In this document: piece after piece, positions 1 through 61,823 of the stretch
Layout of the letters: each line of letters opens with the position of its first letter
Numbering within the stretch: the stretch's first letter is position 1
DNA from: Macrostomum lignano
Taxonomy: Eukaryota
Assembly: GCA_002269645.1 (NCBI GenBank)
Contig: NIVC01000321.1
Location: 1-61,823, forward strand
Length of the DNA stretch: 61,823 nucleotides
Direction of reading: 5' to 3'
Program-made: the position numbers and the translations under genes
The notes under the pieces: model-generated
Databases searched by the model: none
The model's input: the letters and a program-made list of their open reading frames with translations, nothing else
Told to the model about the DNA's origin: nothing

Positions 1-639
1 ACGGCAGCAAATAATAAGTTTATTACAAATGGAAAGGTGCAGCAGCAGAACCTGTGTATTCCCTGTGAGCACGCAAAGTGTGGATACCTACAATTACTTT
101 CTAGAAAACGTCTTTACTAAAAGAGGCCATTTTGAGACACCTGATATGAGTAAGCCAGAGAAGAAACTGTTCCCTGTTAAACTAACCTATGATCTCACTG
201 TAATGAGAGTGGTCATGCAAGTTCACAAAGATGCGGAGGTTGAGTTTAAAGATGACACTTGGTATAGGGAATTGGGATTCGTGAAGAAAGTTTGTAAGGC
301 AGAATCCACAGCGCGGACTGTCACTCAAGCATCGGGGGCCGTTAGCATGGCCCGGGAAAGTGTACGCGGTTTGTTCTTAGCACCCAATATAGCAGACATT
401 GTAAAGGGTTTGAATATTCTAATCAGAACTAATCTCAGTCTTGATTGGTATTTAAGGGAAAGCGAACTAATATTTTGTACAACATCTCCAACTCTGTAGC
501 TGGAGGACAGATGGTGGTAGAGAAACCAAATCCAGTGAAAAGAGTTGTATTGAGTAATAAGGAGATTCACGAGATTGTGCTTCAGTTTGAGACTGAAGAT
601 GGATGGGCGTTGATTTTAATGGGGAAGAGTTTGTATTGA
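1..639 (+). pseudogene. Polinton-like minor capsid (penton) protein, 5' end outside window, two frameshifts (about 52 and 446)
   Basis: Frame-joined translation TAANNKF..FPVSTQSVDTYNYFL..NILIRTNLSLD/VFKGKRTNILYNISNSVAGGQMVVEKPNPVKRVVLSNKEIHEIVLQFETEDG follows the penton pattern (NNKF, C-terminal ILY..G..vekP..I.l.f.dedG) as recalled. Confidence 0.6.
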
Positions 640-648
640 CGTTAATCA

Positions 649-915
649 TTGAGAGAATGTGAGAAATCACAACTGCCTAATGATTTCTGCAAAGTTATAG
701 TAGCTGTCGTAATCTGTTACGTAGGTTACTCCATACTTATGAAACCAATGTCTTTGGAGAGCTTGATTAATATTAGGGACATTGATTTGAACGTCGGACC
801 AATATTTTCTCATGTATTCGCTGCATTCAAGTTTGCATCGGTACTTACTCTTGTAATTAGGCTCGTGCGTTTTGTAATAAGAACCTGGAGAGACAACTGG
901 AAACATTTTTATTGA
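649..915 (+). CDS. Small hydrophobic ORF (two possible TM segments) between penton and TIR, function unknown
   Basis: ORF track; VIVAVVICYVGYSIL and FASVLTLVIRLVRFVI hydrophobic stretches; non-ATG start. Confidence 0.3.
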   Translation: MRECEKSQLPNDFCKVIVAVVICYVGYSILMKPMSLESLINIRDIDLNVGPIFSHVFAAFKFASVLTLVIRLVRFVIRTWRDNWKHFY

Positions 916-1105
916 GAATTTAATTTTTTTCAATGGGTAAGGACCCTGCGCTGATGATTTAAAGTCTTAGGATCTGGTAGCACGTTGCGAATTGAATGTG
1001 GGGAGAAGAATGCAGATTATTTTTCTGATTGTTTTAGAAATGTTATGGGTGGATGTCAGTGGATTATGTCAGTGTCAGTGAGCATAACAGGTGTCCTACT
1101 GTTAT

Positions 1106-1330
1106 GCTCTGATTCTGTCAGGGATAATGCTCTGATTCTGTCAGGGATAATATGGATGGATTTAATAGGATTGTGGAGGATGTTTTGTGAGCGAGTGCGA
1201 CCCCCCTTTTTTCTGATTCTGTCAGGGATAATATGGATGGATTTAGGTGGATTATGGACGAAGTTTTTGGAGCAGGTGCGACCCCCTTTTTTCTGATTCT
1301 GTCAGGGATAATATGGATGGATTTAATGGA
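1106..1330. repeat. Subterminal repeats CTGATTCTGTCAGGGATAAT(ATGGATGGATTTA), 4 copies
   Basis: Direct inspection; two longer units also share GTGCGACCCCCTTTTTT. Confidence 0.9.
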
Positions 1331-1382
1331 TTATGGAGGAGGTGAAAAATTTTGTCCCAGAAGCCCCCTCATGCCTTCTACT

Positions 1383-2798
1383 TGTCCGTCATACGCCAGC
1401 ATGCGCGACTTCGCCGACTTCAGCGGGGCCTTCCGAGCTCATTCCAGATCCTTCGTGAGATTAACGAGCAGGAGGCACCGATGTCCTTCTCCATCAGTAC
1501 TTCTCTGTGATTGATTTTCACAGTGCAGAACTCGGCAGGCTTTCCTTCTCCACAGTAGATTACGAGCTCATCACGATATGAGTCTTCTGGACTCAGCTGA
1601 GTGCGGACTGCTTCAGCTGGGGCAGCGAAGTGGGTCCTGGCACGCGACACACACGGACAAAGTGGCCAGGCTTTCCACATTGATTGCAGGTGGCTCTCAG
1701 GGCTCGGCAGTCAGCGGGCTTCTGGTGCGATCTCAACCCGCAACGCTGACAGCGCTGGTGTCCGAAGTTCTGCTTCTGCCTCATAACCGAATTAACGTTG
1801 ACAGAGCCGGAGCTATCCGGATGGCAGTGAGCTTCATCAGCCGTAGTCAGACCCGCGGTCGACAGCGACCTAGCCTGGTGCACCACCGAATCCACGAGAG
1901 TCGAGTGAGCAGCAGCCAGGGACCCAGCTGAAAAGTTGCTGACCATCTGCAGCTGCTGAACATATTCTGTGACCTGATCGACCGTCAGTTCTTGAGTCAC
2001 TTCACGCTCGAGCACCTTGTTCCTGATGTTCGAGTTGGCCAGACCGGCAATGAGCCGCATCTTGATGAGCGCTTCGACGGGGTCCGCTCCTTCCTTTTTC
2101 AGGCTCTCGAACTCGCATACGACGGCTTGCTCCCTGAGACGAGCGGCATAGCTGGTGACGGTTTCGCCTTCGGCCTGGCGCATAGACATGAAAGCTGTCC
2201 TCTCAGCGATCTGCAGTTTCTTCTTGGGTTCCACAAACGCCAATAGGCATTGCTTGATTTCAGACCATTTCATCTCAGACGGGGTTTTTGGAGCAATGGA
2301 GCAACGAGCTGCTTGACTTTTATGAGCTCAGCGACCCCGAGGCAGCCCATAAAAGCCTCGGTCAGCGCTCGTCTCTCGTCGGTATCTTCGACTCCTTTGG
2401 ATCTGGCCTGGGCGTCAAATACTTCAACCCAGGCGCGAAGCTCATCTATGTTGCTCAACGGCAGCGTCTCTCTCAATTTGATGCTCATTCTGCTCGTGAC
2501 GCCAAAATGTTAGTCTAGGCTAAACTGAGTCAGGTCATGTTTGCAAGCGAAGGAGAATACCATTGAAAGAACTCTACCGAAGTGACGAAAGTATTTATTT
2601 GACTTCATAACGCGAAACCACGTACATTAATAGACAAACGCGATCTAATTGGCTGGGGGTTAAAACCATGTACACTGGCAAGCGCAAATGTACCAACGGG
2701 TAGGGGTAAAACGATAGCGCGCAAGAATGATCAGTCACGGGAGGGAGAGAGAGAAAGAGACAGTGAAACAACGTAAAAACCAAAGTACAACCCCAACA
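1383..2798 (-). mobile_element. Truncated Ty3/Gypsy (Mag/K02A2.6-like) retrotransposon: 5' LTR, PBS, gag, start of protease
   Basis: LTR ends ACA at 2508-2510, followed by TTT-TGGCGTCACGAG (PBS-like, 2493-2504); gag with two CCHC knuckles; protease MEKDIGAS..ELGRP/LKSAKSRMLAYDGQ cut at 1383; outer LTR end at about 2798 is approximate. Confidence 0.8.
1593..2488 (-). pseudogene. Gypsy gag, frameshifted near 2272
   Basis: ORFs 2270-2488 and 1593-2273; RQAEGETVTSYAARLRE; CQRCGLRSHQKPADC and CNQCGKPGHFVRVC. Confidence 0.85.
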
Positions 2799-3082
2799 GA
2801 TGCTTCAGTCACTCAAAGTAACAAAGATGCTTCAGTCACTCAAATATTCTACAAAGTGTATATTTTAGCAACTCGTTGAAACCAAAGTATTCTTTTATTT
2901 GTCTTTTCTCGTAGCATCGTTAAGAAAAATAATATGCTTTAATGCTTCCTAGTAAAAGACAACTTAATTAAAAATCCAGTAAGTGAGTAAATCTTTGTGT
3001 CGATCATGCAAAACTACTTTTTAGGAAATTCTTTTTTGATAAAAAATGAAATGCAGCTACTATCAGTGAAGAATACTTTTTC

Positions 3083-3313
3083 CTATGCTCTCCAGAACCG
3101 ACGCATCAAAGCGGTCTGCAAATCTCTGAAAGTGAACCAGCGAGTGGTCAGACGACTGACAGAGAAGGTCACCATTGTGTAGCTCAGAACGATCACAAAG
3201 CAGGGGGCTCCGTCCAGAGATTCGCGGTTAGGCACCAGCCAGCTGATTATCAGGTTGAATAGGCCGGTGAGCAGGTTGGAGACGAGGAAGTACAGCAGGC
3301 CTGCTGAGTCCAC
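3083..3313 (-). CDS. PIGW: PIG-W (GPI inositol acyltransferase, GWT1) exon 5
   Basis: Acceptor ctctctcAG; [27 protein letters not shown] matches the PIG-W C-terminus; AATAAA on minus at 2894-2899. Confidence 0.88.
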
Positions 3314-3353
3314 CTGAGAGAGGGGCGTAGCGATTGTCGAGATCAACGATAAG

Positions 3354-3825
<472 letters not shown>

Positions 3826-4527
3826 CTGCTGCAGGTGAATCGGTGTCAGTCGCGTCTGCCCAGTCCCCTCGTGGACGAAGGCGGTGGAGTCCCCATCCAG
3901 CCGAAGCCTCTCACCAGCCGCCAGCACAAGCCAGACGCCGCAAAGGAAGAAACAGGAGAAGGCCAGCAGCCAGGCGCAGTAGGCGGGGTTCATCAGCCGC
4001 CGGGACTCCGGCAGCAGCCAAAACCCGTCGCTGACCATCGTCAGCGGCCGCACAGCAGCCGCGGCAGCCATCAGCGCCAGCAGCCGCCCAGGTGTGGCCT
4101 CCGCCGGCTTCAGCCACCTGCCCAGCTGAAGGCCACAAAAGTACAAAGTGATGAGGCCGGGAATCGAGGCCAGGCCCTCCCGATTCTGGCCAATCAGATT
4201 GGATCGATTGTGCGACTGCTGCTGACCCGGCGCCAGCACCAACTGGGCGAGACCACCAGCCAGCAGAGCTTCGTGACAGACGGCGGAAATCAGCGCCGCG
4301 CCCAGTGGTGGCAGCCACCGCGGCAGGACCAGCAGCTCCAGGATGGCGCCGAGGCGCGCGCCACAGCCAAGGAGTAGAAGGCGTTCCAATGCACGCCGTA
4401 CTCTGCCCAGGCCGCGTCGTATTGAATCTTCTTAGCTGCTATGATGACGGCAACTGAGATTGTCTTCACTAAGCCGCAGGCTGTCAGAATTACTGACTGC
4501 AGGGCCGCCTTGCGGAGAGTCTGAGAT
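3826..4527 (-). CDS. PIGW: PIG-W exon 4, with a frameshift at the GC run (about 4352-4360)
   Basis: [22 protein letters not shown] and SRRLMNPAY are PIG-W motifs; acceptor ttgcAG|ATC; exon length 702 is one base off the phase required by its neighbours. Confidence 0.88.
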
Positions 4528-4576
4528 CTGCAATTCGGAAATGGCTGTTTGTCTCAGATTCTTCTCGGGAGCAACT

Positions 4577-4890
4577 CTCCTCGGTTGTGATTATCCCTGA
4601 GTGTGATTCTCCCTGGGTGTGATTATCCTTGATTGTGATTCTCACTGGGTGTGAATCTCTTTGGGTGTGAATCTCGTCGGGTGTGATTCTCCTCGGGTGT
4701 GATTCTCCTTGAATGTGATTCTCCCTGGGTATGATTCTCCTTGACTCTCCTTGAGTGTGATTCTCCTCGGTTGTGTTTCTCCTTGAGTGTGATTCTCCTC
4801 GGTTGTGTTTCTCCTTGAGTGTGATTCTCCTCGGGTGTGATTCTCCTTGGGTGTGATTCTTCTCGGGTGCGATTCTCCTCGGGTGTAATT
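4577..4890. repeat. Minisatellite GGGTGTGATTCTCC(T/C) family, left part (split by LINE)
   Basis: Direct inspection; continues at 9668-9952. Confidence 0.95.
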
Positions 4891-4892
4891 AG

Positions 4893-5717
4893 GAGACGCC
4901 TCTTACGGCCGAACAGCTTGACCTTATCTGGCGCAGGTTGGACTCCCACCTAGTCAAGATGGCTTTGAGCGGCACTACTATTCGAGTCCAAAAGACGAAA
5001 GTTGAGGACCAAGCCCTCTATATCCAGCCCACCGACAGCCAGTCAGGACAGCAGCTCCTCGAGCTGCTGAAAACCTTCGACTGGAGTACGGAGCTGGAGA
5101 ACCTGTTCATCTACAGGGAGGACGAGCGACCCCGGACACACCGGCACCGTGCCTGGATCCCGGCTCGCAGCTGCATCACCAAGGCCGACGAGCTGCGTCA
5201 CCTGCTAGTGGCTTCCAACCCGGAGCTACCGGCCAACGGTGTCGTAGTTCACGAGACCATCTCCAAGCCGGGCGGAGAAGGTTTCACGGCTATTCTTGGA
5301 CTGTCGGATAGCTGGATGCTCCGCTACCCGGACATGTCCATCATCTCTGTCGGGCTGTTGCAGATTCAGCTATTTAGCTTTGAGTCTGACGCCACCCGCC
5401 CACCGCCCCCGGAGAAGCGTAAGCGGGCAGTCGGGGGCTCTGCCGGGCGGAAACGCCCAGGAAAAGAAGCTCCCGGTCGTCACGACCCCTCCGAGGACGT
5501 GGACCCTGTCAGAGGGAAAGCCGCGAAATCTGCAGCAACAGGCGGACGTGGAAAGGGCCGGAAACCCGCCCGGAACACTATCCGCTCTGGTCTGACTCAG
5601 CGCGCGAAGCAGCTGCTGGACACCGCCAAGGCCCCCAACCGCAGCCACCCCCAGCCCAGTGTCACCACTGCGGCCCCCCGGAAAACCGGGCCGAGAGCGA
5701 GAATGCCGCCCAGGTAG
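4893..5717 (+). CDS. LINE ORF1, C-terminal part
   Basis: Open frame ETPLTAEQLDLIWRRLDSHL.. upstream of ORF2 with a basic C-terminus. Confidence 0.75.
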   Translation, partial: ETPLTAEQLDLIWRRLDSHLVKMALSGTTIRVQKTKVEDQALYIQPTDSQSGQQLLELLKTFDWSTELENLFIYREDERPRTHRHRAWIPARSCITKADELRHLLVASNPELPANGVVVHETISKPGGEGFTAILGLSDSWMLRYPDMSIISVGLLQIQLFSFESDATRPPPPEKRKRAVGGSAGRKRPGKEAPGRHDPSEDVDPVRGKAAKSAATGGRGKGRKPARNTIRSGLTQRAKQLLDTAKAPNRSHPQPSVTTAAPRKTGPRARMPPR

Positions 5718-8700
5718 CGACCTCGCCCTCGACCATGGAATCCATCCGGGAGGAGCCCATGGAGCTGGAGCCTGGAGCTATCGGCGAGGCAGAAGAGGCA
5801 GCTCTCCTGCACAACTCGCCTTGAGCCGGCAGGAAGCTGCGCGGACCACTCGTGGAATTCCCGGAGTGGACATCCTGCAGCTTAACCTGCACCACTGCAT
5901 CGCGGCCTCGACCAACCTGATGCGGGTGGCAAACTTTGCGAAACCGGGCATCATCCTACTCCAGGAGCCCTGGACAAAGAAAGGTAAGATTCCGAATATT
6001 CCTGCTGGTTTTGACTGTTTTCAAGACCCCCAAAACCTCAGAGCAGCCATTTTCGTATCTACCCACCTCAAAGCTTGGCACAGACCGGACCTCTCTGACA
6101 GAGACCTCTGTGTCATTCAGTCCAACCACATTATCACCAACCGCACAGTCATCATCGCCTCGATCTATATCCCTGGCGATGGCCCCGCGGTTCCACCCAA
6201 CCTCACCTCCCTCGTGGACTACTGCTCTAACCGTAGGTTCGAGCTGCTGGTGGCGGGCGACATCAACGCTCACCACACCCACTGGGGCAGTAATACTTCC
6301 AATAGCAGAGGCGAGGAACTCCTTGCTTACATCTGCACCACCAACACTGAGTTTTGCAACATTGGTGGAACCCCCACCTTTGACAACGGGCGATGGACGG
6401 AGGCCCTCGACGTTACCCTCGTCTCCCATGGCTTGGCTCCTTTAGTCAAGGACTGGGAGGTGTGGGACGAAGAGGAGTCTCTGTCTGACCATCGCTTCGT
6501 TCGTTTTCGTTTGCAATCCTCTTGCCCCAAGCCTCACATTCTGTGGAAAAGGAACGTCCGGAACACTGATTGGACGGCTTTCACGGAAACCCTGAAATGC
6601 CAGACAGATCAGCTGACTACCGTCGCTCCAACCACCTGTCAGGAAGTGGATGACCTTGCAGACTTGCTCAGCAAGACCGTCCTGACAGCCCATGAGGCTT
6701 CCTGTCCTCTTAAAGCCTACAAAGGCAAAAAATCCGCCCCCTGGTGGCACCCGGCGCTCGGATCCCTCCGGCGCAAGGCAAAGTGCTTCCAACGGAAAGC
6801 TCGCAAGAGCAAGGACCCAGCTGATCTGGCCGCCTATCAAGAAGCGATCCGCGACTTTAAGCGTGAAACCAGGAAAGCCAAGTCCGACAAATGGCGCCAA
6901 TACTGCGCGGAGTTAGAAGGCACCCGCCCTACTTCGCGCGTAGTTAAGGCTCTCACCCTCGACAAAATGTCAAAGCTCTCAGTCATTAAAAGACCGGACG
7001 GCCGGCTCGCTGAGAACCCTGGGGAATCGCTGGACATTATGCTCACCAGCTCTTTCCCACGTGCCGCACCGCAGCTAGGCCCACCGGACCACTCTCCGGG
7101 CGGACAGATCCTGGCTTCGACCATCATTACTAGAGAGAGGACGGCTCGCGCCGCAAAATCCTTCTCTCCTTTCAAGTCCCCGGGTCCTGACAACATTTAT
7201 CCTGCCTTCCTTCATGACGCAGTTAAAAATGACAGGTTTCTCGGCCTCCTCTGCAACCTCTTCAAGGCCAGCATTACCCTCGGGTATGTGCCAAAAGCCT
7301 GGCAAGAGGCTACGGTTGTCTTCATACCCAAGCCAGGAAAGGGAGACTATCACTCCGCCAAAGCTTACCGCCCTATCAGTCTGACGTCCTTCTTCCTCAA
7401 ACTGATGGAACGGCTGGTGCTCTGGCGCCTTCTCCTCGTTGAGCTGAGGAACTCCCCGCTCTCCCCTAATCAGCACGCCTTTCGTCCTGGACGTTCCATC
7501 GAAAGTGCGCTGCACGCCATTGTCGACAAGCTGGAGCGCGCCGTGCTTGGCAGTGGATACGCGCTGTCGCTTTTCCTCGACATTGATGGTGCTTTTAACA
7601 ATGTGCTCTTTGAAGCCTTTAAGCGAGCCCTGGAATCCCGGGGCACGCACGAGCACCTCATCCGCTGGATCATGTACATGGTCTCCCATCGTACTGCCAC
7701 CTCGCACCTCCTGGGACACTCACGCTCCGTGGAAGTCCAGAAAGGCGGACCGCAAGGTGGAGTCCTCAGCCCGATCCTCTGGAATTTAGTCATGGACGAG
7801 CTGCTTTGCAGCCCGCATCCGGACCCTGTTCAGAAGGTCGGCTATGCGGACGATGTTACCGCCACTGTGGCTGGACCATCGCCCGCGGTCCTCAGGGACA
7901 TCCTTCAAGCCTTTATCCACCGTGCCGAGCGCTGGGCACATAGCTGCGGTCTCAGGTTCTCTGAGTCTAAAACCGTGGCTGTCATGTTCACCAGCCGCCG
8001 AAACTGGAGGATCGAACCTCTCTCCCTCTACGGCAAACCTGTTGCCATGGAGAAACAAACTAGATGTCTGGGCGTCACCCTCGACCACAGGTTGAGCTGG
8101 ACCCCGCACGTCCAAACTAAAGCCCGCAAAGCTCTCGCGACTCTCGCGCAGATCCGCAGAGCTTTCGGTGCTACCTGGGGCCTCACCCCCCGCCGCCTCT
8201 GGTGGATTTACACTGCCATTGTTAGACCGGCCATCTCCTTCGCCGGCTTCATTTGGAACAGTGCCCTAGAGGTGAAAGGGGTTCTTGAGGTTTTAAATAG
8301 GGTGCAAAGGCCGCGCTTGTCGAGCTATCATGAGCGCGGCTCCCTCAACGCCCTTCGCTGGCATGAACTCCTTCTTGGACATTCCCCCCCTCGACCTCTT
8401 TGTTAGAGGGGAGGCTATGAAAACCACCCGTCGTCTGCTTGACGCGAGTGTCCAAATCGAGAAGCAGTTTGCCTTCAGAAAGCGGAACCTCCGGCCGCAT
8501 GGCGACCTCAGCCTGCGAGACCTGGAAGCAGCGAGAGGCCTGCTGACCCTCTCGGACGGAATCCCGTCCACGCTCTGCCCCCCGCTCAAATTCAAAACAG
8601 CATTCCACCACGCCATGAAGCGAGAGACAACTGGAAACCCCATGAAATCCACTGCTTCACTGACGGGTCCCAAATCAACTCCGCCTCTGGATACGGCTAC

Positions 8701-9570
8701 TGCATCGTGTCTGGAGGGAGAACTGCGGCGACCTTCTCCCAACACACCGGCACCTGCTCCACCGTCTTCCAGAACGAAGTTCTCGCCATCAGCTCCTGCG
8801 CCATGGAGCTGTACAATCAGCGCGTCTGGGGGAAGGAAATTACCCTCCACTCGGACAGTCAAGCGGCGATTCACGCCCTTGAGCGCACCACCACCTGCTC
8901 GCGTACAGTCCTCGACTGCATCGGGCAGCTCAACCGCTTAGGCGCCTCTAACAAGGTGTCCCTAAGGTGGATCCCCGGGCATTCGGGCCACCCCGGCAAC
9001 GAGCTGGCCGATCGCCTGGCCAAGGCTGGCTCGACCGGTTCTTTTACTGGTCCCCTGCCCGTGGCCCCCACCCCCATCGCCGTTGTCACCACTCGGATCA
9101 ACCAGTGGGTAACTTCTAAGCACAGGGAGAGGTGGGCTAACGCCCCCGACTGCCGGCAATCCCGCGCGGCTGTCCCCTGTCCCTCCCCCGCCCTACGCAG
9201 GGCCCTGCTTGGACTCAACCGCAGGGACATCAGGGCGGTTACCATGGCCCTCTCGGGTCATGGCTGCTTTGCCAGGCATCGTTACCTCCAGGAGAAAATC
9301 CGCAGTGAGGAATGCCCTTTCTGCCTCTCCGGTGTCGAGAATGCGGAGCACTTCATCTGTGAATGCCCCGCCTTTACTCAGGACAGGCTCACCTACCTCG
9401 GCCCAAACCCGGACCTCTCCGACGTTTTCAGGCCCGAGAATCTCTGCCAGCTCGTCCGCTACCTAAGGGCTACCGGGCGAGCGACAATCCACCTCCTGGA
9501 CTCTCCGGAGGGGGACCGCGCTGCGGACGCCGGCGCCACCGGAACTCCCTGCGCGACACCGCAGCACTAG
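5659..9570 (+). pseudogene. LINE ORF2 (APE endonuclease, RT, RNase H, Cys-His), frameshifts at about 8311 and 8600
   Basis: ILQLNLHH, QEPW, GDINAHH, SDH; QGGVLSP, YADD; FTDGS, EVLAI, SDSQAA, WIPGHSG..GNELAD; CPFC..EHFICEC. Confidence 0.95.
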
Positions 9571-9667
9571 CTGCCCGTGGTCGCCAGGGGTTAGCGAAAT
9601 GGGCGGCAACGCCTCCTCGCTGTTTCCGGACGCACGGAGCCCCCTGCAGCTAAGTCAAGTAAGTCAA

Positions 9668-9952
9668 GTAATTATCCTTGGGTGTGATTCTCCTTGGGTG
9701 TGATTCTCCTTGAGTTCAATTCTCTTCGGGTGTGATTATCCTTGAGTGCGATTCTCCGTGATTGTGGTTCTCATCGAGTGTAATTCTCTTCGGATGTGAT
9801 TCTTCTCGGATGTGATTCGCCTCGGATGTGATTCTCCTTGGGTGTAATTATCCTTGAGTGTGATTCTCCCTAGGTGTGATTTTCCTTGGGCGTGATTCTC
9901 CTCGGGTGTGATTACCTTGAGTGTAAGTCTCCTCGAGTGTGATTCTCCTCGT
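9668..9952. repeat. Minisatellite GGGTGTGATTCTCC family, right part
   Basis: Direct inspection. Confidence 0.95.
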
Positions 9953-10067
9953 GAAACATTCTACTCTTGGCATGTGGAGGTGTGACTCTCTCTGGTATGT
10001 CTGTCTGGACTGTGCCTAAGCTCTATCGGATTGAAATGCCTCTATGAAACATCTGGCACACCGTCAC

Positions 10068-10565
10068 CTGTCCACACTGTCGATCCTTCGACTTGCCGTC
10101 GGTCCAAGCGATCCGATGCAGACCACAAAGCAGCCGATGCCGACGTCCATCAGTCCCGTGCCGAAGCTGTGCGTCTTACTAAAGTCGTTGTTCCAGCACG
10201 GCTGGTCCCTGGCGAAGATGCACACGGCGGTGCTGATGTACACTATCGATCGGTAGATTGCCAGCAAGTCGTTGTACGGAGGCGGAGGTCTTGTTATTTG
10301 CTTAGTATCGGCGTCAACAGGTGCTTGCTGACCGTTCTCCAGCGCTTTTATGAATGCTGCATCCGTTTGTGCGCCGGCTTCGAGGTCTGGAGGCGTTGAA
10401 CTGGCGCCCTGAGTCAGCCTCTTGTGCAGCCGACAGCCAAGGTACACCGCCACGCAGATGGCATTGAATGTGAGGGAGAAAATAGCGTAGTTCTTCACTG
10501 GGAAGTCAAGTACGCAGACTGTGAATGGGATTGTCAGGATGCAGAACTGAAGCCAGGTGGCCGAT
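10068..10565 (-). CDS. PIGW: PIG-W exon 3
   Basis: YRSIVYISTAVCIFARD..FSKTHSFGTGLMDVGIGCFV is the PIG-W signature; donor AG|GTGACG is phase 2 and joins exon 4 in frame (AG|A=Arg). Confidence 0.92.
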
Positions 10566-10625
10566 CTGCAATTCCGGGAGTTGGTGAAGTGGCTCTTTGA
10601 AAACGGTACTTAGGCCAAGAAGCAT

Positions 10626-11140
10626 CCCAGAGACACTTGCATCGCTCCAGAGTCGTTTCAGACTTGTTGCAGGTAACACAGGTAAAATAGGATAGAAGTG
10701 ACTCTAAACAACTCTTAAGCGATGAGATTTCACGTAAAAGTCGCAAAAAAGTCGTCAAAGAGTCGCATAAGAGTCACTTTGAGGTGCTTTATTGTCTGCG
10801 ACTCTGAAACGCCTTTGGGGCGACGCAAGTGACTCCGGGGCCGTAGAGTCGTATTTGAAGCGTGCCAGAGTCTCTGTAAAAGCACTGAGTTGTGTTTGAA
10901 GCGCATTTGCGTCGTTTGAAGACTAAGAGTCAGCTCTCCAACAAAAGTTAAGCGCCAACACAATGACTCTTGGACGACTCTTTTACGATTCTAAAACTCA
11001 CTTGACGGGCTTGCGACACAACAGTCACTTCTCAGTCGTTTTTGAGTTCTTAAAAAGCCCTTAGAGTCGTCCCATGGTCGCTAGTGTCGCTAAAGAGCTG
11101 TTAGCCACTCTCTCTCCGACTTTACGACCGCCTGTTGCTA
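10626..11140. repeat. MITE-like sequence rich in GAGTCG/CGACTC motifs in both orientations (PIG-W intron 2)
   Basis: Many short palindromic sub-repeats; termini and TSD not resolved. Confidence 0.35.
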
Positions 11141-11346
11141 AATTTAGCTTCAAGTGTTAGTTTACTCCTAGTTAATTTGTCCCACTAGCAATTGGACAAT
11201 TTGGTAGCAGAGCGTGGTTAAAGATCTGCCAACCAGCCCGTCTTATAAGATTCACCACAACGATCTTCCTAGCAGAGAATGACTACGCGCATTATCTTCA
11301 TCAAAGACTCTACTCTGTGCAGATGTCTCTCGCCCCTCACTCAGAC

Positions 11347-11554
11347 CTGGGCAGCACCCGCAGCTTCCTGCTCGTCAGCAGATAGTCAACGCAGCGAACC
11401 AGCAGGATAGCAAAAATGAACACGCAGGTGCACAGAAAGGTCTCGTAGTACTTTGACCTGGGCGGCTTGTTCGTCAGCTCTCGGGTGAACGGTGGTCGAG
11501 GTAGAGAGTCCACCCGGAAGTAGTTTAGGATGAACAGGTGCGGCTTCCACTGTT
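11347..11554 (-). CDS. PIGW: PIG-W exon 2
   Basis: Acceptor ccttccAG, donor AG|GTCTGA; QWKPHLF..YYETFLCTCVFIFAILLVRC; 208 nt, phases 1 to 2 consistent. Confidence 0.8.
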
Positions 11555-11619
11555 CTGGAAGGGGGCGGGTACAGAGCTCTGGTTAGGGGTTGTGTCTAGG
11601 AGCGATTCAATGTTGGGCG

Positions 11620-11835
11620 ACTTTTTATAGGGCCACTCTTTATTGGGCGATTCTCCATGGGGTGATTCTCTCTGGGGCGATTCTCTCTGGGGCGATTCTC
11701 TGTAAGGGCGATTCTCCCTGTGGCGATTCTGTCTGGGGCGATTCTCTCTAAGGCGATTCTTTATTGCGCGATTCTCTCTGGAGCGATTCTCTACGGGGCG
11801 ATTCTCCCTGTGGCGATTCTTTCTGAGGCAATTCT
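11620..11835. repeat. Minisatellite GGGCGATTCTCT in PIG-W intron 1
   Basis: Direct inspection. Confidence 0.95.
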
Positions 11836-11875
11836 ATATGTAACCAATTAGGTCAAAGTAAAAAATGCAACTCAC

Positions 11876-11975
11876 TTTTCACCGCATCGATCCGATCCTG
11901 GCCAGTAGCCAGCCTTGAGCCAATCCGCAATTCTGGCGGCAGTTTCTGCTGAACAACTGCTTGCAGAGTTGGCAT
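11876..11975 (-). CDS. PIGW: PIG-W exon 1 (ATG at 11975)
   Basis: In-frame TAA just upstream, strong donor GTGAGT, 100 nt (phase 1) matches exon 2; sequence itself not recognisably conserved. Confidence 0.65.
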
Positions 11976-12390
11976 CGCACCTTAGAACTGAGCGTGCTTA
12001 TTACTGTCTCTCTCGTGAGAGTTATGTGTGGACCTAAAAACGCACACGAAATCCACGCACGCCTCCTTCTTGTAATATTTGATATATTTCGATACGGCAA
12101 ATAGGTTTAGGCCCTAGACAAACCTTTTGGATCGATTGGAGATTCAAAAAATATTAATTCTATTGCCTATCGCCGGTTGGCGAGTCCTACATATAAGTTC
12201 TTTCCGCTTCTTCCCTTCTTTGGCCCGAATTACTCGACTGAGAGCGCGTTTCTTGGCCGAGGCGCAGCCGAGGCCTAGAAGCGAGCTCGAAGCCGGGGAC
12301 TTTGGGACACAGACAGAAAGAAACGGAAACGGCCATAGACTAATTTCCTTTTACAGTTCTTTCTCGTGTTAAGTTTTTCGCCCCAATCCT

Positions 12391-12606
12391 TTTCATTGTT
12401 TAGCAATTTGACGATCATTATTCACATTTTTAATGCAGAACAATCCATTACTACAAACAATGCATTGTCTGTAGGATCGTCAAACAGAAAAACAATGCAA
12501 AGAATCAGCGGTCGCAGCACGTGACAACGATTTGTCTATGGCTCGCGCCTACCGGCGCTCGCCAGACAATCGTTGTCACGCACTGGGACCGCTGATTATT
12601 TATCCA
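12391..12606. repeat. 216-bp dispersed repeat with internal hairpin, copy 1
   Basis: Near-identical to 57131-57346; arms ATCAGCGGTC..GTGACAACGA and TCGTTGTCAC..GACCGCTGAT. Confidence 0.9.
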
Positions 12607-12783
12607 TTGTTAATTCATAAAATATAATGGCTATTCAACTCTTAAGTTTTCGTGTAGTTCACTATAGTGTAGTTCGTGTAGATTACTACAATCTCTTGAG
12701 GTCGTTCCGAGTCTTAGATTAAAGCTCGGATTTTTCACCTGCATTTATGTGATGGGTTTCGACCTTCTGGCCCCCTTTTGGGG

Positions 12784-15272
12784 AAGCCTTCGGGCCTTAG
12801 GTCTCAGAAATAAATCAATTAGAGTCCTGGCCCCCCACTCCTGTCAGATGGTCAGCCCCATGGTAGCTTGATCGTGTGGCCAGCAGTCTAGGTCCTATAG
12901 CTAAGAGAGGGATAGCGAGAGACAAGCAGGGAGAATTTTGAAGGTAGAAATTAGTTAATCCGCAGACTAAGCTAACTCGCTGCCACCAGCCCGTGCGTCC
13001 TGGCTCACCACACCGGGACTCTCGAAATCGGGCTTCCGACTATAGGGGGCTTTGCACTTACCTGCCAACTAGTGTCTTTGTGCTGTCTATCTCGAAGTCA
13101 TAGCCGATGATAAGGGACACTGCTGGGACTTGATCGCATTGGCCATGCAGGTACAGAGGGGACTTGTGCAGGGGATTCTTGCAGTGGCGAGTCTATGGGG
13201 TAGCTACATATACATGTAGCTACATTACGTTGCTAAATACGAGGAATTGTACTTTTGGCCTTCAACGCGCCAACTAGCCTCTCATAGCGCTGATGATAGA
13301 CTAACTCGAACTTCAGAGACCTCGCACGATTCATTACCCGAGCCGCTTGGCGAACCTAGAGTGCACAAAGTACATCTCTGGTGCCGATTCTGCACTTCTG
13401 GCAGTTTTGCTCACTGATTTGATTGATTGATCGACTGAGAACTGCTTTGCCATTGGTCCACTGTGACCGGCGCCTACTAGCTTAGCTACTCATCTGAGCC
13501 ATCGGCGAACAAAGAACTAAAACCGATAAAAATAACTGTTAGATTTAACCTTCTCCTCAAATCACTTCACACTTCAGATTGAATTGGAGTTTTAGACTAC
13601 TAGAAGTATTATTGAATGACTTCTGCCTCGATTACAGCACTACTGAACAAAATGAGCAAAAGTGTGCGCCTAATCCAGCTACTGAAACAGGGGACAGATA
13701 GGGGATCACCCAATCAAGCAAGTCTAGGCAGCCTCTCACCCAACCAATCAGAAACTAAACAGACGGAGACCAGGTAATCCACAGTGACCGAATCGGCTTA
13801 GTGCTTCGCAGCTGTAGGCCCGGGATGATGCTGATGTCACAATCTTCGCTGATAGCTAGCAGGTGATGCTCTTCACTTTGATGTTCGCTGCTGATGACCG
13901 GGGGGATTCGTCCTTGATGATGACGGGGGGAAGTCGCAATCCGGGGATCAAGAAACGACGGTCAGTCCCTGGCCGGTGGAGCCAAGGGTAGCACCCGGTC
14001 GCAAGGAAGGTTGTCGTCTGAACGGGCCAAAAACACCGCTTTAAATAGCCGCCAACTGGACCGCAGTTGGTTATAATGGAACACGTCGATTTTAATTGGC
14101 TGAGCCGATTTGTTAAAATGAGCGCCGAATTTTCTGATTGGCTAAGGTAGTTGCCACCCAAAATCACGTGACGGGAGATCCTATCAGTTCCCACAGGGTC
14201 GTAAAGAGATGACAAGTGCGGCCATAAATCACTCAAAATCGCAACAAAATGATTTATGACTTTTCGCGTAGACTTGAAAAAAATGAATGAAAAAATATAC
14301 ATTAGAAAGCTCTTATTAAATAGAAAGTGAAGATAATGAAGAGAAATCGCTAATCGCTAATCCCAAGGTACTTTTAGGGGTAAAACGCATAGCTGTCGAA
14401 GCTGTCACACGCTCGAGTGAACACGAACAATAGGCTCTGACCTCATAAATCTTGATGGCCTGTCAAAATGATGAGAAAAAAGCTACCGCCCGCATCCTCT
14501 CAGACCATCTGGCGCCTGCCTCAACACTGAGTGAGGCGCAGGTGGCTGTCAGACCAGCTTCGAAAGCGATGATATGACCCAAAAAGCTGCGTCTATGTTT
14601 ACTACTATAAGTATGACCAAATATTATGTCTAGTATAGATTCTATGACAATTCGCAAAAATGGATAAAAATGCCCATTGCCCACTGCAGGGGCGTAGCCA
14701 GGAATTTTGATTGGGGGGGGGGCGTGAGTTAGGGGGCGCCAGCTTCTTATAGGGGGGGGGGGCGCCAGCTTCTTATAGGGGGGGGGGCGCCAGCTTCTTA
14801 TAGGGGGGCGCCAGCTTCTTATATGGGGAGCGCCAGTTTCTTTTAAGGGGGCGCCAGTTTTTTTTCCTGGGCGCAATTTTTAGGAGGGAATGGCGCCAGT
14901 TTTTTTTAGGGGGCGCCAGTTTTAGGAGGGGGCGCCAGTTTCTTTTAGGGGGGGGGCGCCAGTTTCTTATAGGAGGAGGGCGCCAGTTTCTTTTAGTGGG
15001 GGGGCGCCAGTTTCTTTTAGTGGGGGGCGCCAGTTTCTTTTAGTGGGGGGCGCCAGTTTCTTTTAGTGGGAGGCGCCAGTTTCTTATAGGGGTGCCAGTT
15101 TCTTTTAGGGGAGGGAGGGCGCCAAGGCCAGAGTTGGTGATTGAGGGGGGCCACGGCCCCCCTTCCCCCCTTGCCCCCCCTTTGGCTACGCCCCTGGCCC
15201 ACTGTTAGTAGGCTAGTAAGTTTAGAGCCCATGTGCTAGCGCGGGATTAGGAAAAAAAGTGTGTCCTCATCA
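12784..15272 (-). mobile_element. About 2-kb LTR-like dispersed element, copy 1 (carries hAT MITE)
   Basis: Highly similar to 50133-52114; on minus strand E-box, two CCAAT boxes, then GCTATTTAAA TATA-like box (about 14040-14170); no TSD found. Confidence 0.6.
14687..15196. mobile_element. hAT-type MITE with G-rich internal tandem repeat
   Basis: TIR CAGGGGCGTAGCCA/TGGCTACGCCCCTG; 8-bp TSD GCCCACTG at 14679-14686 and 15197-15204; empty site at 52040-52047. Confidence 0.93.
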
Positions 15273-15528
15273 TATTCATAATTTAGGGTCGACCTTCGTT
15301 GAACTAAAACCGGTGATCAGGTCAAGAAGGAACTTTATCATTTGACAGGTCGGGGTTTTCGATAGAAAAGGGGGAAACTTATGTCGCATTCAGGTTAACA
15401 TTTACCGTATTTGGAAATTCTAGCATAGATCGATGTTGCGAGTCTTTTTTTGAACTATAGAGAATGATCACTCGCTGTTTTCGTGATATTGCTGGTATTA
15501 CTAAAAGTATGGCGCATGCTGTTTTTAA

Positions 15529-17509
15529 AGAGGATGTGAACTTAAGCGCGATTTGGAAGCCGTGAGTCCAGCAACCAAACCGCTGCGAAATTCTCACTAT
15601 TCAGACCCAAAATAGACAAGAAAAGCGTAATTAATCTTTCTTCCACCCCGGCCACTTTTGCATGGGATAAATGGGGATAAATGGGGATTTCATGTGAACT
15701 TAAGGCTCTGAAATGGAAGCGGTGGCCGATTGACCCGGTGTCTCTATCGGAGCTCTCTACTGGACCGACAATGAGAGTAGAATTGTTGAAAACCGCATCT
15801 CTCTATCATTTGGTCTCCCTGAATGGGATAAATGGGGAAAATGGGGATTTCATGTGAACTTAAGGCTCTGAAATGGAAGCGGTGGCCGATTGACCCGGTG
15901 TCTCTAACGGAGCTCTCTACTGGACCGACAATGAGAGTAGAATTGTTGAAAACCGCATCTCTCTATCATTTGGTCTCCCTGAATGGGATAAATGGGGAAA
16001 TGGGGATTTCATGTGAACTTAAGGCTCTGAAATGGAAGCGGTGGCCGATTGAGCCGGTTTCTCTATCGGATCTCTGTACTGGACCGACAATGAGACAAGA
16101 ATCGTTGAAAACCGCATCCCTCTTGCGTTTATGATTTTTTACGGGCCATATTTTGAGTACTGATGGGATTATACATTAGTAGGCAAGATAGGCTGACAGA
16201 GATGCCGAGGGTGCTGTGCCTTTGTAATCATATGCCTAAATCTTATGGACCTAATATTGAAATCCTCATTAATCGAGGCAGCCTCATTATATCCCGCACC
16301 CATGTGCACGTAATTCTTGGCTAGCCAATATAATTTTATAATGAATGTTCTTCACTTTTTGTTGGCCTGACACCTTGAACTTTCTTTTTGCTGGGCAACG
16401 AGCATTTAAGTATCGATTACGCAATCTGAATCCCGCAGCCATATGTGCACTGCATGTACATTTGCATGGCCGACGCTGAGTGTGTTAATAATGCTGCGAT
16501 TATCATTATAAAAGTGTTGAAGTATTTGGGCAGAAAGTTATTTTATATGTCAAAAAAGCTTGTCAGTAGCCTTCAAGACAGCATGCTGGACTCTAAAGTG
16601 CGTGACCATTAGCCATTTATATTTCGAAATCTATGCGTGCAATAATTTGGTGATGCACATTTTCTGATCGACTCTTGCGGCTCTTTTCAATCTATGTACG
16701 AGAACTTAGCTTTGTCATGGACTGGGCATGCCATCGATGTGGTAAACAGTTCAGCACTGAATTGAACCTCAAGAAACATCAGCAGACAACCAGGTGTTCG
16801 GTTTTAAAGGAATCGACTTCATTGGCTCGTGCAAGTCATTTGCAGATGTGAGAGATGCGCTGCAGCGTTCTCCAACCAAGTTTAAAAAGTTTTTTAACCC
16901 GAATCTTTTTCCTGAAGTTTTGGCTGACAACGTCTTCAACGATTCTTGTCTCATTGTCGGTCCAGTAGAGAGATCCGATAGAGAAACCGGGTCAATCGGC
17001 CACCGCTTCCATTTCAGAGCCTTAAGTTCACATGAAATCCCCATTTTTCCCCATTTATCCCATTCAGGGAGACCAAATGATAGAGAGATGCGGTCTTCAA
17101 CGATTCTTGTCTCATTGTCGGTCTAGTAGAGAGATCCGATAGAGAAACCGGCAACAATCGGCCACCGCTTCCATTTCAGAGCCTTAAGTTGACATGAAAT
17201 CCCCATTTTTCCCCATTTATCCCATTCAGGGAGACCAAATGATAGAGAGATGCGGTTTTCAACAATTCTACTGTCATTGTCGGTCCAGTAGAGAGATCCG
17301 ATAGAGAAACCGGGTCAATCGGCCACCGCTTCCATTTCAGAGCCTTAAGTTCACATGAAATCCCCATTTATCCCATGCGGAAGCGGCCGGGGTGGAAGAA
17401 AGATTAATTACGCTTTTCTTGTCTATTTTGGGTCTGAATAGTGAGAATTTCGCAGCGGTTTGGTTGCTGGACTCACGGCTTCCAAATCGCGCTTAAGTTC
17501 ACATCCTCT
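15529..17509. mobile_element. Non-autonomous DNA transposon with long TIRs containing about 160-bp subrepeats, Kolobok-like
   Basis: Left end TTAA-AGAGGATGTG, right end CACATCCTCT-TTGT; arms about 15529-16110 and 16940-17509 are inverted copies. Confidence 0.7.
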
Positions 17510-20500
17510 TTGTATTCGTACCGTTATCCAAAGACCACTGGTCCTTGATTTTATCTTACTGCTTCTAGTAGTCTACTTTGTTTTGAAAATCTCTACAAGA
17601 GAAGAGACAAGATGAGAGGAGAGAGGAGAGAGATGGGATGAGAGATCGATGAGAGAGGAGAGTGAGAGAAAAGAGAGAGAAGACAGCTGAGAAGAGACAC
17701 CAACCTTGATCGGGCCAGATTGCTAATTGTACAGTTTCAAAGCAAGACGGCCGAATTGAGCGGGCTGGAATTTGCCGACGCGACCCCTCCTTGCACCAAC
17801 AATAAAGCAATCTTGGAATTTTTAATTTCAAAATTAGTTTTCAGTTAATAAATTAAATCTTACTCGACGCTAAAAAGAGTGTATATATTCACTAATAAGA
17901 TAGATGACGTCGGTCAATTTTGTTGAAGTTACTGACGATTGTTTTAAATTTTGAATATCATCCACCCTGCCAAAATTAATTAATTAAATTAAAACATTAT
18001 AGCTGGTCGGAAAAACGGAAACCTAACTCCCCCTGATGGCTGCGATGGAGAAGAATGAAGTATTCTTTCAATGATAATAAAATAAAATGATTTTATTTTA
18101 TTTTAGACTTTATTACCTAATAAAATAAGAAGACATAAGAATAAGACACATTCGACACTTATATAGACACCTAATTGTTTTTATAAATTTATTGTTTTTA
18201 GGCTTTAGAAAAAAAACATTGATGCTTACATTATTCTACTCTCCTTATGCTACTCTTATCTTTTAACAACATATTTCTGTGGCTAGCTGGAAATTATTGA
18301 TTGTTGATAGATATTGATATTTATCAAAGCCATGGGCATAGGCCTAGTTTTTTATTTTTAACTCTTTTGTTTTCTAAATTTACACATATTTCTTGCAACC
18401 TCTGCAATATATTTGCCTGTTGGTGAACTAGGAACGTAAGAGCAGCGGAGCGTTACCTATTCTAGCTTGCCACTTAGAGCAATGAAGTGCACAACAAGCC
18501 CCATGACTTCAAATTAACTGCAAGCCTGTCTAGCCATCTATGCCAAGGCCATAAGAGTGAAAGATATATGATCTTTTAGCATATTCTTAACTGATTGGCA
18601 AACAGAATTGTATAGTTAATAGCTGTGGTACAGCAACCTTCACCATATAGATAGTTGGCAGAAGAATAAGCCTAGAGTAATATAATATAGGATAGGAAAT
18701 GCTTTGCCAATAGGCCCCCTAATCTTAAGAATCTAAATCACTCAATTAGACTAAATGACTTCCTATCAAATGCAATCAATAAGCTCAGCTATAAAAAAGG
18801 GTAGGTGGGAAAGGGTAGGCCTATTTTATAAGTCAATTTGAATTTATAAGACAATTTATAGTAAATTTTTAGACCAAGTCTTTTGACAAAAAATTATTAG
18901 TCAGATTAGAGACTAGTAATAGATTTACCAAGGTTGCTTTGTAACTCTGGCCTTTAGTTCAAGGTCATTTGCTAGCCATTTTTTATTTGGCCTTAGATTG
19001 GCCTAGAAACAATGTAGATATAAGCTGCTGCTAGTGTTACTGCAGTGGTATTTCTTGGGTATAACTAAAGTTGGCCTTGCACTTTGGTATTATAAAGCAA
19101 GTAAGTTAGTGACAAAGCTAATGAAAAAATTTTTAATGTTAGTCCTATCTTATTGGTAAATAGCAACATAGCTTCAGTTTTAGCAATGGCATTGTTCTGT
19201 TATTTATTTTGCTTGTTATCAACTTTTTTTATTTGTTTGAGCAAGTTAAAGGCTTCAATATAATAGCTCCTCAAATGAGACCATACTTCTATTAATAGTA
19301 AGGTGGGGGTGGAGAAAAAAATGGGGGAGGGTCACAGTGGGCAGTTTCTAATGTTTGAATTGCCGCCTGCATTGTCTTGGTACTCGTAAAACTGGAATTA
19401 TTACCATAAAACTTGAATTACTTTCTCCATTGGATACTCCGTCTGCTGGGTCCTCAATTCCAAGGGGGAGGATAGTTTTAATCGTAGTCAAGCAGTCTTT
19501 AGCAAGCATAGTCATTCAGATAGTAGACTCAATGGTCTAGACACCACAATTCTGTTTTCTGAGTTTTCTGAATTGATTACTTTTAGTAGAGTAACATTGC
19601 TACCACCGTAATTTACATATTATGGAACATTGAGATCTCAGGGCTCGTTTGAAGTTGAGACTAAGTCAGTTGTTTTTTATGCCCCAAAGGCAAATAACTC
19701 AAGATAAACTATTAAGGGCTTTAATAGATTAGTGAAATTAAGTAGAAAGCAGGTCACCAAATTATTTATTATTTTGCCAACAGATGTTTTAGCTACAACA
19801 AAGGGTAATCTAGCTATGCCAAGATGTAGAATAATTAGTAAATTTAATTAACAGCGGTCGCTATTAACAGTTTAAACAAAATGCTAGAAAGAGAGTACAA
19901 AACACAACCAAAGAGCCACAAAAAAAAAGGAGAAAGGAAAAGGAGGAAAAGAAAACGATGACAATGTATGCCATAAAGGTGGCCAGGACAGCTATATAAA
20001 TAATAACAACAAGCGGCGCCAAGCAAGCAGGGCAACCAGCAGGTCAACCAAGGGAAAAGGTGCCTATGGGAGGGGTCAACCCAAGGATTCTCATAGAAAA
20101 ACGGTAAAAAACAGAAAAAAACACAGGATGGGGCAGCAAGGGGAATAGCCTCAGGAACAAGGACAAGACAGGGAGAGACAAATGATAGGACAGGCGATGA
20201 CGACAAAATTTTGTTATCAAAAAGGGAAAGAAATGGTTTCGTGGAAAATTAATGCCAAAAATAAACAGTCAAAAGACTTAGTGGTAGACTGCACTACCAC
20301 AATAGCCTTAGCTTATTGGGTCTTGGGTGCCACAGTTAATAGTCACTTTGGAAACTACTTTTATCAAGAAAAGCAAATATAGTGCTCAATTTATAATAAA
20401 AAAGGCAATCATAAAAGCCAAAGGCATATTTCTATACAGTATATAAAGCAAAAATGTTTATGGCATATGCTATTGATGAAATTGTTTCTTAGGCACATTA

Positions 20501-21260
20501 TAATTGAAAGGAAAAAGAAAAGTAATATGGTAATAGTAAATTAAATGCTACAGATATGAAGCAAATAATAAGCAAAATTCTACAAAAATAATGTCAATAA
20601 TAAAGTATTATTACAAATGTCAATATAAAACCTTAGTTCAGAAATGGTAGTTTTGTGAGAGATCTCAATATTCTAACTAGCCCAGTTAGGGAAATACCTA
20701 GGTGCACCTCAATGTTGATGAGTTTTTGCTGGATTGGCTTATTGGCTAGCATAAAGGTCATCTTGAAATTGATCAATGGCATACTATAGCATGGCACTAG
20801 CTTCCTCTTGTGATAGCCATGTTTTTAGTTGCCATAGGCTTGGCTAGAGATAGGCCTACTGTGGCAGAGCCTGATTGAGATAAAGATATGCGATTCTTTT
20901 AAGTACACTCAAATGCTGTGCACTATTTTGAGTATGATGCTGTGCATATTAATGAGAGCTAGTGCTATCTTATGATAATCTCGGGTTATGGCTTTCTTCA
21001 CTATGCAACTGTGGGTTGTTAATAATGCAAGGCATCCAAAACTAACTTGGCAATAAATAGTCAATCAAGCACAGCAGTTAGAAAATAAAATTAGATAATA
21101 TATTAAAAATCAAATTGGTGGTAAAGGCAAAAAATGAGCATCTGAATAAGTCATATAAATAGTCATAAGCAGTGCACCATGCCTTTCAAATATAATATTT
21201 CTTTCATGCTAAACAATTTTCCTATCATATCAATAAGCAACAACTTTATCTAATTGCTGC

Positions 21261-22270
21261 TGAAATAGATGCTGATTTCTTCCCGGATTAGGCCCTTGTG
21301 GATTACCTTAAATCTCGAGCCTCTTCAGAGGGAAGTTCTCTTAAATCTCTCAGTAGCGTAGGTAGTGCTGCCACCAGTTCCTTCAGGTTTCAGCCTTCGG
21401 TGAGGTGAGCTTCCCGTCGGAACAAAATAATGAAGTCAACAAACACAGCACTGCGTGCAGATTTAGAGCGCAACAAATAGGGCGTCTTGTCAGCAGTACC
21501 TGCCAGGCTAGGATGGTAGAGGGGGGGCTGAGTTAGCCTCTTGTAGACTTGGGTTGACTTGGTCGGGTTTCAGTCGGAGCAATAGAAATAGAATCGATAT
21601 GCGCAAAGGCTTGGACACTTGGGATTTAGTTACACGCAGACGTAGAACTCGAGGTTGAACAGAAAGAAGCCTCCTTGACGGAAACAAGGGGGAGAGAGCT
21701 CTTATTTATAGCTGGGAAACTCCCGCGCTCAAGACCTCGTGACTTGTTCTATTTTTAGAACTGACATCACTCGAGAATCTCGGGCAGGGTACAAGCGCAC
21801 GGAAGACCTCGTGACTTGTTCTATTTTTAGAACTGACGTCACTTGAGGGTCCCCCGGCAGAGTGCACATGGCTGTGACTCAGTTGCTATTTTTAGCAACA
21901 TGAGTCACTCCTCTCCTTAGAAAAGGGAGGGGTCCGAAAGCATGTGACTCATCCAGTAAACAGGGCCAGCAAGTGCAGTAAACATGTTTACTGCACTTTG
22001 AGACTCAGAGAACGCAGAAACTGTCATGTGACCAGCTCACAAGACAGGGAGACAGAGACTGACGAAACAAGGACAGCCCGCAACAGAGAAGTTGCGGGCT
22101 GAGAAATGCAGGGCAACATGGGCAGAAGAAAGGGAGGGGGCAGCAACAGACAGCCAAGAGGAGGGAAGCGGGAAGCTGCCCAGCGGCAGACAGCAACCCA
22201 GGGCAAGGGCGAGGGCAAGGGCAACTGCTAACAAAGTGGGACGCCTAACATTAACTAGCGGATCACTACA
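21261..22270 (-). repeat. 3' LTR (1010 bp, two copies of the 72-bp motif)
   Basis: TG..CA ends; adjacent PPT GAATGGGGAGAG at 22271-22282. Confidence 0.97.
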
Positions 22271-22779
22271 CTCTCCCCATTCAAATGAAGAGGCGGAGTG
22301 AAAGCGAAGCGCGCTTTATTTAAGAAAATAGAAATCATTCATTTACTAAAAAAAATTACAAGTGTGGCAAAAAGATGGCGAATTTCACACGGCTGGCAAT
22401 GGCTGGGCTAGGGCCGGGATTGCAGCCCAAAATTTGGTGAATGCGAGTGGGGGGTGCCAGCCCCTGAGAAAAGGCGCCTAAATAGGCAGGTTGCACTCAA
22501 ATAATGGCAGAGCCCGGCCAAAGATGAAAATTAGAGATTTATCAGGCTGCATAAAAGAGGGCCACACAGGCCAAATGTCGAGCGGCTGGGCGAGGGCCAG
22601 TGTGTCACCCTAATGCATGTGGGGGCGCCGGCCCGCGAAATGCAAGGCGCCTAAATATGATTAAACGCAGAAGAAAAGGGGGGGCAATAGCACCAAATGG
22701 GGACGGAACAATCCGCGGACCCCTAAAGGGTATTGGGATTGGTCTTAGATTGTCCCGGACTACAGTTCGTCCTTAAATT

Positions 22780-23970
22780 TCAGAAATTTGGCCCGCGCTG
22801 GGCGAACACCCCCGGCAATTCCGGTGTACGGCCGGCGATCTCCTGGGCAATGGCCAGAGCGACATCGTGGGCAGCGGGCCTGTGCCTCGATCGCACTAGC
22901 TCCGGGCCGGCGATTACCGCGGCCTGGTCGAGGACGGCCTGTCGCTCCTCGTCAGCAAACGCACGCAGCCAGCGCAGCTCTGGCCAGTCAGCGGGTCTCG
23001 GTTGTGTGCCATCCCGGGCCGCTGCGATCAACCAGGCGGCCACTCGGGAGGTCGCTTCTTCGATCATCCGCCGCCGCTCGTAAACGTCCGTGGAGCCGCC
23101 TACCAGCTCAAAGCCAGTCCCGGTCGTCTGGACGGCCGCGTCCGTCGTGCCTGCCCGAGCCGATGCTAGTGGGAAAGCTGCCTGCAGTTCAGCAGCCAGG
23201 TGGCTCCACGAGTATTCCGGCAGGCTGCTGGCACCTTCCGAGGCGATGCTGACTGGAGAGTTGGGCGGAGCAGGCGGATATGCGGCCTGCAACTCGCTCG
23301 CCAGGTTCTGCCATCCATGGAGTGGCAGGCTGTCCTCCACGTGGGTGTAGTCGGTCTGAATGCCAGCCTCCAGCGACTCCGGCCACAGGTCCTCGGCCAA
23401 CGTAGGCAGCAAGGGCGTGCTGATGCTATTGGGCGGAGAAGCCGGGACCAGCAGCAAGTCCGGGCCAACGAAGCGCCAAGCCGTAGCCTCCGTAGCCTCC
23501 GTAGCCTCCGTCGGCGGCGTCGGTTCAGCCTTGACCTCCCGCTTGATGACCTGCGGGTAGAAGGGGGCTGCCGACGGCTGAGCCGTCAGCTGCTGTCGTG
23601 CGCGGGCCAGGCCGCTGTCGATCTCTTGGCGGATGGCCGCGCTCCCAGCGTTGAAGCTGCGGGGAGAGGCGACCTGAAGCCGCCGGACAGGTGTTGGCTC
23701 TCGCCGCTCAGGCGGCGGAGAGCGTCGGCTCGGCATTGGAGCTGACAGTCGGCTCGCCGGGCGGCTGCCCAACCGCAGGTGCACAGGCACGCGAGCCGCG
23801 TCTGAAGGGCCGCCAAAGGGCTCAAACTGGCCGGCTGCTGCCCCGATCGGCCGGAGAGTAGCAGATGGCACCGGCATATCACCCGAGCGAGGTCGGCGGA
23901 TATCGCGGCGTTCTTCGCTGTCACTAGGCGGCGAGCGCTCAATGCGTTTGGTTGGTTTGCGCGGGTGCAT
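22780..23970 (-). CDS. Extra 396-aa ORF between integrase and 3' LTR, unknown function
   Basis: Uninterrupted ATG ORF, same strand as pol; basic/Pro-rich N-terminus, helical-looking C-terminus, no TM segment seen. Confidence 0.65.
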   Translation of the reverse strand: MHPRKPTKRIERSPPSDSEERRDIRRPRSGDMPVPSATLRPIGAAAGQFEPFGGPSDAARVPVHLRLGSRPASRLSAPMPSRRSPPPERREPTPVRRLQVASPRSFNAGSAAIRQEIDSGLARARQQLTAQPSAAPFYPQVIKREVKAEPTPPTEATEATEATAWRFVGPDLLLVPASPPNSISTPLLPTLAEDLWPESLEAGIQTDYTHVEDSLPLHGWQNLASELQAAYPPAPPNSPVSIASEGASSLPEYSWSHLAAELQAAFPLASARAGTTDAAVQTTGTGFELVGGSTDVYERRRMIEEATSRVAAWLIAAARDGTQPRPADWPELRWLRAFADEERQAVLDQAAVIAGPELVRSRHRPAAHDVALAIAQEIAGRTPELPGVFAQRGPNF

Positions 23971-23989
23971 TTCTGCGCTGGAATGCGTT

Positions 23990-26900
23990 TTAATCTGCAG
24001 CGGATGCGGGCGATGCGGCTAGCATAAGTCTTGGCCCTAGGATTAATAACCAGCTCATTGTATCTGCTCGCACTGGCTCACGCCGAAGTGCACTTGCCTG
24101 GTTCGCTGGTGTCGTGACCGGTCCACCTCCTGGCAGCACCCCCGGGATCGCCAAAGGCCGGAAGTGCCATCGGAAGGCCGGCCTTGCGTCGTAGCCGTCA
24201 TCATCGTCATCATCGGCGTCGTCCTGGTCGTCCTCGGGGATCGGCGTCAGGGTCGCGGGTCCTGCGCCGTCGGGAACGTCAGGCGGTCGTTGACGCGTCC
24301 TTGGCTTGTCGACTTCAGGATCGGAAGTCCTCGTGTAGTCAGCGTCAGGCACGAGCAGAAGGTTCCGGCGATGGACGACTAGTTCGTCTCGTCTAGCTTT
24401 CGGGTTTGGCAGTCTCCGTCGAATCTTGTAGACGACCTCGCCCTTGGGCTCGACGACTTCATACAGTGCTTTGCGCGGTCGGTGAAACTTCGCCGCCTCG
24501 TCCGGTTCAAGCGCCGGATTGTTGAGGAAGACCAGGTCGCCAGGTTGAAGCCTCTTGGCGGCGGGCAGGTTCGAGTAGTGCTCGTCTCGCAGTTGCTGGT
24601 GCAGATGCAAGCGCTCCTTGGCTAGCTCAGTCGCTTCGTCCAGGCGACGTTGGAAGTCCTTGACGTAGTCGGGCAGGTCGGCATACTCGGGCAGCTTCTT
24701 CAGCGCGTTGTCGATCGGGAGTCGGAAGTCACGGCCGAACACCAGGTAGTGAGGCGTGAAACCGGTCACCGGGTGCACGCTGGAGCGGAGAGCCATCAGA
24801 CAGGCCGGGAGGAAGGTGTCCCAGTCGTTGTGGTTGCGCTCGAGCAGACAGGTGAGGACACTCTTCAGCTGCTTGTTGAGGTTCTCGACTTGTCCATTGG
24901 AAGCTGGATTGTACGGTGTTGTTGTCGTATGCCGAATGCCAAACAGGTCGCAGAACTTCTTGAAGGCCGAACCGGTGAAGTTGGTGCCTTGGTCGGTGTG
25001 GATCCAGCATGGTACACCGAACTCAGGGATGAAGCGCTCCTGCAGAAGCTTGATGACTGTCTTGGCTTTCTGGTTTCTCATCGGGTAGGCGAATGGATAC
25101 TTCGACGTCGCATCGCACAAGGTCAGGATGTAGCGGTTGCCGCTCTTGCTCTTCTGCGCGATTGGTCCTACTACATCACAGTGGATTCTACCCAGAACTT
25201 CGCAAACTGGGAAGCTCTGGACCGGAACTCTCTCTCGCCGTCGCGATTTACTTTCAAGGCAGGTGCGGCACTTACTGATGAGGTTTTGGTAGCACGGGCT
25301 AATCCGGGTCTCCAGAACCGTTCTCGTAGCCGCAGTAACGTCTTCGTCTCGCCGAGGTGTCCACACAGTGGCGAACTGTGGAGCTCCTGGAGCACCTGGG
25401 CGTCAAGGGCCTCAGGCAGAACAACCTTTGGCGGCTGCTGGCCATCGGACAGGTCAATCAGCAGCAGGCCGTTGTCCTCCTGCAGGTTCTCGTAGTATCC
25501 GAGCAGGTTCCGCTGCTCCTTCGTCAGGCGCAACCGGGCGTCGAACTCAGGCTTCGGGGCTTCGTCCTTGACCAGTTGAGCACGTAGCTAATGGCTCGGT
25601 CAGCGCGCTGGGCTTCAACGAACTGTTGGCGAGTCATCGGCAGCTTCAGAAAATCAGTGAGCACGTCGCGGCATGGCTGAGGGGTCATGACTACCGCAGT
25701 CTCCGCTTTAATGGCTCCAGGTCGATCACACGGCACCGTCTTGTCGGCGTCAGGATTAGGTCGCTCCGAGGGACTTTGTCTCACAACGTCGGCGTACGTC
25801 CGTTGATCTCGTTTCGAAGTTCTCATCGTCGCTCTCGTGACAGAAAATTCCGCAGATGGAGCAGCGCGCATGCCTCCACTGCCTAGCCCAGGCGACTCTT
25901 GGCTGTAGGGCGGGACGCAACACGTGAAGCACGCCTCGTCGCTAGCAGCCGTAGCCGTCGGCTCAGTCGTCGTCAATTCTGGGTGAGTCTTCTCCTGCAC
26001 TGGGCGGTGTCGCAAAGGGGGACTCGACTTTCCGCACAGGCGATGAGCAGCTGTCTGTCGGCCCGGGGGACAGAGCTTCGACCTTGCAGCTGGCGCGAGA
26101 TTCTGGCCTCTGTCAACACGGCGAGAAATCTCAGCGAAAGGCTCGGAGGGGTTGTAGTTAAATTGCTTGCCTGGAGTTGCGTTGCGGGCCGTCATCAGAA
26201 GGGCTGCTGGTGCGGTGGCCTTTGAATCTTGGTCCGTGGGCGTCTCCAGAGTCCGAGACCTGTAGTCTTGGGCATCGTCAAGGAGGTCTGTGTCCACAGT
26301 GGCCTCAAGGTCTTCGTCCAGGTTGGTCTCCAAATTGCAGCGGGCGGCATGGGCATCGCGGCAGAGGGCTGTTGTCGCAGTGGCCTCTGGGTTGTCGTCC
26401 AAGCCGGTCTCCAGGCGTTGACTACAGCGGTGGGCGTCGTGCTGGAAGGCTGCTGGCGCGGTGGCTTCCAGGTCTTCGTCCAGGTCAGTCTCGGCCTCCA
26501 AGCAGCGAGAGTGGACTGTCTTCAGGAGGGCTGCTCTAGCAGTGGCCTCGGGTGTCGGGTCCAAATCCGGTTCCAGGTCGTGGTCGTCACCGGGTCGGGC
26601 TGTAGAACCAGGTTGCTCTAGCAGTCGGCCATGCTCGAAGGAGATCGGCGGCGCCTCCGGTCTTCTTGACAGGGCATCAGCGTTGGCGTGGTCCTTGCCT
26701 TTGCGGTGGTTGAGCTGGAAGCGGAACTCGCTTAGGCGTTCGATCCAGCGGTCTAAAATACCTGTGGCCTGAGTCTGGTTCAGTAACCACAGTAAGGCCC
26801 GATGATCGGATCGAACTTCAAACTTCTTGCCAATTAAATAATGACGAAAATGTCGCATAGCGTCCACAATTGCAAGCAGCTCTTTCTTCGTGACCGTGTA

Positions 26901-29057
26901 GCGCTTCTCAGGATCGCGAAGTTTACGGCTAAAGAATGCAATTGGACGTTCGACACCGTCGGATTGCAGTTGTCCAAGGCAAGCGCCTATTCGAATATCA
27001 GAGGCATCCGTGTCGAGGACAAACTTCACAGCAGGATCAGAATTAAATTCAGGCAGAGCGAGAACTTCAGTAGAACACAATTTCTTCTTCAGAGTGTCGA
27101 ACGCTACCTGATGCTCGGGAGTCCAATGCTGCCGCAGGCTGCCAATGTCCTTTCGCGTCAGGGCATGCAGCGGCGCAGCCACTCCAGCGTAGCCGTCGAC
27201 AAACTTGTGGTAGTAATTGGCGAGGCCTAGGAATTGTCTCAGTTGAGTAACGGACTGTGGCACGGGCCAATCACGGATCTGCGCAATCTTGTCCTCACAG
27301 GTCTTCAGGCCGTCGGGAGTCACGACGTGACCTAAATAATGCAGCTCCTTGAGGAACGAATGACACTTCTTCGGCTTCACTTTGAGGTTTGCTGCGATGA
27401 TGCGCTGGAGCACGGTCCGCAAATTATCCAGCTGTTCCTCAAAGGTCACTGAGTGCACCACGATGTCGTCCATGTAGCCAAGCGCAGTCTTTGGCGTCAG
27501 GCGGTCCAGGAGCTTATTGATGCAACGCTGAAAGCTGCCGGGACTATCGTGGAGACCCATCGGTAGAACTTTAAAACAGAATTGGCCGCGGTCGATCACT
27601 GAGAATGCCGTCAAGTGCTGGTCGCAGTCGCGCAGCGGGATCTGCCAGAAACCTTGAGCAAGGTCCAAGCTAGAATACCACTGAGCACCACGAAGCTTCG
27701 CGAAGGTCTCTTGGATGTGCGGGAGCGGATACGGGTGATACACACACCTGTCGTTGAGAGCTCTGAAGTCGTGGACTAGTCGGATGTTGCCGTCCTTCTT
27801 GGGCACGATGAGCATTGGCGAATTGTAGCTCGAGTAGGCAGGGCGAATGATGTGCTTCGCCAGCATCTCGTCTAGCAGGGCGTCGAGCTTGTCCTTCAGA
27901 TGAGGCGGGATTCTGCGCGGTGGTAGCGCAACTGGTGTCCGATCTTTCAGGACGATCTCGTGGGTCACCAGGTGAGTCAGGCCGGCGTCTAGCAGGTGCT
28001 TGGGGAAGGCCGCTTGACATTCAACTAGTAGATCTCGCACTCGCTGATGTTGTTCTTTGGACAATTCGCTGTTGATCTCGACTTCATCTAGCCATGCTAT
28101 GCTTGACTCTTCAGGACTCTTCGACAGCTGTCGCACTTCAGGTTCGGGCGTCTCGCTCAAGTACATCAGGTCGGCAGTTCGGAGTGGCATCGCAACACCA
28201 ACACGGATACCGGCCTGCAAGAACACCTCGCTGTCGGCGGTGTTGACGACCTCAATGTAGCCGCGACCTTCAGGCATCGTCATCAGAGCAGGCGCTGCTT
28301 CCAGAGCGTTGCAGCTGGGATGCAGCCTCGACTTAACCAGCTCGACAATTGATGGCGATCCTCGATTCTCAGGGTGGCCGTCATCCAGTCTGACGGCAAG
28401 CAGCGCTGAACTTCTAGGCGGCAGGGTGCACTTCTCGGAGGTGTACACTCGGCGGGTCTGAAGCTCACGGCGCGAATAACGAACGGGGATGCACGTGCCG
28501 TTGTTGAACGTCAGCATTCCTTGAGCGAAGTCCAAGTTCTGGCAGTGCTCTCGCATAAACGATACGCCAAGCAATTTTTCACAATCGGAGACCGTCCGCG
28601 ACGACATCACCGAACTCCACCGGAATGGTCACCTTACAAGCAAGTGGGAGCTGCGTCCCATCATACATAGTTACGCAATCGGGAATAGCATGCGATATAA
28701 TACAACGAGGCATCCGACGTCTAATAGCGGCCCAGGTTGACGAACCAAAAAGTTTTTCCGGCTGCCGCTGTCTAGCAAGAAAGGGACCTCTCGACTCGCA
28801 ACTCGACCTGTGACGTACGGATCGGCCTCACGCGCATGGATTTTTTGATTCGGGGAGGTGTCCACGAAACCTCCGCACTCCGCGTCACTTACTGGCGAGT
28901 GACTGTCGGACTGGGCATTGGCGCCTGCACAGCCGACATCCTCTTCTTCTGGTGACCTCTCGGAGTCTGCCAAGTAACCTGGGCTTGGACCTCGCGGAGG
29001 GCGGTGCCGTTGTCGCTCTCCGCCTGGCCGTTTCCCTGGTTCTGGCGCATCGGGCAC
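23990..29057 (-). pseudogene. Gypsy pol (protease, RT, RNase H, long linker, integrase), several frameshifts (about 28750, 28612, 25555, 25330)
   Basis: LLDSGS; YMDDI; LDTDASD, ELLAIV, SDHRAL, NADALSR; H..CGHLG..CRTC, HCDVVG, HTDQG, NGQVENLN. Confidence 0.95.
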
Positions 29058-30058
29058 TGGGTGTTGCGATGACCGGGCTGTCCGCAGCTATAGCAGATTA
29101 TAGCTCTCTTCGGCGGACTGGCTATCTGCTGTTGGTCACGCTGCACCAGGTGATCAAGCAGTCGCTGCTGCTTCTCGATCAAGTCGGTTAGAGTTAGCAA
29201 GGCTTGGGCGGTGACGTCGGGCTTCGGGTCGCCGTCCTGCTCCCCGTCCAACATCCTAACCGGGGGTTGAGCGGTTCGCTGCGCCAATTCTTTGGCGCCT
29301 TCTAGTCGTCGTAGTTCTCGAATCGCAGCAAGAAGATTATTTGGGCGAACCCAGTACAGCCGTTCACGCAGATCTGGAGTCCGGATGCCAGCAAGAAATT
29401 GATCAGCGATCTCCTTCTCGCGGTCTTCAGGATGCATTCGAGGATACGCACGTTCACCAAGAGTTCTCAGGGCGTCAGCAAACTCTTCTGCTGACTCATT
29501 CTTGCCTTGTTGACGACGCCTCAACAGCTCTCTGTACTCATCAGCACCACCATGACGGGCAAATCGCTCAATCAGACGCTGCTTGACCTCCTCGTAGCTG
29601 GCAAAACGCGGAAGATTCATACCAAGCAAGGCAGGATACGCAGTCGCTAAGTCAAGACTCGCGATGAGGTGTTGCTTCATCTCGAACGGGTCGACGATGC
29701 GCTCCATCTCGCAACGCTGCTCGAACGCGGCAAGCCAGACATGAATGTCCTGACTTGGAGTAAATTTCACAGTTTTAACTTGTTTACTCACGGGCCGCTC
29801 CATCTGCTGCTGCAGAGCTGCCATCATGGTCCTCACGTCCTGGTGCGTGATGTTCCGGCCGATGTTGTCCAGGCCTTGCAGAAGCTCGTCTGGCGGGTCG
29901 TCGGACACGTCGCTTCTGGCACCTCGCCTCGGCGTCGGCTGCTGACCAAAGTCGTTGATCGCTGCTGCTGCTGCGGCGTCCGCTGCCGCAGGCCTCAAAC
30001 TGCTGATGTGCTGATCCAGCCGGCTGCTGCACCGGCTCTCGTCTCGCTCGTTGAACAT
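28889..30058 (-). CDS. Gypsy gag
   Basis: RQQGKNESAEEFADALRTL; CYSCGQPGHRNTQC knuckle; frame is open from the PBS. Confidence 0.92.
   Translation of the reverse strand: MFNERDESRCSSRLDQHISSLRPAAADAAAAAAINDFGQQPTPRRGARSDVSDDPPDELLQGLDNIGRNITHQDVRTMMAALQQQMERPVSKQVKTVKFTPSQDIHVWLAAFEQRCEMERIVDPFEMKQHLIASLDLATAYPALLGMNLPRFASYEEVKQRLIERFARHGGADEYRELLRRRQQGKNESAEEFADALRTLGERAYPRMHPEDREKEIADQFLAGIRTPDLRERLYWVRPNNLLAAIRELRRLEGAKELAQRTAQPPVRMLDGEQDGDPKPDVTAQALLTLTDLIEKQQRLLDHLVQRDQQQIASPPKRAIICYSCGQPGHRNTQCPMRQNQGNGQAESDNGTALREVQAQVTWQTPRGHQKKRMSAVQAPMPSPTVTRQ
28994..29036 (-). promoter_or_regulatory. -1 ribosomal frameshift signal (G GGA AAC plus downstream hairpin) at the gag-pro junction
   Basis: Heptamer 29036-29030 in gag frame; -1 frame gives GKRPGGE of the protease ORF; 6-nt spacer then stem GCGGAG..CTCCGC. 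Confidence 0.8.
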
Positions 30059-30129
30059 GTTGAACTCGTCGTAGTCGCTGGCCGATGTCGTTCTCGAAAG
30101 AGCGGTTAGCTTGGGTGTGTCGTAGTCGG

Positions 30130-30147
30130 ATCCCACCGCTGCCACCA
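30130..30147 (-). promoter_or_regulatory. Primer-binding site complementary to tRNA-Leu 3' end
   Basis: TGGTGGCAGCGGTGGGAT one base after the 5' LTR. Confidence 0.88.
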
Positions 30148-30148
30148 G

Positions 30149-31230
30149 TGAAATAGATGCTGATTTCTTCCCGGATTAGGCCCTTGTGGATTACCTTAAA
30201 TCTCGAGCCTCTTCAGAGGGAAGTTCTCTTAAATCTCTCAGTAGCGTAGGTAGTGCTGCCACCAGTTCCTTCAGGTCTCAGCCTTCGGTGAGGTGAGCTT
30301 CCCGTCGGAACAAAATAATGAAGTCAACAAACACAGCACTGCGTGCAGATTTAGAGCGCAACAAATAGGGCGTCTTGTCAGCAGTACCTGCCAGGCTAGG
30401 ATGGTAGAGGGAGGGCTGAGTTAGCCTCTCGTAGACTTGGGTTGACTTGGTCGGGTTTCAGTCGGAGCAATAGGAATAGAATCGATATGCGCAAAGGCTT
30501 GGACACTTGGGATTTAGTTACACGCAGACGTAGAACTCGAGGTTGAACAGAAAGAAGCCTCCTTGACGGAAACAAGGGGGAGAGAGCTCTTATTTATAGC
30601 TGGGAAACTCCCGCGCTCAAGACCTCGTGACTTGTTCTATTTTTAGAACTGACATCACTCGAGAATCTCGGGCAGGGTACAAGCGCACGGAAGACCTCGT
30701 GACTTGTTCTATTTTTAGAAATGACGTCACTCGAGAATCTCGGGCAGGGTACAAGCGCACGGAAGACCTCGTGACTTGTTCTATTTTTAGAACTGACGTC
30801 ACTTGAGGGTCCCCCGGCAGAGTGCACATGGCTGTGACTTAGTTGCTATTTTTAGCAACATGAGTCACTCCTCTCCTTAGAAAAGGGAGGGGTCCGAAAG
30901 CATGTGACTCATCCGGTAAACAGGGCCAGCAAGTGCAGTAAACATGTTTACTGCACTTTGAGACTCAGAGAACGCAGAAACTGTCATGTGACCAGCTCAC
31001 AAGACAGGGAGACAAAGACTGACGAAACAAGGACAGCCCGCAACAGAGAAGTTGCGGGCTGAGAAACGCAGGGCAACACGGGCAGAAGAAAGGGAGGGGG
31101 CAGCAACAGACAGCCAAGAGGAGGGAAGCGGGAAGCTGCCCAGCGGCAGACAGCAACCCAGGGCAAGGGCGAGGGCAAGGGCAACTGCTAACAAAGTGGG
31201 ACGCCTAACATTAACTAGCGGATCACTACA
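30149..31230 (-). repeat. 5' LTR (1082 bp, three copies of the 72-bp motif)
   Basis: Differs from the 3' LTR by one 72-bp unit and 9 transitions counted by eye. Confidence 0.97.
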
Positions 31231-32690
31231 CTGCTCTAATTAGTTTCCCATTCTCACCCTTTTCTCTGGTAGTTTTAGTTATAATAATATTAGTTTTTAT
31301 TATATATTTCAATGATATTAGAACTCAGTAAAATACAATAGCCTAATATCAAGAAATGATATCCTATCTTTGCCTCTAACTATATTTTGATTTTCCTAGA
31401 TCTACTAGTTACATTTTAAGATTTAATTTTCCAAAAGGTCTAGAAATTCAATTGTTAGATATTGTTAGAAGATCTAGAAGTCAGCTAACAAAGACCATTG
31501 ACTAGCAAGGTAGCCAGTTTTCTATATATTGCAGATCACTTTTATAATTGCACAAGGGCTTCAATAGCTTTAAGAAATGCTTCTAGCTTAAGTAGATGCT
31601 GCAAATTAAAAGCAATAAAAAAGCAGACAAGTACAATGATGGTATCCATCATATAAATATAAATCATTTAAATCTTTAACCAAAGATGCTAAGAAAAAGT
31701 TAATACGTGCCTTTTTGAACATATTATTAGTACAAATAAAATAAAAAATAAGCTCTTTTGATGACTTCCAATATTCAGGAATAATAAGAATAATAAAAAT
31801 AAATAACATAATTTATGCTTTGTTTTGCTAAACAAATAGTATAGCAAATTTCTGATTCATTTTAATATAATATTTAATAAATTGCATGATTACATAGACA
31901 CACATACGCACATGGACAAACCATTTTTAGTATATGGATCTCACTAGTTTAGTCTATTTGAATTTGACTTGGCTCATTACTATTTTTACTTCATCTATAG
32001 AATGAGAAATACAATAAAGATAAAATTACTTTTGGGACAGCAATTATAGTTACTATTAATTAATGTCTGAAAAAACTATGAAGTATAGTAGTACCTTACA
32101 AAGACTAAAGAAATGAAGTGTAGCCACTGAACTTTGGTGGTAATCAAGGGCATTCTACAGGCCATTAGTGCACTTGCACTGGGGTTCTTGCTGCCACCAA
32201 TGTTTAAGAACAAAAACTTAGAGTCAAATCACATAGTACATTTGCCGATGCACAATGGCTGACAAGCAATTATATATAGCCAGTGAAAGGTTAAAATGAC
32301 TCACCCAACTGGGGTGGCAAGTGGCATGTACAGAGTAAAGCAAGATGTAAGTAATTCGAGAACAGCTCCCACACCTGACAGCAAAAATCATACACAATGT
32401 CACACTAATAAATCTTTGTTTATCTTCAAGAGCTTATGAAAAAAACATATTCTACTTAAAGTATGATTGTCAAAGTTTATATTGAAAATTTTCATCTAGT
32501 TGCTCTTTAACTCATTAGGTTAGCTATTCCTTAGCTACTGATAAAGAATCTGTGAATATTAGTTAATAACTAATTCAGTACATTCAGTACTTTTTAAGTT
32601 TGCCAGGCTTGATTTTAGCCACGATTAAAACAAAATAAAAAGTTTCCTGTAAAACAAACTTCTTCTGCTCCAGACCAGTTGACTGTTGCC

Positions 32691-33170
32691 ATGCCGCTGC
32701 CAGCCTCATCACTGAGCCTGCTGCTCTTGTCTCCCAGGAGACTAGCAATCCCAGCCTCCATCTGTTGCTATCGCCAATTTCAAACAAGCCAATCGCTGAA
32801 TAAAAACAGCGGCAAGCCCCGATTGAAGACCATCCCAGTGTCCAACGCTTCTCAACGAGTTGCCCGCGGCTCCGCGGCCGCCTCAGCTCAGGCTCTGCTC
32901 AACCTCACGCCTGAGGCTTTGAAGAAGAAAATTGAAGAGCGCAACGCGGCTGAGGCTGCCGATCCCAGACGGGGTCGCCAGCCGGAAGCGGAGTGCCACC
33001 TCCGCGACCTGTTCGAGCCGAGACGCCTGCCATTGGTGGAGATTCTACGAAGGCATCGAGAGTTTGCCTGTCCAGAGATGCTGGACAATCCGAGCGGTCA
33101 GCTGTATGCCACTTGCTTGTTCGACATGACCTCTGTTAAGCAGGGCAAGTTTATGGCTCCGTTCTCTAAG
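32691..33170 (+). CDS. MRPL1: Mitochondrial ribosomal protein uL1m exon 1 (includes presequence-like N-terminus)
   Basis: ATG 32691; LFEPRRLPLVEILRRHREF..DMTSVKQGKFMAPFSK; donor GTGAGA phase 0. Confidence 0.85.
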
Positions 33171-33800
33171 GTGAGATACTGTTAGAGATCCCTATATTAT
33201 CTTCATCTTCATAGATTTAAGAGTGAGTTGTAGCCTAGTGAGAAGAGCCTCGGACTCACGACTGGAAGATCTTGGACTGGAAGTCCTTGGACTGAACAGC
33301 CGTAGGCAGCCTTTAGATGCGCCGCGCAATAGCTGCGACTGAGCTGTCGGTTGCACATCTAGCTATTGGGGTAGATGTAATCAATTATTATTATTATTAT
33401 TTGTGTCGTCGTGACGCAGCACGACAATTTTGGCATCCTGATTTTTTGTGTTTTTTTTCCAAGCTGGATACGTACGGTTAAATATGCTGGTGTTTTATTT
33501 GATTTTGAGCTTTTTGACTGACGTCAGCTAGCAATCCTTAGTTTGGACCTAGGATGCCAAGCAATGCTGTGGTTCTGACGCTTAAAAGTTCAAGAAAGAT
33601 CTAAAGATTTACATCTCTTAAGGTTGAGATTTAGACTCCTAAATCAATGTCCATTGGTGAGATTTGAGGGCCCTTAAGAGGTAGTAGGCTATACAAAGCA
33701 GGTTGGTATTTAAACAAAAGATAATTTGAATATCGATTTTTGATCACCTGGCGTTGCCTCAGGTGCTTGCAGCCGCCCCTGAAATTATTATAGAATTTTC

Positions 33801-34624
33801 CAAGCGATTTAATCCTCAGTGGGAAAATCAAGCTATTGAAGACTTTTTTTTCATTGTCTATGGCCCAAAATGGGGCCTACGGAGCAGCCAATTTGAGAAT
33901 CTGGGCGCGCAATTAATCCTTTCCTCAGTGCTCGTATATCCTTCACGAATAACTTCATTGAAATAACGTCTGCAAATGGATGTCATATCAAGAAACGATT
34001 TAACGTTAACACTTTGATTTTAGAAAAACAATCAAAACAGGCAAATGCAAAACCATGCCATACAGTATAAGCCGAGAACAATCGTGTCTCTCAAAACAGT
34101 GTTGGAAAGATTGAAATCAAACCCGATCAATGTTCAGAGAATTTCTTCCTCGTTTAAACAGCGTGGTATGAAGCGAAGCATCTGCCAAAACCAGCCACCG
34201 CATTTGGCTATTGTAATTTCATAGCGACGCCTGATCGAATACACTGTTTTTTCTCTTTACGTCCAGCCATCGCGAAATGTGCTCAGCACTACCACGATGG
34301 CAGCGACAATGAGGTCGTACTTTTCGTTGCTTATCTTGCGATAGGGTTCTCGCCCTGCAGGATTCTGCTCATCCACTGCATCTTGTGCTGTATAGCAAAA
34401 CTTTCGTCACTGCTTTGCTCGCTAAATTCTCCGTTTGCCATATCTATGTTTGTCTAATGAAATCTGTTATTCTCTATGGTCTAAGGCTTGCACAACTGTT
34501 AAAAGGATTAATTGCGCGCCCAAATTCTCGAATTGGCTGCTCCGTAGACCCCCTTTTCGGGCCATAGACAATGAAAAACAAGTCTTCAACAGGTTGATTT
34601 TCCCACTAAGGATTAAATTGCTTG
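33801..34624. mobile_element. Element bounded by about 118-bp inverted repeats with decayed coding-like core
   Basis: 33801-33918 is an imperfect reverse complement of 34507-34624; superfamily not resolved. Confidence 0.6.
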
Positions 34625-34665
34625 CTCCTAGGCCTTAATTGGCTTGGAAAATGTTATATTACTAT

Positions 34666-35455
34666 TGGTTTTGACAATCAATATGAGAAAATGGACAATC
34701 AAAATGAAAACAGCCGTAGATCTGCATGCAGCAGCTCAGCTCAGCTTCGCAGCAGCTGCGGCTTAGGCCATAGACTTTTTGACGATCGAAATGAGAATTG
34801 GACAATCAAAATGGCAACGGAAGCAGTGTGCGCGTTTATTTGAATGAAATTTTAACAATAGAAACGAGAAATTGACAACAGAAATGGCAACACAGTCAGA
34901 AAAATGATGGAAACACAGCAGTCGTGCAGCATAGGTTCAGAACTCCTGCCCAGCAAGGCAGCGTCCAAGCTGACGGAAGCAGCGCAATTCCCACGCACCT
35001 GCCTTGTCCGGAGTCACGGCTTCAGGCAATGACTCACGCGCCACTCTCTCCAGCAGCATGTAACGCCACTCTTCCTGGTTCACGCCTTCTGGGGCAACTG
35101 CCTCTTCCCCAACGATGTCAGGCTGCGCCAGTCTGCTTTTGATCTTGGCCTTGAGGCAACTGTTGGCGAATTCCGAAGGGTTCAGAAAAGGTGAATATCC
35201 CGGAAGAATGCGGATGGACACAGCGTGCTGCAAACTGGAGAGATGGCTGAGAAAGATGGCTGGCTAATGCTTAAATATGCTGCCTCGCTAAACTAACCGC
35301 GCGTTGCCATTTTGATTGTCCAATTCTCATTTCGATCGTCCAAAGTCTTTGGCCTAAGCCGCAGCTGCTGCGAAGCTGAGCTGAGCTGCTGCATGCAGAT
35401 CTACGGCTGTTTTCATTTTGATTGTCCATTTTCTCATATTGATTGTCAAAACCAA
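34666..35455 (-). mobile_element. Internally deleted IS630/Tc1/mariner-type transposon with about 165-bp TIRs
   Basis: TIR pair at about 34666-34830 and 35299-35455; remnant ILPGYSPFLNPSE matches the LPPYSPDLNPIE motif. Confidence 0.82.
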
Positions 35456-35492
35456 ACCAAATATTATCATTAAATCTGCCATATTGCCGCAG

Positions 35493-35797
35493 GTGATCCG
35501 GCTTCCCCACGCTCTCCCGGAGTCCTTGGTCCGCCAGCACACGGTCATCGCTTTCTGCTCATCGCCCGAGCTAGCCGAAGATCTCAAAGCCAAAGGCGCT
35601 ATGGATGCTGGCGGAGCCGACCTGCTTGGCAAACTGGAGACTGGCGTCTACATTCAAGAGAACTTTGATTACGTCATCTGTCATCCAGACTTTTGGCCCA
35701 GTCTGTTGAAAGCTAGAAAACTATTGAAGGACGCGATGCCTGCCCAGAAATCGCCTCAGATATCTGAAGATATGGAGTCTGCTTTGATGCTGTACAA
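35493..35797 (+). CDS. MRPL1: uL1m exon 2
   Basis: Acceptor gccgcAG; VIAFC..GAMDAGGADLL..FDYVICHPD; donor AA|GTAGGT phase 2. Confidence 0.9.
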
Positions 35798-36179
35798 GTA
35801 GGTTAATAATCGCTTCTGTGTGTTCTTAAATTTTGAAGTAGTCACCCGTTACAAAAGTATATGCCAAGGCTTTAGTTACAATATATACTTGATTTGTAAC
35901 CAAAAGGAACAGAAATAAATAAATTAATTATTTTTTCTAGGGGTACATCAATGCAATATTTTTGTTATTAGGGACCAAAGTGATATACGATATTATACAT
36001 ATCTGAAGCTTTTTTTCAAGTTTTATAAGAACGTATTAAATAATATTTAACATTACTTGTCTGAGGTTAACAGAGCATTTTCAAAACTCAAGTTCCACTT
36101 TTCGATTTTGATTTCTAACTCATTAGAAATTAGCTAAATTAGCTCTGCTGACTTAATATAAGAATTTTTGTTTTAATAT

Positions 36180-36715
36180 TCACAACCTGCTACTAACAGT
36201 AAACCGTACATCGATACTACGAGTATCAACGAAACCCACTGGCTACCAGGGAGTTCTGTGTTTGGGAAGGTGGAAATCAATTGTATCAGCACTCTCTGGC
36301 CCAGGTGCTTGGCAGATGCCTCAAGGACCGAATCAGGCACTGTGTTGATAGTTTTTACTGGCAATAATTACTGTGCAACTTGCATAGAAAACGGCACAGA
36401 AGTCTGCGCCGTTGAGGTGGTTGTCGTTCAGGTACAGCTTGGTACATGCAGGCGGCCTTCATGGTGTAGTTCAGGCTTCGGAAGTTTTACTCTTTGCAGT
36501 CCAGTACGCAAGCAGAGTGTTTCCTTGTCCTGCAGTGACCGTCGTAGCATCTCCACAGCTCTTGGACCAACTGCTCGTGGTGTCCTCCCAGAAAGTGGCC
36601 ACGCAGCCGATAGCACCTTCCCCCTCGGCTGCGTTCCTTGCCGGATAGGCACAAGTTTAACCACTTCTGAGACTCTTTAAGAAGAGTTTTTCGTGGGCAA
36701 TGATGTGCTTTTTTT
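36180..36715 (-). pseudogene. Second, internally deleted copy of the viral L-like sequence
   Basis: Shares CACGCAGCCGATAGC with about 41740-41760 and CCTTGTCCTGCAGTGA and GAGGTGGTTGTC with 39.9-40.05 kb; junction at about 36545-36560. Confidence 0.75.
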
Positions 36716-37216
36716 AATTCAGTTGAAAGATCTTGGCAAGGAAAGAATTATAAAATATTTATATTAAAAAAAATGGACAAAAATTCAACTAATAAATGAA
36801 TATTTTATTCAGTTTGTAGTACTACTTTTTATAGAGCGGACCTACTAGGTTTTTGAATTGTAAATACGTTGAAAATCATACAGAATTACTTCTGATTTTT
36901 CTCCCAACCAGTACAGAATTAACTTCACTTTGCTCCCAACTACAAAAATATACGCCACAAAAAAGTAACGAGTCATTAAGTACATAAATATCTAAAACTT
37001 TTTGAGGTAGAATATTTATTCTATTGTTAATTGTATTTAATTATTTAATTGTATTTAAAAAGAAATAGCAGAGAGAGCAAAACATACAAAATCGCGATGG
37101 TAGACGCAAAATAAGAAATAGATTCAAAATTTAAACACAAAAAGTAATAGACAATAAAGATAATTAAGTCACAACTCACAACAGAGATAATATTCGATTC
37201 GAATAGTCTTTAATAT

Positions 37217-39425
37217 TTAGATTGTCAAAAGTTGATCAAGATGCTCGGGTGGCGCCATGTATTTCGCGGCAATGAGTTGTTGTTCTGCCGCAAATCTGTA
37301 GTCGACGGTGACTCTTGAGCTGTTGTCTCTTATCGTGGCCAGCGATGAGTCTGTTAACAGTCTAAACTTTTTTATCCACCCACGGCTTGGTGTTCGGCTA
37401 AAAAAATTGAGCAGGAAAGGAGGCTCCACGACGAAAGGATTTCCCTTTGGTGGAAAACAGACCATAGCTGGCACTATTGCCTTCAGGCCAGAAGGCGAAC
37501 ACTAGTGTTACAGCCATGGTTTGCTTGCTCGTAGCAGAAGAGGCGACGGGGGCGTGCTGTTTCGCTGTCGCCGTGGAAGCGGCAGCCGGGGCGGGGGCGG
37601 TAGAGGTGCTTTCGCGGGAGCCTGGCAATCAGTTCCGTCCGGGAGCTCCGGCTGAACGAGTTCGCGGCGAGCCAGTCAGGCAGCCCTCTCGATTAGGGCC
37701 TGGCAGTCACCATCGGCCAAGCCGCGCAGACGGCCCTAGTGCGGCCATTCGACGAAGTCTGGCCAGTCACCGTGCTGGTTGGCCAGGTCTTATTACTGCC
37801 GGGTGAACAGCCCCGTCCTCGAGCAGATCTTGTCGACTGGGTTCGACGGCGGGGTCCTGGCTAAAGAACTGCTCTGATACAGTCTTCTGCTTCAGAAAAA
37901 TTTAGAATAAATGATACTATGCAGATCAAGGAATGACACGAAATAGACAGATGACCTAGATGACCTAGCATTTAATTGGCAAAATGGAGAATAAAAAGAC
38001 GGCAAAAACACTAACACAACACAAAATACAAAATTAAGCATGTAAGTAAAAAAATTATAACCAGCATGAAAAATATACTCGTACGTAATGTTTATAATGT
38101 TCTTTAAATCTATATAAACCGATAACAGCTTCACAATTTTTTTTAAAGATAAAGGCGCTTATGCTTCTTCGGAATTTAGTAACATTTCCTATTACTATAA
38201 GTACAGCAAAGCTAGAAATGAAAAAAGCGTAGCAAAGCGTGGTGCGGGAACTTCAAATTAGGATTTTAAAGATACAAAGCATTTTCTGTGGAAAAAGAAA
38301 ACAGAGTATACAGCTAGAGCTGTTTATTGACGTAAATTTGTTTATTGAAGATAGTTAAAGTCACTTCAATAGTTTAATACATATAAGCACTGCTGCACGC
38401 AGACTCTGACGTCTCATCTATGTCCATTCCATCTATGTCTTTTCGGTCGCTTCTGTCGTCTTTTTGCAGCATGCTGTTTTTTCGAGCCTGGCTTTGACTG
38501 ACACTCGGCAAATTCTCGTTCTTTGCGCCATGTGCAGAAGCGCTGGAATCAATCATGCTGAGACGCTTGAAAGTAGTTCGCGAAACTCTTGCAGCTGGAA
38601 TAGAGCTGGCCGCTGCTGAGCCAGAATCACCTACGCCAGCACTCCTTCTATAAGGAGATAATAATATTAAAAAATGCACATGTATTCAACTCACTAAATC
38701 TAAAACGTGCTCAGATGACTGGTACTGCGCAAAAATCGCATAATCAGCACAGCAGCTAATGGGCCAGAAGGTTGATGTTGGTCTCTGGCTTCAGGATTCA
38801 TCAGTGCAAGCAGCCGCTACAATTTAGAAGCGACTCCGTTCATCTGATCAGTGAAGTGACTCTGATGATCCTCAAGGCGGCTGCACCTTATAGCCAGTTC
38901 ACTAAGAGTTGTGAGCTAAACAAATAAAATGCCTCGAAGAGAGTCCAGTGGGACATCCACAACTGCCTGGAATTGCTCCCCTAGTATTTTTTTGCAGCTG
39001 GTCTGAGCGGGTATGCCGGCTCTGGAGCAACAACAGCCGCAGTGGCGACTTTCTCTGCCACAGCGGCTCTGCTCAGCGTTGGCTTTGGTGTTGGCATTTT
39101 GTCGCTGAGCGCGACAGTTGAAGCCCTTTCCACTGCCACTGAGGTCTTAGGTATAGTAGAATCATTGGTAGCTAAAGCATCTAATGCAGGAGCAGCCGCT
39201 GGCGTCGCTGGATCATTCACCGACGTCGCAGGACTCGCAGGTGCAGCCTTCTGAATCTTGGTCAATGGCGTCGGATATTTGTTACTCGGTAGTGGCAACA
39301 ACTGATTTTTAGTGTCCGGTAAAACTGTGTCCGAGATCAAAAAGCGGAATTGTGGTTCTCCTCGAAATCGGCTGTCTGCTCAGAGTAGAAGCCGTCTGTG
39401 TATGAGGCTGAAGCCAGTTGCGCAT
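37217..39425 (-). pseudogene. Decayed three-exon orphan gene (about 39425-38695, 38647-38381, 37886-37217)
   Basis: 47-nt GTGAGT..TTATAG intron at 38648-38694; second intron GTATTA..CAG joins in phase (AT|A); Pro/Ala-rich, then coiled-coil-like, then globular segments; in-frame stops. Confidence 0.55.
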
Positions 39426-39824
39426 GCTGTGGTTGTAATAACAAAATAGACGTAAAACTTACTTACTTACTCTTACTCGTAGACGTAAAACCTTAGGGTT
39501 ACTTGGATTTCGAAAACATCTCAAATCAAACTCTTGCTCCACTTACTCGTAATTTAGATTGGTACGCACGGCGCACCTGTAGAACGTCAAATTAGGTTAA
39601 ACCTCTTGGCTGCACGAGATTGAGAATCAGTGAGGTGCAAGGTGGCGTGATCAGTGTACGCACTGATAAAAAAAAACTTGGAGTGGGGCAGACTGGAAAG
39701 GTTGAGGCTGGGTGCGGGAGAAAAAAGGCACGATTACACAAGTAAAAATTGTAGGTTAAAATCGATTAAAATCAGTAGGGTTTTAATTAGGCAGTGAATT
39801 AAATAAAAACCGGTAGGTTTAAGA

Positions 39825-42050
39825 TGCCTTAAGGCGAATCAGGTGCTTGACAATGGGTACTGGTAATGCTTGCTGTGCACCGTGAGTAGAAAATGGCTCA
39901 GAAGTCTGCGCCCTTGAGGTGGTTGTCATTCAGGTACTAGTACATGCATGCAGCCCTGACTACGGCCTTCCGGGCGTGGCTTCAGAAGTTAGACTTTGCA
40001 GTCCAGTTCGCGGCAGAGCTTCTGACAAGCAGTTTCCTTGTCCTGCAGTGAACGTCGTAGAAGTTCAAGTAGCTTCGGCGCTTTGAGCCTCATAGGCTTC
40101 CATTCTCGTCCTGTATGGGAGCATACAAGTCGGCCGAGTTGAAAGTGATGTATGCCTCTTCTGTGGCTTTCTGCCTAGCCCGGCTGGCGATAGGATCCGG
40201 CAGTGTGTGGTTCACAATGTGCAGACCCCACTTTTCGTGGTGACGCTTGCAGTACGCTGGATGTTATTTAGGTGTGCGCGTCGCTGCCTACTCGCGGAAT
40301 GCGCGCATAGCGCTCTTTTTCAGAAGATACACGGCTGATGCGAAATTAGCAGCTTTGTCCACTATCATGTGACTATCATTTGGCACCTCTCCCTTGAGCC
40401 AATTAGGTATACGTGTACTAGTGATCTCAATCAGGTTCTCAATCAGTGATTATTGTGTCGTATGCAATTTGAAAGCTCGGCTGGTATGACAGGGTTCCAC
40501 TGGCATTCGTGCAGGATGTGCTCAGAAACAGCGGCTGATGCTTCGGAGAAGTAGATCTCGAAGGCCCGTTTGAATTCAGGAGCCTTGGCCCCTCGCTTCA
40601 GTGCACGAGCCAAGGCCAAGTCACGACCGTGTGAAGACACTCTAGCAACAGCCGCGCCGCGTAGAAGTTAAAAATGCTGCGGGTCTGTTACTCTGTTCAT
40701 GGAGGCTGGTGATTCTGCGGCTAAACTCTCAATCCGCCTTGGCATACACCTTCATTGGGACCATAACGTCGCTCCCGCCTACGAAGTGGCGGTTTAGGTA
40801 GATGAAGTTTATGCCGCTGTAGATGGTTTTTGACACCTCCACTGCGTAGTCCGACCTTGCGTAGACGTCGACAGTGGCCTGTAGAATGGGTCAGTCACCC
40901 GTTGCGCCTCTGCTTTTGACCGCAGGAGTGGAACGGCTAGGAGCGCAAAGTCTATCATACACAGGGCTAGTGCATTCTCCTGCGGCAGGAGAAGGCCCTT
41001 GTCTTTGGCAGTCCGGACTATGTAGCTTAGCATGTTTGCGTGGTACATTGTGTCACATGTCGGTGTCCAGCCCTGGAAGGTGCTATAGTTCTGTTTACTA
41101 GCCACGCTTGGTAATATTGAGAGTGATGTCGCGCCAGAACCTTTCCAGGTCCCAGCCAGAGCCGAGCTTTGTTATACATGGTTGATCCCCCGATTGTGGG
41201 ACAGAATCACTTAGCAGTCTGCAACCAAGTCACACAACAGTATGACAGTGTATCTGCAGGTGGGCACCGGGTCGAAACCGGCAGGCGGCACGTAGTCTTG
41301 TCCTAGAGAGCTGCGTGAACGCTGCTATCTCGTGGAACGTCCGCTCCATGAACTCTGGCGTCCTGGTCCTCTTTATGCTGGAGGCTCACTGGTGCAGATG
41401 GTGATCAGTCTGGGTGTTCAGCTCACGAGTGATATCGTCGTGACTGAAAGTCTCCCTGGCCTTGTCTTCCGGCTTCGTGTTCTCTGCTTTAGCAGCCATT
41501 AGAGCGATGTTGAGCTTGCCAAGACGGTGGCCGATGTCTGCTGCGGGCTGTATCTGTTATATTGTGCACTTCTTAGATAGGATGTTTCCGTACGTCAGGC
41601 AATAGTTCAGCTCGCACCAAACTTCTCGGGGTAGCACTTGGATTTTTGAGAGGTTAGAATAGGCGTCAGTGTCTGCCAGGGCATGCGTCACATCCTGGTA
41701 GGTCTCGGCCCAATTGCTCGTGTCCTCCACCAAAAAGTTGTCACGCAGCCGATAGCGCCCCCACTCGGCTGCGTCTGGCAACACCAGCTTTGAGACTAAG
41801 TCGTAGCCTTTGTTTGTCTCGTAATATTGGCAGTCCGTGGGCAGTGACATGTGCTAGGCTCAGCATCTGCACATACCACATAAAGCACACAAGCTCCTTA
41901 GGTTTTTAGAACATTTTGGCCATCGTCTTGTCGAACATTACCTCTGGGTCGATGTCTGGCGCAGGAAACACAAACACGTAGAATATGTAGGCCAAGTCAA
42001 GCTTTCCGCGGTCGGACAGGTCTAGCTAGCTGGGCCTGTTCGGGCGCCAT
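39825..42050 (-). pseudogene. Endogenous viral element: RdRp core of a negative-strand RNA virus L protein, Qinviridae-like
   Basis: In order: KAENTK..KARETFSHDDITRE (motif F, about 41421-41490), ILLCDL (A?, about 41230-41250), W..ITL..TKRG..STFQGWTPTCDTMYHANML (B, about 41030-41130), ALCMIDFALL (C, degenerate IDD, about 40950), SKTIYS..FIYLNRHFVGGSDV..PMKVYAK (D/E, about 40745-40835); many stops and frameshifts. Confidence 0.7.
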
Positions 42051-43213
42051 GTAGAAAAATAGCATTGAATTATTTGATACACTTGGATTAAAATTAATTA
42101 ATTGGAATTGGAAGGAACAGTGAGTAGCACGGGGTCTAAACGAGTGTATTTATAATACACTAAAGGAAAAAAGAAGTTGAGCGCGCAATGGAGGAATGAG
42201 GTGAGATTGAAGAGCCAATTAGAAAACAGCAAGTGATAGATAAAGTTCTGAAGTGGACTGAAGAGTGGAACTTAGCTTTACTTGTCCTTGTTAGTAATAT
42301 TAATGGATAGTAAAATAAAATATCCATCCTAAACTAAAAACTAAAAAACTTAAAGATTAAAAGTGAGCAATAACTTGTATGCTTTAAAAATTGTCTATAA
42401 AATAATAATTTACGTACAGCCATGAACTGTGCAACAAAGAGGCCATAATATAGCTGAGGGGCTGCCAAACCTAACCGAAGTTTTTCTGAAGCTTACACTG
42501 GTATAACCCCTTTATAGCTTGGTAAAAAAGAAATTTAGTGTCATATAGAAATTTAGTATAGTTGAATTTGATGTAAATTATTGTATTAGGTCAAGAACCA
42601 AAGAGTAGAGACCTCTTGTTTAAGAGTCCAATACTCTAACCACCATGCTCTAGGCTAGGCCCACAAGTCCCTTAAATTTTATACTCAGTATAGTAGACAA
42701 TATATTGTGCGAATATTGCTATATAATGCACAAATATGCGCATGCATGACATGGCCTTATAATCCAGACATATGCCTAGCATAGTAAAATACTTGAAAGA
42801 AAATAATCTTACATTGATAAAAGTCTGATATTGTACCCTTAATGCTGCTTAGAGCCATACTACTGCGTGACAGGTAGTGGTATGTTAAGGACATGTTTCT
42901 AATAAGAACCAACAAATCCTTCATATTGTATATCTTGTATCTGCATTCGGTCATCCACAAAATCTTCCAGATAATCTATCTGCATTATCTATCCATTACA
43001 ATCGGTCAGTCATCTATTGGCAAACGAATAAATCATAATAAAACAAAGAGCGCTAACATGTACATGTTTCATAATTGACTAATCAACAGAAGTCAAAATG
43101 CAATTGCACTTTAAAAATTAATGGGAATTGGAACACTACTATCGAACATTTATCTCTAATATGAGGATTTATGTATCTACAAGTTTTGAGCACTTTGTCA
43201 TCCCACACCGCAG

Positions 43214-43532
43214 ATATGGCATACCCGCTAAGCTGACCCAGGCCGGGGACCTGCCAGACCGAGCCCAGTGCCGCGTGCCCTTCGGTCTGCTGGACTGGCC
43301 CGACTACAACTTGAACGAGAACCTCTCAGCCATTGTAACCGGCCTGTTGAATGAGAAACCAAAGAAATCCAATCGTGAATTCATCATGTCAGTCTCGGTC
43401 ACGTGTCCTCCGTCTGACGAGCTGTTCCTACTGGATTGGAAACCGTACACCATTGCGGCAGATTCTTCAAGCAATGCTGCTGACAGGGTAGCACCGGATA
43501 CGGCTGATGCTGTTGCGGCTTCTGCTAGTTAA
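43214..43532 (+). CDS. MRPL1: uL1m exon 3
   Basis: Acceptor accgcAG; FGLLDW..ENLSAIV..EFIMSVSVTCPPSDELFLLD; total CDS 1104 nt, in frame; AATAAA 43596-43601. Confidence 0.9.
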
Positions 43533-43604
43533 TCATTTACTTATAATGTAGTATGGATTTCACTGCTTTTAAAGGTTTTGTTAATGTACGTAGTTAATAA
43601 ATTA

Positions 43605-43800
43605 AAATCTCAGGTGAGATTTGAAAATAGACTCAGATAAATCTCGCAGTTGAGATTTGAGAATATACTCAAATAGATCTCGCAATTGAGATTTGAGAAT
43701 AGACTCAGATAAATCTCGCACTTGAGATTTGAGAATAGACTATTCAGGTGAGATTCAGGTGAGAGATAAATCTCAGGTGAGATTTAAGAATAGACTTTGA
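43605..43800. repeat. About 40-bp tandem repeat (CTCGCA..GAGATTTGAGAATAGACTC)
   Basis: Direct inspection, about 4-5 degenerate units. Confidence 0.85.
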
Positions 43801-44184
43801 TAAATAAACTCGTACAATTAGCTCAAAAAACTCAGCAACATAATAAGATTACCCACTTAATTCGCAATGAAACAGAGTCTGTTTTTTCAACTGAGCATTT
43901 CTCATGCGCTTCAATAAAAAAGTGAATTTTTCCGCATCAAAGCCATTGGCGATGGAAGTTGTTATAATGTTTCTATTTCTTTATTGGCCAGTCGCCTACC
44001 AGCTAAAAGTATTAATTGAGCAACGCTGTGTCTGTAAATTTAAACAAAAGTGAGTTTTTTCCTGGATATATTCAAATTAGACTACTCATATTCGAGTGAA
44101 TCAGTAGTGTAGTGAGCTTTTAGCGTAATTTTTTTAACAAGTTAGAAAACAGCATCAAGAATCTATAAAATTTCCAGCTAGTCT

Positions 44185-44439
44185 ATGGCTTCCCCGGTTG
44201 ATTCCGAAGAGCAAAGAAATTCCACTGAGGCGTTTTCTTCAACTCGGAGTCCCGACACCGAGTGTCAAGATCCCGCTGCTACATCATTCCCGTTGGATGC
44301 TGAGTTCAGTTTAGGCAATGCTCCAAGCGTTAGTTGGGCCAACTTTCTTGCTGACTGGCGCGCGGCCGATGCTCCAGCAGACAGAAATCGAGTAGTGCGA
44401 CTGCATTTGGATCATTTTTTACACACTCGCCGGTTTCAG
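44185..44439 (+). CDS. HVCN1: Voltage-gated proton channel Hv1 exon 1
   Basis: ATG 44185; RLHLDHFLHTRRFQ (S0 helix); donor CAG|GTAGTT phase 0. Confidence 0.85.
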
Positions 44440-44504
44440 GTAGTTTTTTTAGTGTTTTTCTATTATTGTTTCGGTCTTTGTTTGAAAGCTAAAGTCTTTG
44501 TAGC

Positions 44505-45135
44505 TTAAATGGTGTCACATTGTCAGTCTTTGTAGCTAAATGTGATGTCAGATTGTCAGTCTTTGTAGCTAAATGATGTCAGACTGTCAGTCTTTGTAGC
44601 TAAATTTGATGTCAGACTGTCAGTCTTTGTAGCTAAATGTGATGTCAGATTGTCAGTCTTTGTAGCTAAATGATGCTTTAGTCTTTGTTAGTCTTTGTAG
44701 CTAAATGTGATTTCAGATTGTCAGTCTTTGTAGCTAAATGATGTCAGATTGTTAGTCTTTGTAGCTAAATGTGATATCAGATTGTCAGTCTTTGTAGCTA
44801 AATGATATCAGATTGTCAGTCTTTGTAGCTAAATGATATCAGATTGTTAGTCTTTGTAGCTAAATGATATCAGATTGTCAGTCTTTGTAGCTAAATGATA
44901 TCAGATTGTTAGTCTTTGTAGCTAAATGATATCAGATTGTTAGTCTTTGTAGCTAAATGATATCAGATTGTTAGTCTTTGTAGCTAAATGATATCAGATT
45001 GTTAGTCTTTGTAGCCAAATGATATCAGATTGTCAGTCTTTGTAGCTAAATGATATCAGATTGTCAGTCTTTGTAGCTAAATGATATCAGATTGTCAGTC
45101 TTTGTAGCTAAATGATATCAGATTGTCAATGTTTG
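44505..45135. repeat. 31-33-bp tandem repeat GATTGTCAGTCTTTGTAGCTAAATGATATCA filling Hv1 intron 1
   Basis: Direct inspection, about 20 units. Confidence 0.97.
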
Positions 45136-45231
45136 TAGCCTAATTTCCCACAATAAAAAAGCAAGTAATTACATGACGAATCATTTAGTGCGCAATCTAG
45201 AGTTAGAGTTACTCACGCCGTTTACCCGCAG

Positions 45232-45586
45232 ATCGCAGTCATAGTCCTGGTGCTACTTGATGCAATAATTGTGGTCGCTGAGTTGGCCATCGATCTCGGC
45301 TTGCTCAGCTCCTCCGGTCGCGAGGGCCTCGAGTCCAGCGCCTGGCCCCACGTGTTGCACTCGTTGAGTCTGACAATTCTAAGTCTGTTTCTACTAGAAG
45401 CAATGCTGAAATTGTACGCTATGGGTTGGAAAATTTTCCACCACAAGATGGAACTGTTCGATATGTTTGTCATTGTGGTGTCCTTCGGTCTGGATGTGGC
45501 CAGCGCCGTGCCCGGGTCGCAGCTCACCGCCCTGTTCGGCCTGGTGGTGCTGCTCAGGCTGTGGCGTATTGTCCGCATTGTGAATA
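45232..45586 (+). CDS. HVCN1: Hv1 exon 2 (S1-S4)
   Basis: LVLLDAIIVVAELAID (selectivity Asp); LLRLWRIVRIVN (RxWRxxR..N); donor A|GTGAGC. Confidence 0.95.
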
Positions 45587-45659
45587 GTGAGCTGGAGTTC
45601 CTTGTTTAAGGGGGGGGAATTCTTTCTTTTTCAATCGCATAGTAGCCGCCTACACGACT

Positions 45660-46190
45660 CTCCTTAAAAGAATCGTCCTTAAAAAATCGCCCTTTTAAAG
45701 AGTCGACTTTATAAAAAATCGCCCCTATAAAAATCGCCTCTATTTAAATTGCCCTCCATAAAGAATCACCCCATAAAGAATCACCCCTCAAAAGAATCGC
45801 CCCTCAAATAAATCGCTCTTCAAAGAATTGCCCTTCAAAGAATTGCCCTTCATAAAATCGCCCTTCAAAGAATCGCCATCAAAAGAATCGCCCTCAAAAG
45901 AATCACCCCTCAAAAGAATCGCCCCTCAAATAAATCGCCCTTCAAAGAATTGCCCTTCATAAAATCGCCCTTCAAAGAATCGCCATCAAAAGAATCGCCC
46001 TCAAAAGAATCGCCCCTCAAAAGAATCGCGCTTCAAAAGAATCGCCCCACAAAAGAATTGCTCCGCAAAAGAATTGCTCCGCAAAAGAATCGCCCCTCAA
46101 AAGAATCGCCCCACAAAAGAATCGCCCTCAAAAAAATCGCCCCTCAAAGAATCGCCCTTTAAAGAATCGCCCCTGAAAAGAATCGCCCCA
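45660..46190. repeat. Minisatellite AAAGAATCGCCCCTC filling Hv1 intron 2
   Basis: Direct inspection. Confidence 0.95.
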
Positions 46191-46208
46191 ACCCTTGCGC
46201 ACCCGCAG

Positions 46209-46483
46209 GCATCGCCCTCTCCATCCGGCTGCAGGGCAAGAAGGCCCTGGTCAGGCAGTCGGAGCTGCGGGAAGCTGCCGAGAGTCGCTGCCAGGAACTC
46301 AATAATCGAATCGCTGAACTCAAAGCTGGACTCAGCGATGCTCTAGACCTGCTGCAGTCAGTCGGCAAGGATCCATCCATAGCATCGGGGCTTGTGGACG
46401 CTAAAAAGTTACAACAGTTGCAGGAGCTGCTGGACCTGACGGCTCCCGATGCTGAAACAGAAGTCTTGGGGCGAAATGACTGA
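46209..46483 (+). CDS. HVCN1: Hv1 exon 3 (coiled coil)
   Basis: Acceptor cccgcAG phase 1; IALSIRL..ELNNRIAELK; TGA overlapping AATAAA; total CDS 885 nt. Confidence 0.9.
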
Positions 46484-46951
46484 ATAAAATTTACTGGTAG
46501 CTACTTGTGAGACCAATCTCTACTTGTGATGCGCTGATCTTTTTTCTAGTGAATCGATTTTTCATTTCTCTGATATTTGCACACGAGAATAATTGAGTTG
46601 TGTGAGACAATTTAGCATTGATTCTCAAAAAGCTCAACAATCTACTTGATCCTGCCTTTGTTGCCTTCCAATTAATATGATTTGTTTTACACAATTTTAC
46701 AAATATTTTAATACAAATTGTCTTAAATACTATCCTGATTTTTTAATCTGTGCAATGAATATTTTTTTAATAAATCATGTTTTATATTCTTCTATTTTCG
46801 TTTTCAGATTAAATATATACAATTGTGCTTATCTTTACAAGCATATTTTACTGATAATATTATTTATTATTGAGTAGATGAATGAAACCAACAAGCTAAA
46901 CAGTTTTAGTGTCTTTTGATTTACCGATTGTATTAATTGAGCAAATTTGTT

Positions 46952-47047
46952 ACTAGAGACTGGTGTCTACATTCAGGAGAACTTTGATTACGTCATCTGT
47001 CATCCAGACTTTTGGCCCAGTCTGTTGAAAGCTAGGAAACTATTGAA
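46952..47047 (+). pseudogene. 96-bp displaced copy of MRPL1 exon 2 interior
   Basis: Matches 35633-35728 with 4 transitions. Confidence 0.93.
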
Positions 47048-47337
47048 AACTATACAAAAGTTACAATACAATAGTTACCAAACTATATGCCAGAGCTGTA
47101 GTTACTACCAGGATGTAACCACGTTTTGGTCGCGGGATCATGTGGGGAATTTTTCGAAATGTCCCAGATCCCCTTTGACCCACTGGGCAGAGCTGTCGGG
47201 ACTGGGCCGGGTCCCTGCCTGACCAGACCGACTGACTCCTGACTCAGCCACACTTGCCTTTCCGGAGCCCCTTTTTGTGCAACTCCGCCTGCCTTCCCGT
47301 TTCTCATGTTCCCCACCCCATTTATCATGTATTTCTC

Positions 47338-48090
47338 TTGACTTACTTTGACTTAGCTGCAGGGCTGTCCCGGAGGGGACACAGTGGGAAGGCGCGAGCG
47401 CCCATTCCGCTAGTCCCTGAACGGCCGACGCGTCGCTATGGACGGAGGGTTGGCGCCGCCCAGGGAGGTCCCCCAGTGTCGCCAGCAGCTATGGTGCTCT
47501 CTGGAAAGGAGAGTTCAGCCCTGCGGGTGGCCCGAAGGTAGCGCATGAGCTGATTAAAGTTTTCGGGTTTGCACGCTTCAGTAATAGATGTGTGTGGCCC
47601 GAGGTAAGTGAGTCTGGCCCGCGTGAAGGCGGGACAGATGCTGACGAAATGCTCAGCGGTTTCGTCACCTGAGTTGCAGAAACTGCAGGTGGCGTTGGTG
47701 GCGTTGCCCTGCAGGTACTGGTGCCTGGAGAAGCAGCCGTGACCAGAGAGGGTCATGGTGGCAGCCCGGATGTCTCTGCGCGAGAGGCGCAAGAGAAGCT
47801 TCCGGAGCTGGTGAGAGGGCTGAGGGACAGCGCCTCTGGATTGCCTGCAGTTCGTGCGGTTCGCCCAAGTCGAGCGGTGCTGAGTCCTGATCCACGCTTT
47901 GATGCGCGAGTCGATGACACAGCCAGGAATCGGGACAAGAGGTTCGGGGCCGAGAGAGGAGCCGGAGGCACCAACTTTTGCAAGGGTGTCAGCCAACTCA
48001 TTTCCTCGGATCCCCACATGCCCCGGAACCCACTTAAGGGTAATTTTGTTGGCGGAACCCAACACGTTGAGGAGTTTGATACAGTCGAGG
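47338..48090 (-). mobile_element. 5'-truncated LINE (RNase H end, Cys-His, tail), related to the 4.9-9.7 kb element, 11-bp TSD ATGTATTTCTC
   Basis: TSD 47327-47337 and 48091-48101; WVPGHVGIRGNELAD; CSFC..EHFVSIC; TAAGTCAAAGTAAGTCAAG tail. Confidence 0.93.
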
Positions 48091-48356
48091 ATGTATTTCT
48101 CACGTTCCCCATCTTTTAATCGTGCATTAGCGAGTTTTCTTGCGCTTTCCCCTCCTCATCCCGTGCCTACTTAGAGTATTGTTTGTGCTCAGCGTCACCC
48201 CATCTCCTTTTAGGATCCCAATTTGTGACGCACGGTAGGTTCCTGACCCTGACACGATGACTCAAGTGATTTTCGGCGTGAGAACCAAAAATTTCTCGTC
48301 CTATCTTTGGACTTGCTGTCAGACATTGATCTGACCCATTCGTCTATAGGACGAAC

Positions 48357-48731
48357 CATAGATAAAGTATACATAGATTCCACCCCTACCCCCGCGGAGT
48401 GTCTAAATTGTGACCATCACTTTATTCACTGCGCTCCTATTGGCTGGGCCACGCTATGCACATTGAGTCCACGTGTGTACATTCCCCCAACTCCGCTTTT
48501 CTATTATCTCCGCTTTAACTGTTGAAACTGGTAAGACATCCTTTCGTTCCGCGCATTAAAGTTATAAAGCTTTCTTGTGTGGAAGGGGTGAGGGAATGAA
48601 ATCGAAGGTGTTGAAAGGAAGGCTTTCGCGCCAGCCAATGAGAGCACGGTGAGTTTTATGGTGGTCAAAGTTTGGACACGAGCGTGTGTACATTCTGGGC
48701 AGGGGTGGAATCTATGTATACTTTATCTATG
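48357..48731. mobile_element. 375-bp MITE, CATAGA termini, 8-bp TSD GGACGAAC (P-element-like)
   Basis: Perfect about 31-bp TIR CATAGATAAAGTATACATAGATTCCACCCCT, with imperfect pairing further in; TSD 48349-48356 and 48732-48739. Confidence 0.85.
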
Positions 48732-48873
48732 GGACGAACCTCTGCCGGCCCGCGGTCTGTTACCGCCCAGCATCCTCAGCATCACCTGAGCTACATCAGC
48801 GCCTCGTCGCTTCAGCGCATCGCCGCTTCACTGCCTGCCTGTCCGAAGCCTACAGCCGTCCTCGGTCACTCCG

Positions 48874-48876
<3 letters not shown>

Positions 48877-48926
<50 letters not shown>
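48877..48926. repeat. (CT)n microsatellite
   Basis: Direct inspection. Confidence 0.99.
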
Positions 48927-48930
<4 letters not shown>

Positions 48931-50132
48931 AGCTGCCGGTGAGTTCCTGTACTGATACTCTAATTGACTTTGCTTATCCGGGGTTTGCTTATTTCCCATT
49001 GCTTGACTAGAGAACTGAGCCATTTGTGTACCGTACTTTGCTGTATTTTACTCATAGTGAAGCCGCCTAATTGCCTGATTATTTCGCCTAAGGGCCTAAT
49101 TGTTAACGATTACTAAACTCCTCATTTTTCACACCTTCACCATCACTTCACCCATGGCTTGCTAAGCCTTCTCCCGGGGTGGCAAAGCATAAGGAAGTTT
49201 GGGTAAGCTAATGGCCTCTCCCCGTGCAAAGCCCGCCTGTGTGTTCGTGCTGCGGGTCCGTGTGTGCGTGCAGTAGAGGGAATTAGCGAGTCATGGCACA
49301 GAATGGCAGCAGGAAGGTTGCAACCCCATGCTGACGCGTCCCTTCGCCCTGAGCAATCTAAACTATAGCTAGTACATGTTCATCTCACACTACTCTTAGT
49401 AATTGAAGGCTCAAGTCCGCCTCATTCACAGCCACAAAGGATCCCCTGCTGAGAAATCCTCCAGATTGAGCCCAGAGTTCCCGATCATGCCCCAAGCAGA
49501 GGCCCTGTACTCGGCTGCATGCGTCTCCCCTGTTAGCCTAAATCTCCTGGTAACCAATCCAGACGGGGCTCTAGCCTCGAGAGGTCTGGTCGTAAGATCC
49601 AGGTCACATAGAGTGGTGGCAGCCATTCGGTCACACTGTGACCGAGTGACCAATTATTGCACTTTGGCTACAGGTGGGGTCCGTGTGGGTCCTTGGCTAC
49701 TTTTTAAAGGCTACTTTTCGCCGAGATATACACTACGGAGATCGGAAGTTTACATTTTTTCAGCACAAAAATTGTTATTGCTTTTGATAGGAGGCAGATC
49801 CAGTGTTCATCTTTTGATATGTTGTGCCTTTCTTATCGCTCTATTGATATTCATATATAGCTTTCGTTCAGAAAACTAGGATTCAATGTAAACTTTTTAT
49901 TCTACCTACATTTCCTGTACCTAAAGATCATAAAAAGTATGGCACAGCTCAAATATTTTGTTTTATGAATCGATTTTATCATCTCTGTTACAAATATTGT
50001 TACACAGTCAGCTAAGGATGACAAAATAGATTCCAATGAGCTGAGCCGTGCCATTTTAATGGTTTTCATGCACAAGACATATGCAATTGTACGTAGAACA
50101 AGAAATTAACATTGAATCCTAATTTTCTGAAC

Positions 50133-52114
50133 AAGCCTTCGGGCCTCAGGTCTCAGAAATAAATCAATTAGAGTCCTGGCCCCCCACTCCTGTCAGATGG
50201 TCAGCCCCATGGTAGCTTGATCGTGTGGCGAGCAGTCTAGGTCCTATAGCTAAGAGAGGGATAGCGAGAGACAAGCAGGGAGAATTTTGAAGGTAGAAAT
50301 TAGCTAATCCGCAGACTAAGCTAACTCGCTGCCACCAGCCCGTGCGTCCTGGCTCACCACACCGGGGCTCTCGAAATCGGGCTTCCGACTAGAGGGGGCT
50401 TTGCATTTACCTGCCAACTAGTGTCTTTTTGCTGTCAATCTCGAAGTCATAGCCGATGATAAGGGACACTGCTGGGACTAGATCGCATTGGCCATGCAGG
50501 TACAGAGGGGACTTGTGCAGGGGATTCTTGCAGTGGCGAGTCTATGGGGTAGCTACATGTACTATTACATTGCTAAATACGAGGAATTGTACTTTTGGCC
50601 TTTAACGCGCCAACCAGCCTCTCGTAGCGCTGATGATAGACTAACTCGAACTTCAGAGACCTCGCACGATTCATTACCCGAGCCGCTTGGCGAACCTAGA
50701 GTGCACAAAGTACATCTCTGGTGCCGATTCTGCACTTCTGGCAGTTTTGCTCACTGATTTGATTGATTGATCGACTGAGAACTGCTTTGCCATTGGTCCA
50801 CTGTGACCGGCGCCTACTAGCTTAGCTATTCATCTGAGCCATCGGCGAACAAAGAAATAAAACCGATAAAAATAACTGTTAGATTTAACCTTCTCCTCAA
50901 ATCACTTCACACTTCAGATTGAATTGGAGTTTCAGACTACTAGAAGTATTATTGAATGACTTCTGCCTCGATTACAGCACTACTGAACAAAATGAGCAAA
51001 AGTGTGCGCCTAATTCAGCTACTGAAACAGGGGACAGATAAGGGATCACCCAATCAAGCAAGTCTAGGTAGCCCCTCACCCAACCAATCAGAAACTCAAC
51101 AGCCGGAGACCAGGAAATCCACAGTGACCGAATCGGCTTAGTGCTTCGCAGCTGTAGATTCGGGATGATGCTGACACAATCTTCGCTGATAGCTAGCAGG
51201 TGATGATCTTAACTTTGATGTTCGCTGCTGATGACCGGGGGACTCGTCCTTGATGATGATGGGGGAAGTCGCAGTCCTGGGATCAAGAAACGACGGTCGC
51301 GCTCCGGGATGCCTCAAGCTAGGCTAAGGTCCCAGGAGGTGAGCGCAAGTCCGGAAGGTCGGAAGGTTGAGGTCCGAGTGGGCCAAAAACTCCGGTTTAA
51401 ATAGCCGCCAACTGGACCGCAGTTTGTTATAACGGAACACGTCGATTCTGATTGGCTGAGCCGTTTTGTTAAAATGAGCGCCGAATTTTCTGATTGGCTA
51501 AGCTTGTCGCTACCCAGAATCACGTGACCGAGAGATCCTATCAGTTCCCACAGGGTCGTAAAGAGATGACAGGTGCGGCCATAAATCACTCAAAATCGCA
51601 ACAAAATGATTTATGACTTTTCGCGTAGGATTGACAGAAATTAATGAAAAAATATACATTAGAAAGCTCTTATTAAATAGAAAGTGAAGATAATGAAGAG
51701 AAATCGCTAATCGCTAATCCCAAAGTACTTTTAGGGGTAAAACGTATAGCTGTCAAAGCTGTCACACGCTTGAGTGAATCCGAACAATAAGCTCTGACCT
51801 CATAAATCTTGATGGCCTGTCAAACTGATGCGAAAAAAGCTACCGCCCGCATCCTCTCAGACCATCTGGCGCCCGTTTCAACACTGAGTGAGGCGCAGGT
51901 GGCTGTCAGACCAGCTTCGAAAGCGATGATTTATGACCCAAAAAGCAATGCCTATGTTATTATGACTACTAGTATGGCCAGACATTATATCTAGTATAGA
52001 TTCTATGACTATTCGCAGAAAAATGATAAAATGCCCACTGCCCACTGTTAGTAGGCAAGTAAGTTTAGAGCCCATGTGCTAGCGCGGGATTTGGGAAAAA
52101 GTGCGTCCTCATCA
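50133..52114 (-). mobile_element. About 2-kb LTR-like dispersed element, copy 2 (no MITE)
   Basis: Highly similar to 12784-15272. Confidence 0.6.
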
Positions 52115-52924
52115 CGTTGCTTTAGTTGTCCTTGGCAGAATTGCCTTACTGCTGGTTTTGCCTATAGTAGGGGCAATGACGCTCCAATTGAAGGGATAAC
52201 CTAGGAACGAAATTGCATATATGACACCTTAATAAATATATCCAAGATATTAGGATGCAACCATGACGCAATTAAAAAGTCTTTTTACACTACTGCAAGT
52301 AGAAATGATAATATATCTTTTCACAGACCCAAACGAAGAGTTAAACAAAATTACCCAAAAATTTTCATATCTTCGATACAGCATGCAAACAAAAATAGGA
52401 CGAAAACTGACTAAAAAACTAAAAGTAAATTCGTATAATTAAAAAATAATTTCAAAGCTCTCCATTTAATCCCATATATTGACAGCGCTAGTTAGAGATG
52501 CTGAGTGTAACGGGTCAATCTGTCTACGGCATTCGTTGTCGGCTATAGTGCATCATACATGTAATTTCTGCATTTGATACTTGATTCGGTATTTGACAGG
52601 TGTGATAATTAGCTAAGAATGGGAATTAGGAATGTTTCTACGAGTAGGAGCGTAGGAATATGGATGTCTTTTAGTTTTCATGCAGTGGTTCGTTTAAACT
52701 GCATATAATATTCTTACTGAAAATGGTATATTAATTCTATCACACGCTTACATCGTTGTGCAAATATGCAATTAGTTTTAAATGGTGAAAGTATTATAAA
52801 ATTAATAAAGCTACTGAAACTTTTAAGGGCGTAGGAAAAGAAGCAATATACTTATTTGTTATGTTTTTTCAATAAGATAGATGAGCGTAGTATAGTATAA
52901 GCATTTACATTGCGCTTTACAAGA

Positions 52925-53739
52925 TTACATTTTAAAAGTGCAGTTAAAGTTTTTGCATGAATACAATTTGCTGGCTTCTGTCATGCGTTGATAAGCTTGG
53001 CAGAGCTGTTTAGAAGCGTTTTTTGGAGCCGCCTCTGCTCCGCTGGCGAACCGCCACTGGTGTAGCCACGCGCTAGAAGGAGGCTCATCGAAAAACTGCA
53101 CGTGAATTTGCTTCGAGCAGAAGCTCTTGGTGCAGTTTGTTCCGCGCCGGGGTAGGCAAACCATCGCCGGCCACCAGTTTTCTCCATCTGTTGGCCAGTA
53201 ACCTAGTACAAGCGATCCAGGTTGAATTTTCTGACGCTTGGCTGCACTATCGGCTGGAGCTCGAGCTGGCGGTCGCTTTCTAGCTAGGCGACGTCCTGAT
53301 CCTATGTGGACAGCGACATCAGCGGAAGCGTTGCCAGCGGCGGCATCGGCAGCGGAGGCTGAGGCGACGCCATCGCCAGCGGACGCGGAGACAACAGCGC
53401 CATCAATGTCGTTATCGCTGTTGCCGTACAGCTGGTTTACTATACCATTGAGATCCTCCGAGTCAAACGGCGAGCAGGACGGCGTCCGACAGGACGGTGT
53501 CAAGCAGCACGGCGCCAGCCACGGTGTCGCTAGGCACAGCGGCGCCAGACACGGTGGCGCCAGGCACAGCGTCGCCAGGCACAGCGCCACCAGCGGCAAG
53601 CAGGACGGGAGCAGTTTTTGCCATCGGCACGGCGGAGGAGCCCTGGACGCAGTCGCTGATGGGCCCGCAACCGACACGGAGTCCATGTCAGCAGACGGCA
53701 GATTTTCCATCCTATGCAGAATGCTGTCCAGGTCGTAAT
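52925..53739 (-). CDS. Crypton-like gene, last exon: low-complexity linker plus PWWP domain
   Basis: Acceptor ttAG|AT phase 1; GSLVLGYWP..NWWPAMV..IHVQFFDEPPSSAWL. Confidence 0.8.
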
Positions 53740-53960
53740 CTAATGGAGGAAAGATAGAAAGTAGCAAGTTTTTTAAGCGAATTCCTTTAACAAGGAGAAA
53801 AAAATTTAGAACTGACCATCTTTTTTATTGCTAAGGTAAATTTTTTTGGTCATTTCTGACAAAATTAATAAATTTCTTTGCATTTATAGCGCATTTTAAT
53901 CGTACGGGTTATTCGCAAATTCTAATTTCCCTCAAATGCTAGCAACCATGCTGTACTCAC

Positions 53961-54123
53961 TGTCGCCATCGATGCCGCCGGCGAGTTCGTTGGCCGCCCT
54001 CTGCAGCCGGCTGCCTTGAATTGGAGCTTTGGCGCTCAGGATGTCCTCTTGCAGCGCTGTCGCACTCGACGCCAACTTCTTCGTTAGGTCACGTCCTTTC
54101 TTTCGCCTCTCCTTGGTCTGGCC
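53961..54123 (-). CDS. Crypton-like gene, exon after the catalytic Tyr
   Basis: aaacAG|GGC phase 0; donor A|GTGAGT phase 1; 163 nt. Confidence 0.75.
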
Positions 54124-54239
54124 CTGTTTGCATTTTCAGACGGGATTGCAGGTTTGATGGAGTCAGATCAGTAAAATTAATAAAAAAAATACGATATTGT
54201 TGGGCTGCGCCCTTCCAGTGCTTGTGTTTTCAGTTTTCA

Positions 54240-54960
54240 TGCCACCCCGCCCCGTCCCCCGTCTCGCGCCCGGGCCAGGGTTTGTGAGAGGCGTAAGCCT
54301 TAACCCTGGCCTAGCCCTTTCTGCACCCAGTCCCCGGCGCAACTTCTGTCCAATCTAGGTGCTGACCCTACCCCCTCCCTCTTTGCCCGCCTCACCCTGG
54401 GGCTGCTCGTATTGGCTTGGCTGGCTGAGAAGCCGGCTGGGCCCCAGGGTTTGGCTCGCCCTCTCCATTCTGCCCCACCCCTCCCCCCTTTTTTGTGTAA
54501 ATATTATTTAAGGGCCCGCCCTGAGCGTGCTGCGCTCCACGTTTCTTTCTTTTTGTTTGTATTCTATCCCGTTCTTCGGCGTCACTCTGCAAACCTGCTC
54601 TCTGCAAGCTAATAACTCGACTCCCGCAATCGCTGATTATTCTGCTTCGTGCCAATAAACGCTTCGCCAATAAACGCTTCGCGAATAAGTCTGTAAACGC
54701 AGAGGTGAGCACGTGCTTTCGTCTTTTGGGTTGCCGCGTGGGGCCGGGAGCTGGTAGGGACCTGAGACCGGTAAACACTCGCTGATCTCAGGGTGGTCGG
54801 TCCGGCGAACTCTCGCCGAGCCGAGCGAAGGGCGCGTAGGAGTAGCCGGGGTAGAGGGCTGGGACCGGGGTGTCTTAGGCGGGAGGACCCGAACCCTGAC
54901 CCGTCCAGCGGCCATTAGGTCGAGACACAACAATATAATACTCGTAATGGTGTAAACTAC
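54240..54960. mobile_element. GC-rich LTR-like insertion in the Crypton-like intron
   Basis: Composition shift and repeated AATAAACGCTTCGC; ends not resolved. Confidence 0.3.
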
Positions 54961-55159
54961 ATTCGTACATTGGTGCAAGGGCTCAAATGCGCAGCTTTAA
55001 TGACTGAACCTATGTTATATGCAGCTATTCAGTGTATTGAATTTAGTTCTTATTCAGGACTATTTAGTTGCTAAGGCATCCAATTTTACGCTTAAAATGT
55101 AATTTTTGTAGTTTCAGAAGTCTTCTGTGACAATTATTTAGCAAATTTAGCAATTTTAC

Positions 55160-55622
55160 CTGGTAAAATTGGCGCTGCACACCTTCGTTGTGATTCTGGT
55201 GGTCAGCCATGAGCCGCTGTTCCTCCGCAGAGCAGTTCGACAGGCCCATGACTTCCAACCATTGCCGAAAATTTGAAACGGTAACGTTCTTGAGCAGTGG
55301 AGAATACCTTTCTCGATATTGATAGAACAGTCTATCAAAGGACCCGTAAGGAAATACGAGCGCCAGGTCATCGTCCTTTGGACGCTCAGCGAAGCGCTGG
55401 GCCAGCAGCTGCATGAGCAGGTCGGCGCAGGGCGCGACGCTGGCCCAGGCCGACCATGCTTGGCGTTGGACTTGTGACTTTGCACCTTTAACGGCTCGTT
55501 AGGTGCTTTGAGCCACCTTGAGCCGGGCGTCAGAGATTAGGCAGGTAGAGGCTACGCCTTGCCGGTTGGCATTTCCATCACCAAAACAGATAACCATGCC
55601 AACGGCCAGGTATGTCACCGTC
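55160..55622 (-). pseudogene. Crypton-like tyrosine recombinase catalytic exon (compensating +1/-1 shift or one stop near 55500)
   Basis: NANRQG (Arg), VQSHKS..HG (Lys), TVSNFR (Arg), MADHQNH (His), RQFYQ (Tyr); 463 nt keeps phase 2 to 0. Confidence 0.8.
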
Positions 55623-55820
55623 CTGTGCGGATGGAATTAGAGGTATTTATTTATTTAGAGGTAATTTTCTGAGCTGTCTCAGATTTCTGTAATTTCTGAG
55701 CTAATAAAATTTGCAGTGCCATTCTGAATACCAGTGCTATTTTGAATTCCAGTGTCATATTAAGCCCCATCAAACTTTTATACCTCGGCATAAAAAGCAT
55801 TGGGAAAAAATTTAACTCAC

Positions 55821-56790
55821 CTGTCCTTGGTTGATCGCGCTTCTGCCAGCACAGCGTCTTTCATCTGAAAGACTGCTGCAATCTGCTCGCCTGTGAGCAA
55901 TTCTTCCTCTCGGCGGTCAACAAGCTTCGCGTAATATTCAGCCTTCGACCCCATTGAACTTGCAGTCCAATATTTTGTGGACTGCCTGTACGAGGTCAGC
56001 TGTTGGTGCATCCCACCGTCTACGATCTGCTGGAAACGGCGGGTAATTGAAAAATTACCGAATTTCTCAAGTGCGGACACCATTTGTTTTAGAATCGAGT
56101 AGGACAAACTGTTCAGGTACTCGCTAATTTTATCGCGCAGATCTTCGCTGATCAGCTGATTGAAGCTCGTAATGTCTAGACGCTGCATTAGCCGTTTGAG
56201 GTAGCAGCGGATCTCGCGGAACGTAGCCGGCTTTTTCCGTCCGCCGAGAGAGCTGGCCAGGAAGACGCAAAGTGCTTCCACGTCAACTGTCGATGGGTGC
56301 TCAGCCACTGCTGCTCTGGCTGGCACTTTGGCCCTGGCTTCGATCAGTTTCTGCTCTTTCTCGGCTCGGACTACGCTAGGGTGGCTGTTTCGCTTGTGGC
56401 TGCTAAGCTGATTCGCGTTGTTCTTCCATTCGCCGCAGACTGCACACTGTAGTGCCGTCTCGGGCATCGGGCCAGCAGTTCTTTGGTGCGTATGCAGCTC
56501 AACTGCAGCTCGCAGCGCTTGCAGAGCTTTTCTCTGCAGAGCATCTGCTGGTTACTGTGCATTTACTGTGCAGTTGCTGCTAGCTTTTCTTTCGTGCTTT
56601 CTTGAACAGCTGAGTGCGCCCTTTTGATGTGTTCGCTGAATCTGGATTCTTTAATTGGCATGCAGCTGCCGAACGGGCAAATGTATTCTTGCCCGGCCCG
56701 CGTTTTCTTTGGCTGCTGGGTGCTGGCGGGCTGCTGGGTGCTGGCGGGCTGCTGAATGGACGACTTTGTCCATTTCTCCCACTGCAACAA
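55821..56790 (-). CDS. Crypton-like gene 5' part: two C2H2 zinc fingers plus recombinase core-binding domain (stop/duplication near 56565)
   Basis: YICPFGSC..HIKRAH; CAVC..HKRNSH; FLASSLGGRKK..ALEKFGNF; donor AG|GTGAGT at 55821. Confidence 0.72.
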
Positions 56791-57130
56791 TTTTTCAATA
56801 AATGTTTTATCTATTGGAATTGAATTGAATTGAATTAAATAAGAATTGAAGGAATGATGCGAAATATAAATTCGAGAAATAGATTAAATATGCAAGAAAG
56901 ATGCAAGAAAATATGCTCAAAAATGGGGATGAAGTCAGTCGTCAATAATTCAAAGAGAAGATGAAATTTCATTGGTCGCAATCTTGACTCCACTATGGTG
57001 ACTAATTAAAGTTTATAATTTTACATATTTGGAACTGCTTGACACGATTCTTTACAATAATGGCGCAATCATAAGTTTGGTGCAACAAATTTGCTTAGAT
57101 AGGTATCTTCCACCATGAACCACCTATCAC

Positions 57131-57346
57131 TTTCATTGTTTAGCAATTTGACAATCATTATTCACATTTTTAATGCAGAACAATCCATTACTACAAACAA
57201 TGCATTGTCTGTAGGATCGTCAAACAGAAAAACAATGCAAAGAATCAGCGGTCGCAGCACGTGACAACGATTTGTCTATGGCTCGCGCCTACCGGCGCTC
57301 GCCAGACAATCGTTGTCACGCACTGGGACCGCTGATTATTTATCCA
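57131..57346. repeat. 216-bp dispersed hairpin repeat, copy 2
   Basis: Matches 12391-12606. Confidence 0.9.
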
Positions 57347-57683
57347 CTGAGCATAGCGCAATCTTGAGCATACTCAGAGCACGTATTTGCTTTTAAACAA
57401 TCGTGAAAACTGCGATTACTATCTTTAGCTCTATGGCAGAAAGGGAGACAACGAAAGGCGCTTGGTGAGAACACAGGTGGCACAATTGAGCCCAATGCCA
57501 AAACACAAAGACAAAAGGACACGAAAGAAAACGAGTACAAAGCGAAAAAACACCGAACACGAAGATTACGAGCATAACAACAGGAAATAAAACATTACAA
57601 AGGCAAGCAAGGACAGTAAAAGCAAAGGAACCGACGAAGAAAAAAGAAGTTAACAACACGCACAAAAACCATGAATGGCTGAG

Positions 57684-58746
57684 TTAGCAAAGCCTCTGCA
57701 CCGCCTGAGCCATCTTCTTGGCAGCTCGGAAGGATAAGTCACTCTCAGGTCGCTGCGCCAGTCGCTGCGTCGCTGCGCCAGTCACCGACAGCCTTGATCT
57801 CATCCTCTGCCAGCTCAGCTCGAAGGCACCACGTAGCGCCGCCCCGCCGCAGACTGTGCGCAGAGTACAGCACACCCTGGCCCTGAAGTCCAGCGCAGCG
57901 CAGGGAATTTCGGAGAAAGCGCACGAAATAGGAAGCTGACAGATTGACCCGCTTTGAGCCGCTTGACGCTGAGAAGAGCGGGGTGGACGGAGCCGAGATG
58001 CCATTGACACGTAGGTGCCGCATCATGGCTTCAGTCGGGCAGAGTGGGTGGCCACCGGACAGTTTCGGCAGCAGCACGCGGTGCACCCGGGCTCCGAACT
58101 GGTTGGTTTTACTGTGCCTCAGGCTCAGAACCAGGCCGGATGGCACTGCTCTCAGGTCCCTTCGCTGGAGCGCTTGCACTCCTGCTGACTCGGGAACAGG
58201 CTGGATTTGCGCAACATCGCCCACCAGCCGCACAGGATTGCCGCCCAGCATGCAACGCCTCGTGGGTCGCTATCGTGAATGGTGCGACGAATGCGAAGCA
58301 GGTCGTCAGGTGAGAGGGCCTGAGCTCGCCGTGGGTGCCGCTGAGGGCGCGCCTGGAGCCTCGAACAAGGAGGAGCACAGGGGATGCTTCGTGATGTCGA
58401 CCGCGCTGGCGGATCTTAGAAAAGCAGAGATTGCGCTGAGATGTACTCGGAGGCTACTGGGCGACCAAAGACGAGTGAAGCACAGCTCCGCCAGGTAGTT
58501 GAGTAACGTGGCGACGGTAGAGTTGACCGGATCGGTGCCGACAGCCCGGCAATGCCGCAGCCAGGAGGCGACGGCGGATGACAGTGACCGCCTTGAGCTG
58601 CTAGCGTAGGCGAGACTCAGCAGGCGGCGGGCTTGGGGCCCGACGTGGCTGGCGGCTGCAGGAGGGAGGCGACCTGAAAATTGAGAAAGCGACGGGTGGC
58701 GGGGCAGAGGCAGTGAACTCTTCATCATCAACATCGAGAGTCCCAT
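57684..58746 (-). pseudogene. Ngaro-like tyrosine recombinase, frameshifted, catalytic Tyr region overwritten
   Basis: MLRKSSL; SKTNQFG; HSLRRGGAT; GDWRSDA followed by a duplicated GACTGGCGCAGCGAC. Confidence 0.88.
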
Positions 58747-60313
58747 AGACCCGACACAGAAAATTTACAAGCTGACTGCGGCTATGCAACCGGGAACCCG
58801 GGTCGGCCAACAACTGAAAATTTCCCGGGACGTGCAGCACCTTCAGATCGAGTTCATTTTGAACACAGAGCAGAGCCAGCTGTTGCAGCAGCCGGAGAAT
58901 GATGGGTTCTCTAGACGAACCTTTATTGCCGTTGTCGCAGAAAACGCCAATACGATAGCCAAAAAGCTGGCTACCCCAGCAGATGACCGCGAGAAGGACG
59001 GTCACAGCCTCCTTGTAATTAATAGGAAGATTTTCGTACTCGGCCTCAGCATCAGCTGACCAGTTGAAGTAGAGCCAGTCCCGGCAACCATTCGAATCTT
59101 GGAGAATAGCAGCACCGCCTAGACCGCAAGCATCTGTCTCCATGGCGAGGCAGGGCTTGTTTGGCTGCCAGGTCAGTCTAGATCGACGGCTTTCCAGCGC
59201 AAGGCGCCACCAGAGTAAGCAGCTGTGCAGTGGAGTGTTCATCTTGACTCGATGACTCGGGCTTTTCAGTGAATCGGCAGCGTCGAAGAGGTCCCTCAGG
59301 AAAGGCCTCCCGTGAGGTACAACCTGCGCAGCCCAGTTCAGTTTGCCAATCACCCTCCGCAGAATCCACTTGGAAAGCCTCGGCTTCGCCAGGCAGTCTT
59401 TCAGCAGCAGCTGCAGCTCTTCCAACTTTTCGGGCGGTAGCGACATCGTTCCAGCCACAGATTCGAATCTGATTCCCAAGAAAACCATGCACTGAGTCGG
59501 TGGCACACATTTCTCTTCGTTGATCTCAAATCCGAGGCGCACAACGAGACTCTTGAGCTCCAATAGAAGTCCCTGCATTCAGTCAAGGAACCGCAGAAGG
59601 CTAAATAATCAATATAGGCCTCCGTGTTATTGAAACCGCGTTTGATCATCATGAGTCTGATGGCAGAGCTCAGCTTTTGAAAACAGTAGACGGAAGCCGC
59701 TGCTCCGAATGGAAGCCTGGTGTCTATGAGGTAGACTGGCTCGCGGCTACCAGGAGGCAAGTACTTAATTCCGGCTAGCATCTGATCATCAGGGTGGATC
59801 CCGCACGAACGGTAGGCTTGGCTAAGGTCAACTTTACACATGTAAGAGCCGGGACGCAGTCTTCTGCTGAAGTTCGTAGCGGATGTCAGACGGAATTTTG
59901 AAGGCATTGAGTCGTTAACCGCGAGTCCCTCAGGCCGGCTGCAATCGTAAATGAGTCGCACTGAGGCGGATCCAGGCTTAGGAATGGCTCCCAAGGCACT
60001 GACAATCTGGGGCTTGATGCCAGTCGGGCAGCGGCGATACCGACCGCGCAGAACTTCTTTCTGGATCTGTGCATCGGAGGAATAATAGTTCAAGGAATAA
60101 TGTTCATGTTAATGTTCAAGGAAGGATGTTCAAGGAATAATAGTTTTCCAGTTCGATGTTTGGCTGGGGATCACTGCATATCTTGTTAGTAATGCGGAAT
60201 CCATGAGTTACACCAGAAATTATAAAACTGGCTTCATCTTTGGAGATATCAATTTCTTCCAATTCTTTCCAGGCTTCAAGATGCATGTCACTCGATAAGC
60301 AAAGATTTTTCAT
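58601..60313 (-). pseudogene. Ngaro-like RT plus RNase H
   Basis: KVDLSQAYR, LPFG, YID(Y); METDAC, INYKEA, FCDN, ADPGSR. Confidence 0.92.
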
Positions 60314-60393
60314 AAAAACTATCGGTATTGACGAGATTTTCTAGAGTTGAGATAGCATTTTTGTTGTGGGAGTCGCTCTGAACAGCTGATTCA

Positions 60394-61491
60394 CTAAGGG
60401 GATACGGGGGCGACTCCTGATGTTCCCGTGCCCCTGAGTCCTCGAGTCATTGGCGTGGAAACTCCGGATCCCCTTCGCGGTGGAAGGAGGCTTCGGAGTG
60501 GCTCTGGCCGCACCGGCGGCATCGGTGAGCAAATCGGCACTGAGCTCTGGAGCAGCACCAGCCCGGTTGAAGTCAAAACAGATTCCCTGGCCTCCTTTCG
60601 AGTTGCACGAGCGTTCGCCTGATCCGATTTGCCTGGCGCCATCAGGTACGCTGCCACAAGCCCAAGGTCAGATGCTGGCTGATTCCAACTCTGATTCTGC
60701 TGCTTCTGCGTGCGACACTCGTCATCGAACCGCATCACCTTCGGCCGATCAAAGCCAAGATCGAACAATTCGCCAACCCGAGCATTAATGCGAAGATACT
60801 CAACCAGCTCCGAAACATCCACGGTTCCCGTCTCGGAAAGACGCACCAGCTTGCTGTCATGCAACATGTGAATCAGCGCGTTCGCGTTTCCAGTAATCCA
60901 GTCACCGAATGACATCGACTCAACAGCCGCTGACTTTGACTTCATACTCACGTGGCCCGATTTATCGACTGTGGTGGCCAACCCGGCATCCTTCTGCTTA
61001 CGGCTACTTAGGTGTTCCACCGGCCTGTACGCCCCTCCGGCAACTGTCCCTTCTGACTCAAGGTTGGGGCCCTCATTCAAAACCCTCTCAGAAAGGCACG
61101 ACATCTCACCGGGGGGATCATTGCGTCTCCGTAAATCGCGAGCGTCAGCTTCTAGAGCGGTTTCTTGCTTGCGCAGAGTCAGAGGCGCACCCTCTTCTCC
61201 GCGAGCTCCAGCTCCTTGTCCAGGTCGCCTCCCACAGCGCCAGTCGGGCCCCTGCCGCCGCTCCAGCCGCCTTGAGGCTCAAAGGCCGCAGCTCCACGTC
61301 CGCTGCTTTGACTGCTTCTGGAAGTGTTGTCCGTGTCTAGTTCTTTTTGCCGTGGATCAGTGCGGCATTGAGTTCCAGTTGCGTTGCTTCGTGATGAGCA
61401 GCAAGCGCTCCCTGAGTACTTCCTTACAGCCGTTTGCAGAGAGGCCTGCCTGTCTAAGCGCGGCCTTCAGGCCTTTCACAGTCTCGGGCAT
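60394..61491 (-). pseudogene. Ngaro-like gag with N-terminal SAP domain
   Basis: MPETVKGLKAALRQAGLSANGCKEVLRERL at 61491; EYLRINARVGEL..VMRFDDECR. Confidence 0.75.
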
Positions 61492-61823
61492 ATGCACTCT
61501 GTGGTTTGAGTCAGCCATTGCTATTCAGGGGTAGCCGCCGAGAACAAGAAATTCAACGCCGCGAGAACAAGCGATCTCAGCTCAAAGCGAGGCCTAAAAG
61601 GCACAGAATACGACCACCCACCCCAACGCCGCAAACCCACCCCCACGGGTGGAGCCAAACAACCCTCCTAGCCAATCGCAAACGCCGGTTAGCCACGCCG
61701 TACAAGCGCGCTAGGCAAACCGGTCATTACTCAAACTCTAGCTACGGTGGAAAGATCGGGAAAAGCGCGAATCACACCACCAACACACCGCTGTGCATAA
61801 TACAAAACAATATATAGATAAAA

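Follow-up and report, generated by a model that had tools for sequence, protein, structure and literature searches.

The locus and its genomic surroundings

The window analyzed here, i.e., the whole stretch of 61,823 nt, is AT-rich and transposon-rich eukaryotic nuclear DNA. It carries a LINE with endonuclease, reverse transcriptase, and RNase H, a young Gypsy-like element with LTRs that are 98.7–99% identical, other reverse transcriptase relics, and an ORF with a PWWP domain. Phmmer, tblastn, and frameshift-aware alignments point to an island on the minus strand as a relic of a qinvirus-like L gene, and blastn revealed a second, much shorter copy of it in the same contig. The features on which the reading of the locus depends are listed below in order of position.

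35385..35798, plus strand: exon-like piece of the ribosomal protein L1 family (uL1, mitochondrial or bacterial type)
36314..36635, minus strand (same orientation as copy 1): second, much shorter copy of the relic (copy 2)
39822..42025, minus strand: qinvirus-like L (RNA-directed RNA polymerase) relic (copy 1)
39929–40257, minus strand: distal block of copy 1, corresponding to L residues ~1076–1195
40645–42025, minus strand: RdRp core block of copy 1, corresponding to L residues ~357–868
43122..43529, plus strand: second uL1-like exon-like piece, C-terminal part, tentative
45169..45606, plus strand: exon of a voltage-gated proton channel (Hv1-like)

The relic is flanked on both sides by host DNA, with the LINE, the Gypsy-like element, and the Hv1-like and uL1-like exons all located on the contig. 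As to the invertebrate germline named in the initial annotation, what these flanks show is eukaryotic nuclear DNA. The proton channel exon was recognized by Pfam Ion_trans (E = 6.5e-9) and by PDB entry 5oqk, ‘Voltage-gated hydrogen channel 1’ (E = 8.4e-21). The upstream uL1-like piece matches positions 27–133 of Pfam Ribosomal_L1 at E = 2e-5, below the curated cut-off, as well as the 50S L1 and 39S mitochondrial L1 proteins in PDB. Its downstream counterpart matches positions 148–193 of the same profile (E = 0.0075, also below the cut-off) and gave no match in PDB. The two pieces thus cover complementary parts of the Ribosomal_L1 profile, both by sub-threshold matches, and both copies of the relic sit between them on the opposite strand. 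An antisense, intronic position of the relic copies within a uL1-like gene is therefore likely.

The initial annotation had placed the element at 39825–42050, and these coordinates proved good. Homology to L at the protein level spans 39929–42025, and the reach down to 39822 comes solely from nucleotide homology with copy 2. The island also stands out by composition, its GC content being 52–54% against 33–43% in the AT-rich flanks, with a sharp step at both ends. Reverse transcriptases of both LINE and Gypsy-like type are present in the same window as the relic.

Homology of the island to qinvirus-like L proteins

One stop-free piece of the island, 120 codons long, was used as the query of an exhaustive HMMER (phmmer) scan against 1.84 billion representative proteins, which returned 11 matches: four long, L-sized proteins, three short fragments, and four proteins of repeat type. 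Each of the long proteins (1,671–1,878 aa) gave a single match at residues ~678–763, with E values from 4e-7 to 7e-4, and the significant L-sized matches in the entire collection were qin-like only. One of them (P0010) comes from Beihai sesarmid crab virus 4, whose species is Yingvirus beihaiense (Qinviridae, Muvirales), and represents the RdRp of that virus; another (P0004) passes the Pfam model Mononeg_RNA_pol, which is also carried by P0013. Four matches (P0001–3 and P0006) were set aside as compositional, being short, repeated matches in several stretches to the beginning of the piece, which is out of frame and rich in Ser/Thr. According to Pfam, P0001 and P0002 have no polymerase domain, and the latter is a Listeria-Bacteroides repeat protein.

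Individual stop-free pieces were then matched to the long L proteins by BLASTP. The piece upstream of motif F aligned with residues 448–527 of the Beihai sesarmid crab virus 4 L protein (30% identity over 80 aa, E = 3e-7), the motif F piece with residues 544–579 (44% over 36 aa, E = 3e-7), and the motif D/E piece with residues 758–802 (42% over 45 aa, E = 3e-10). The motif B/C piece aligned with residues 679–732 of P0004 (44% over 54 aa, E = 2e-12). When L proteins were searched against the whole window by tblastn, collinear minus-strand matches covering L residues ~358–1188 were confined to ~39.9–42.0 kb, with best E values of 2.5e-23 and 1.4e-18; no further L-like DNA was detected by this search elsewhere in the 61,823 nt.

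The island was also aligned to L proteins with a purpose-written frameshift-aware protein-to-DNA aligner, which outputs only counts and bounds. All 15 qin-like L proteins aligned collinearly with the island, scoring 199–420 (289–408 for the first five) against 34–52 for controls consisting of reversed proteins, shuffled DNA, and the plus strand. Amino-acid identity to the 15 proteins is 28–39%. In the RdRp core block, five L proteins aligned over about 400–440 codons with 33–38% identity and 52–55% positives (scores 289–408); in the distal block, the same comparison gave 29–43% identity with scores of 65–93, and the block was collinear in all five. The frameshift-aware and tblastn searches, both proposed in the initial annotation, recovered the L homology. 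Its identification of an endogenous Qinviridae-like polymerase is borne out by the named Yingvirus matches obtained with the window's own sequence together with the 15 collinear alignments.

Other searches with pieces of the island remained empty. Eight pieces submitted to Pfam as they stand gave nothing relevant at E values up to 10, and a phmmer search of PDB with four pieces produced chance matches alone, with no polymerase and no solved structure among them. A word-indexed search of 5.8 billion proteins returned no matches for a 251-aa single-frame piece (stops replaced by X) or for the 120-aa piece, and just three proteins when an alignment of L proteins served as the query. Peptide-pattern scans of IMG/VR with two window pieces likewise gave no matches. 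AlphaFold2 models were too poor for a fold search, both for a 98-aa piece alone (pLDDT 39) and for the 120-aa piece when supplied with an alignment of three L proteins (pLDDT 48.5).

This silence of profile searches extends to the viruses themselves: of the four full-length qin-like L proteins that were scanned, three, including the classified qinvirid, gave no Pfam match. The initial annotation had named the lack of an RdRp HMM or structural match as grounds for dismissing the polymerase, a rule that would wrongly reject it, as Pfam is empty for the pieces and for most of these intact proteins alike. Since Pfam fails on most qinvirid L proteins, screens based on HMMs only would miss relics of this type.

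Taken by sequence, the minus-strand island at 39822–42025 reads as a piece of a Qinviridae-like L (RdRp) gene that was integrated into the genome and has become a pseudogene. Copy 1 is one broken fragment that extends from about residue 357 to about residue 1195 of an L protein of ~1,800 residues.

Decay of the island, its second copy, and competing readings

Copy 1 is truncated at both ends, without about 355 N-terminal and about 600–700 C-terminal residues of L. Between the core and distal blocks, about 390 nt stand in place of about 250 L residues, with no convincing match to anything. The RdRp core contains 3–5 frameshifts and 4–5 stops, and the distal block up to one further frameshift and up to about four further stops. 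In addition, copy 1 has suffered one larger internal deletion of roughly 120–140 codons and many small indels. In the region after the RdRp, where qinvirid L has a PRNTase domain, a distal block (L ~1076–1195, scores 65–93) is present, and the fragment stops before most of that domain. Given these frameshifts, stops, truncations, and the deletion, neither a polymerase nor any long protein is encoded by the island. Stop-free runs reach 120 codons at most, a length equaled or exceeded in 60% of first-order Markov simulations of the same composition; as stop-free lengths are at chance level, reading-frame length alone provides no evidence of a gene.

The motif strings quoted in the initial annotation are present as letters on the minus strand in the order it gave. 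The RdRp motif blocks F, A, B, C, D, and E are all collinear and in order, and the window retains 67–72% of the 79–81 columns that are invariant across five L proteins. Retention per block is 13/14 in F, 1/6 in A, 5/6 in B, 2/5 in C, 3/5 in D, and 5/6 in E. Motifs F, B, and E are thus well preserved and D in part, whereas A and C have eroded. The motif series proposed in the initial annotation, which had put A in brackets, holds for the order and for F, B, and E, less so for D, and not for A and C. As for its reading of motif C as ‘MID-F’, the four letters are there and begin motif C with Ile-Asp, yet the Asp-Asp pair needed for catalysis is broken. Erosion of motifs A and C is as expected in a fossil.

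Copy 2 (0.32 kb) lies 3.2 kb from copy 1 on the same contig, and its flanking sequences are unrelated to those of copy 1. By blastn, it corresponds to two non-adjacent parts of copy 1, located in the 5′ part and at the 3′ end, with identities of 72% and 80% and a pooled K2P distance of 0.26. Compared with copy 1, it is shortened and lacks about 1.6 kb internally in a single deletion; it shows no protein-level L signal of its own. The differences between the copies fall about equally on the three codon positions (14/16/12, p = 0.70, in a test of low power), and copy 2 has the same non-natural 3′ end as copy 1. Because of this common 3′ end and the even spread of differences, copy 2 would have arisen from copy 1 after integration, probably by local duplication followed by deletion and neutral decay. 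An origin of copy 2 as a spliced retrocopy of copy 1 was considered and rejected, GT-AG being absent on either strand at the junction.

We regard the island, with a probability of about 0.9, as an endogenous viral element, i.e., a piece of a qinvirus-like L gene in a eukaryotic nuclear genome that has since decayed as neutral DNA. Such a piece may have been reverse transcribed and inserted by a host retroelement, presumably in the germline, with local duplication yielding the short copy 2 afterwards and neutral decay acting on the whole. Because neither a target-site duplication nor a poly(A) tail is recognizable at the ends of the island, the insertion mechanism is one that we can only infer. 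Most likely, the relic has no present function.

Several other readings were weighed against this one. A decayed transposon unrelated to viruses, with motif strings arising by chance, would account for the empty Pfam, PDB, and two word-indexed searches, for stop-free lengths at chance level, and for a multi-copy pattern with an internal deletion. After the empty first searches and the detection of copy 2, a decayed transposon had seemed as likely as a virus; it was dropped on the L homology. With 15 qin-like L proteins aligning collinearly across more than 400 codons and scoring 4–10 times as high as the controls, the chance or transposon reading has a practically negligible probability. RNA-virus sequences do occur in assemblies, so that the viral sequence might be unintegrated, a contaminant or a chimeric assembly join. 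A replicating virus, however, would keep an intact L frame, whereas the island is full of breaks and holds under half of L; a second copy at a K2P distance of 0.26 lies 3.2 kb off in the same contig; and an RNA virus in a DNA assembly would itself need reverse transcription. Contamination or misassembly is thus very unlikely.

The remaining two readings accept the viral origin and differ on function. The initial annotation had raised past exaptation, on the basis of an ATG at 42050 downstream of an AT-rich stretch, from which a virus-derived protein-coding gene could start. The ATG exists, but it does not share the frame of the first L-homologous codon, and it opens just 17 codons before a stop. 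The core alone has 3–5 frameshifts and 4–5 stops with the catalytic motif blocks A and C eroded, more than half of L is missing, the 120-codon longest stop-free stretch is at chance level, and the differences between copies are even over codon positions. Exaptation is accordingly not supported, and we consider an exapted gene extremely improbable. Endogenous elements are known from mosquito work to feed small-RNA pathways, and the relic, with the same viral origin, might serve as such a template: a host transcript antisense to qin-like L mRNA could yield a piRNA- or siRNA-type infection memory, of the sort suggested for endogenous viral elements of other arthropods. This would fit its orientation opposite to the two nearest host genes, its apparent position between exon-like pieces of one of them, and the transposon-rich region. 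On the other hand, amino-acid identity to every known relative is just 28–39% and nucleotide complementarity to sampled viruses is nil, and the intron placement depends on two sub-threshold Pfam matches, so that a role as small-RNA template appears unlikely. If true, the relic would be a heritable template for antiviral small RNAs against qin-like viruses, and it would directly attest that the infected organism was the host lineage itself, not a parasite or a meal.

Probable placement within Qinviridae and comparison with known elements

Relatives of the relic were collected from IMG/VR, where a scan with the L alignment identified eleven further L-segment contigs. Three IMG/VR contigs were named by exact look-up as Wuhan insect virus 15, Hubei qinvirus-like virus 1, and Wenzhou qinvirus-like virus 2, all classified Yingvirus species. 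The nearest to the relic, both at 39% identity, are one IMG/VR contig and Wuhan insect virus 15 (the latter over 406 codons), followed among the named viruses by Hubei qinvirus-like virus 1 (35%), Beihai sesarmid crab virus 4 (33%), and Wenzhou qinvirus-like virus 2 (30%). Among themselves, the L proteins share 32–49% identity in the RdRp core, compared with 28–39% between them and the relic, which suggests that the source virus differed from each known qinvirid to about the same extent as the known qinvirids differ among themselves. In a neighbor-joining tree built from identity counts and midpoint-rooted, without outgroup or support values, the relic forms a separate deep branch that falls within the range of classified Yingvirus species, with Wenzhou qinvirus-like virus 2 marking the boundary. 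The relic thus appears to record an unsampled lineage, its distance to any single sampled virus being no smaller than the distances among those viruses.

Qinviridae are known almost entirely from metatranscriptomes; their genome is bisegmented, with an S segment encoding N. The ICTV profile lists their virion, replication, and true hosts as unknown (PMC10721934), and according to one recent paper, trypanosomatids are the sole confirmed qinvirid hosts (PMC11108086). An integrated L fragment would physically attest to past replication of a qin-like virus in germline-accessible cells of the host lineage, and the relic would extend a thinly sampled family by a further deep branch. The description of the source as a poorly sampled lineage in the initial annotation is fair, but reports of qin-like endogenous elements already exist (PMC6540820, PMC6955108). 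Beyond its value for host association, the island is a dead endogenous viral element of the ordinary sort and gives no indication of coding function.

Compared with the L gene of Yingvirus (Qinviridae), the relic has the same collinear RdRp core and the region after it, with the motifs in the same order. The triplet IDD in motif C, in place of GDD, SDD, or GDN, is regarded as a qinvirid hallmark (PMC9927876). Among the 15 relatives, it is found in 12, the other three having MDD, and motif C of the relic keeps an Ile-Asp start without an intact Asp-Asp pair. The GC content of the viral L segments is 42–59%, a range that includes the 52% of the relic. The difference lies in state: the Yingvirus L is a viral gene, whereas the relic is host-genome DNA, retains less than half of L, and is interrupted by frameshifts, stops, and deletions.

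A more remote comparison is with the L protein of Mononegavirales, as the qinvirid L combines an RdRP with a PRNTase and is related to its Mononegavirales counterpart (ICTV, PMC10721934). A profile of four qin-like L proteins matched PDB 8kdb chain A, ‘RNA-directed RNA polymerase L’, at E = 4.9e-5. The relation of the relic to this group runs solely via the qin-like intermediates, the window pieces themselves matching no solved structure.

Endogenous bornavirus-like L elements are another case of negative-strand L fragments fixed in host genomes, and some of them have long open frames and have been discussed as exapted. In contrast to these, the open frames of the relic are no longer than expected by chance. 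Public data hold further, apparently unpublished fragmentary relics of qin-like L, namely L002 in GCA_964197005.1, L014, L015, and Trichuris muris A0A5S6R637; the window relic has no nucleotide similarity to any of the four. Published elements include EVE7 of the ant Camponotus floridanus (PMC6540820) and those of Machilis (PMC6955108), and arthropod qin-like elements were noted by Shi et al. 2016, as cited in PMC6955108. By their descriptions, rather than by sequence comparison, the Camponotus and Machilis elements are objects of the same kind, i.e., RdRp-derived fragments in animal genomes. Relics of qin-like L are already on record, and the island is one more of them.

Gene-like pieces around the viral relic

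The decayed qin-like L gene is flanked by two exon-like pieces of a gene of the ribosomal protein L1 family, 35385-35798 (+) and 43122-43529 (+), the relic itself lying on the opposite strand. A partial copy of the first of these pieces, 96% identical to it, is found at 46952-47047. Between the two relic copies lies a GC patch (37300-37900, 61-64% GC), for which Pfam returned no match and which has no similarity to L proteins. The other features identified in the window are as follows.

Features of the window
5659-9567, +, LINE-type element: one frame of 915 aa encoding endonuclease and reverse transcriptase, then an RNase H frame
15.6-17.5 kb, 160-nt repeats, inverted or tandem, near 16-17 kb
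21261-31232, -, Gypsy-like LTR retrotransposon: LTRs and open frames for gag (zf-CCHC), RT/RNase H and integrase
34940-35263, -, relic with weak resemblance to a DDE_3 transposase (E 0.0014)
43611-43741, tandem array, 3.6 copies of a 36-nt unit
44493-45139, tandem array, ~20 copies of a 31-nt unit
45169-45606, +, Hv1-like exon from a host gene for a voltage-gated proton channel (Pfam Ion_trans E 6.5e-9; PDB 5oqk E 8.4e-21)
45662-46189, tandem array, ~30 copies of a 15-16-nt unit (107-nt higher order)
52928-53767, -, PWWP-domain open frame (E 2.6e-6)

The PWWP-domain frame could belong to a transposon or be a gene of the host. A coiled-coil-like piece was observed 3' of the Hv1-like exon (46163-46480, +), and may represent the C-terminus of that gene.

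Mobile and repeated sequences

The Gypsy-like retrotransposon is young; its LTRs (21261-22272 and 30149-31232) share 98.7-99% identity. A dispersed 1.9-kb repeat occurs in direct orientation at 50133-52047 and 12784-14686 (92% identical), and 57123-57349 matches 12383-12609 at 98%.

Qin-like L fragments in public data

Further fragmented qin-like L sequences were observed in public data.

L002, qin-like L fragment, 4139-5506 (GCA_964197005.1, OZ077899.1)
L014, qin-like L fragment (Logan SRR9875064)
L015, qin-like L fragment (JGI 3300072388)
P0012, from Trichuris muris (UniRef A0A5S6R637)

None of the four has nucleotide similarity to the window. One short ORF groups with a protein of Trichuris muris that carries the annotation reverse transcriptase domain-containing. 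L002 adjoins a Sushi-domain gene in a eukaryotic genome scaffold and, compared with qinvirid L, is 35-44% identical over the longest aligned segment (L ~405-600).

Follow-up and report, generated by a model that had tools for sequence, protein, structure and literature searches.

A probable decayed copy of a small, undescribed family of eukaryotic tyrosine-recombinase DNA elements, with candidate 3' exons encoding a PWWP domain

Eukaryotic DNA transposons that depend on a tyrosine recombinase are rare and poorly understood. Cryptons are proposed to integrate as circles that cross over with a short sequence in the target (PMC3212892). The locus described here lies in a 61,823-nt stretch of Macrostomum lignano DNA, which was analysed as a whole and is referred to as the window, and it points to a family missed by Pfam and PHROGs. 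A second group of systems concerns the choice of the integration site. In the chromoviruses (Ty3/Gypsy elements with chromodomain integrases), and in the case of the LEDGF/p75 PWWP domain and the lentiviral integrase, a Royal-family reader steers the integration enzyme. These integrases are DDE enzymes, and the reader is either a fused chromodomain or a host PWWP protein acting in trans. We interpret the locus, with moderate confidence, as a decayed mobile-element copy whose family, small and not described before, consists of eukaryotic DNA elements with a tyrosine recombinase; the copy likely carries 3' exons adding a PWWP domain.

The spliced minus-strand product encodes, in this order, two zinc fingers, a helical N-terminal domain, an R-K-R-H-Y catalytic domain, a linker and a PWWP domain. 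Its features are the following:

52925-56790, minus strand: whole candidate unit, four GC-rich blocks with three AT-rich GT..AG introns between them
56566-56790, minus strand: 5' coding segment with zinc finger 1 (YICPFGSCMPIKESRFSEHIKRAH, 56614-56685), in another frame than the remainder; 32.8 bits, E 3e-9 with the family profile built without the window sequence
56552-56572, minus strand: lesion, an 11-nt tandem duplication (TGCACAGTAAA/TGCACAGTAAC), from TRF, sequence and reading frames
55821-56551, minus strand: rest of exon 1, with zinc finger 2 (C2H2, 56381-56452) and an all-helical N-terminal core-binding-like domain; 92 bits, E 3.6e-27 with the family profile lacking the window row
55623-55820, minus strand: intron 1, GTGAGT...CAG, phase 2, 34% GC
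55160-55622, minus strand: exon 2, catalytic domain, with invariant family columns, profile matches of 43 and 16 bits and a predicted recombinase fold
55453-55518, minus strand: lesion, K-motif segment (APNEPLKVQSHKSNAKHG) that aligns to NPNKEFLVANHKTNQIYG of relatives
54124-55159, minus strand: intron 2, GTAAAA...CAG, phase 0
53961-54123, minus strand: exon 3, 54 codons, 61% GC, a basic and then acidic tail, no in-frame ATG
53740-53960, minus strand: intron 3, GTGAGT...TAG after a pyrimidine tract, phase 1, 31% GC, without homolog support
52925-53739, minus strand: exon 4, low-complexity linker, basic KRQK stretch, PWWP domain and stop (52925-52927), from Pfam, PDB and TRF

The GC content of the exons ranges from 53 to 61%, and that of the introns and flanks from 30 to 34%. 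The three introns proposed in the first-pass annotation (55820-55623, 55159-54124 and 53960-53740, in phases 2, 0 and 1) were borne out at these exact coordinates, with GT..AG ends throughout. They start with GTGAGT, GTAAAA and GTGAGT and end with CAG, CAG and TAG, respectively. The reading frame from Met 56467 crosses all three junctions to the stop at 52925, interrupted by a single in-frame stop near 55500. Because GTRAGT occurs on the minus strand at a frequency of only 3.7e-4 per nt, finding two perfect GTGAGT donors precisely where the composition changes is not a matter of chance. Across the junctions of introns 1 and 2, the spliced protein aligns colinearly with relatives that lack introns, and the intron 2 donor directly follows the ...Y-Q of the family in the alignment. 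Homolog colinearity independently confirms the predicted introns 1 and 2, and implies that the window lineage gained two introns within the recombinase gene. Two conserved intron positions are common to relatives from three other samples. Intron 2 accommodates a nested, GC-rich insert of 743 bp (54194-54936) with 9-bp inverted ends (ATATTGTTG / CAACAATAT), and would measure 293 bp without it. Reading through its donor yields a tail of 31 codons followed by a stop (ORF 55064-55414), a length that resembles the tails of the relatives. Rfam and tRNA scans of the window gave no matches.

Exon 3 lacks an in-frame ATG and is therefore an internal exon; past its GTGAGT donor, only 9 more codons are open. 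The family profile built without the window row does not detect it, and its support consists of splice signals and phase only, the exon 3-4 junction being likewise devoid of homolog support. The linker of exon 4 contains a 15-nt tandem repeat (53510-53586, TRF), and an in-frame ATG in good context is found at 53708-53710, 28 nt past the acceptor. GC content by codon position did not tell the frames of exon 4 apart. An AATAAA sits inside intron 3 at 53824-53829, about 85 nt upstream of the exon 4 acceptor.

A search among 1.84 billion (1.84e9) representatives revealed 8 relatives (E 2.5e-19 to 2e-8), whose alignments span the entire length, the two zinc fingers included. With the window row left out, the family profile still picks up exon 1 at 92 bits, exon 2 at 43 and 16 bits and zinc finger 1 at 33 bits. 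With a trimmed alignment, the search retrieved P0005 and P0007 only, and a metagenome scan added one further member, L006. No family member was found in the viral-contig scan, no second recombinase-like copy in a six-frame profile search of the window, no identical entry in the collection for 20 window ORFs and the plausible spliced products (among them the one expected from annotation by transcripts), and no annotated ortholog among 15 billion proteins. The zinc-finger/recombinase part, as judged by sequence, belongs to a very small, rare and unclassified family, previously undescribed. The pair of C2H2 fingers initially assigned is correct in that both fingers are conserved in the family and the second is C2H2, but the first is CHHC/U11-48K-like in the relatives; in the window copy it reads C-x4-C...H-x4-H. 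The family protein comprises two N-terminal zinc fingers (CHHC/U11-48K-like and C2H2), a helical core-binding-like domain and a catalytic domain of recombinase fold. The core-binding domain named in the first-pass annotation agrees with the N-terminal domain in the AF2 model of a relative, which is all-helical and core-binding-like.

Arg-I, Lys, Arg-II, His/Trp-III and Tyr occur in this order in the family alignments and in the window copy. On the minus strand, Arg-I lies in GNANR (55562-55564), the Lys in SHKS (55471-55473), Arg-II in NFRQ (55265-55267), the His at 55190-55192 and the Tyr at 55163-55165. All five residues of the R-K-R-H-Y set claimed earlier fall at family-invariant columns, with the Lys segment out of frame in the window copy. 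The invariant motifs are GNAxR, HK(T/S), (Y/F)R..E and H..V..Q.Y, and the five residues are retained across 6-7 sequences that are 26-48% identical. Their spacing is R-30-K-68-R-25-H-9-Y, compared with 24/75/23/9 in XerD and 28/91/23/9 in Cre. The His of the HxxR motif (His-II) is replaced by Thr in the relatives (TNT[AS]YR) and by Ser in the window copy (VSNFR).

The AF2 model of the catalytic domain, which is that of the relative P0005 and not of the broken window copy, has a pLDDT of 86.3 and a pTM of 0.86. Its best Foldseek match in BFVD is a Tyr recombinase from Musca hytrosavirus (prob 1.00, TMq 0.61, E 1.5e-3), and integrases of phages and giant viruses rank next, together with VLF-1; about 20 of the 26 top matches are named integrase, Tyr-recombinase or VLF-1, the others being unnamed or uncharacterised. 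Matches in the PDB at TM > 0.4 are confined to topoisomerase IB, the SSV1 integrase and Cre, with E-values of 0.4-9 that are by themselves not significant. The full-length model matches XerA with a prob of 0.99. At the level of sequence profiles, neither Phage_integrase (PF00589) nor DUF3504 was matched at E<=10 by the window protein and 9 family sequences, PHROG integrases gave no match, hmmsearch against the PDB gave zinc fingers only, and hhalign against the neighbouring DIRS recombinase returned nothing (probability 0.1%). Taken together, the structural models support the assignment of the middle domain as an enzyme of tyrosine-recombinase fold. A recombinase, rather than a relaxing enzyme, fits because of the helical core-binding-like N-domain and the association with a mobile element with crossover-type ends.

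Evidence for mobility comes from a well-preserved paralog in M. lignano, of which three dispersed copies, at least 99% identical over 7.5-8.4 kb, share identical sharp ends within unrelated flanks. The host genes close to or around the copies differ (UQ_con, TRAM_LAG1_CLN8 and Miff), and both junctions show the 4-bp direct repeat CCAT. The mobility of the recombinase family, with Crypton-like ends, is thereby supported. Neither the interval 52115-57122 nor the 8-kb M. lignano element contains an RT-like ORF. The copies, termini and short direct repeats to be sought were obtained for this paralog, but not for the window lineage, which is represented by one copy in the window with no termini found and with flanks taken by other repeats; the terminal motifs of the M. 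lignano element are absent from the window. The DIRS element at 57745-61104 is an insertion separate from the candidate, with a repeat (57123-57349) lying between them. Two repeats flanking the unit were considered as LTR-like or empty-site marks and rejected, because their order differs between two loci and the flanks are unrelated. The first exon of the M. lignano element (MAHRHKTRVLVYWQ...GAFVMYNDENGKSWIGCVGK) was considered as a Tudor/Royal-family domain, and Pfam and PDB sequence searches were empty. We infer that elements of the M. lignano type may excise as a circle, whose joined ends would form inverted arms around a short spacer (GGAAAAG-CCCCATA-CTTTCC). A crossover by the recombinase would integrate the circle at a 4-bp CCAT target, leaving CCAT at both junctions.

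The window copy itself is dead and non-functional, and lies among other transposon insertions. The two small lesions noted previously, near 55500 and 56565, are both present, but the damage is more extensive and amounts to at least 4 reading-frame lesions. The 11-nt duplication encloses a TAA stop at 56563-56565; deleting one 11-nt copy rejoins the frames of the two zinc fingers, and the stop stays. The K-motif segment is readable only in another frame and is therefore bracketed by two frameshifts, the main frame having a TAA at 55499-55501. Zinc finger 1 has no in-frame ATG because the ATG at 56771-56773 sits in a different frame.

The PWWP domain at about 52976-53191 (minus strand; NWWP at 53171-53182) scores 27.1 bits against Pfam PWWP (PF00855) in the full product and 29.4 bits as a domain alone, over profile positions 8-90 of 93, vs a gathering threshold of 25.6 bits. 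Its best PDB matches are MSH6 (4e-7), NSD3 and NSD2, in agreement with the NSD/MSH6 type assigned at the outset. In the alignment to MSH6, DGENWWP corresponds to EGYPWWP and IHVQFFDE to VHVQFFDD. Of the aromatic-cage positions, which we assign by reference to NSD2 and MSH6, the W and F are retained, and E takes the place of the first aromatic residue, a Y in MSH6. The PWWP domain is real. It is found in 0 of 8 relatives and in 0 of 11 related loci (L001-L010). A second, frameshifted PWWP ORF (37217-37628) lies 15 kb off without a neighbouring recombinase, in an ORF of similar layout that ends in a PWWP domain (37217-38679; ENLPS...DIDG...PWWP-stop).

The signals that would fuse this domain to the recombinase are the perfect GTGAGT at the end of exon 3, followed by a pyrimidine tract and AG before exon 4, and a compatible phase; the donor of intron 2 (GTAAAA) and the acceptor of intron 3 (TAG) are weaker than the M. 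lignano consensus. A recombinase-PWWP fusion is plausible from the GTGAGT donor, the compatible phase and the composition pattern, on which alone it rests, with chances that we place slightly above even. The window lineage may accordingly be pictured as having gained, as its most likely history and with that same modest confidence, two further 3' exons that encode the linker and an MSH6/NSD-type PWWP domain. If made, the PWWP domain would anchor the recombinase on nucleosomal DNA or on H3K36-methylated chromatin; targeting to H3K36me chromatin is purely what we infer.

The single recombinase-PWWP protein of the first-pass annotation holds as far as donor and phase are concerned, but the occurrence of the domain in no relative, the ATG of its own in exon 4 and the second PWWP ORF without recombinase suggest an alternative with two genes. 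The recombinase would then end after exon 2, with the read-through tail, or after exon 3, and the PWWP ORF would start separately at the ATG 53708-53710, either driven by a promoter of its own or lying downstream in an operon, with spliced-leader trans-splicing at the exon 4 acceptor, so that the fusion would be an accident of adjacency. The position of AATAAA in intron 3 and the early stop after exon 3 are in line with this arrangement. However, the perfect donor of exon 3, an exon without a start codon of its own, needs a downstream acceptor, and the nearest is that of exon 4, which is phase-compatible. Donors used in cis in M. lignano have the motif GT[GA]AG, and where a cis donor lies upstream, cis-splicing of the acceptor is expected and is the normal outcome, whereas trans-splice sites are enriched in the motif [T/C]TNCAG, which differs from the TAG of the exon 4 acceptor (PMC8629364). 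We regard two genes as a genuine possibility that falls somewhat short of even.

Unlikely, by comparison, is a decaying host gene, namely a recombinase-derived chromatin protein, domesticated in the manner of the DUF3504 genes ZMYM2-4, KCTD1 and WOC, with introns and a PWWP exon, that is now a pseudogene paralog. The introns, the single copy without termini in the window, the two intron positions conserved in relatives from three other samples and the known fusion of Crypton-derived host genes to other domains (PMC3212892) are consistent with such an origin, but all 5 catalytic positions are kept, vs their loss in domesticated DUF3504 genes (PMC3212892). In addition, mobility in M. lignano is demonstrable for the closest relative that has a name, the copy is full of lesions and embedded among transposon insertions, and the 15 billion proteins hold no annotated ortholog. 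That the middle domain is no recombinase at all, the R-K-R-H-Y set being coincidental in a helical DNA-binding protein, would account for the empty Pfam, PHROG, PDB-profile and DIRS comparisons and for the PDB Foldseek E-values. It is nevertheless highly improbable, given the BFVD matches (prob up to 1.00, TMq up to 0.61), the restriction of PDB matches to topoisomerase IB, SSV1 integrase and Cre, the recombinase-like spacing of invariant residues in divergent sequences, and the crossover-type 4-bp direct repeats at the ends of the carrier element. Macrostomid flatworms might harbour an unrecognised superfamily of intron-bearing zinc-finger tyrosine-recombinase DNA transposons, recently active in M. 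lignano, with one lineage that captured a PWWP exon, so that its recombinase would itself read chromatin and integrate preferentially into H3K36-methylated or transcribed regions; in this full form the proposal seems to us rather doubtful. The reading of a decayed copy from a small mobile family, likely with PWWP-adding exons, is the one retained.

The family combines a topoisomerase-IB-like pentad with zinc-finger N-termini and is directly testable, with near-identical dispersed copies, defined ends and a 4-bp crossover in a flatworm capable of transgenesis. If the PWWP exon truly is part of the transposase, it would represent a new solution to the choice of integration sites, parallel to chromodomain integrases and to LEDGF-tethered lentiviral integration, and, if capture and targeting are true, the first case of a transposon that encodes its own PWWP module for targeting. 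If it is not, the locus keeps its use as a marker in annotating the family, and the case would warn that, in an organism with trans-splicing, in-phase GT..AG joins are no proof of fusion.

A comparison with Cryptons reveals both common and distinct traits. As in Cryptons, the recombinase is the sole enzyme, no reverse transcriptase is present and some copies have introns (PMC3212892). The M. lignano paralog has no long terminal inverted repeats and carries CCAT at both junctions, and its end on the other strand, ...TATGG, is the terminus reported for most CryptonS (PMC3212892). By contrast, the sequence shows no detectable resemblance to DUF3504 or to the recombinases of Cryptons, and the R-H-R-Y tetrad is incomplete, with R, R and Y present and Thr/Ser as His-II. 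The first-pass label of a Crypton-like transposon is hence apt for the mobility and the CCAT ends, but not for the missing DUF3504 and Phage_integrase matches and the substituted His-II. At its N-terminus the candidate bears two zinc fingers, in contrast to animal Cryptons, for which the recombinase is reported as the sole recognizable domain (PMC3212892), and it has a possible PWWP tail; in the literature searched, nothing combines a Crypton with PWWP, and no recombinase with its own PWWP is described.

The R-K-R-H-Y pentad without the recombinase His-II is shared with the poxvirus type IB topoisomerases (vaccinia, variola), which are among the best structural matches in the PDB (TMq 0.46-0.48), whereas the viral library places recombinases and integrases higher. 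DUF3504 host genes (ZMYM2/3/4, QRICH1, KCTD1, KIAA1958 and WOC) similarly have a recombinase-derived module spliced to other chromatin- or DNA-binding domains, but they are intact and conserved with their catalytic residues lost, in contrast to a pseudogene that keeps these residues and has no DUF3504 match (PMC3212892). The neighbouring DIRS copy (57745-61104) is likewise a eukaryotic tyrosine-recombinase mobile element, and a beta-hairpin Lys motif, HK(T)/HSKT, is common to both; it differs by its gag, its reverse transcriptase/RNase H and its HxxR recombinase, which matches Phage_integrase weakly (E 0.03, 14.5 bits vs a cut-off of 27.1), whereas the candidate has no reverse transcriptase. 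With chromoviruses and LEDGF/p75, the candidate would share, by analogy, the concept of a Royal-family reader that steers integration, here potentially attached to a tyrosine recombinase instead of a DDE integrase.

On the minus strand, the candidate alternates between four GC-rich blocks (53-61% GC) and the AT-rich stretches that part them (31-34% GC), which begin with GTGAGT, GTAAAA and GTGAGT and end with CAG, CAG and TAG, respectively. Because only 23 GTRAGT motifs occur on the minus strand of the 61.8-kb window, the presence of two perfect donors at composition boundaries is not attributable to chance. A single frame runs from Met 56467 across 3/3 junctions to the stop codon at 52925, with one internal stop. 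The splice ends coincide exactly with the introns of the first-pass annotation (55820-55623, 55159-54124 and 53960-53740, in phases 2, 0 and 1), whose observation is therefore correct. Introns 1 and 2 are confirmed by colinearity with intronless relatives, since a family profile built without the window sequence matches exon 1 at 92 bits, exon 2 at 43 and 16 bits, and the first zinc finger, ZnF1, at 33 bits. Intron 2 contains a nested 743-bp GC-rich insert (54194-54936; 59% GC), without which it measures 293 bp. The ends of the insert are 9-bp inverted repeats (ATATTGTTG / CAACAATAT); it has no second copy in the window, and Rfam and tRNA scans returned no match.

The window copy is dead and amounts to a pseudogene. 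ZnF1 (56614-56685) and the second zinc finger, ZnF2, lie in different frames because of an 11-nt tandem duplication at 56552-56572, which includes a TAA at 56563-56565. The ZnF1 frame has no ATG, and the sole one nearby (56771-56773) is in another frame. In exon 2, a TAA interrupts the main frame at 55499-55501, and the segment APNEPLKVQSHKSNAKHG (55453-55518), the counterpart of NPNKEFLVANHKTNQIYG in the family, is readable in a different frame only and is thus bracketed by two frameshifts. The small lesions noted earlier near 55500 and 56565 are both present, and the damage affects more places than were then listed.

The candidate unit is limited to 52115-57122, between a 227-bp MITE-like repeat, beyond which lies a DIRS-like element, and a 1.9-kb repeat. 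The flanking repeats are insertions with sharp ends and unrelated flanks, so the true termini of the candidate element may lie past them. The window has the character of animal genomic DNA, is dense in transposons, and contains the following features.

Features of the window
3334-4389 and 10064-10498, minus strand: GWT1/PIGW-like exons (Pfam GWT1, 57 bits)
4938-9570, plus strand: LINE, with endonuclease/RT (5659-8406) and RNase H C-terminal ORF (8707-9570)
12383-12609 and 57123-57349: 227-bp MITE-like repeat; the two copies share 97.8% identity and both have a 34-nt inverted repeat inside
12784-15272 and 50133-52114: 1.9-kb dispersed repeat, 92.5% identity, sharp ends; bounds the finding 3'
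21261-31232, minus strand: Ty3/Gypsy-like LTR retrotransposon, with gag, protease-RT-RNase H (25524-28610) and integrase (23990-25366)
32679-33185, 35418-35801 and 43128-43532, plus strand: mitochondrial ribosomal protein L1 (MRPL1)-like exons
37217-38679, minus strand, opposite to MRPL1: second PWWP-ending ORF, within an MRPL1 intron
47337-48095, minus strand: diverged RNase H fragment of the same kind of LINE
57745-61104, minus strand: DIRS-like retrotransposon, a separate element directly upstream of the candidate, with gag (60394-61104), RT (59401-60093) and RNase H/MT-like (58601-59578) ORFs
58306-58746 and 57745-58251: DIRS-like recombinase, split by a frameshift, with HSKTNQ and HSLRRGGAT motifs

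The MITE-like repeat also matches positions 4903-5039 of the M. lignano locus L001 (85.6% identity over 153 bp), which points to Macrostomum or a close relative as the probable source of the window. The 1.9-kb repeat has CCAAT and TATA-like motifs on the minus strand. The LTRs of the Ty3/Gypsy-like element (~1 kb; 21261-22272 and 30149-31232) are ~99% identical, so that it looks like a young insertion. Related satellite-like arrays flank the LINE (4557-4890 and 9668-9951), and a long (CAGAC)n-type microsatellite adjoins the GWT1/PIGW-like exons at ~3.3-3.9 kb. The MRPL1-like exons are spread over >10 kb, with transposon-rich introns.

When the N-terminal 372 residues of the candidate, corrected for frame, were compared by HMMER with 1.84 billion representative proteins, just eight relatives emerged (E 2.5e-19 to 2e-8, 23-31% identity). 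All eight align over the entire length, from ZnF1 and ZnF2 through a helical domain to the C-terminal one. In the relatives ZnF1 follows the pattern C-x5-H-x9-H-x3-C/H, and one of them exceeds the Pfam U11-48K CHHC threshold. The invariant family columns are GNAxR, HK(T/S), (Y/F)R..E and H..V..Q.Y. They include all five residues of the R-K-R-H-Y set of the first-pass annotation, with a spacing of 30/68/25/9, which is close to that of XerD (24/75/23/9) and Cre (28/91/23/9). Some members, found on short contigs from metagenomes or the SRA, consist of a single ORF without introns, and two divergent members occur in one sample; three other family loci (L006, L007 and L008) bear introns, with two positions common to all three, unlike those of the window.

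The middle domain was recognised by no sequence profile: Phage_integrase and DUF3504 had no match at E<=10 (Pfam; candidate and family sequences), a PHROG search gave no integrase, zinc fingers were the sole matches of a PDB hmmsearch, and hhalign of the candidate with the neighbouring DIRS recombinase found nothing. The question was settled by structure prediction. For the catalytic domain of a relative (P0005), the AF2 model (pLDDT 86, pTM 0.86) has as its best match in a viral structural library a hytrosavirus Tyr-recombinase protein (E 1.5e-3, prob 1.00, TMq 0.61), followed by phage and giant-virus integrases and baculovirus/nudivirus VLF-1. In the PDB, only poxvirus topoisomerase IB, SSV1 integrase and Cre match with TM >0.4, and a full-length model of a relative matches XerA (prob 0.99). 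By its predicted fold, the middle domain belongs to the tyrosine-recombinase/topoisomerase IB superfamily, as a divergent member.

The window holds a single copy of this recombinase. P0007, a hypothetical protein of M. lignano and the sole named relative, belongs to a 90%-identity cluster of three members on three contigs, each corresponding to a copy of one element.

Copies of the M. lignano paralog element
L001 (NIVC01000073.1), 8481-16903
L009 (NIVC01000217.1), 7692-15640
L010 (NIVC01000033.1), 4399-11902

The three loci share a block of 7.5-8.4 kb (99.2-99.8% identity), whose length varies only by the number of 445-bp tandem repeats, which duplicate the 5' end of the recombinase gene. Left and right ends are sharp and identical in all copies and the flanks wholly unrelated; two copies are inside genes, UQ_con in one case and TRAM_LAG1_CLN8 in the other, and the third is close to a Miff gene. 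At the left end the sequence is CCAT(A/C)CTTTCC... and at the right end ...GGAAAAGCC, followed by CCAT in two copies, while the junction of the third reads ...GGAAAAG-CCAT-GG; CCAT is thus found at both junctions. Joining of the ends would produce GGAAAAG-CCCCATA-CTTTCC, with inverted arms and a 7-bp spacer, a layout from which we infer the architecture of a tyrosine-recombinase core site. The near-identical copies, sharp ends and CCAT junctions of the paralog mark the family as a DNA element that was active recently and has Crypton-like ends. With its ~8 kb and its recombinase gene, the M. lignano element is apparently active. It also displays weak subterminal TTACAG(G) motifs in inverted orientation and ends in AKKRK-rich tandem repeats instead of a PWWP. 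The first exon of an annotated gene model at L001 9899-10120 (MAHRHKTRVLVYWQDQ...KKGAFVMYNDENGKSWIGCVGK) resembles by eye a Tudor/Royal-like small beta-barrel, with no Pfam or PDB sequence match.

The PWWP domain of exon 4 is a genuine NSD/MSH6-type domain, with 27.1 and 29.4 bits against a Pfam cut-off of 25.6 and PDB matches to MSH6 (4e-7), NSD3 and NSD2. EGYPWWP and VHVQFFDD of MSH6 correspond to DGENWWP and IHVQFFDE. The Trp and Phe of PWWP domains are residues of the methyl-lysine cage. Both are retained, but the first aromatic residue is replaced by Glu, and methyl-lysine reading cannot be assumed.

The fusion of this domain with the recombinase is favoured by the splice signals and their phase. 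Exon 3 lacks an in-frame start codon, and at its end stands a perfect GTGAGT, only 9 codons short of a stop; the acceptor of exon 4 is phase-compatible and consists of a pyrimidine tract and AG. Cis donors of M. lignano have the motif GT[GA]AG, and trans-splicing there mainly uses acceptors that lack a cis donor upstream (PMC8629364). Against the link, the family profile fails to match exon 3 if it is built without the window row, and PWWP is absent from all proteins and loci of relatives examined. Read-through of the weaker intron 2 donor would yield a 31-residue tail, similar in length to those of the relatives. Exon 4 also contains an ATG, 28 nt past the acceptor, and intron 3 an AATAAA. 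Moreover, the second PWWP ORF has no recombinase-like sequence nearby. It resembles the candidate in its layout (ENLPS...DIDG...PWWP-stop) and matches the candidate's PWWP in sequence (BLASTP E 1e-10); its 37217-37628 portion is frameshifted within the WWP motif and reaches 21.1 bits against Pfam PWWP after a 1-nt repair. The balance tips slightly towards an intact ancestor that made a recombinase-PWWP protein. The first-pass interpretation is supported in part: the element family is the solid part of the finding, while the PWWP fusion and chromatin targeting are speculative. Intact relatives are needed for any biology, and among them the M. lignano element offers the obvious starting point.

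No paper in the searched literature combines Crypton with PWWP, and tyrosine recombinase and PWWP are co-mentioned there in unrelated contexts only. A DIRS element was rejected, as the candidate has no reverse transcriptase, and so was a DUF3504-type domesticated gene, given the retained catalytic residues and the pseudogene state of the copy. The canonical His of HxxR is replaced by Thr or Ser in the family, so that its pentad resembles that of type IB topoisomerases. Zinc fingers are unreported in animal Cryptons (PMC3212892), whereas the family proteins carry two. Read on the other strand, the M. lignano element terminates in ...TATGG, as do most CryptonS elements, which have 5-6 bp terminal direct repeats (PMC3212892). 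Of the Crypton-like recombinase proposed earlier, the tyrosine-recombinase fold stands, whereas DUF3504 similarity and the R-H-R-Y tetrad are both absent from the family. In function the family behaves like a Crypton, with a recombinase that by its sequence is not a Crypton one.
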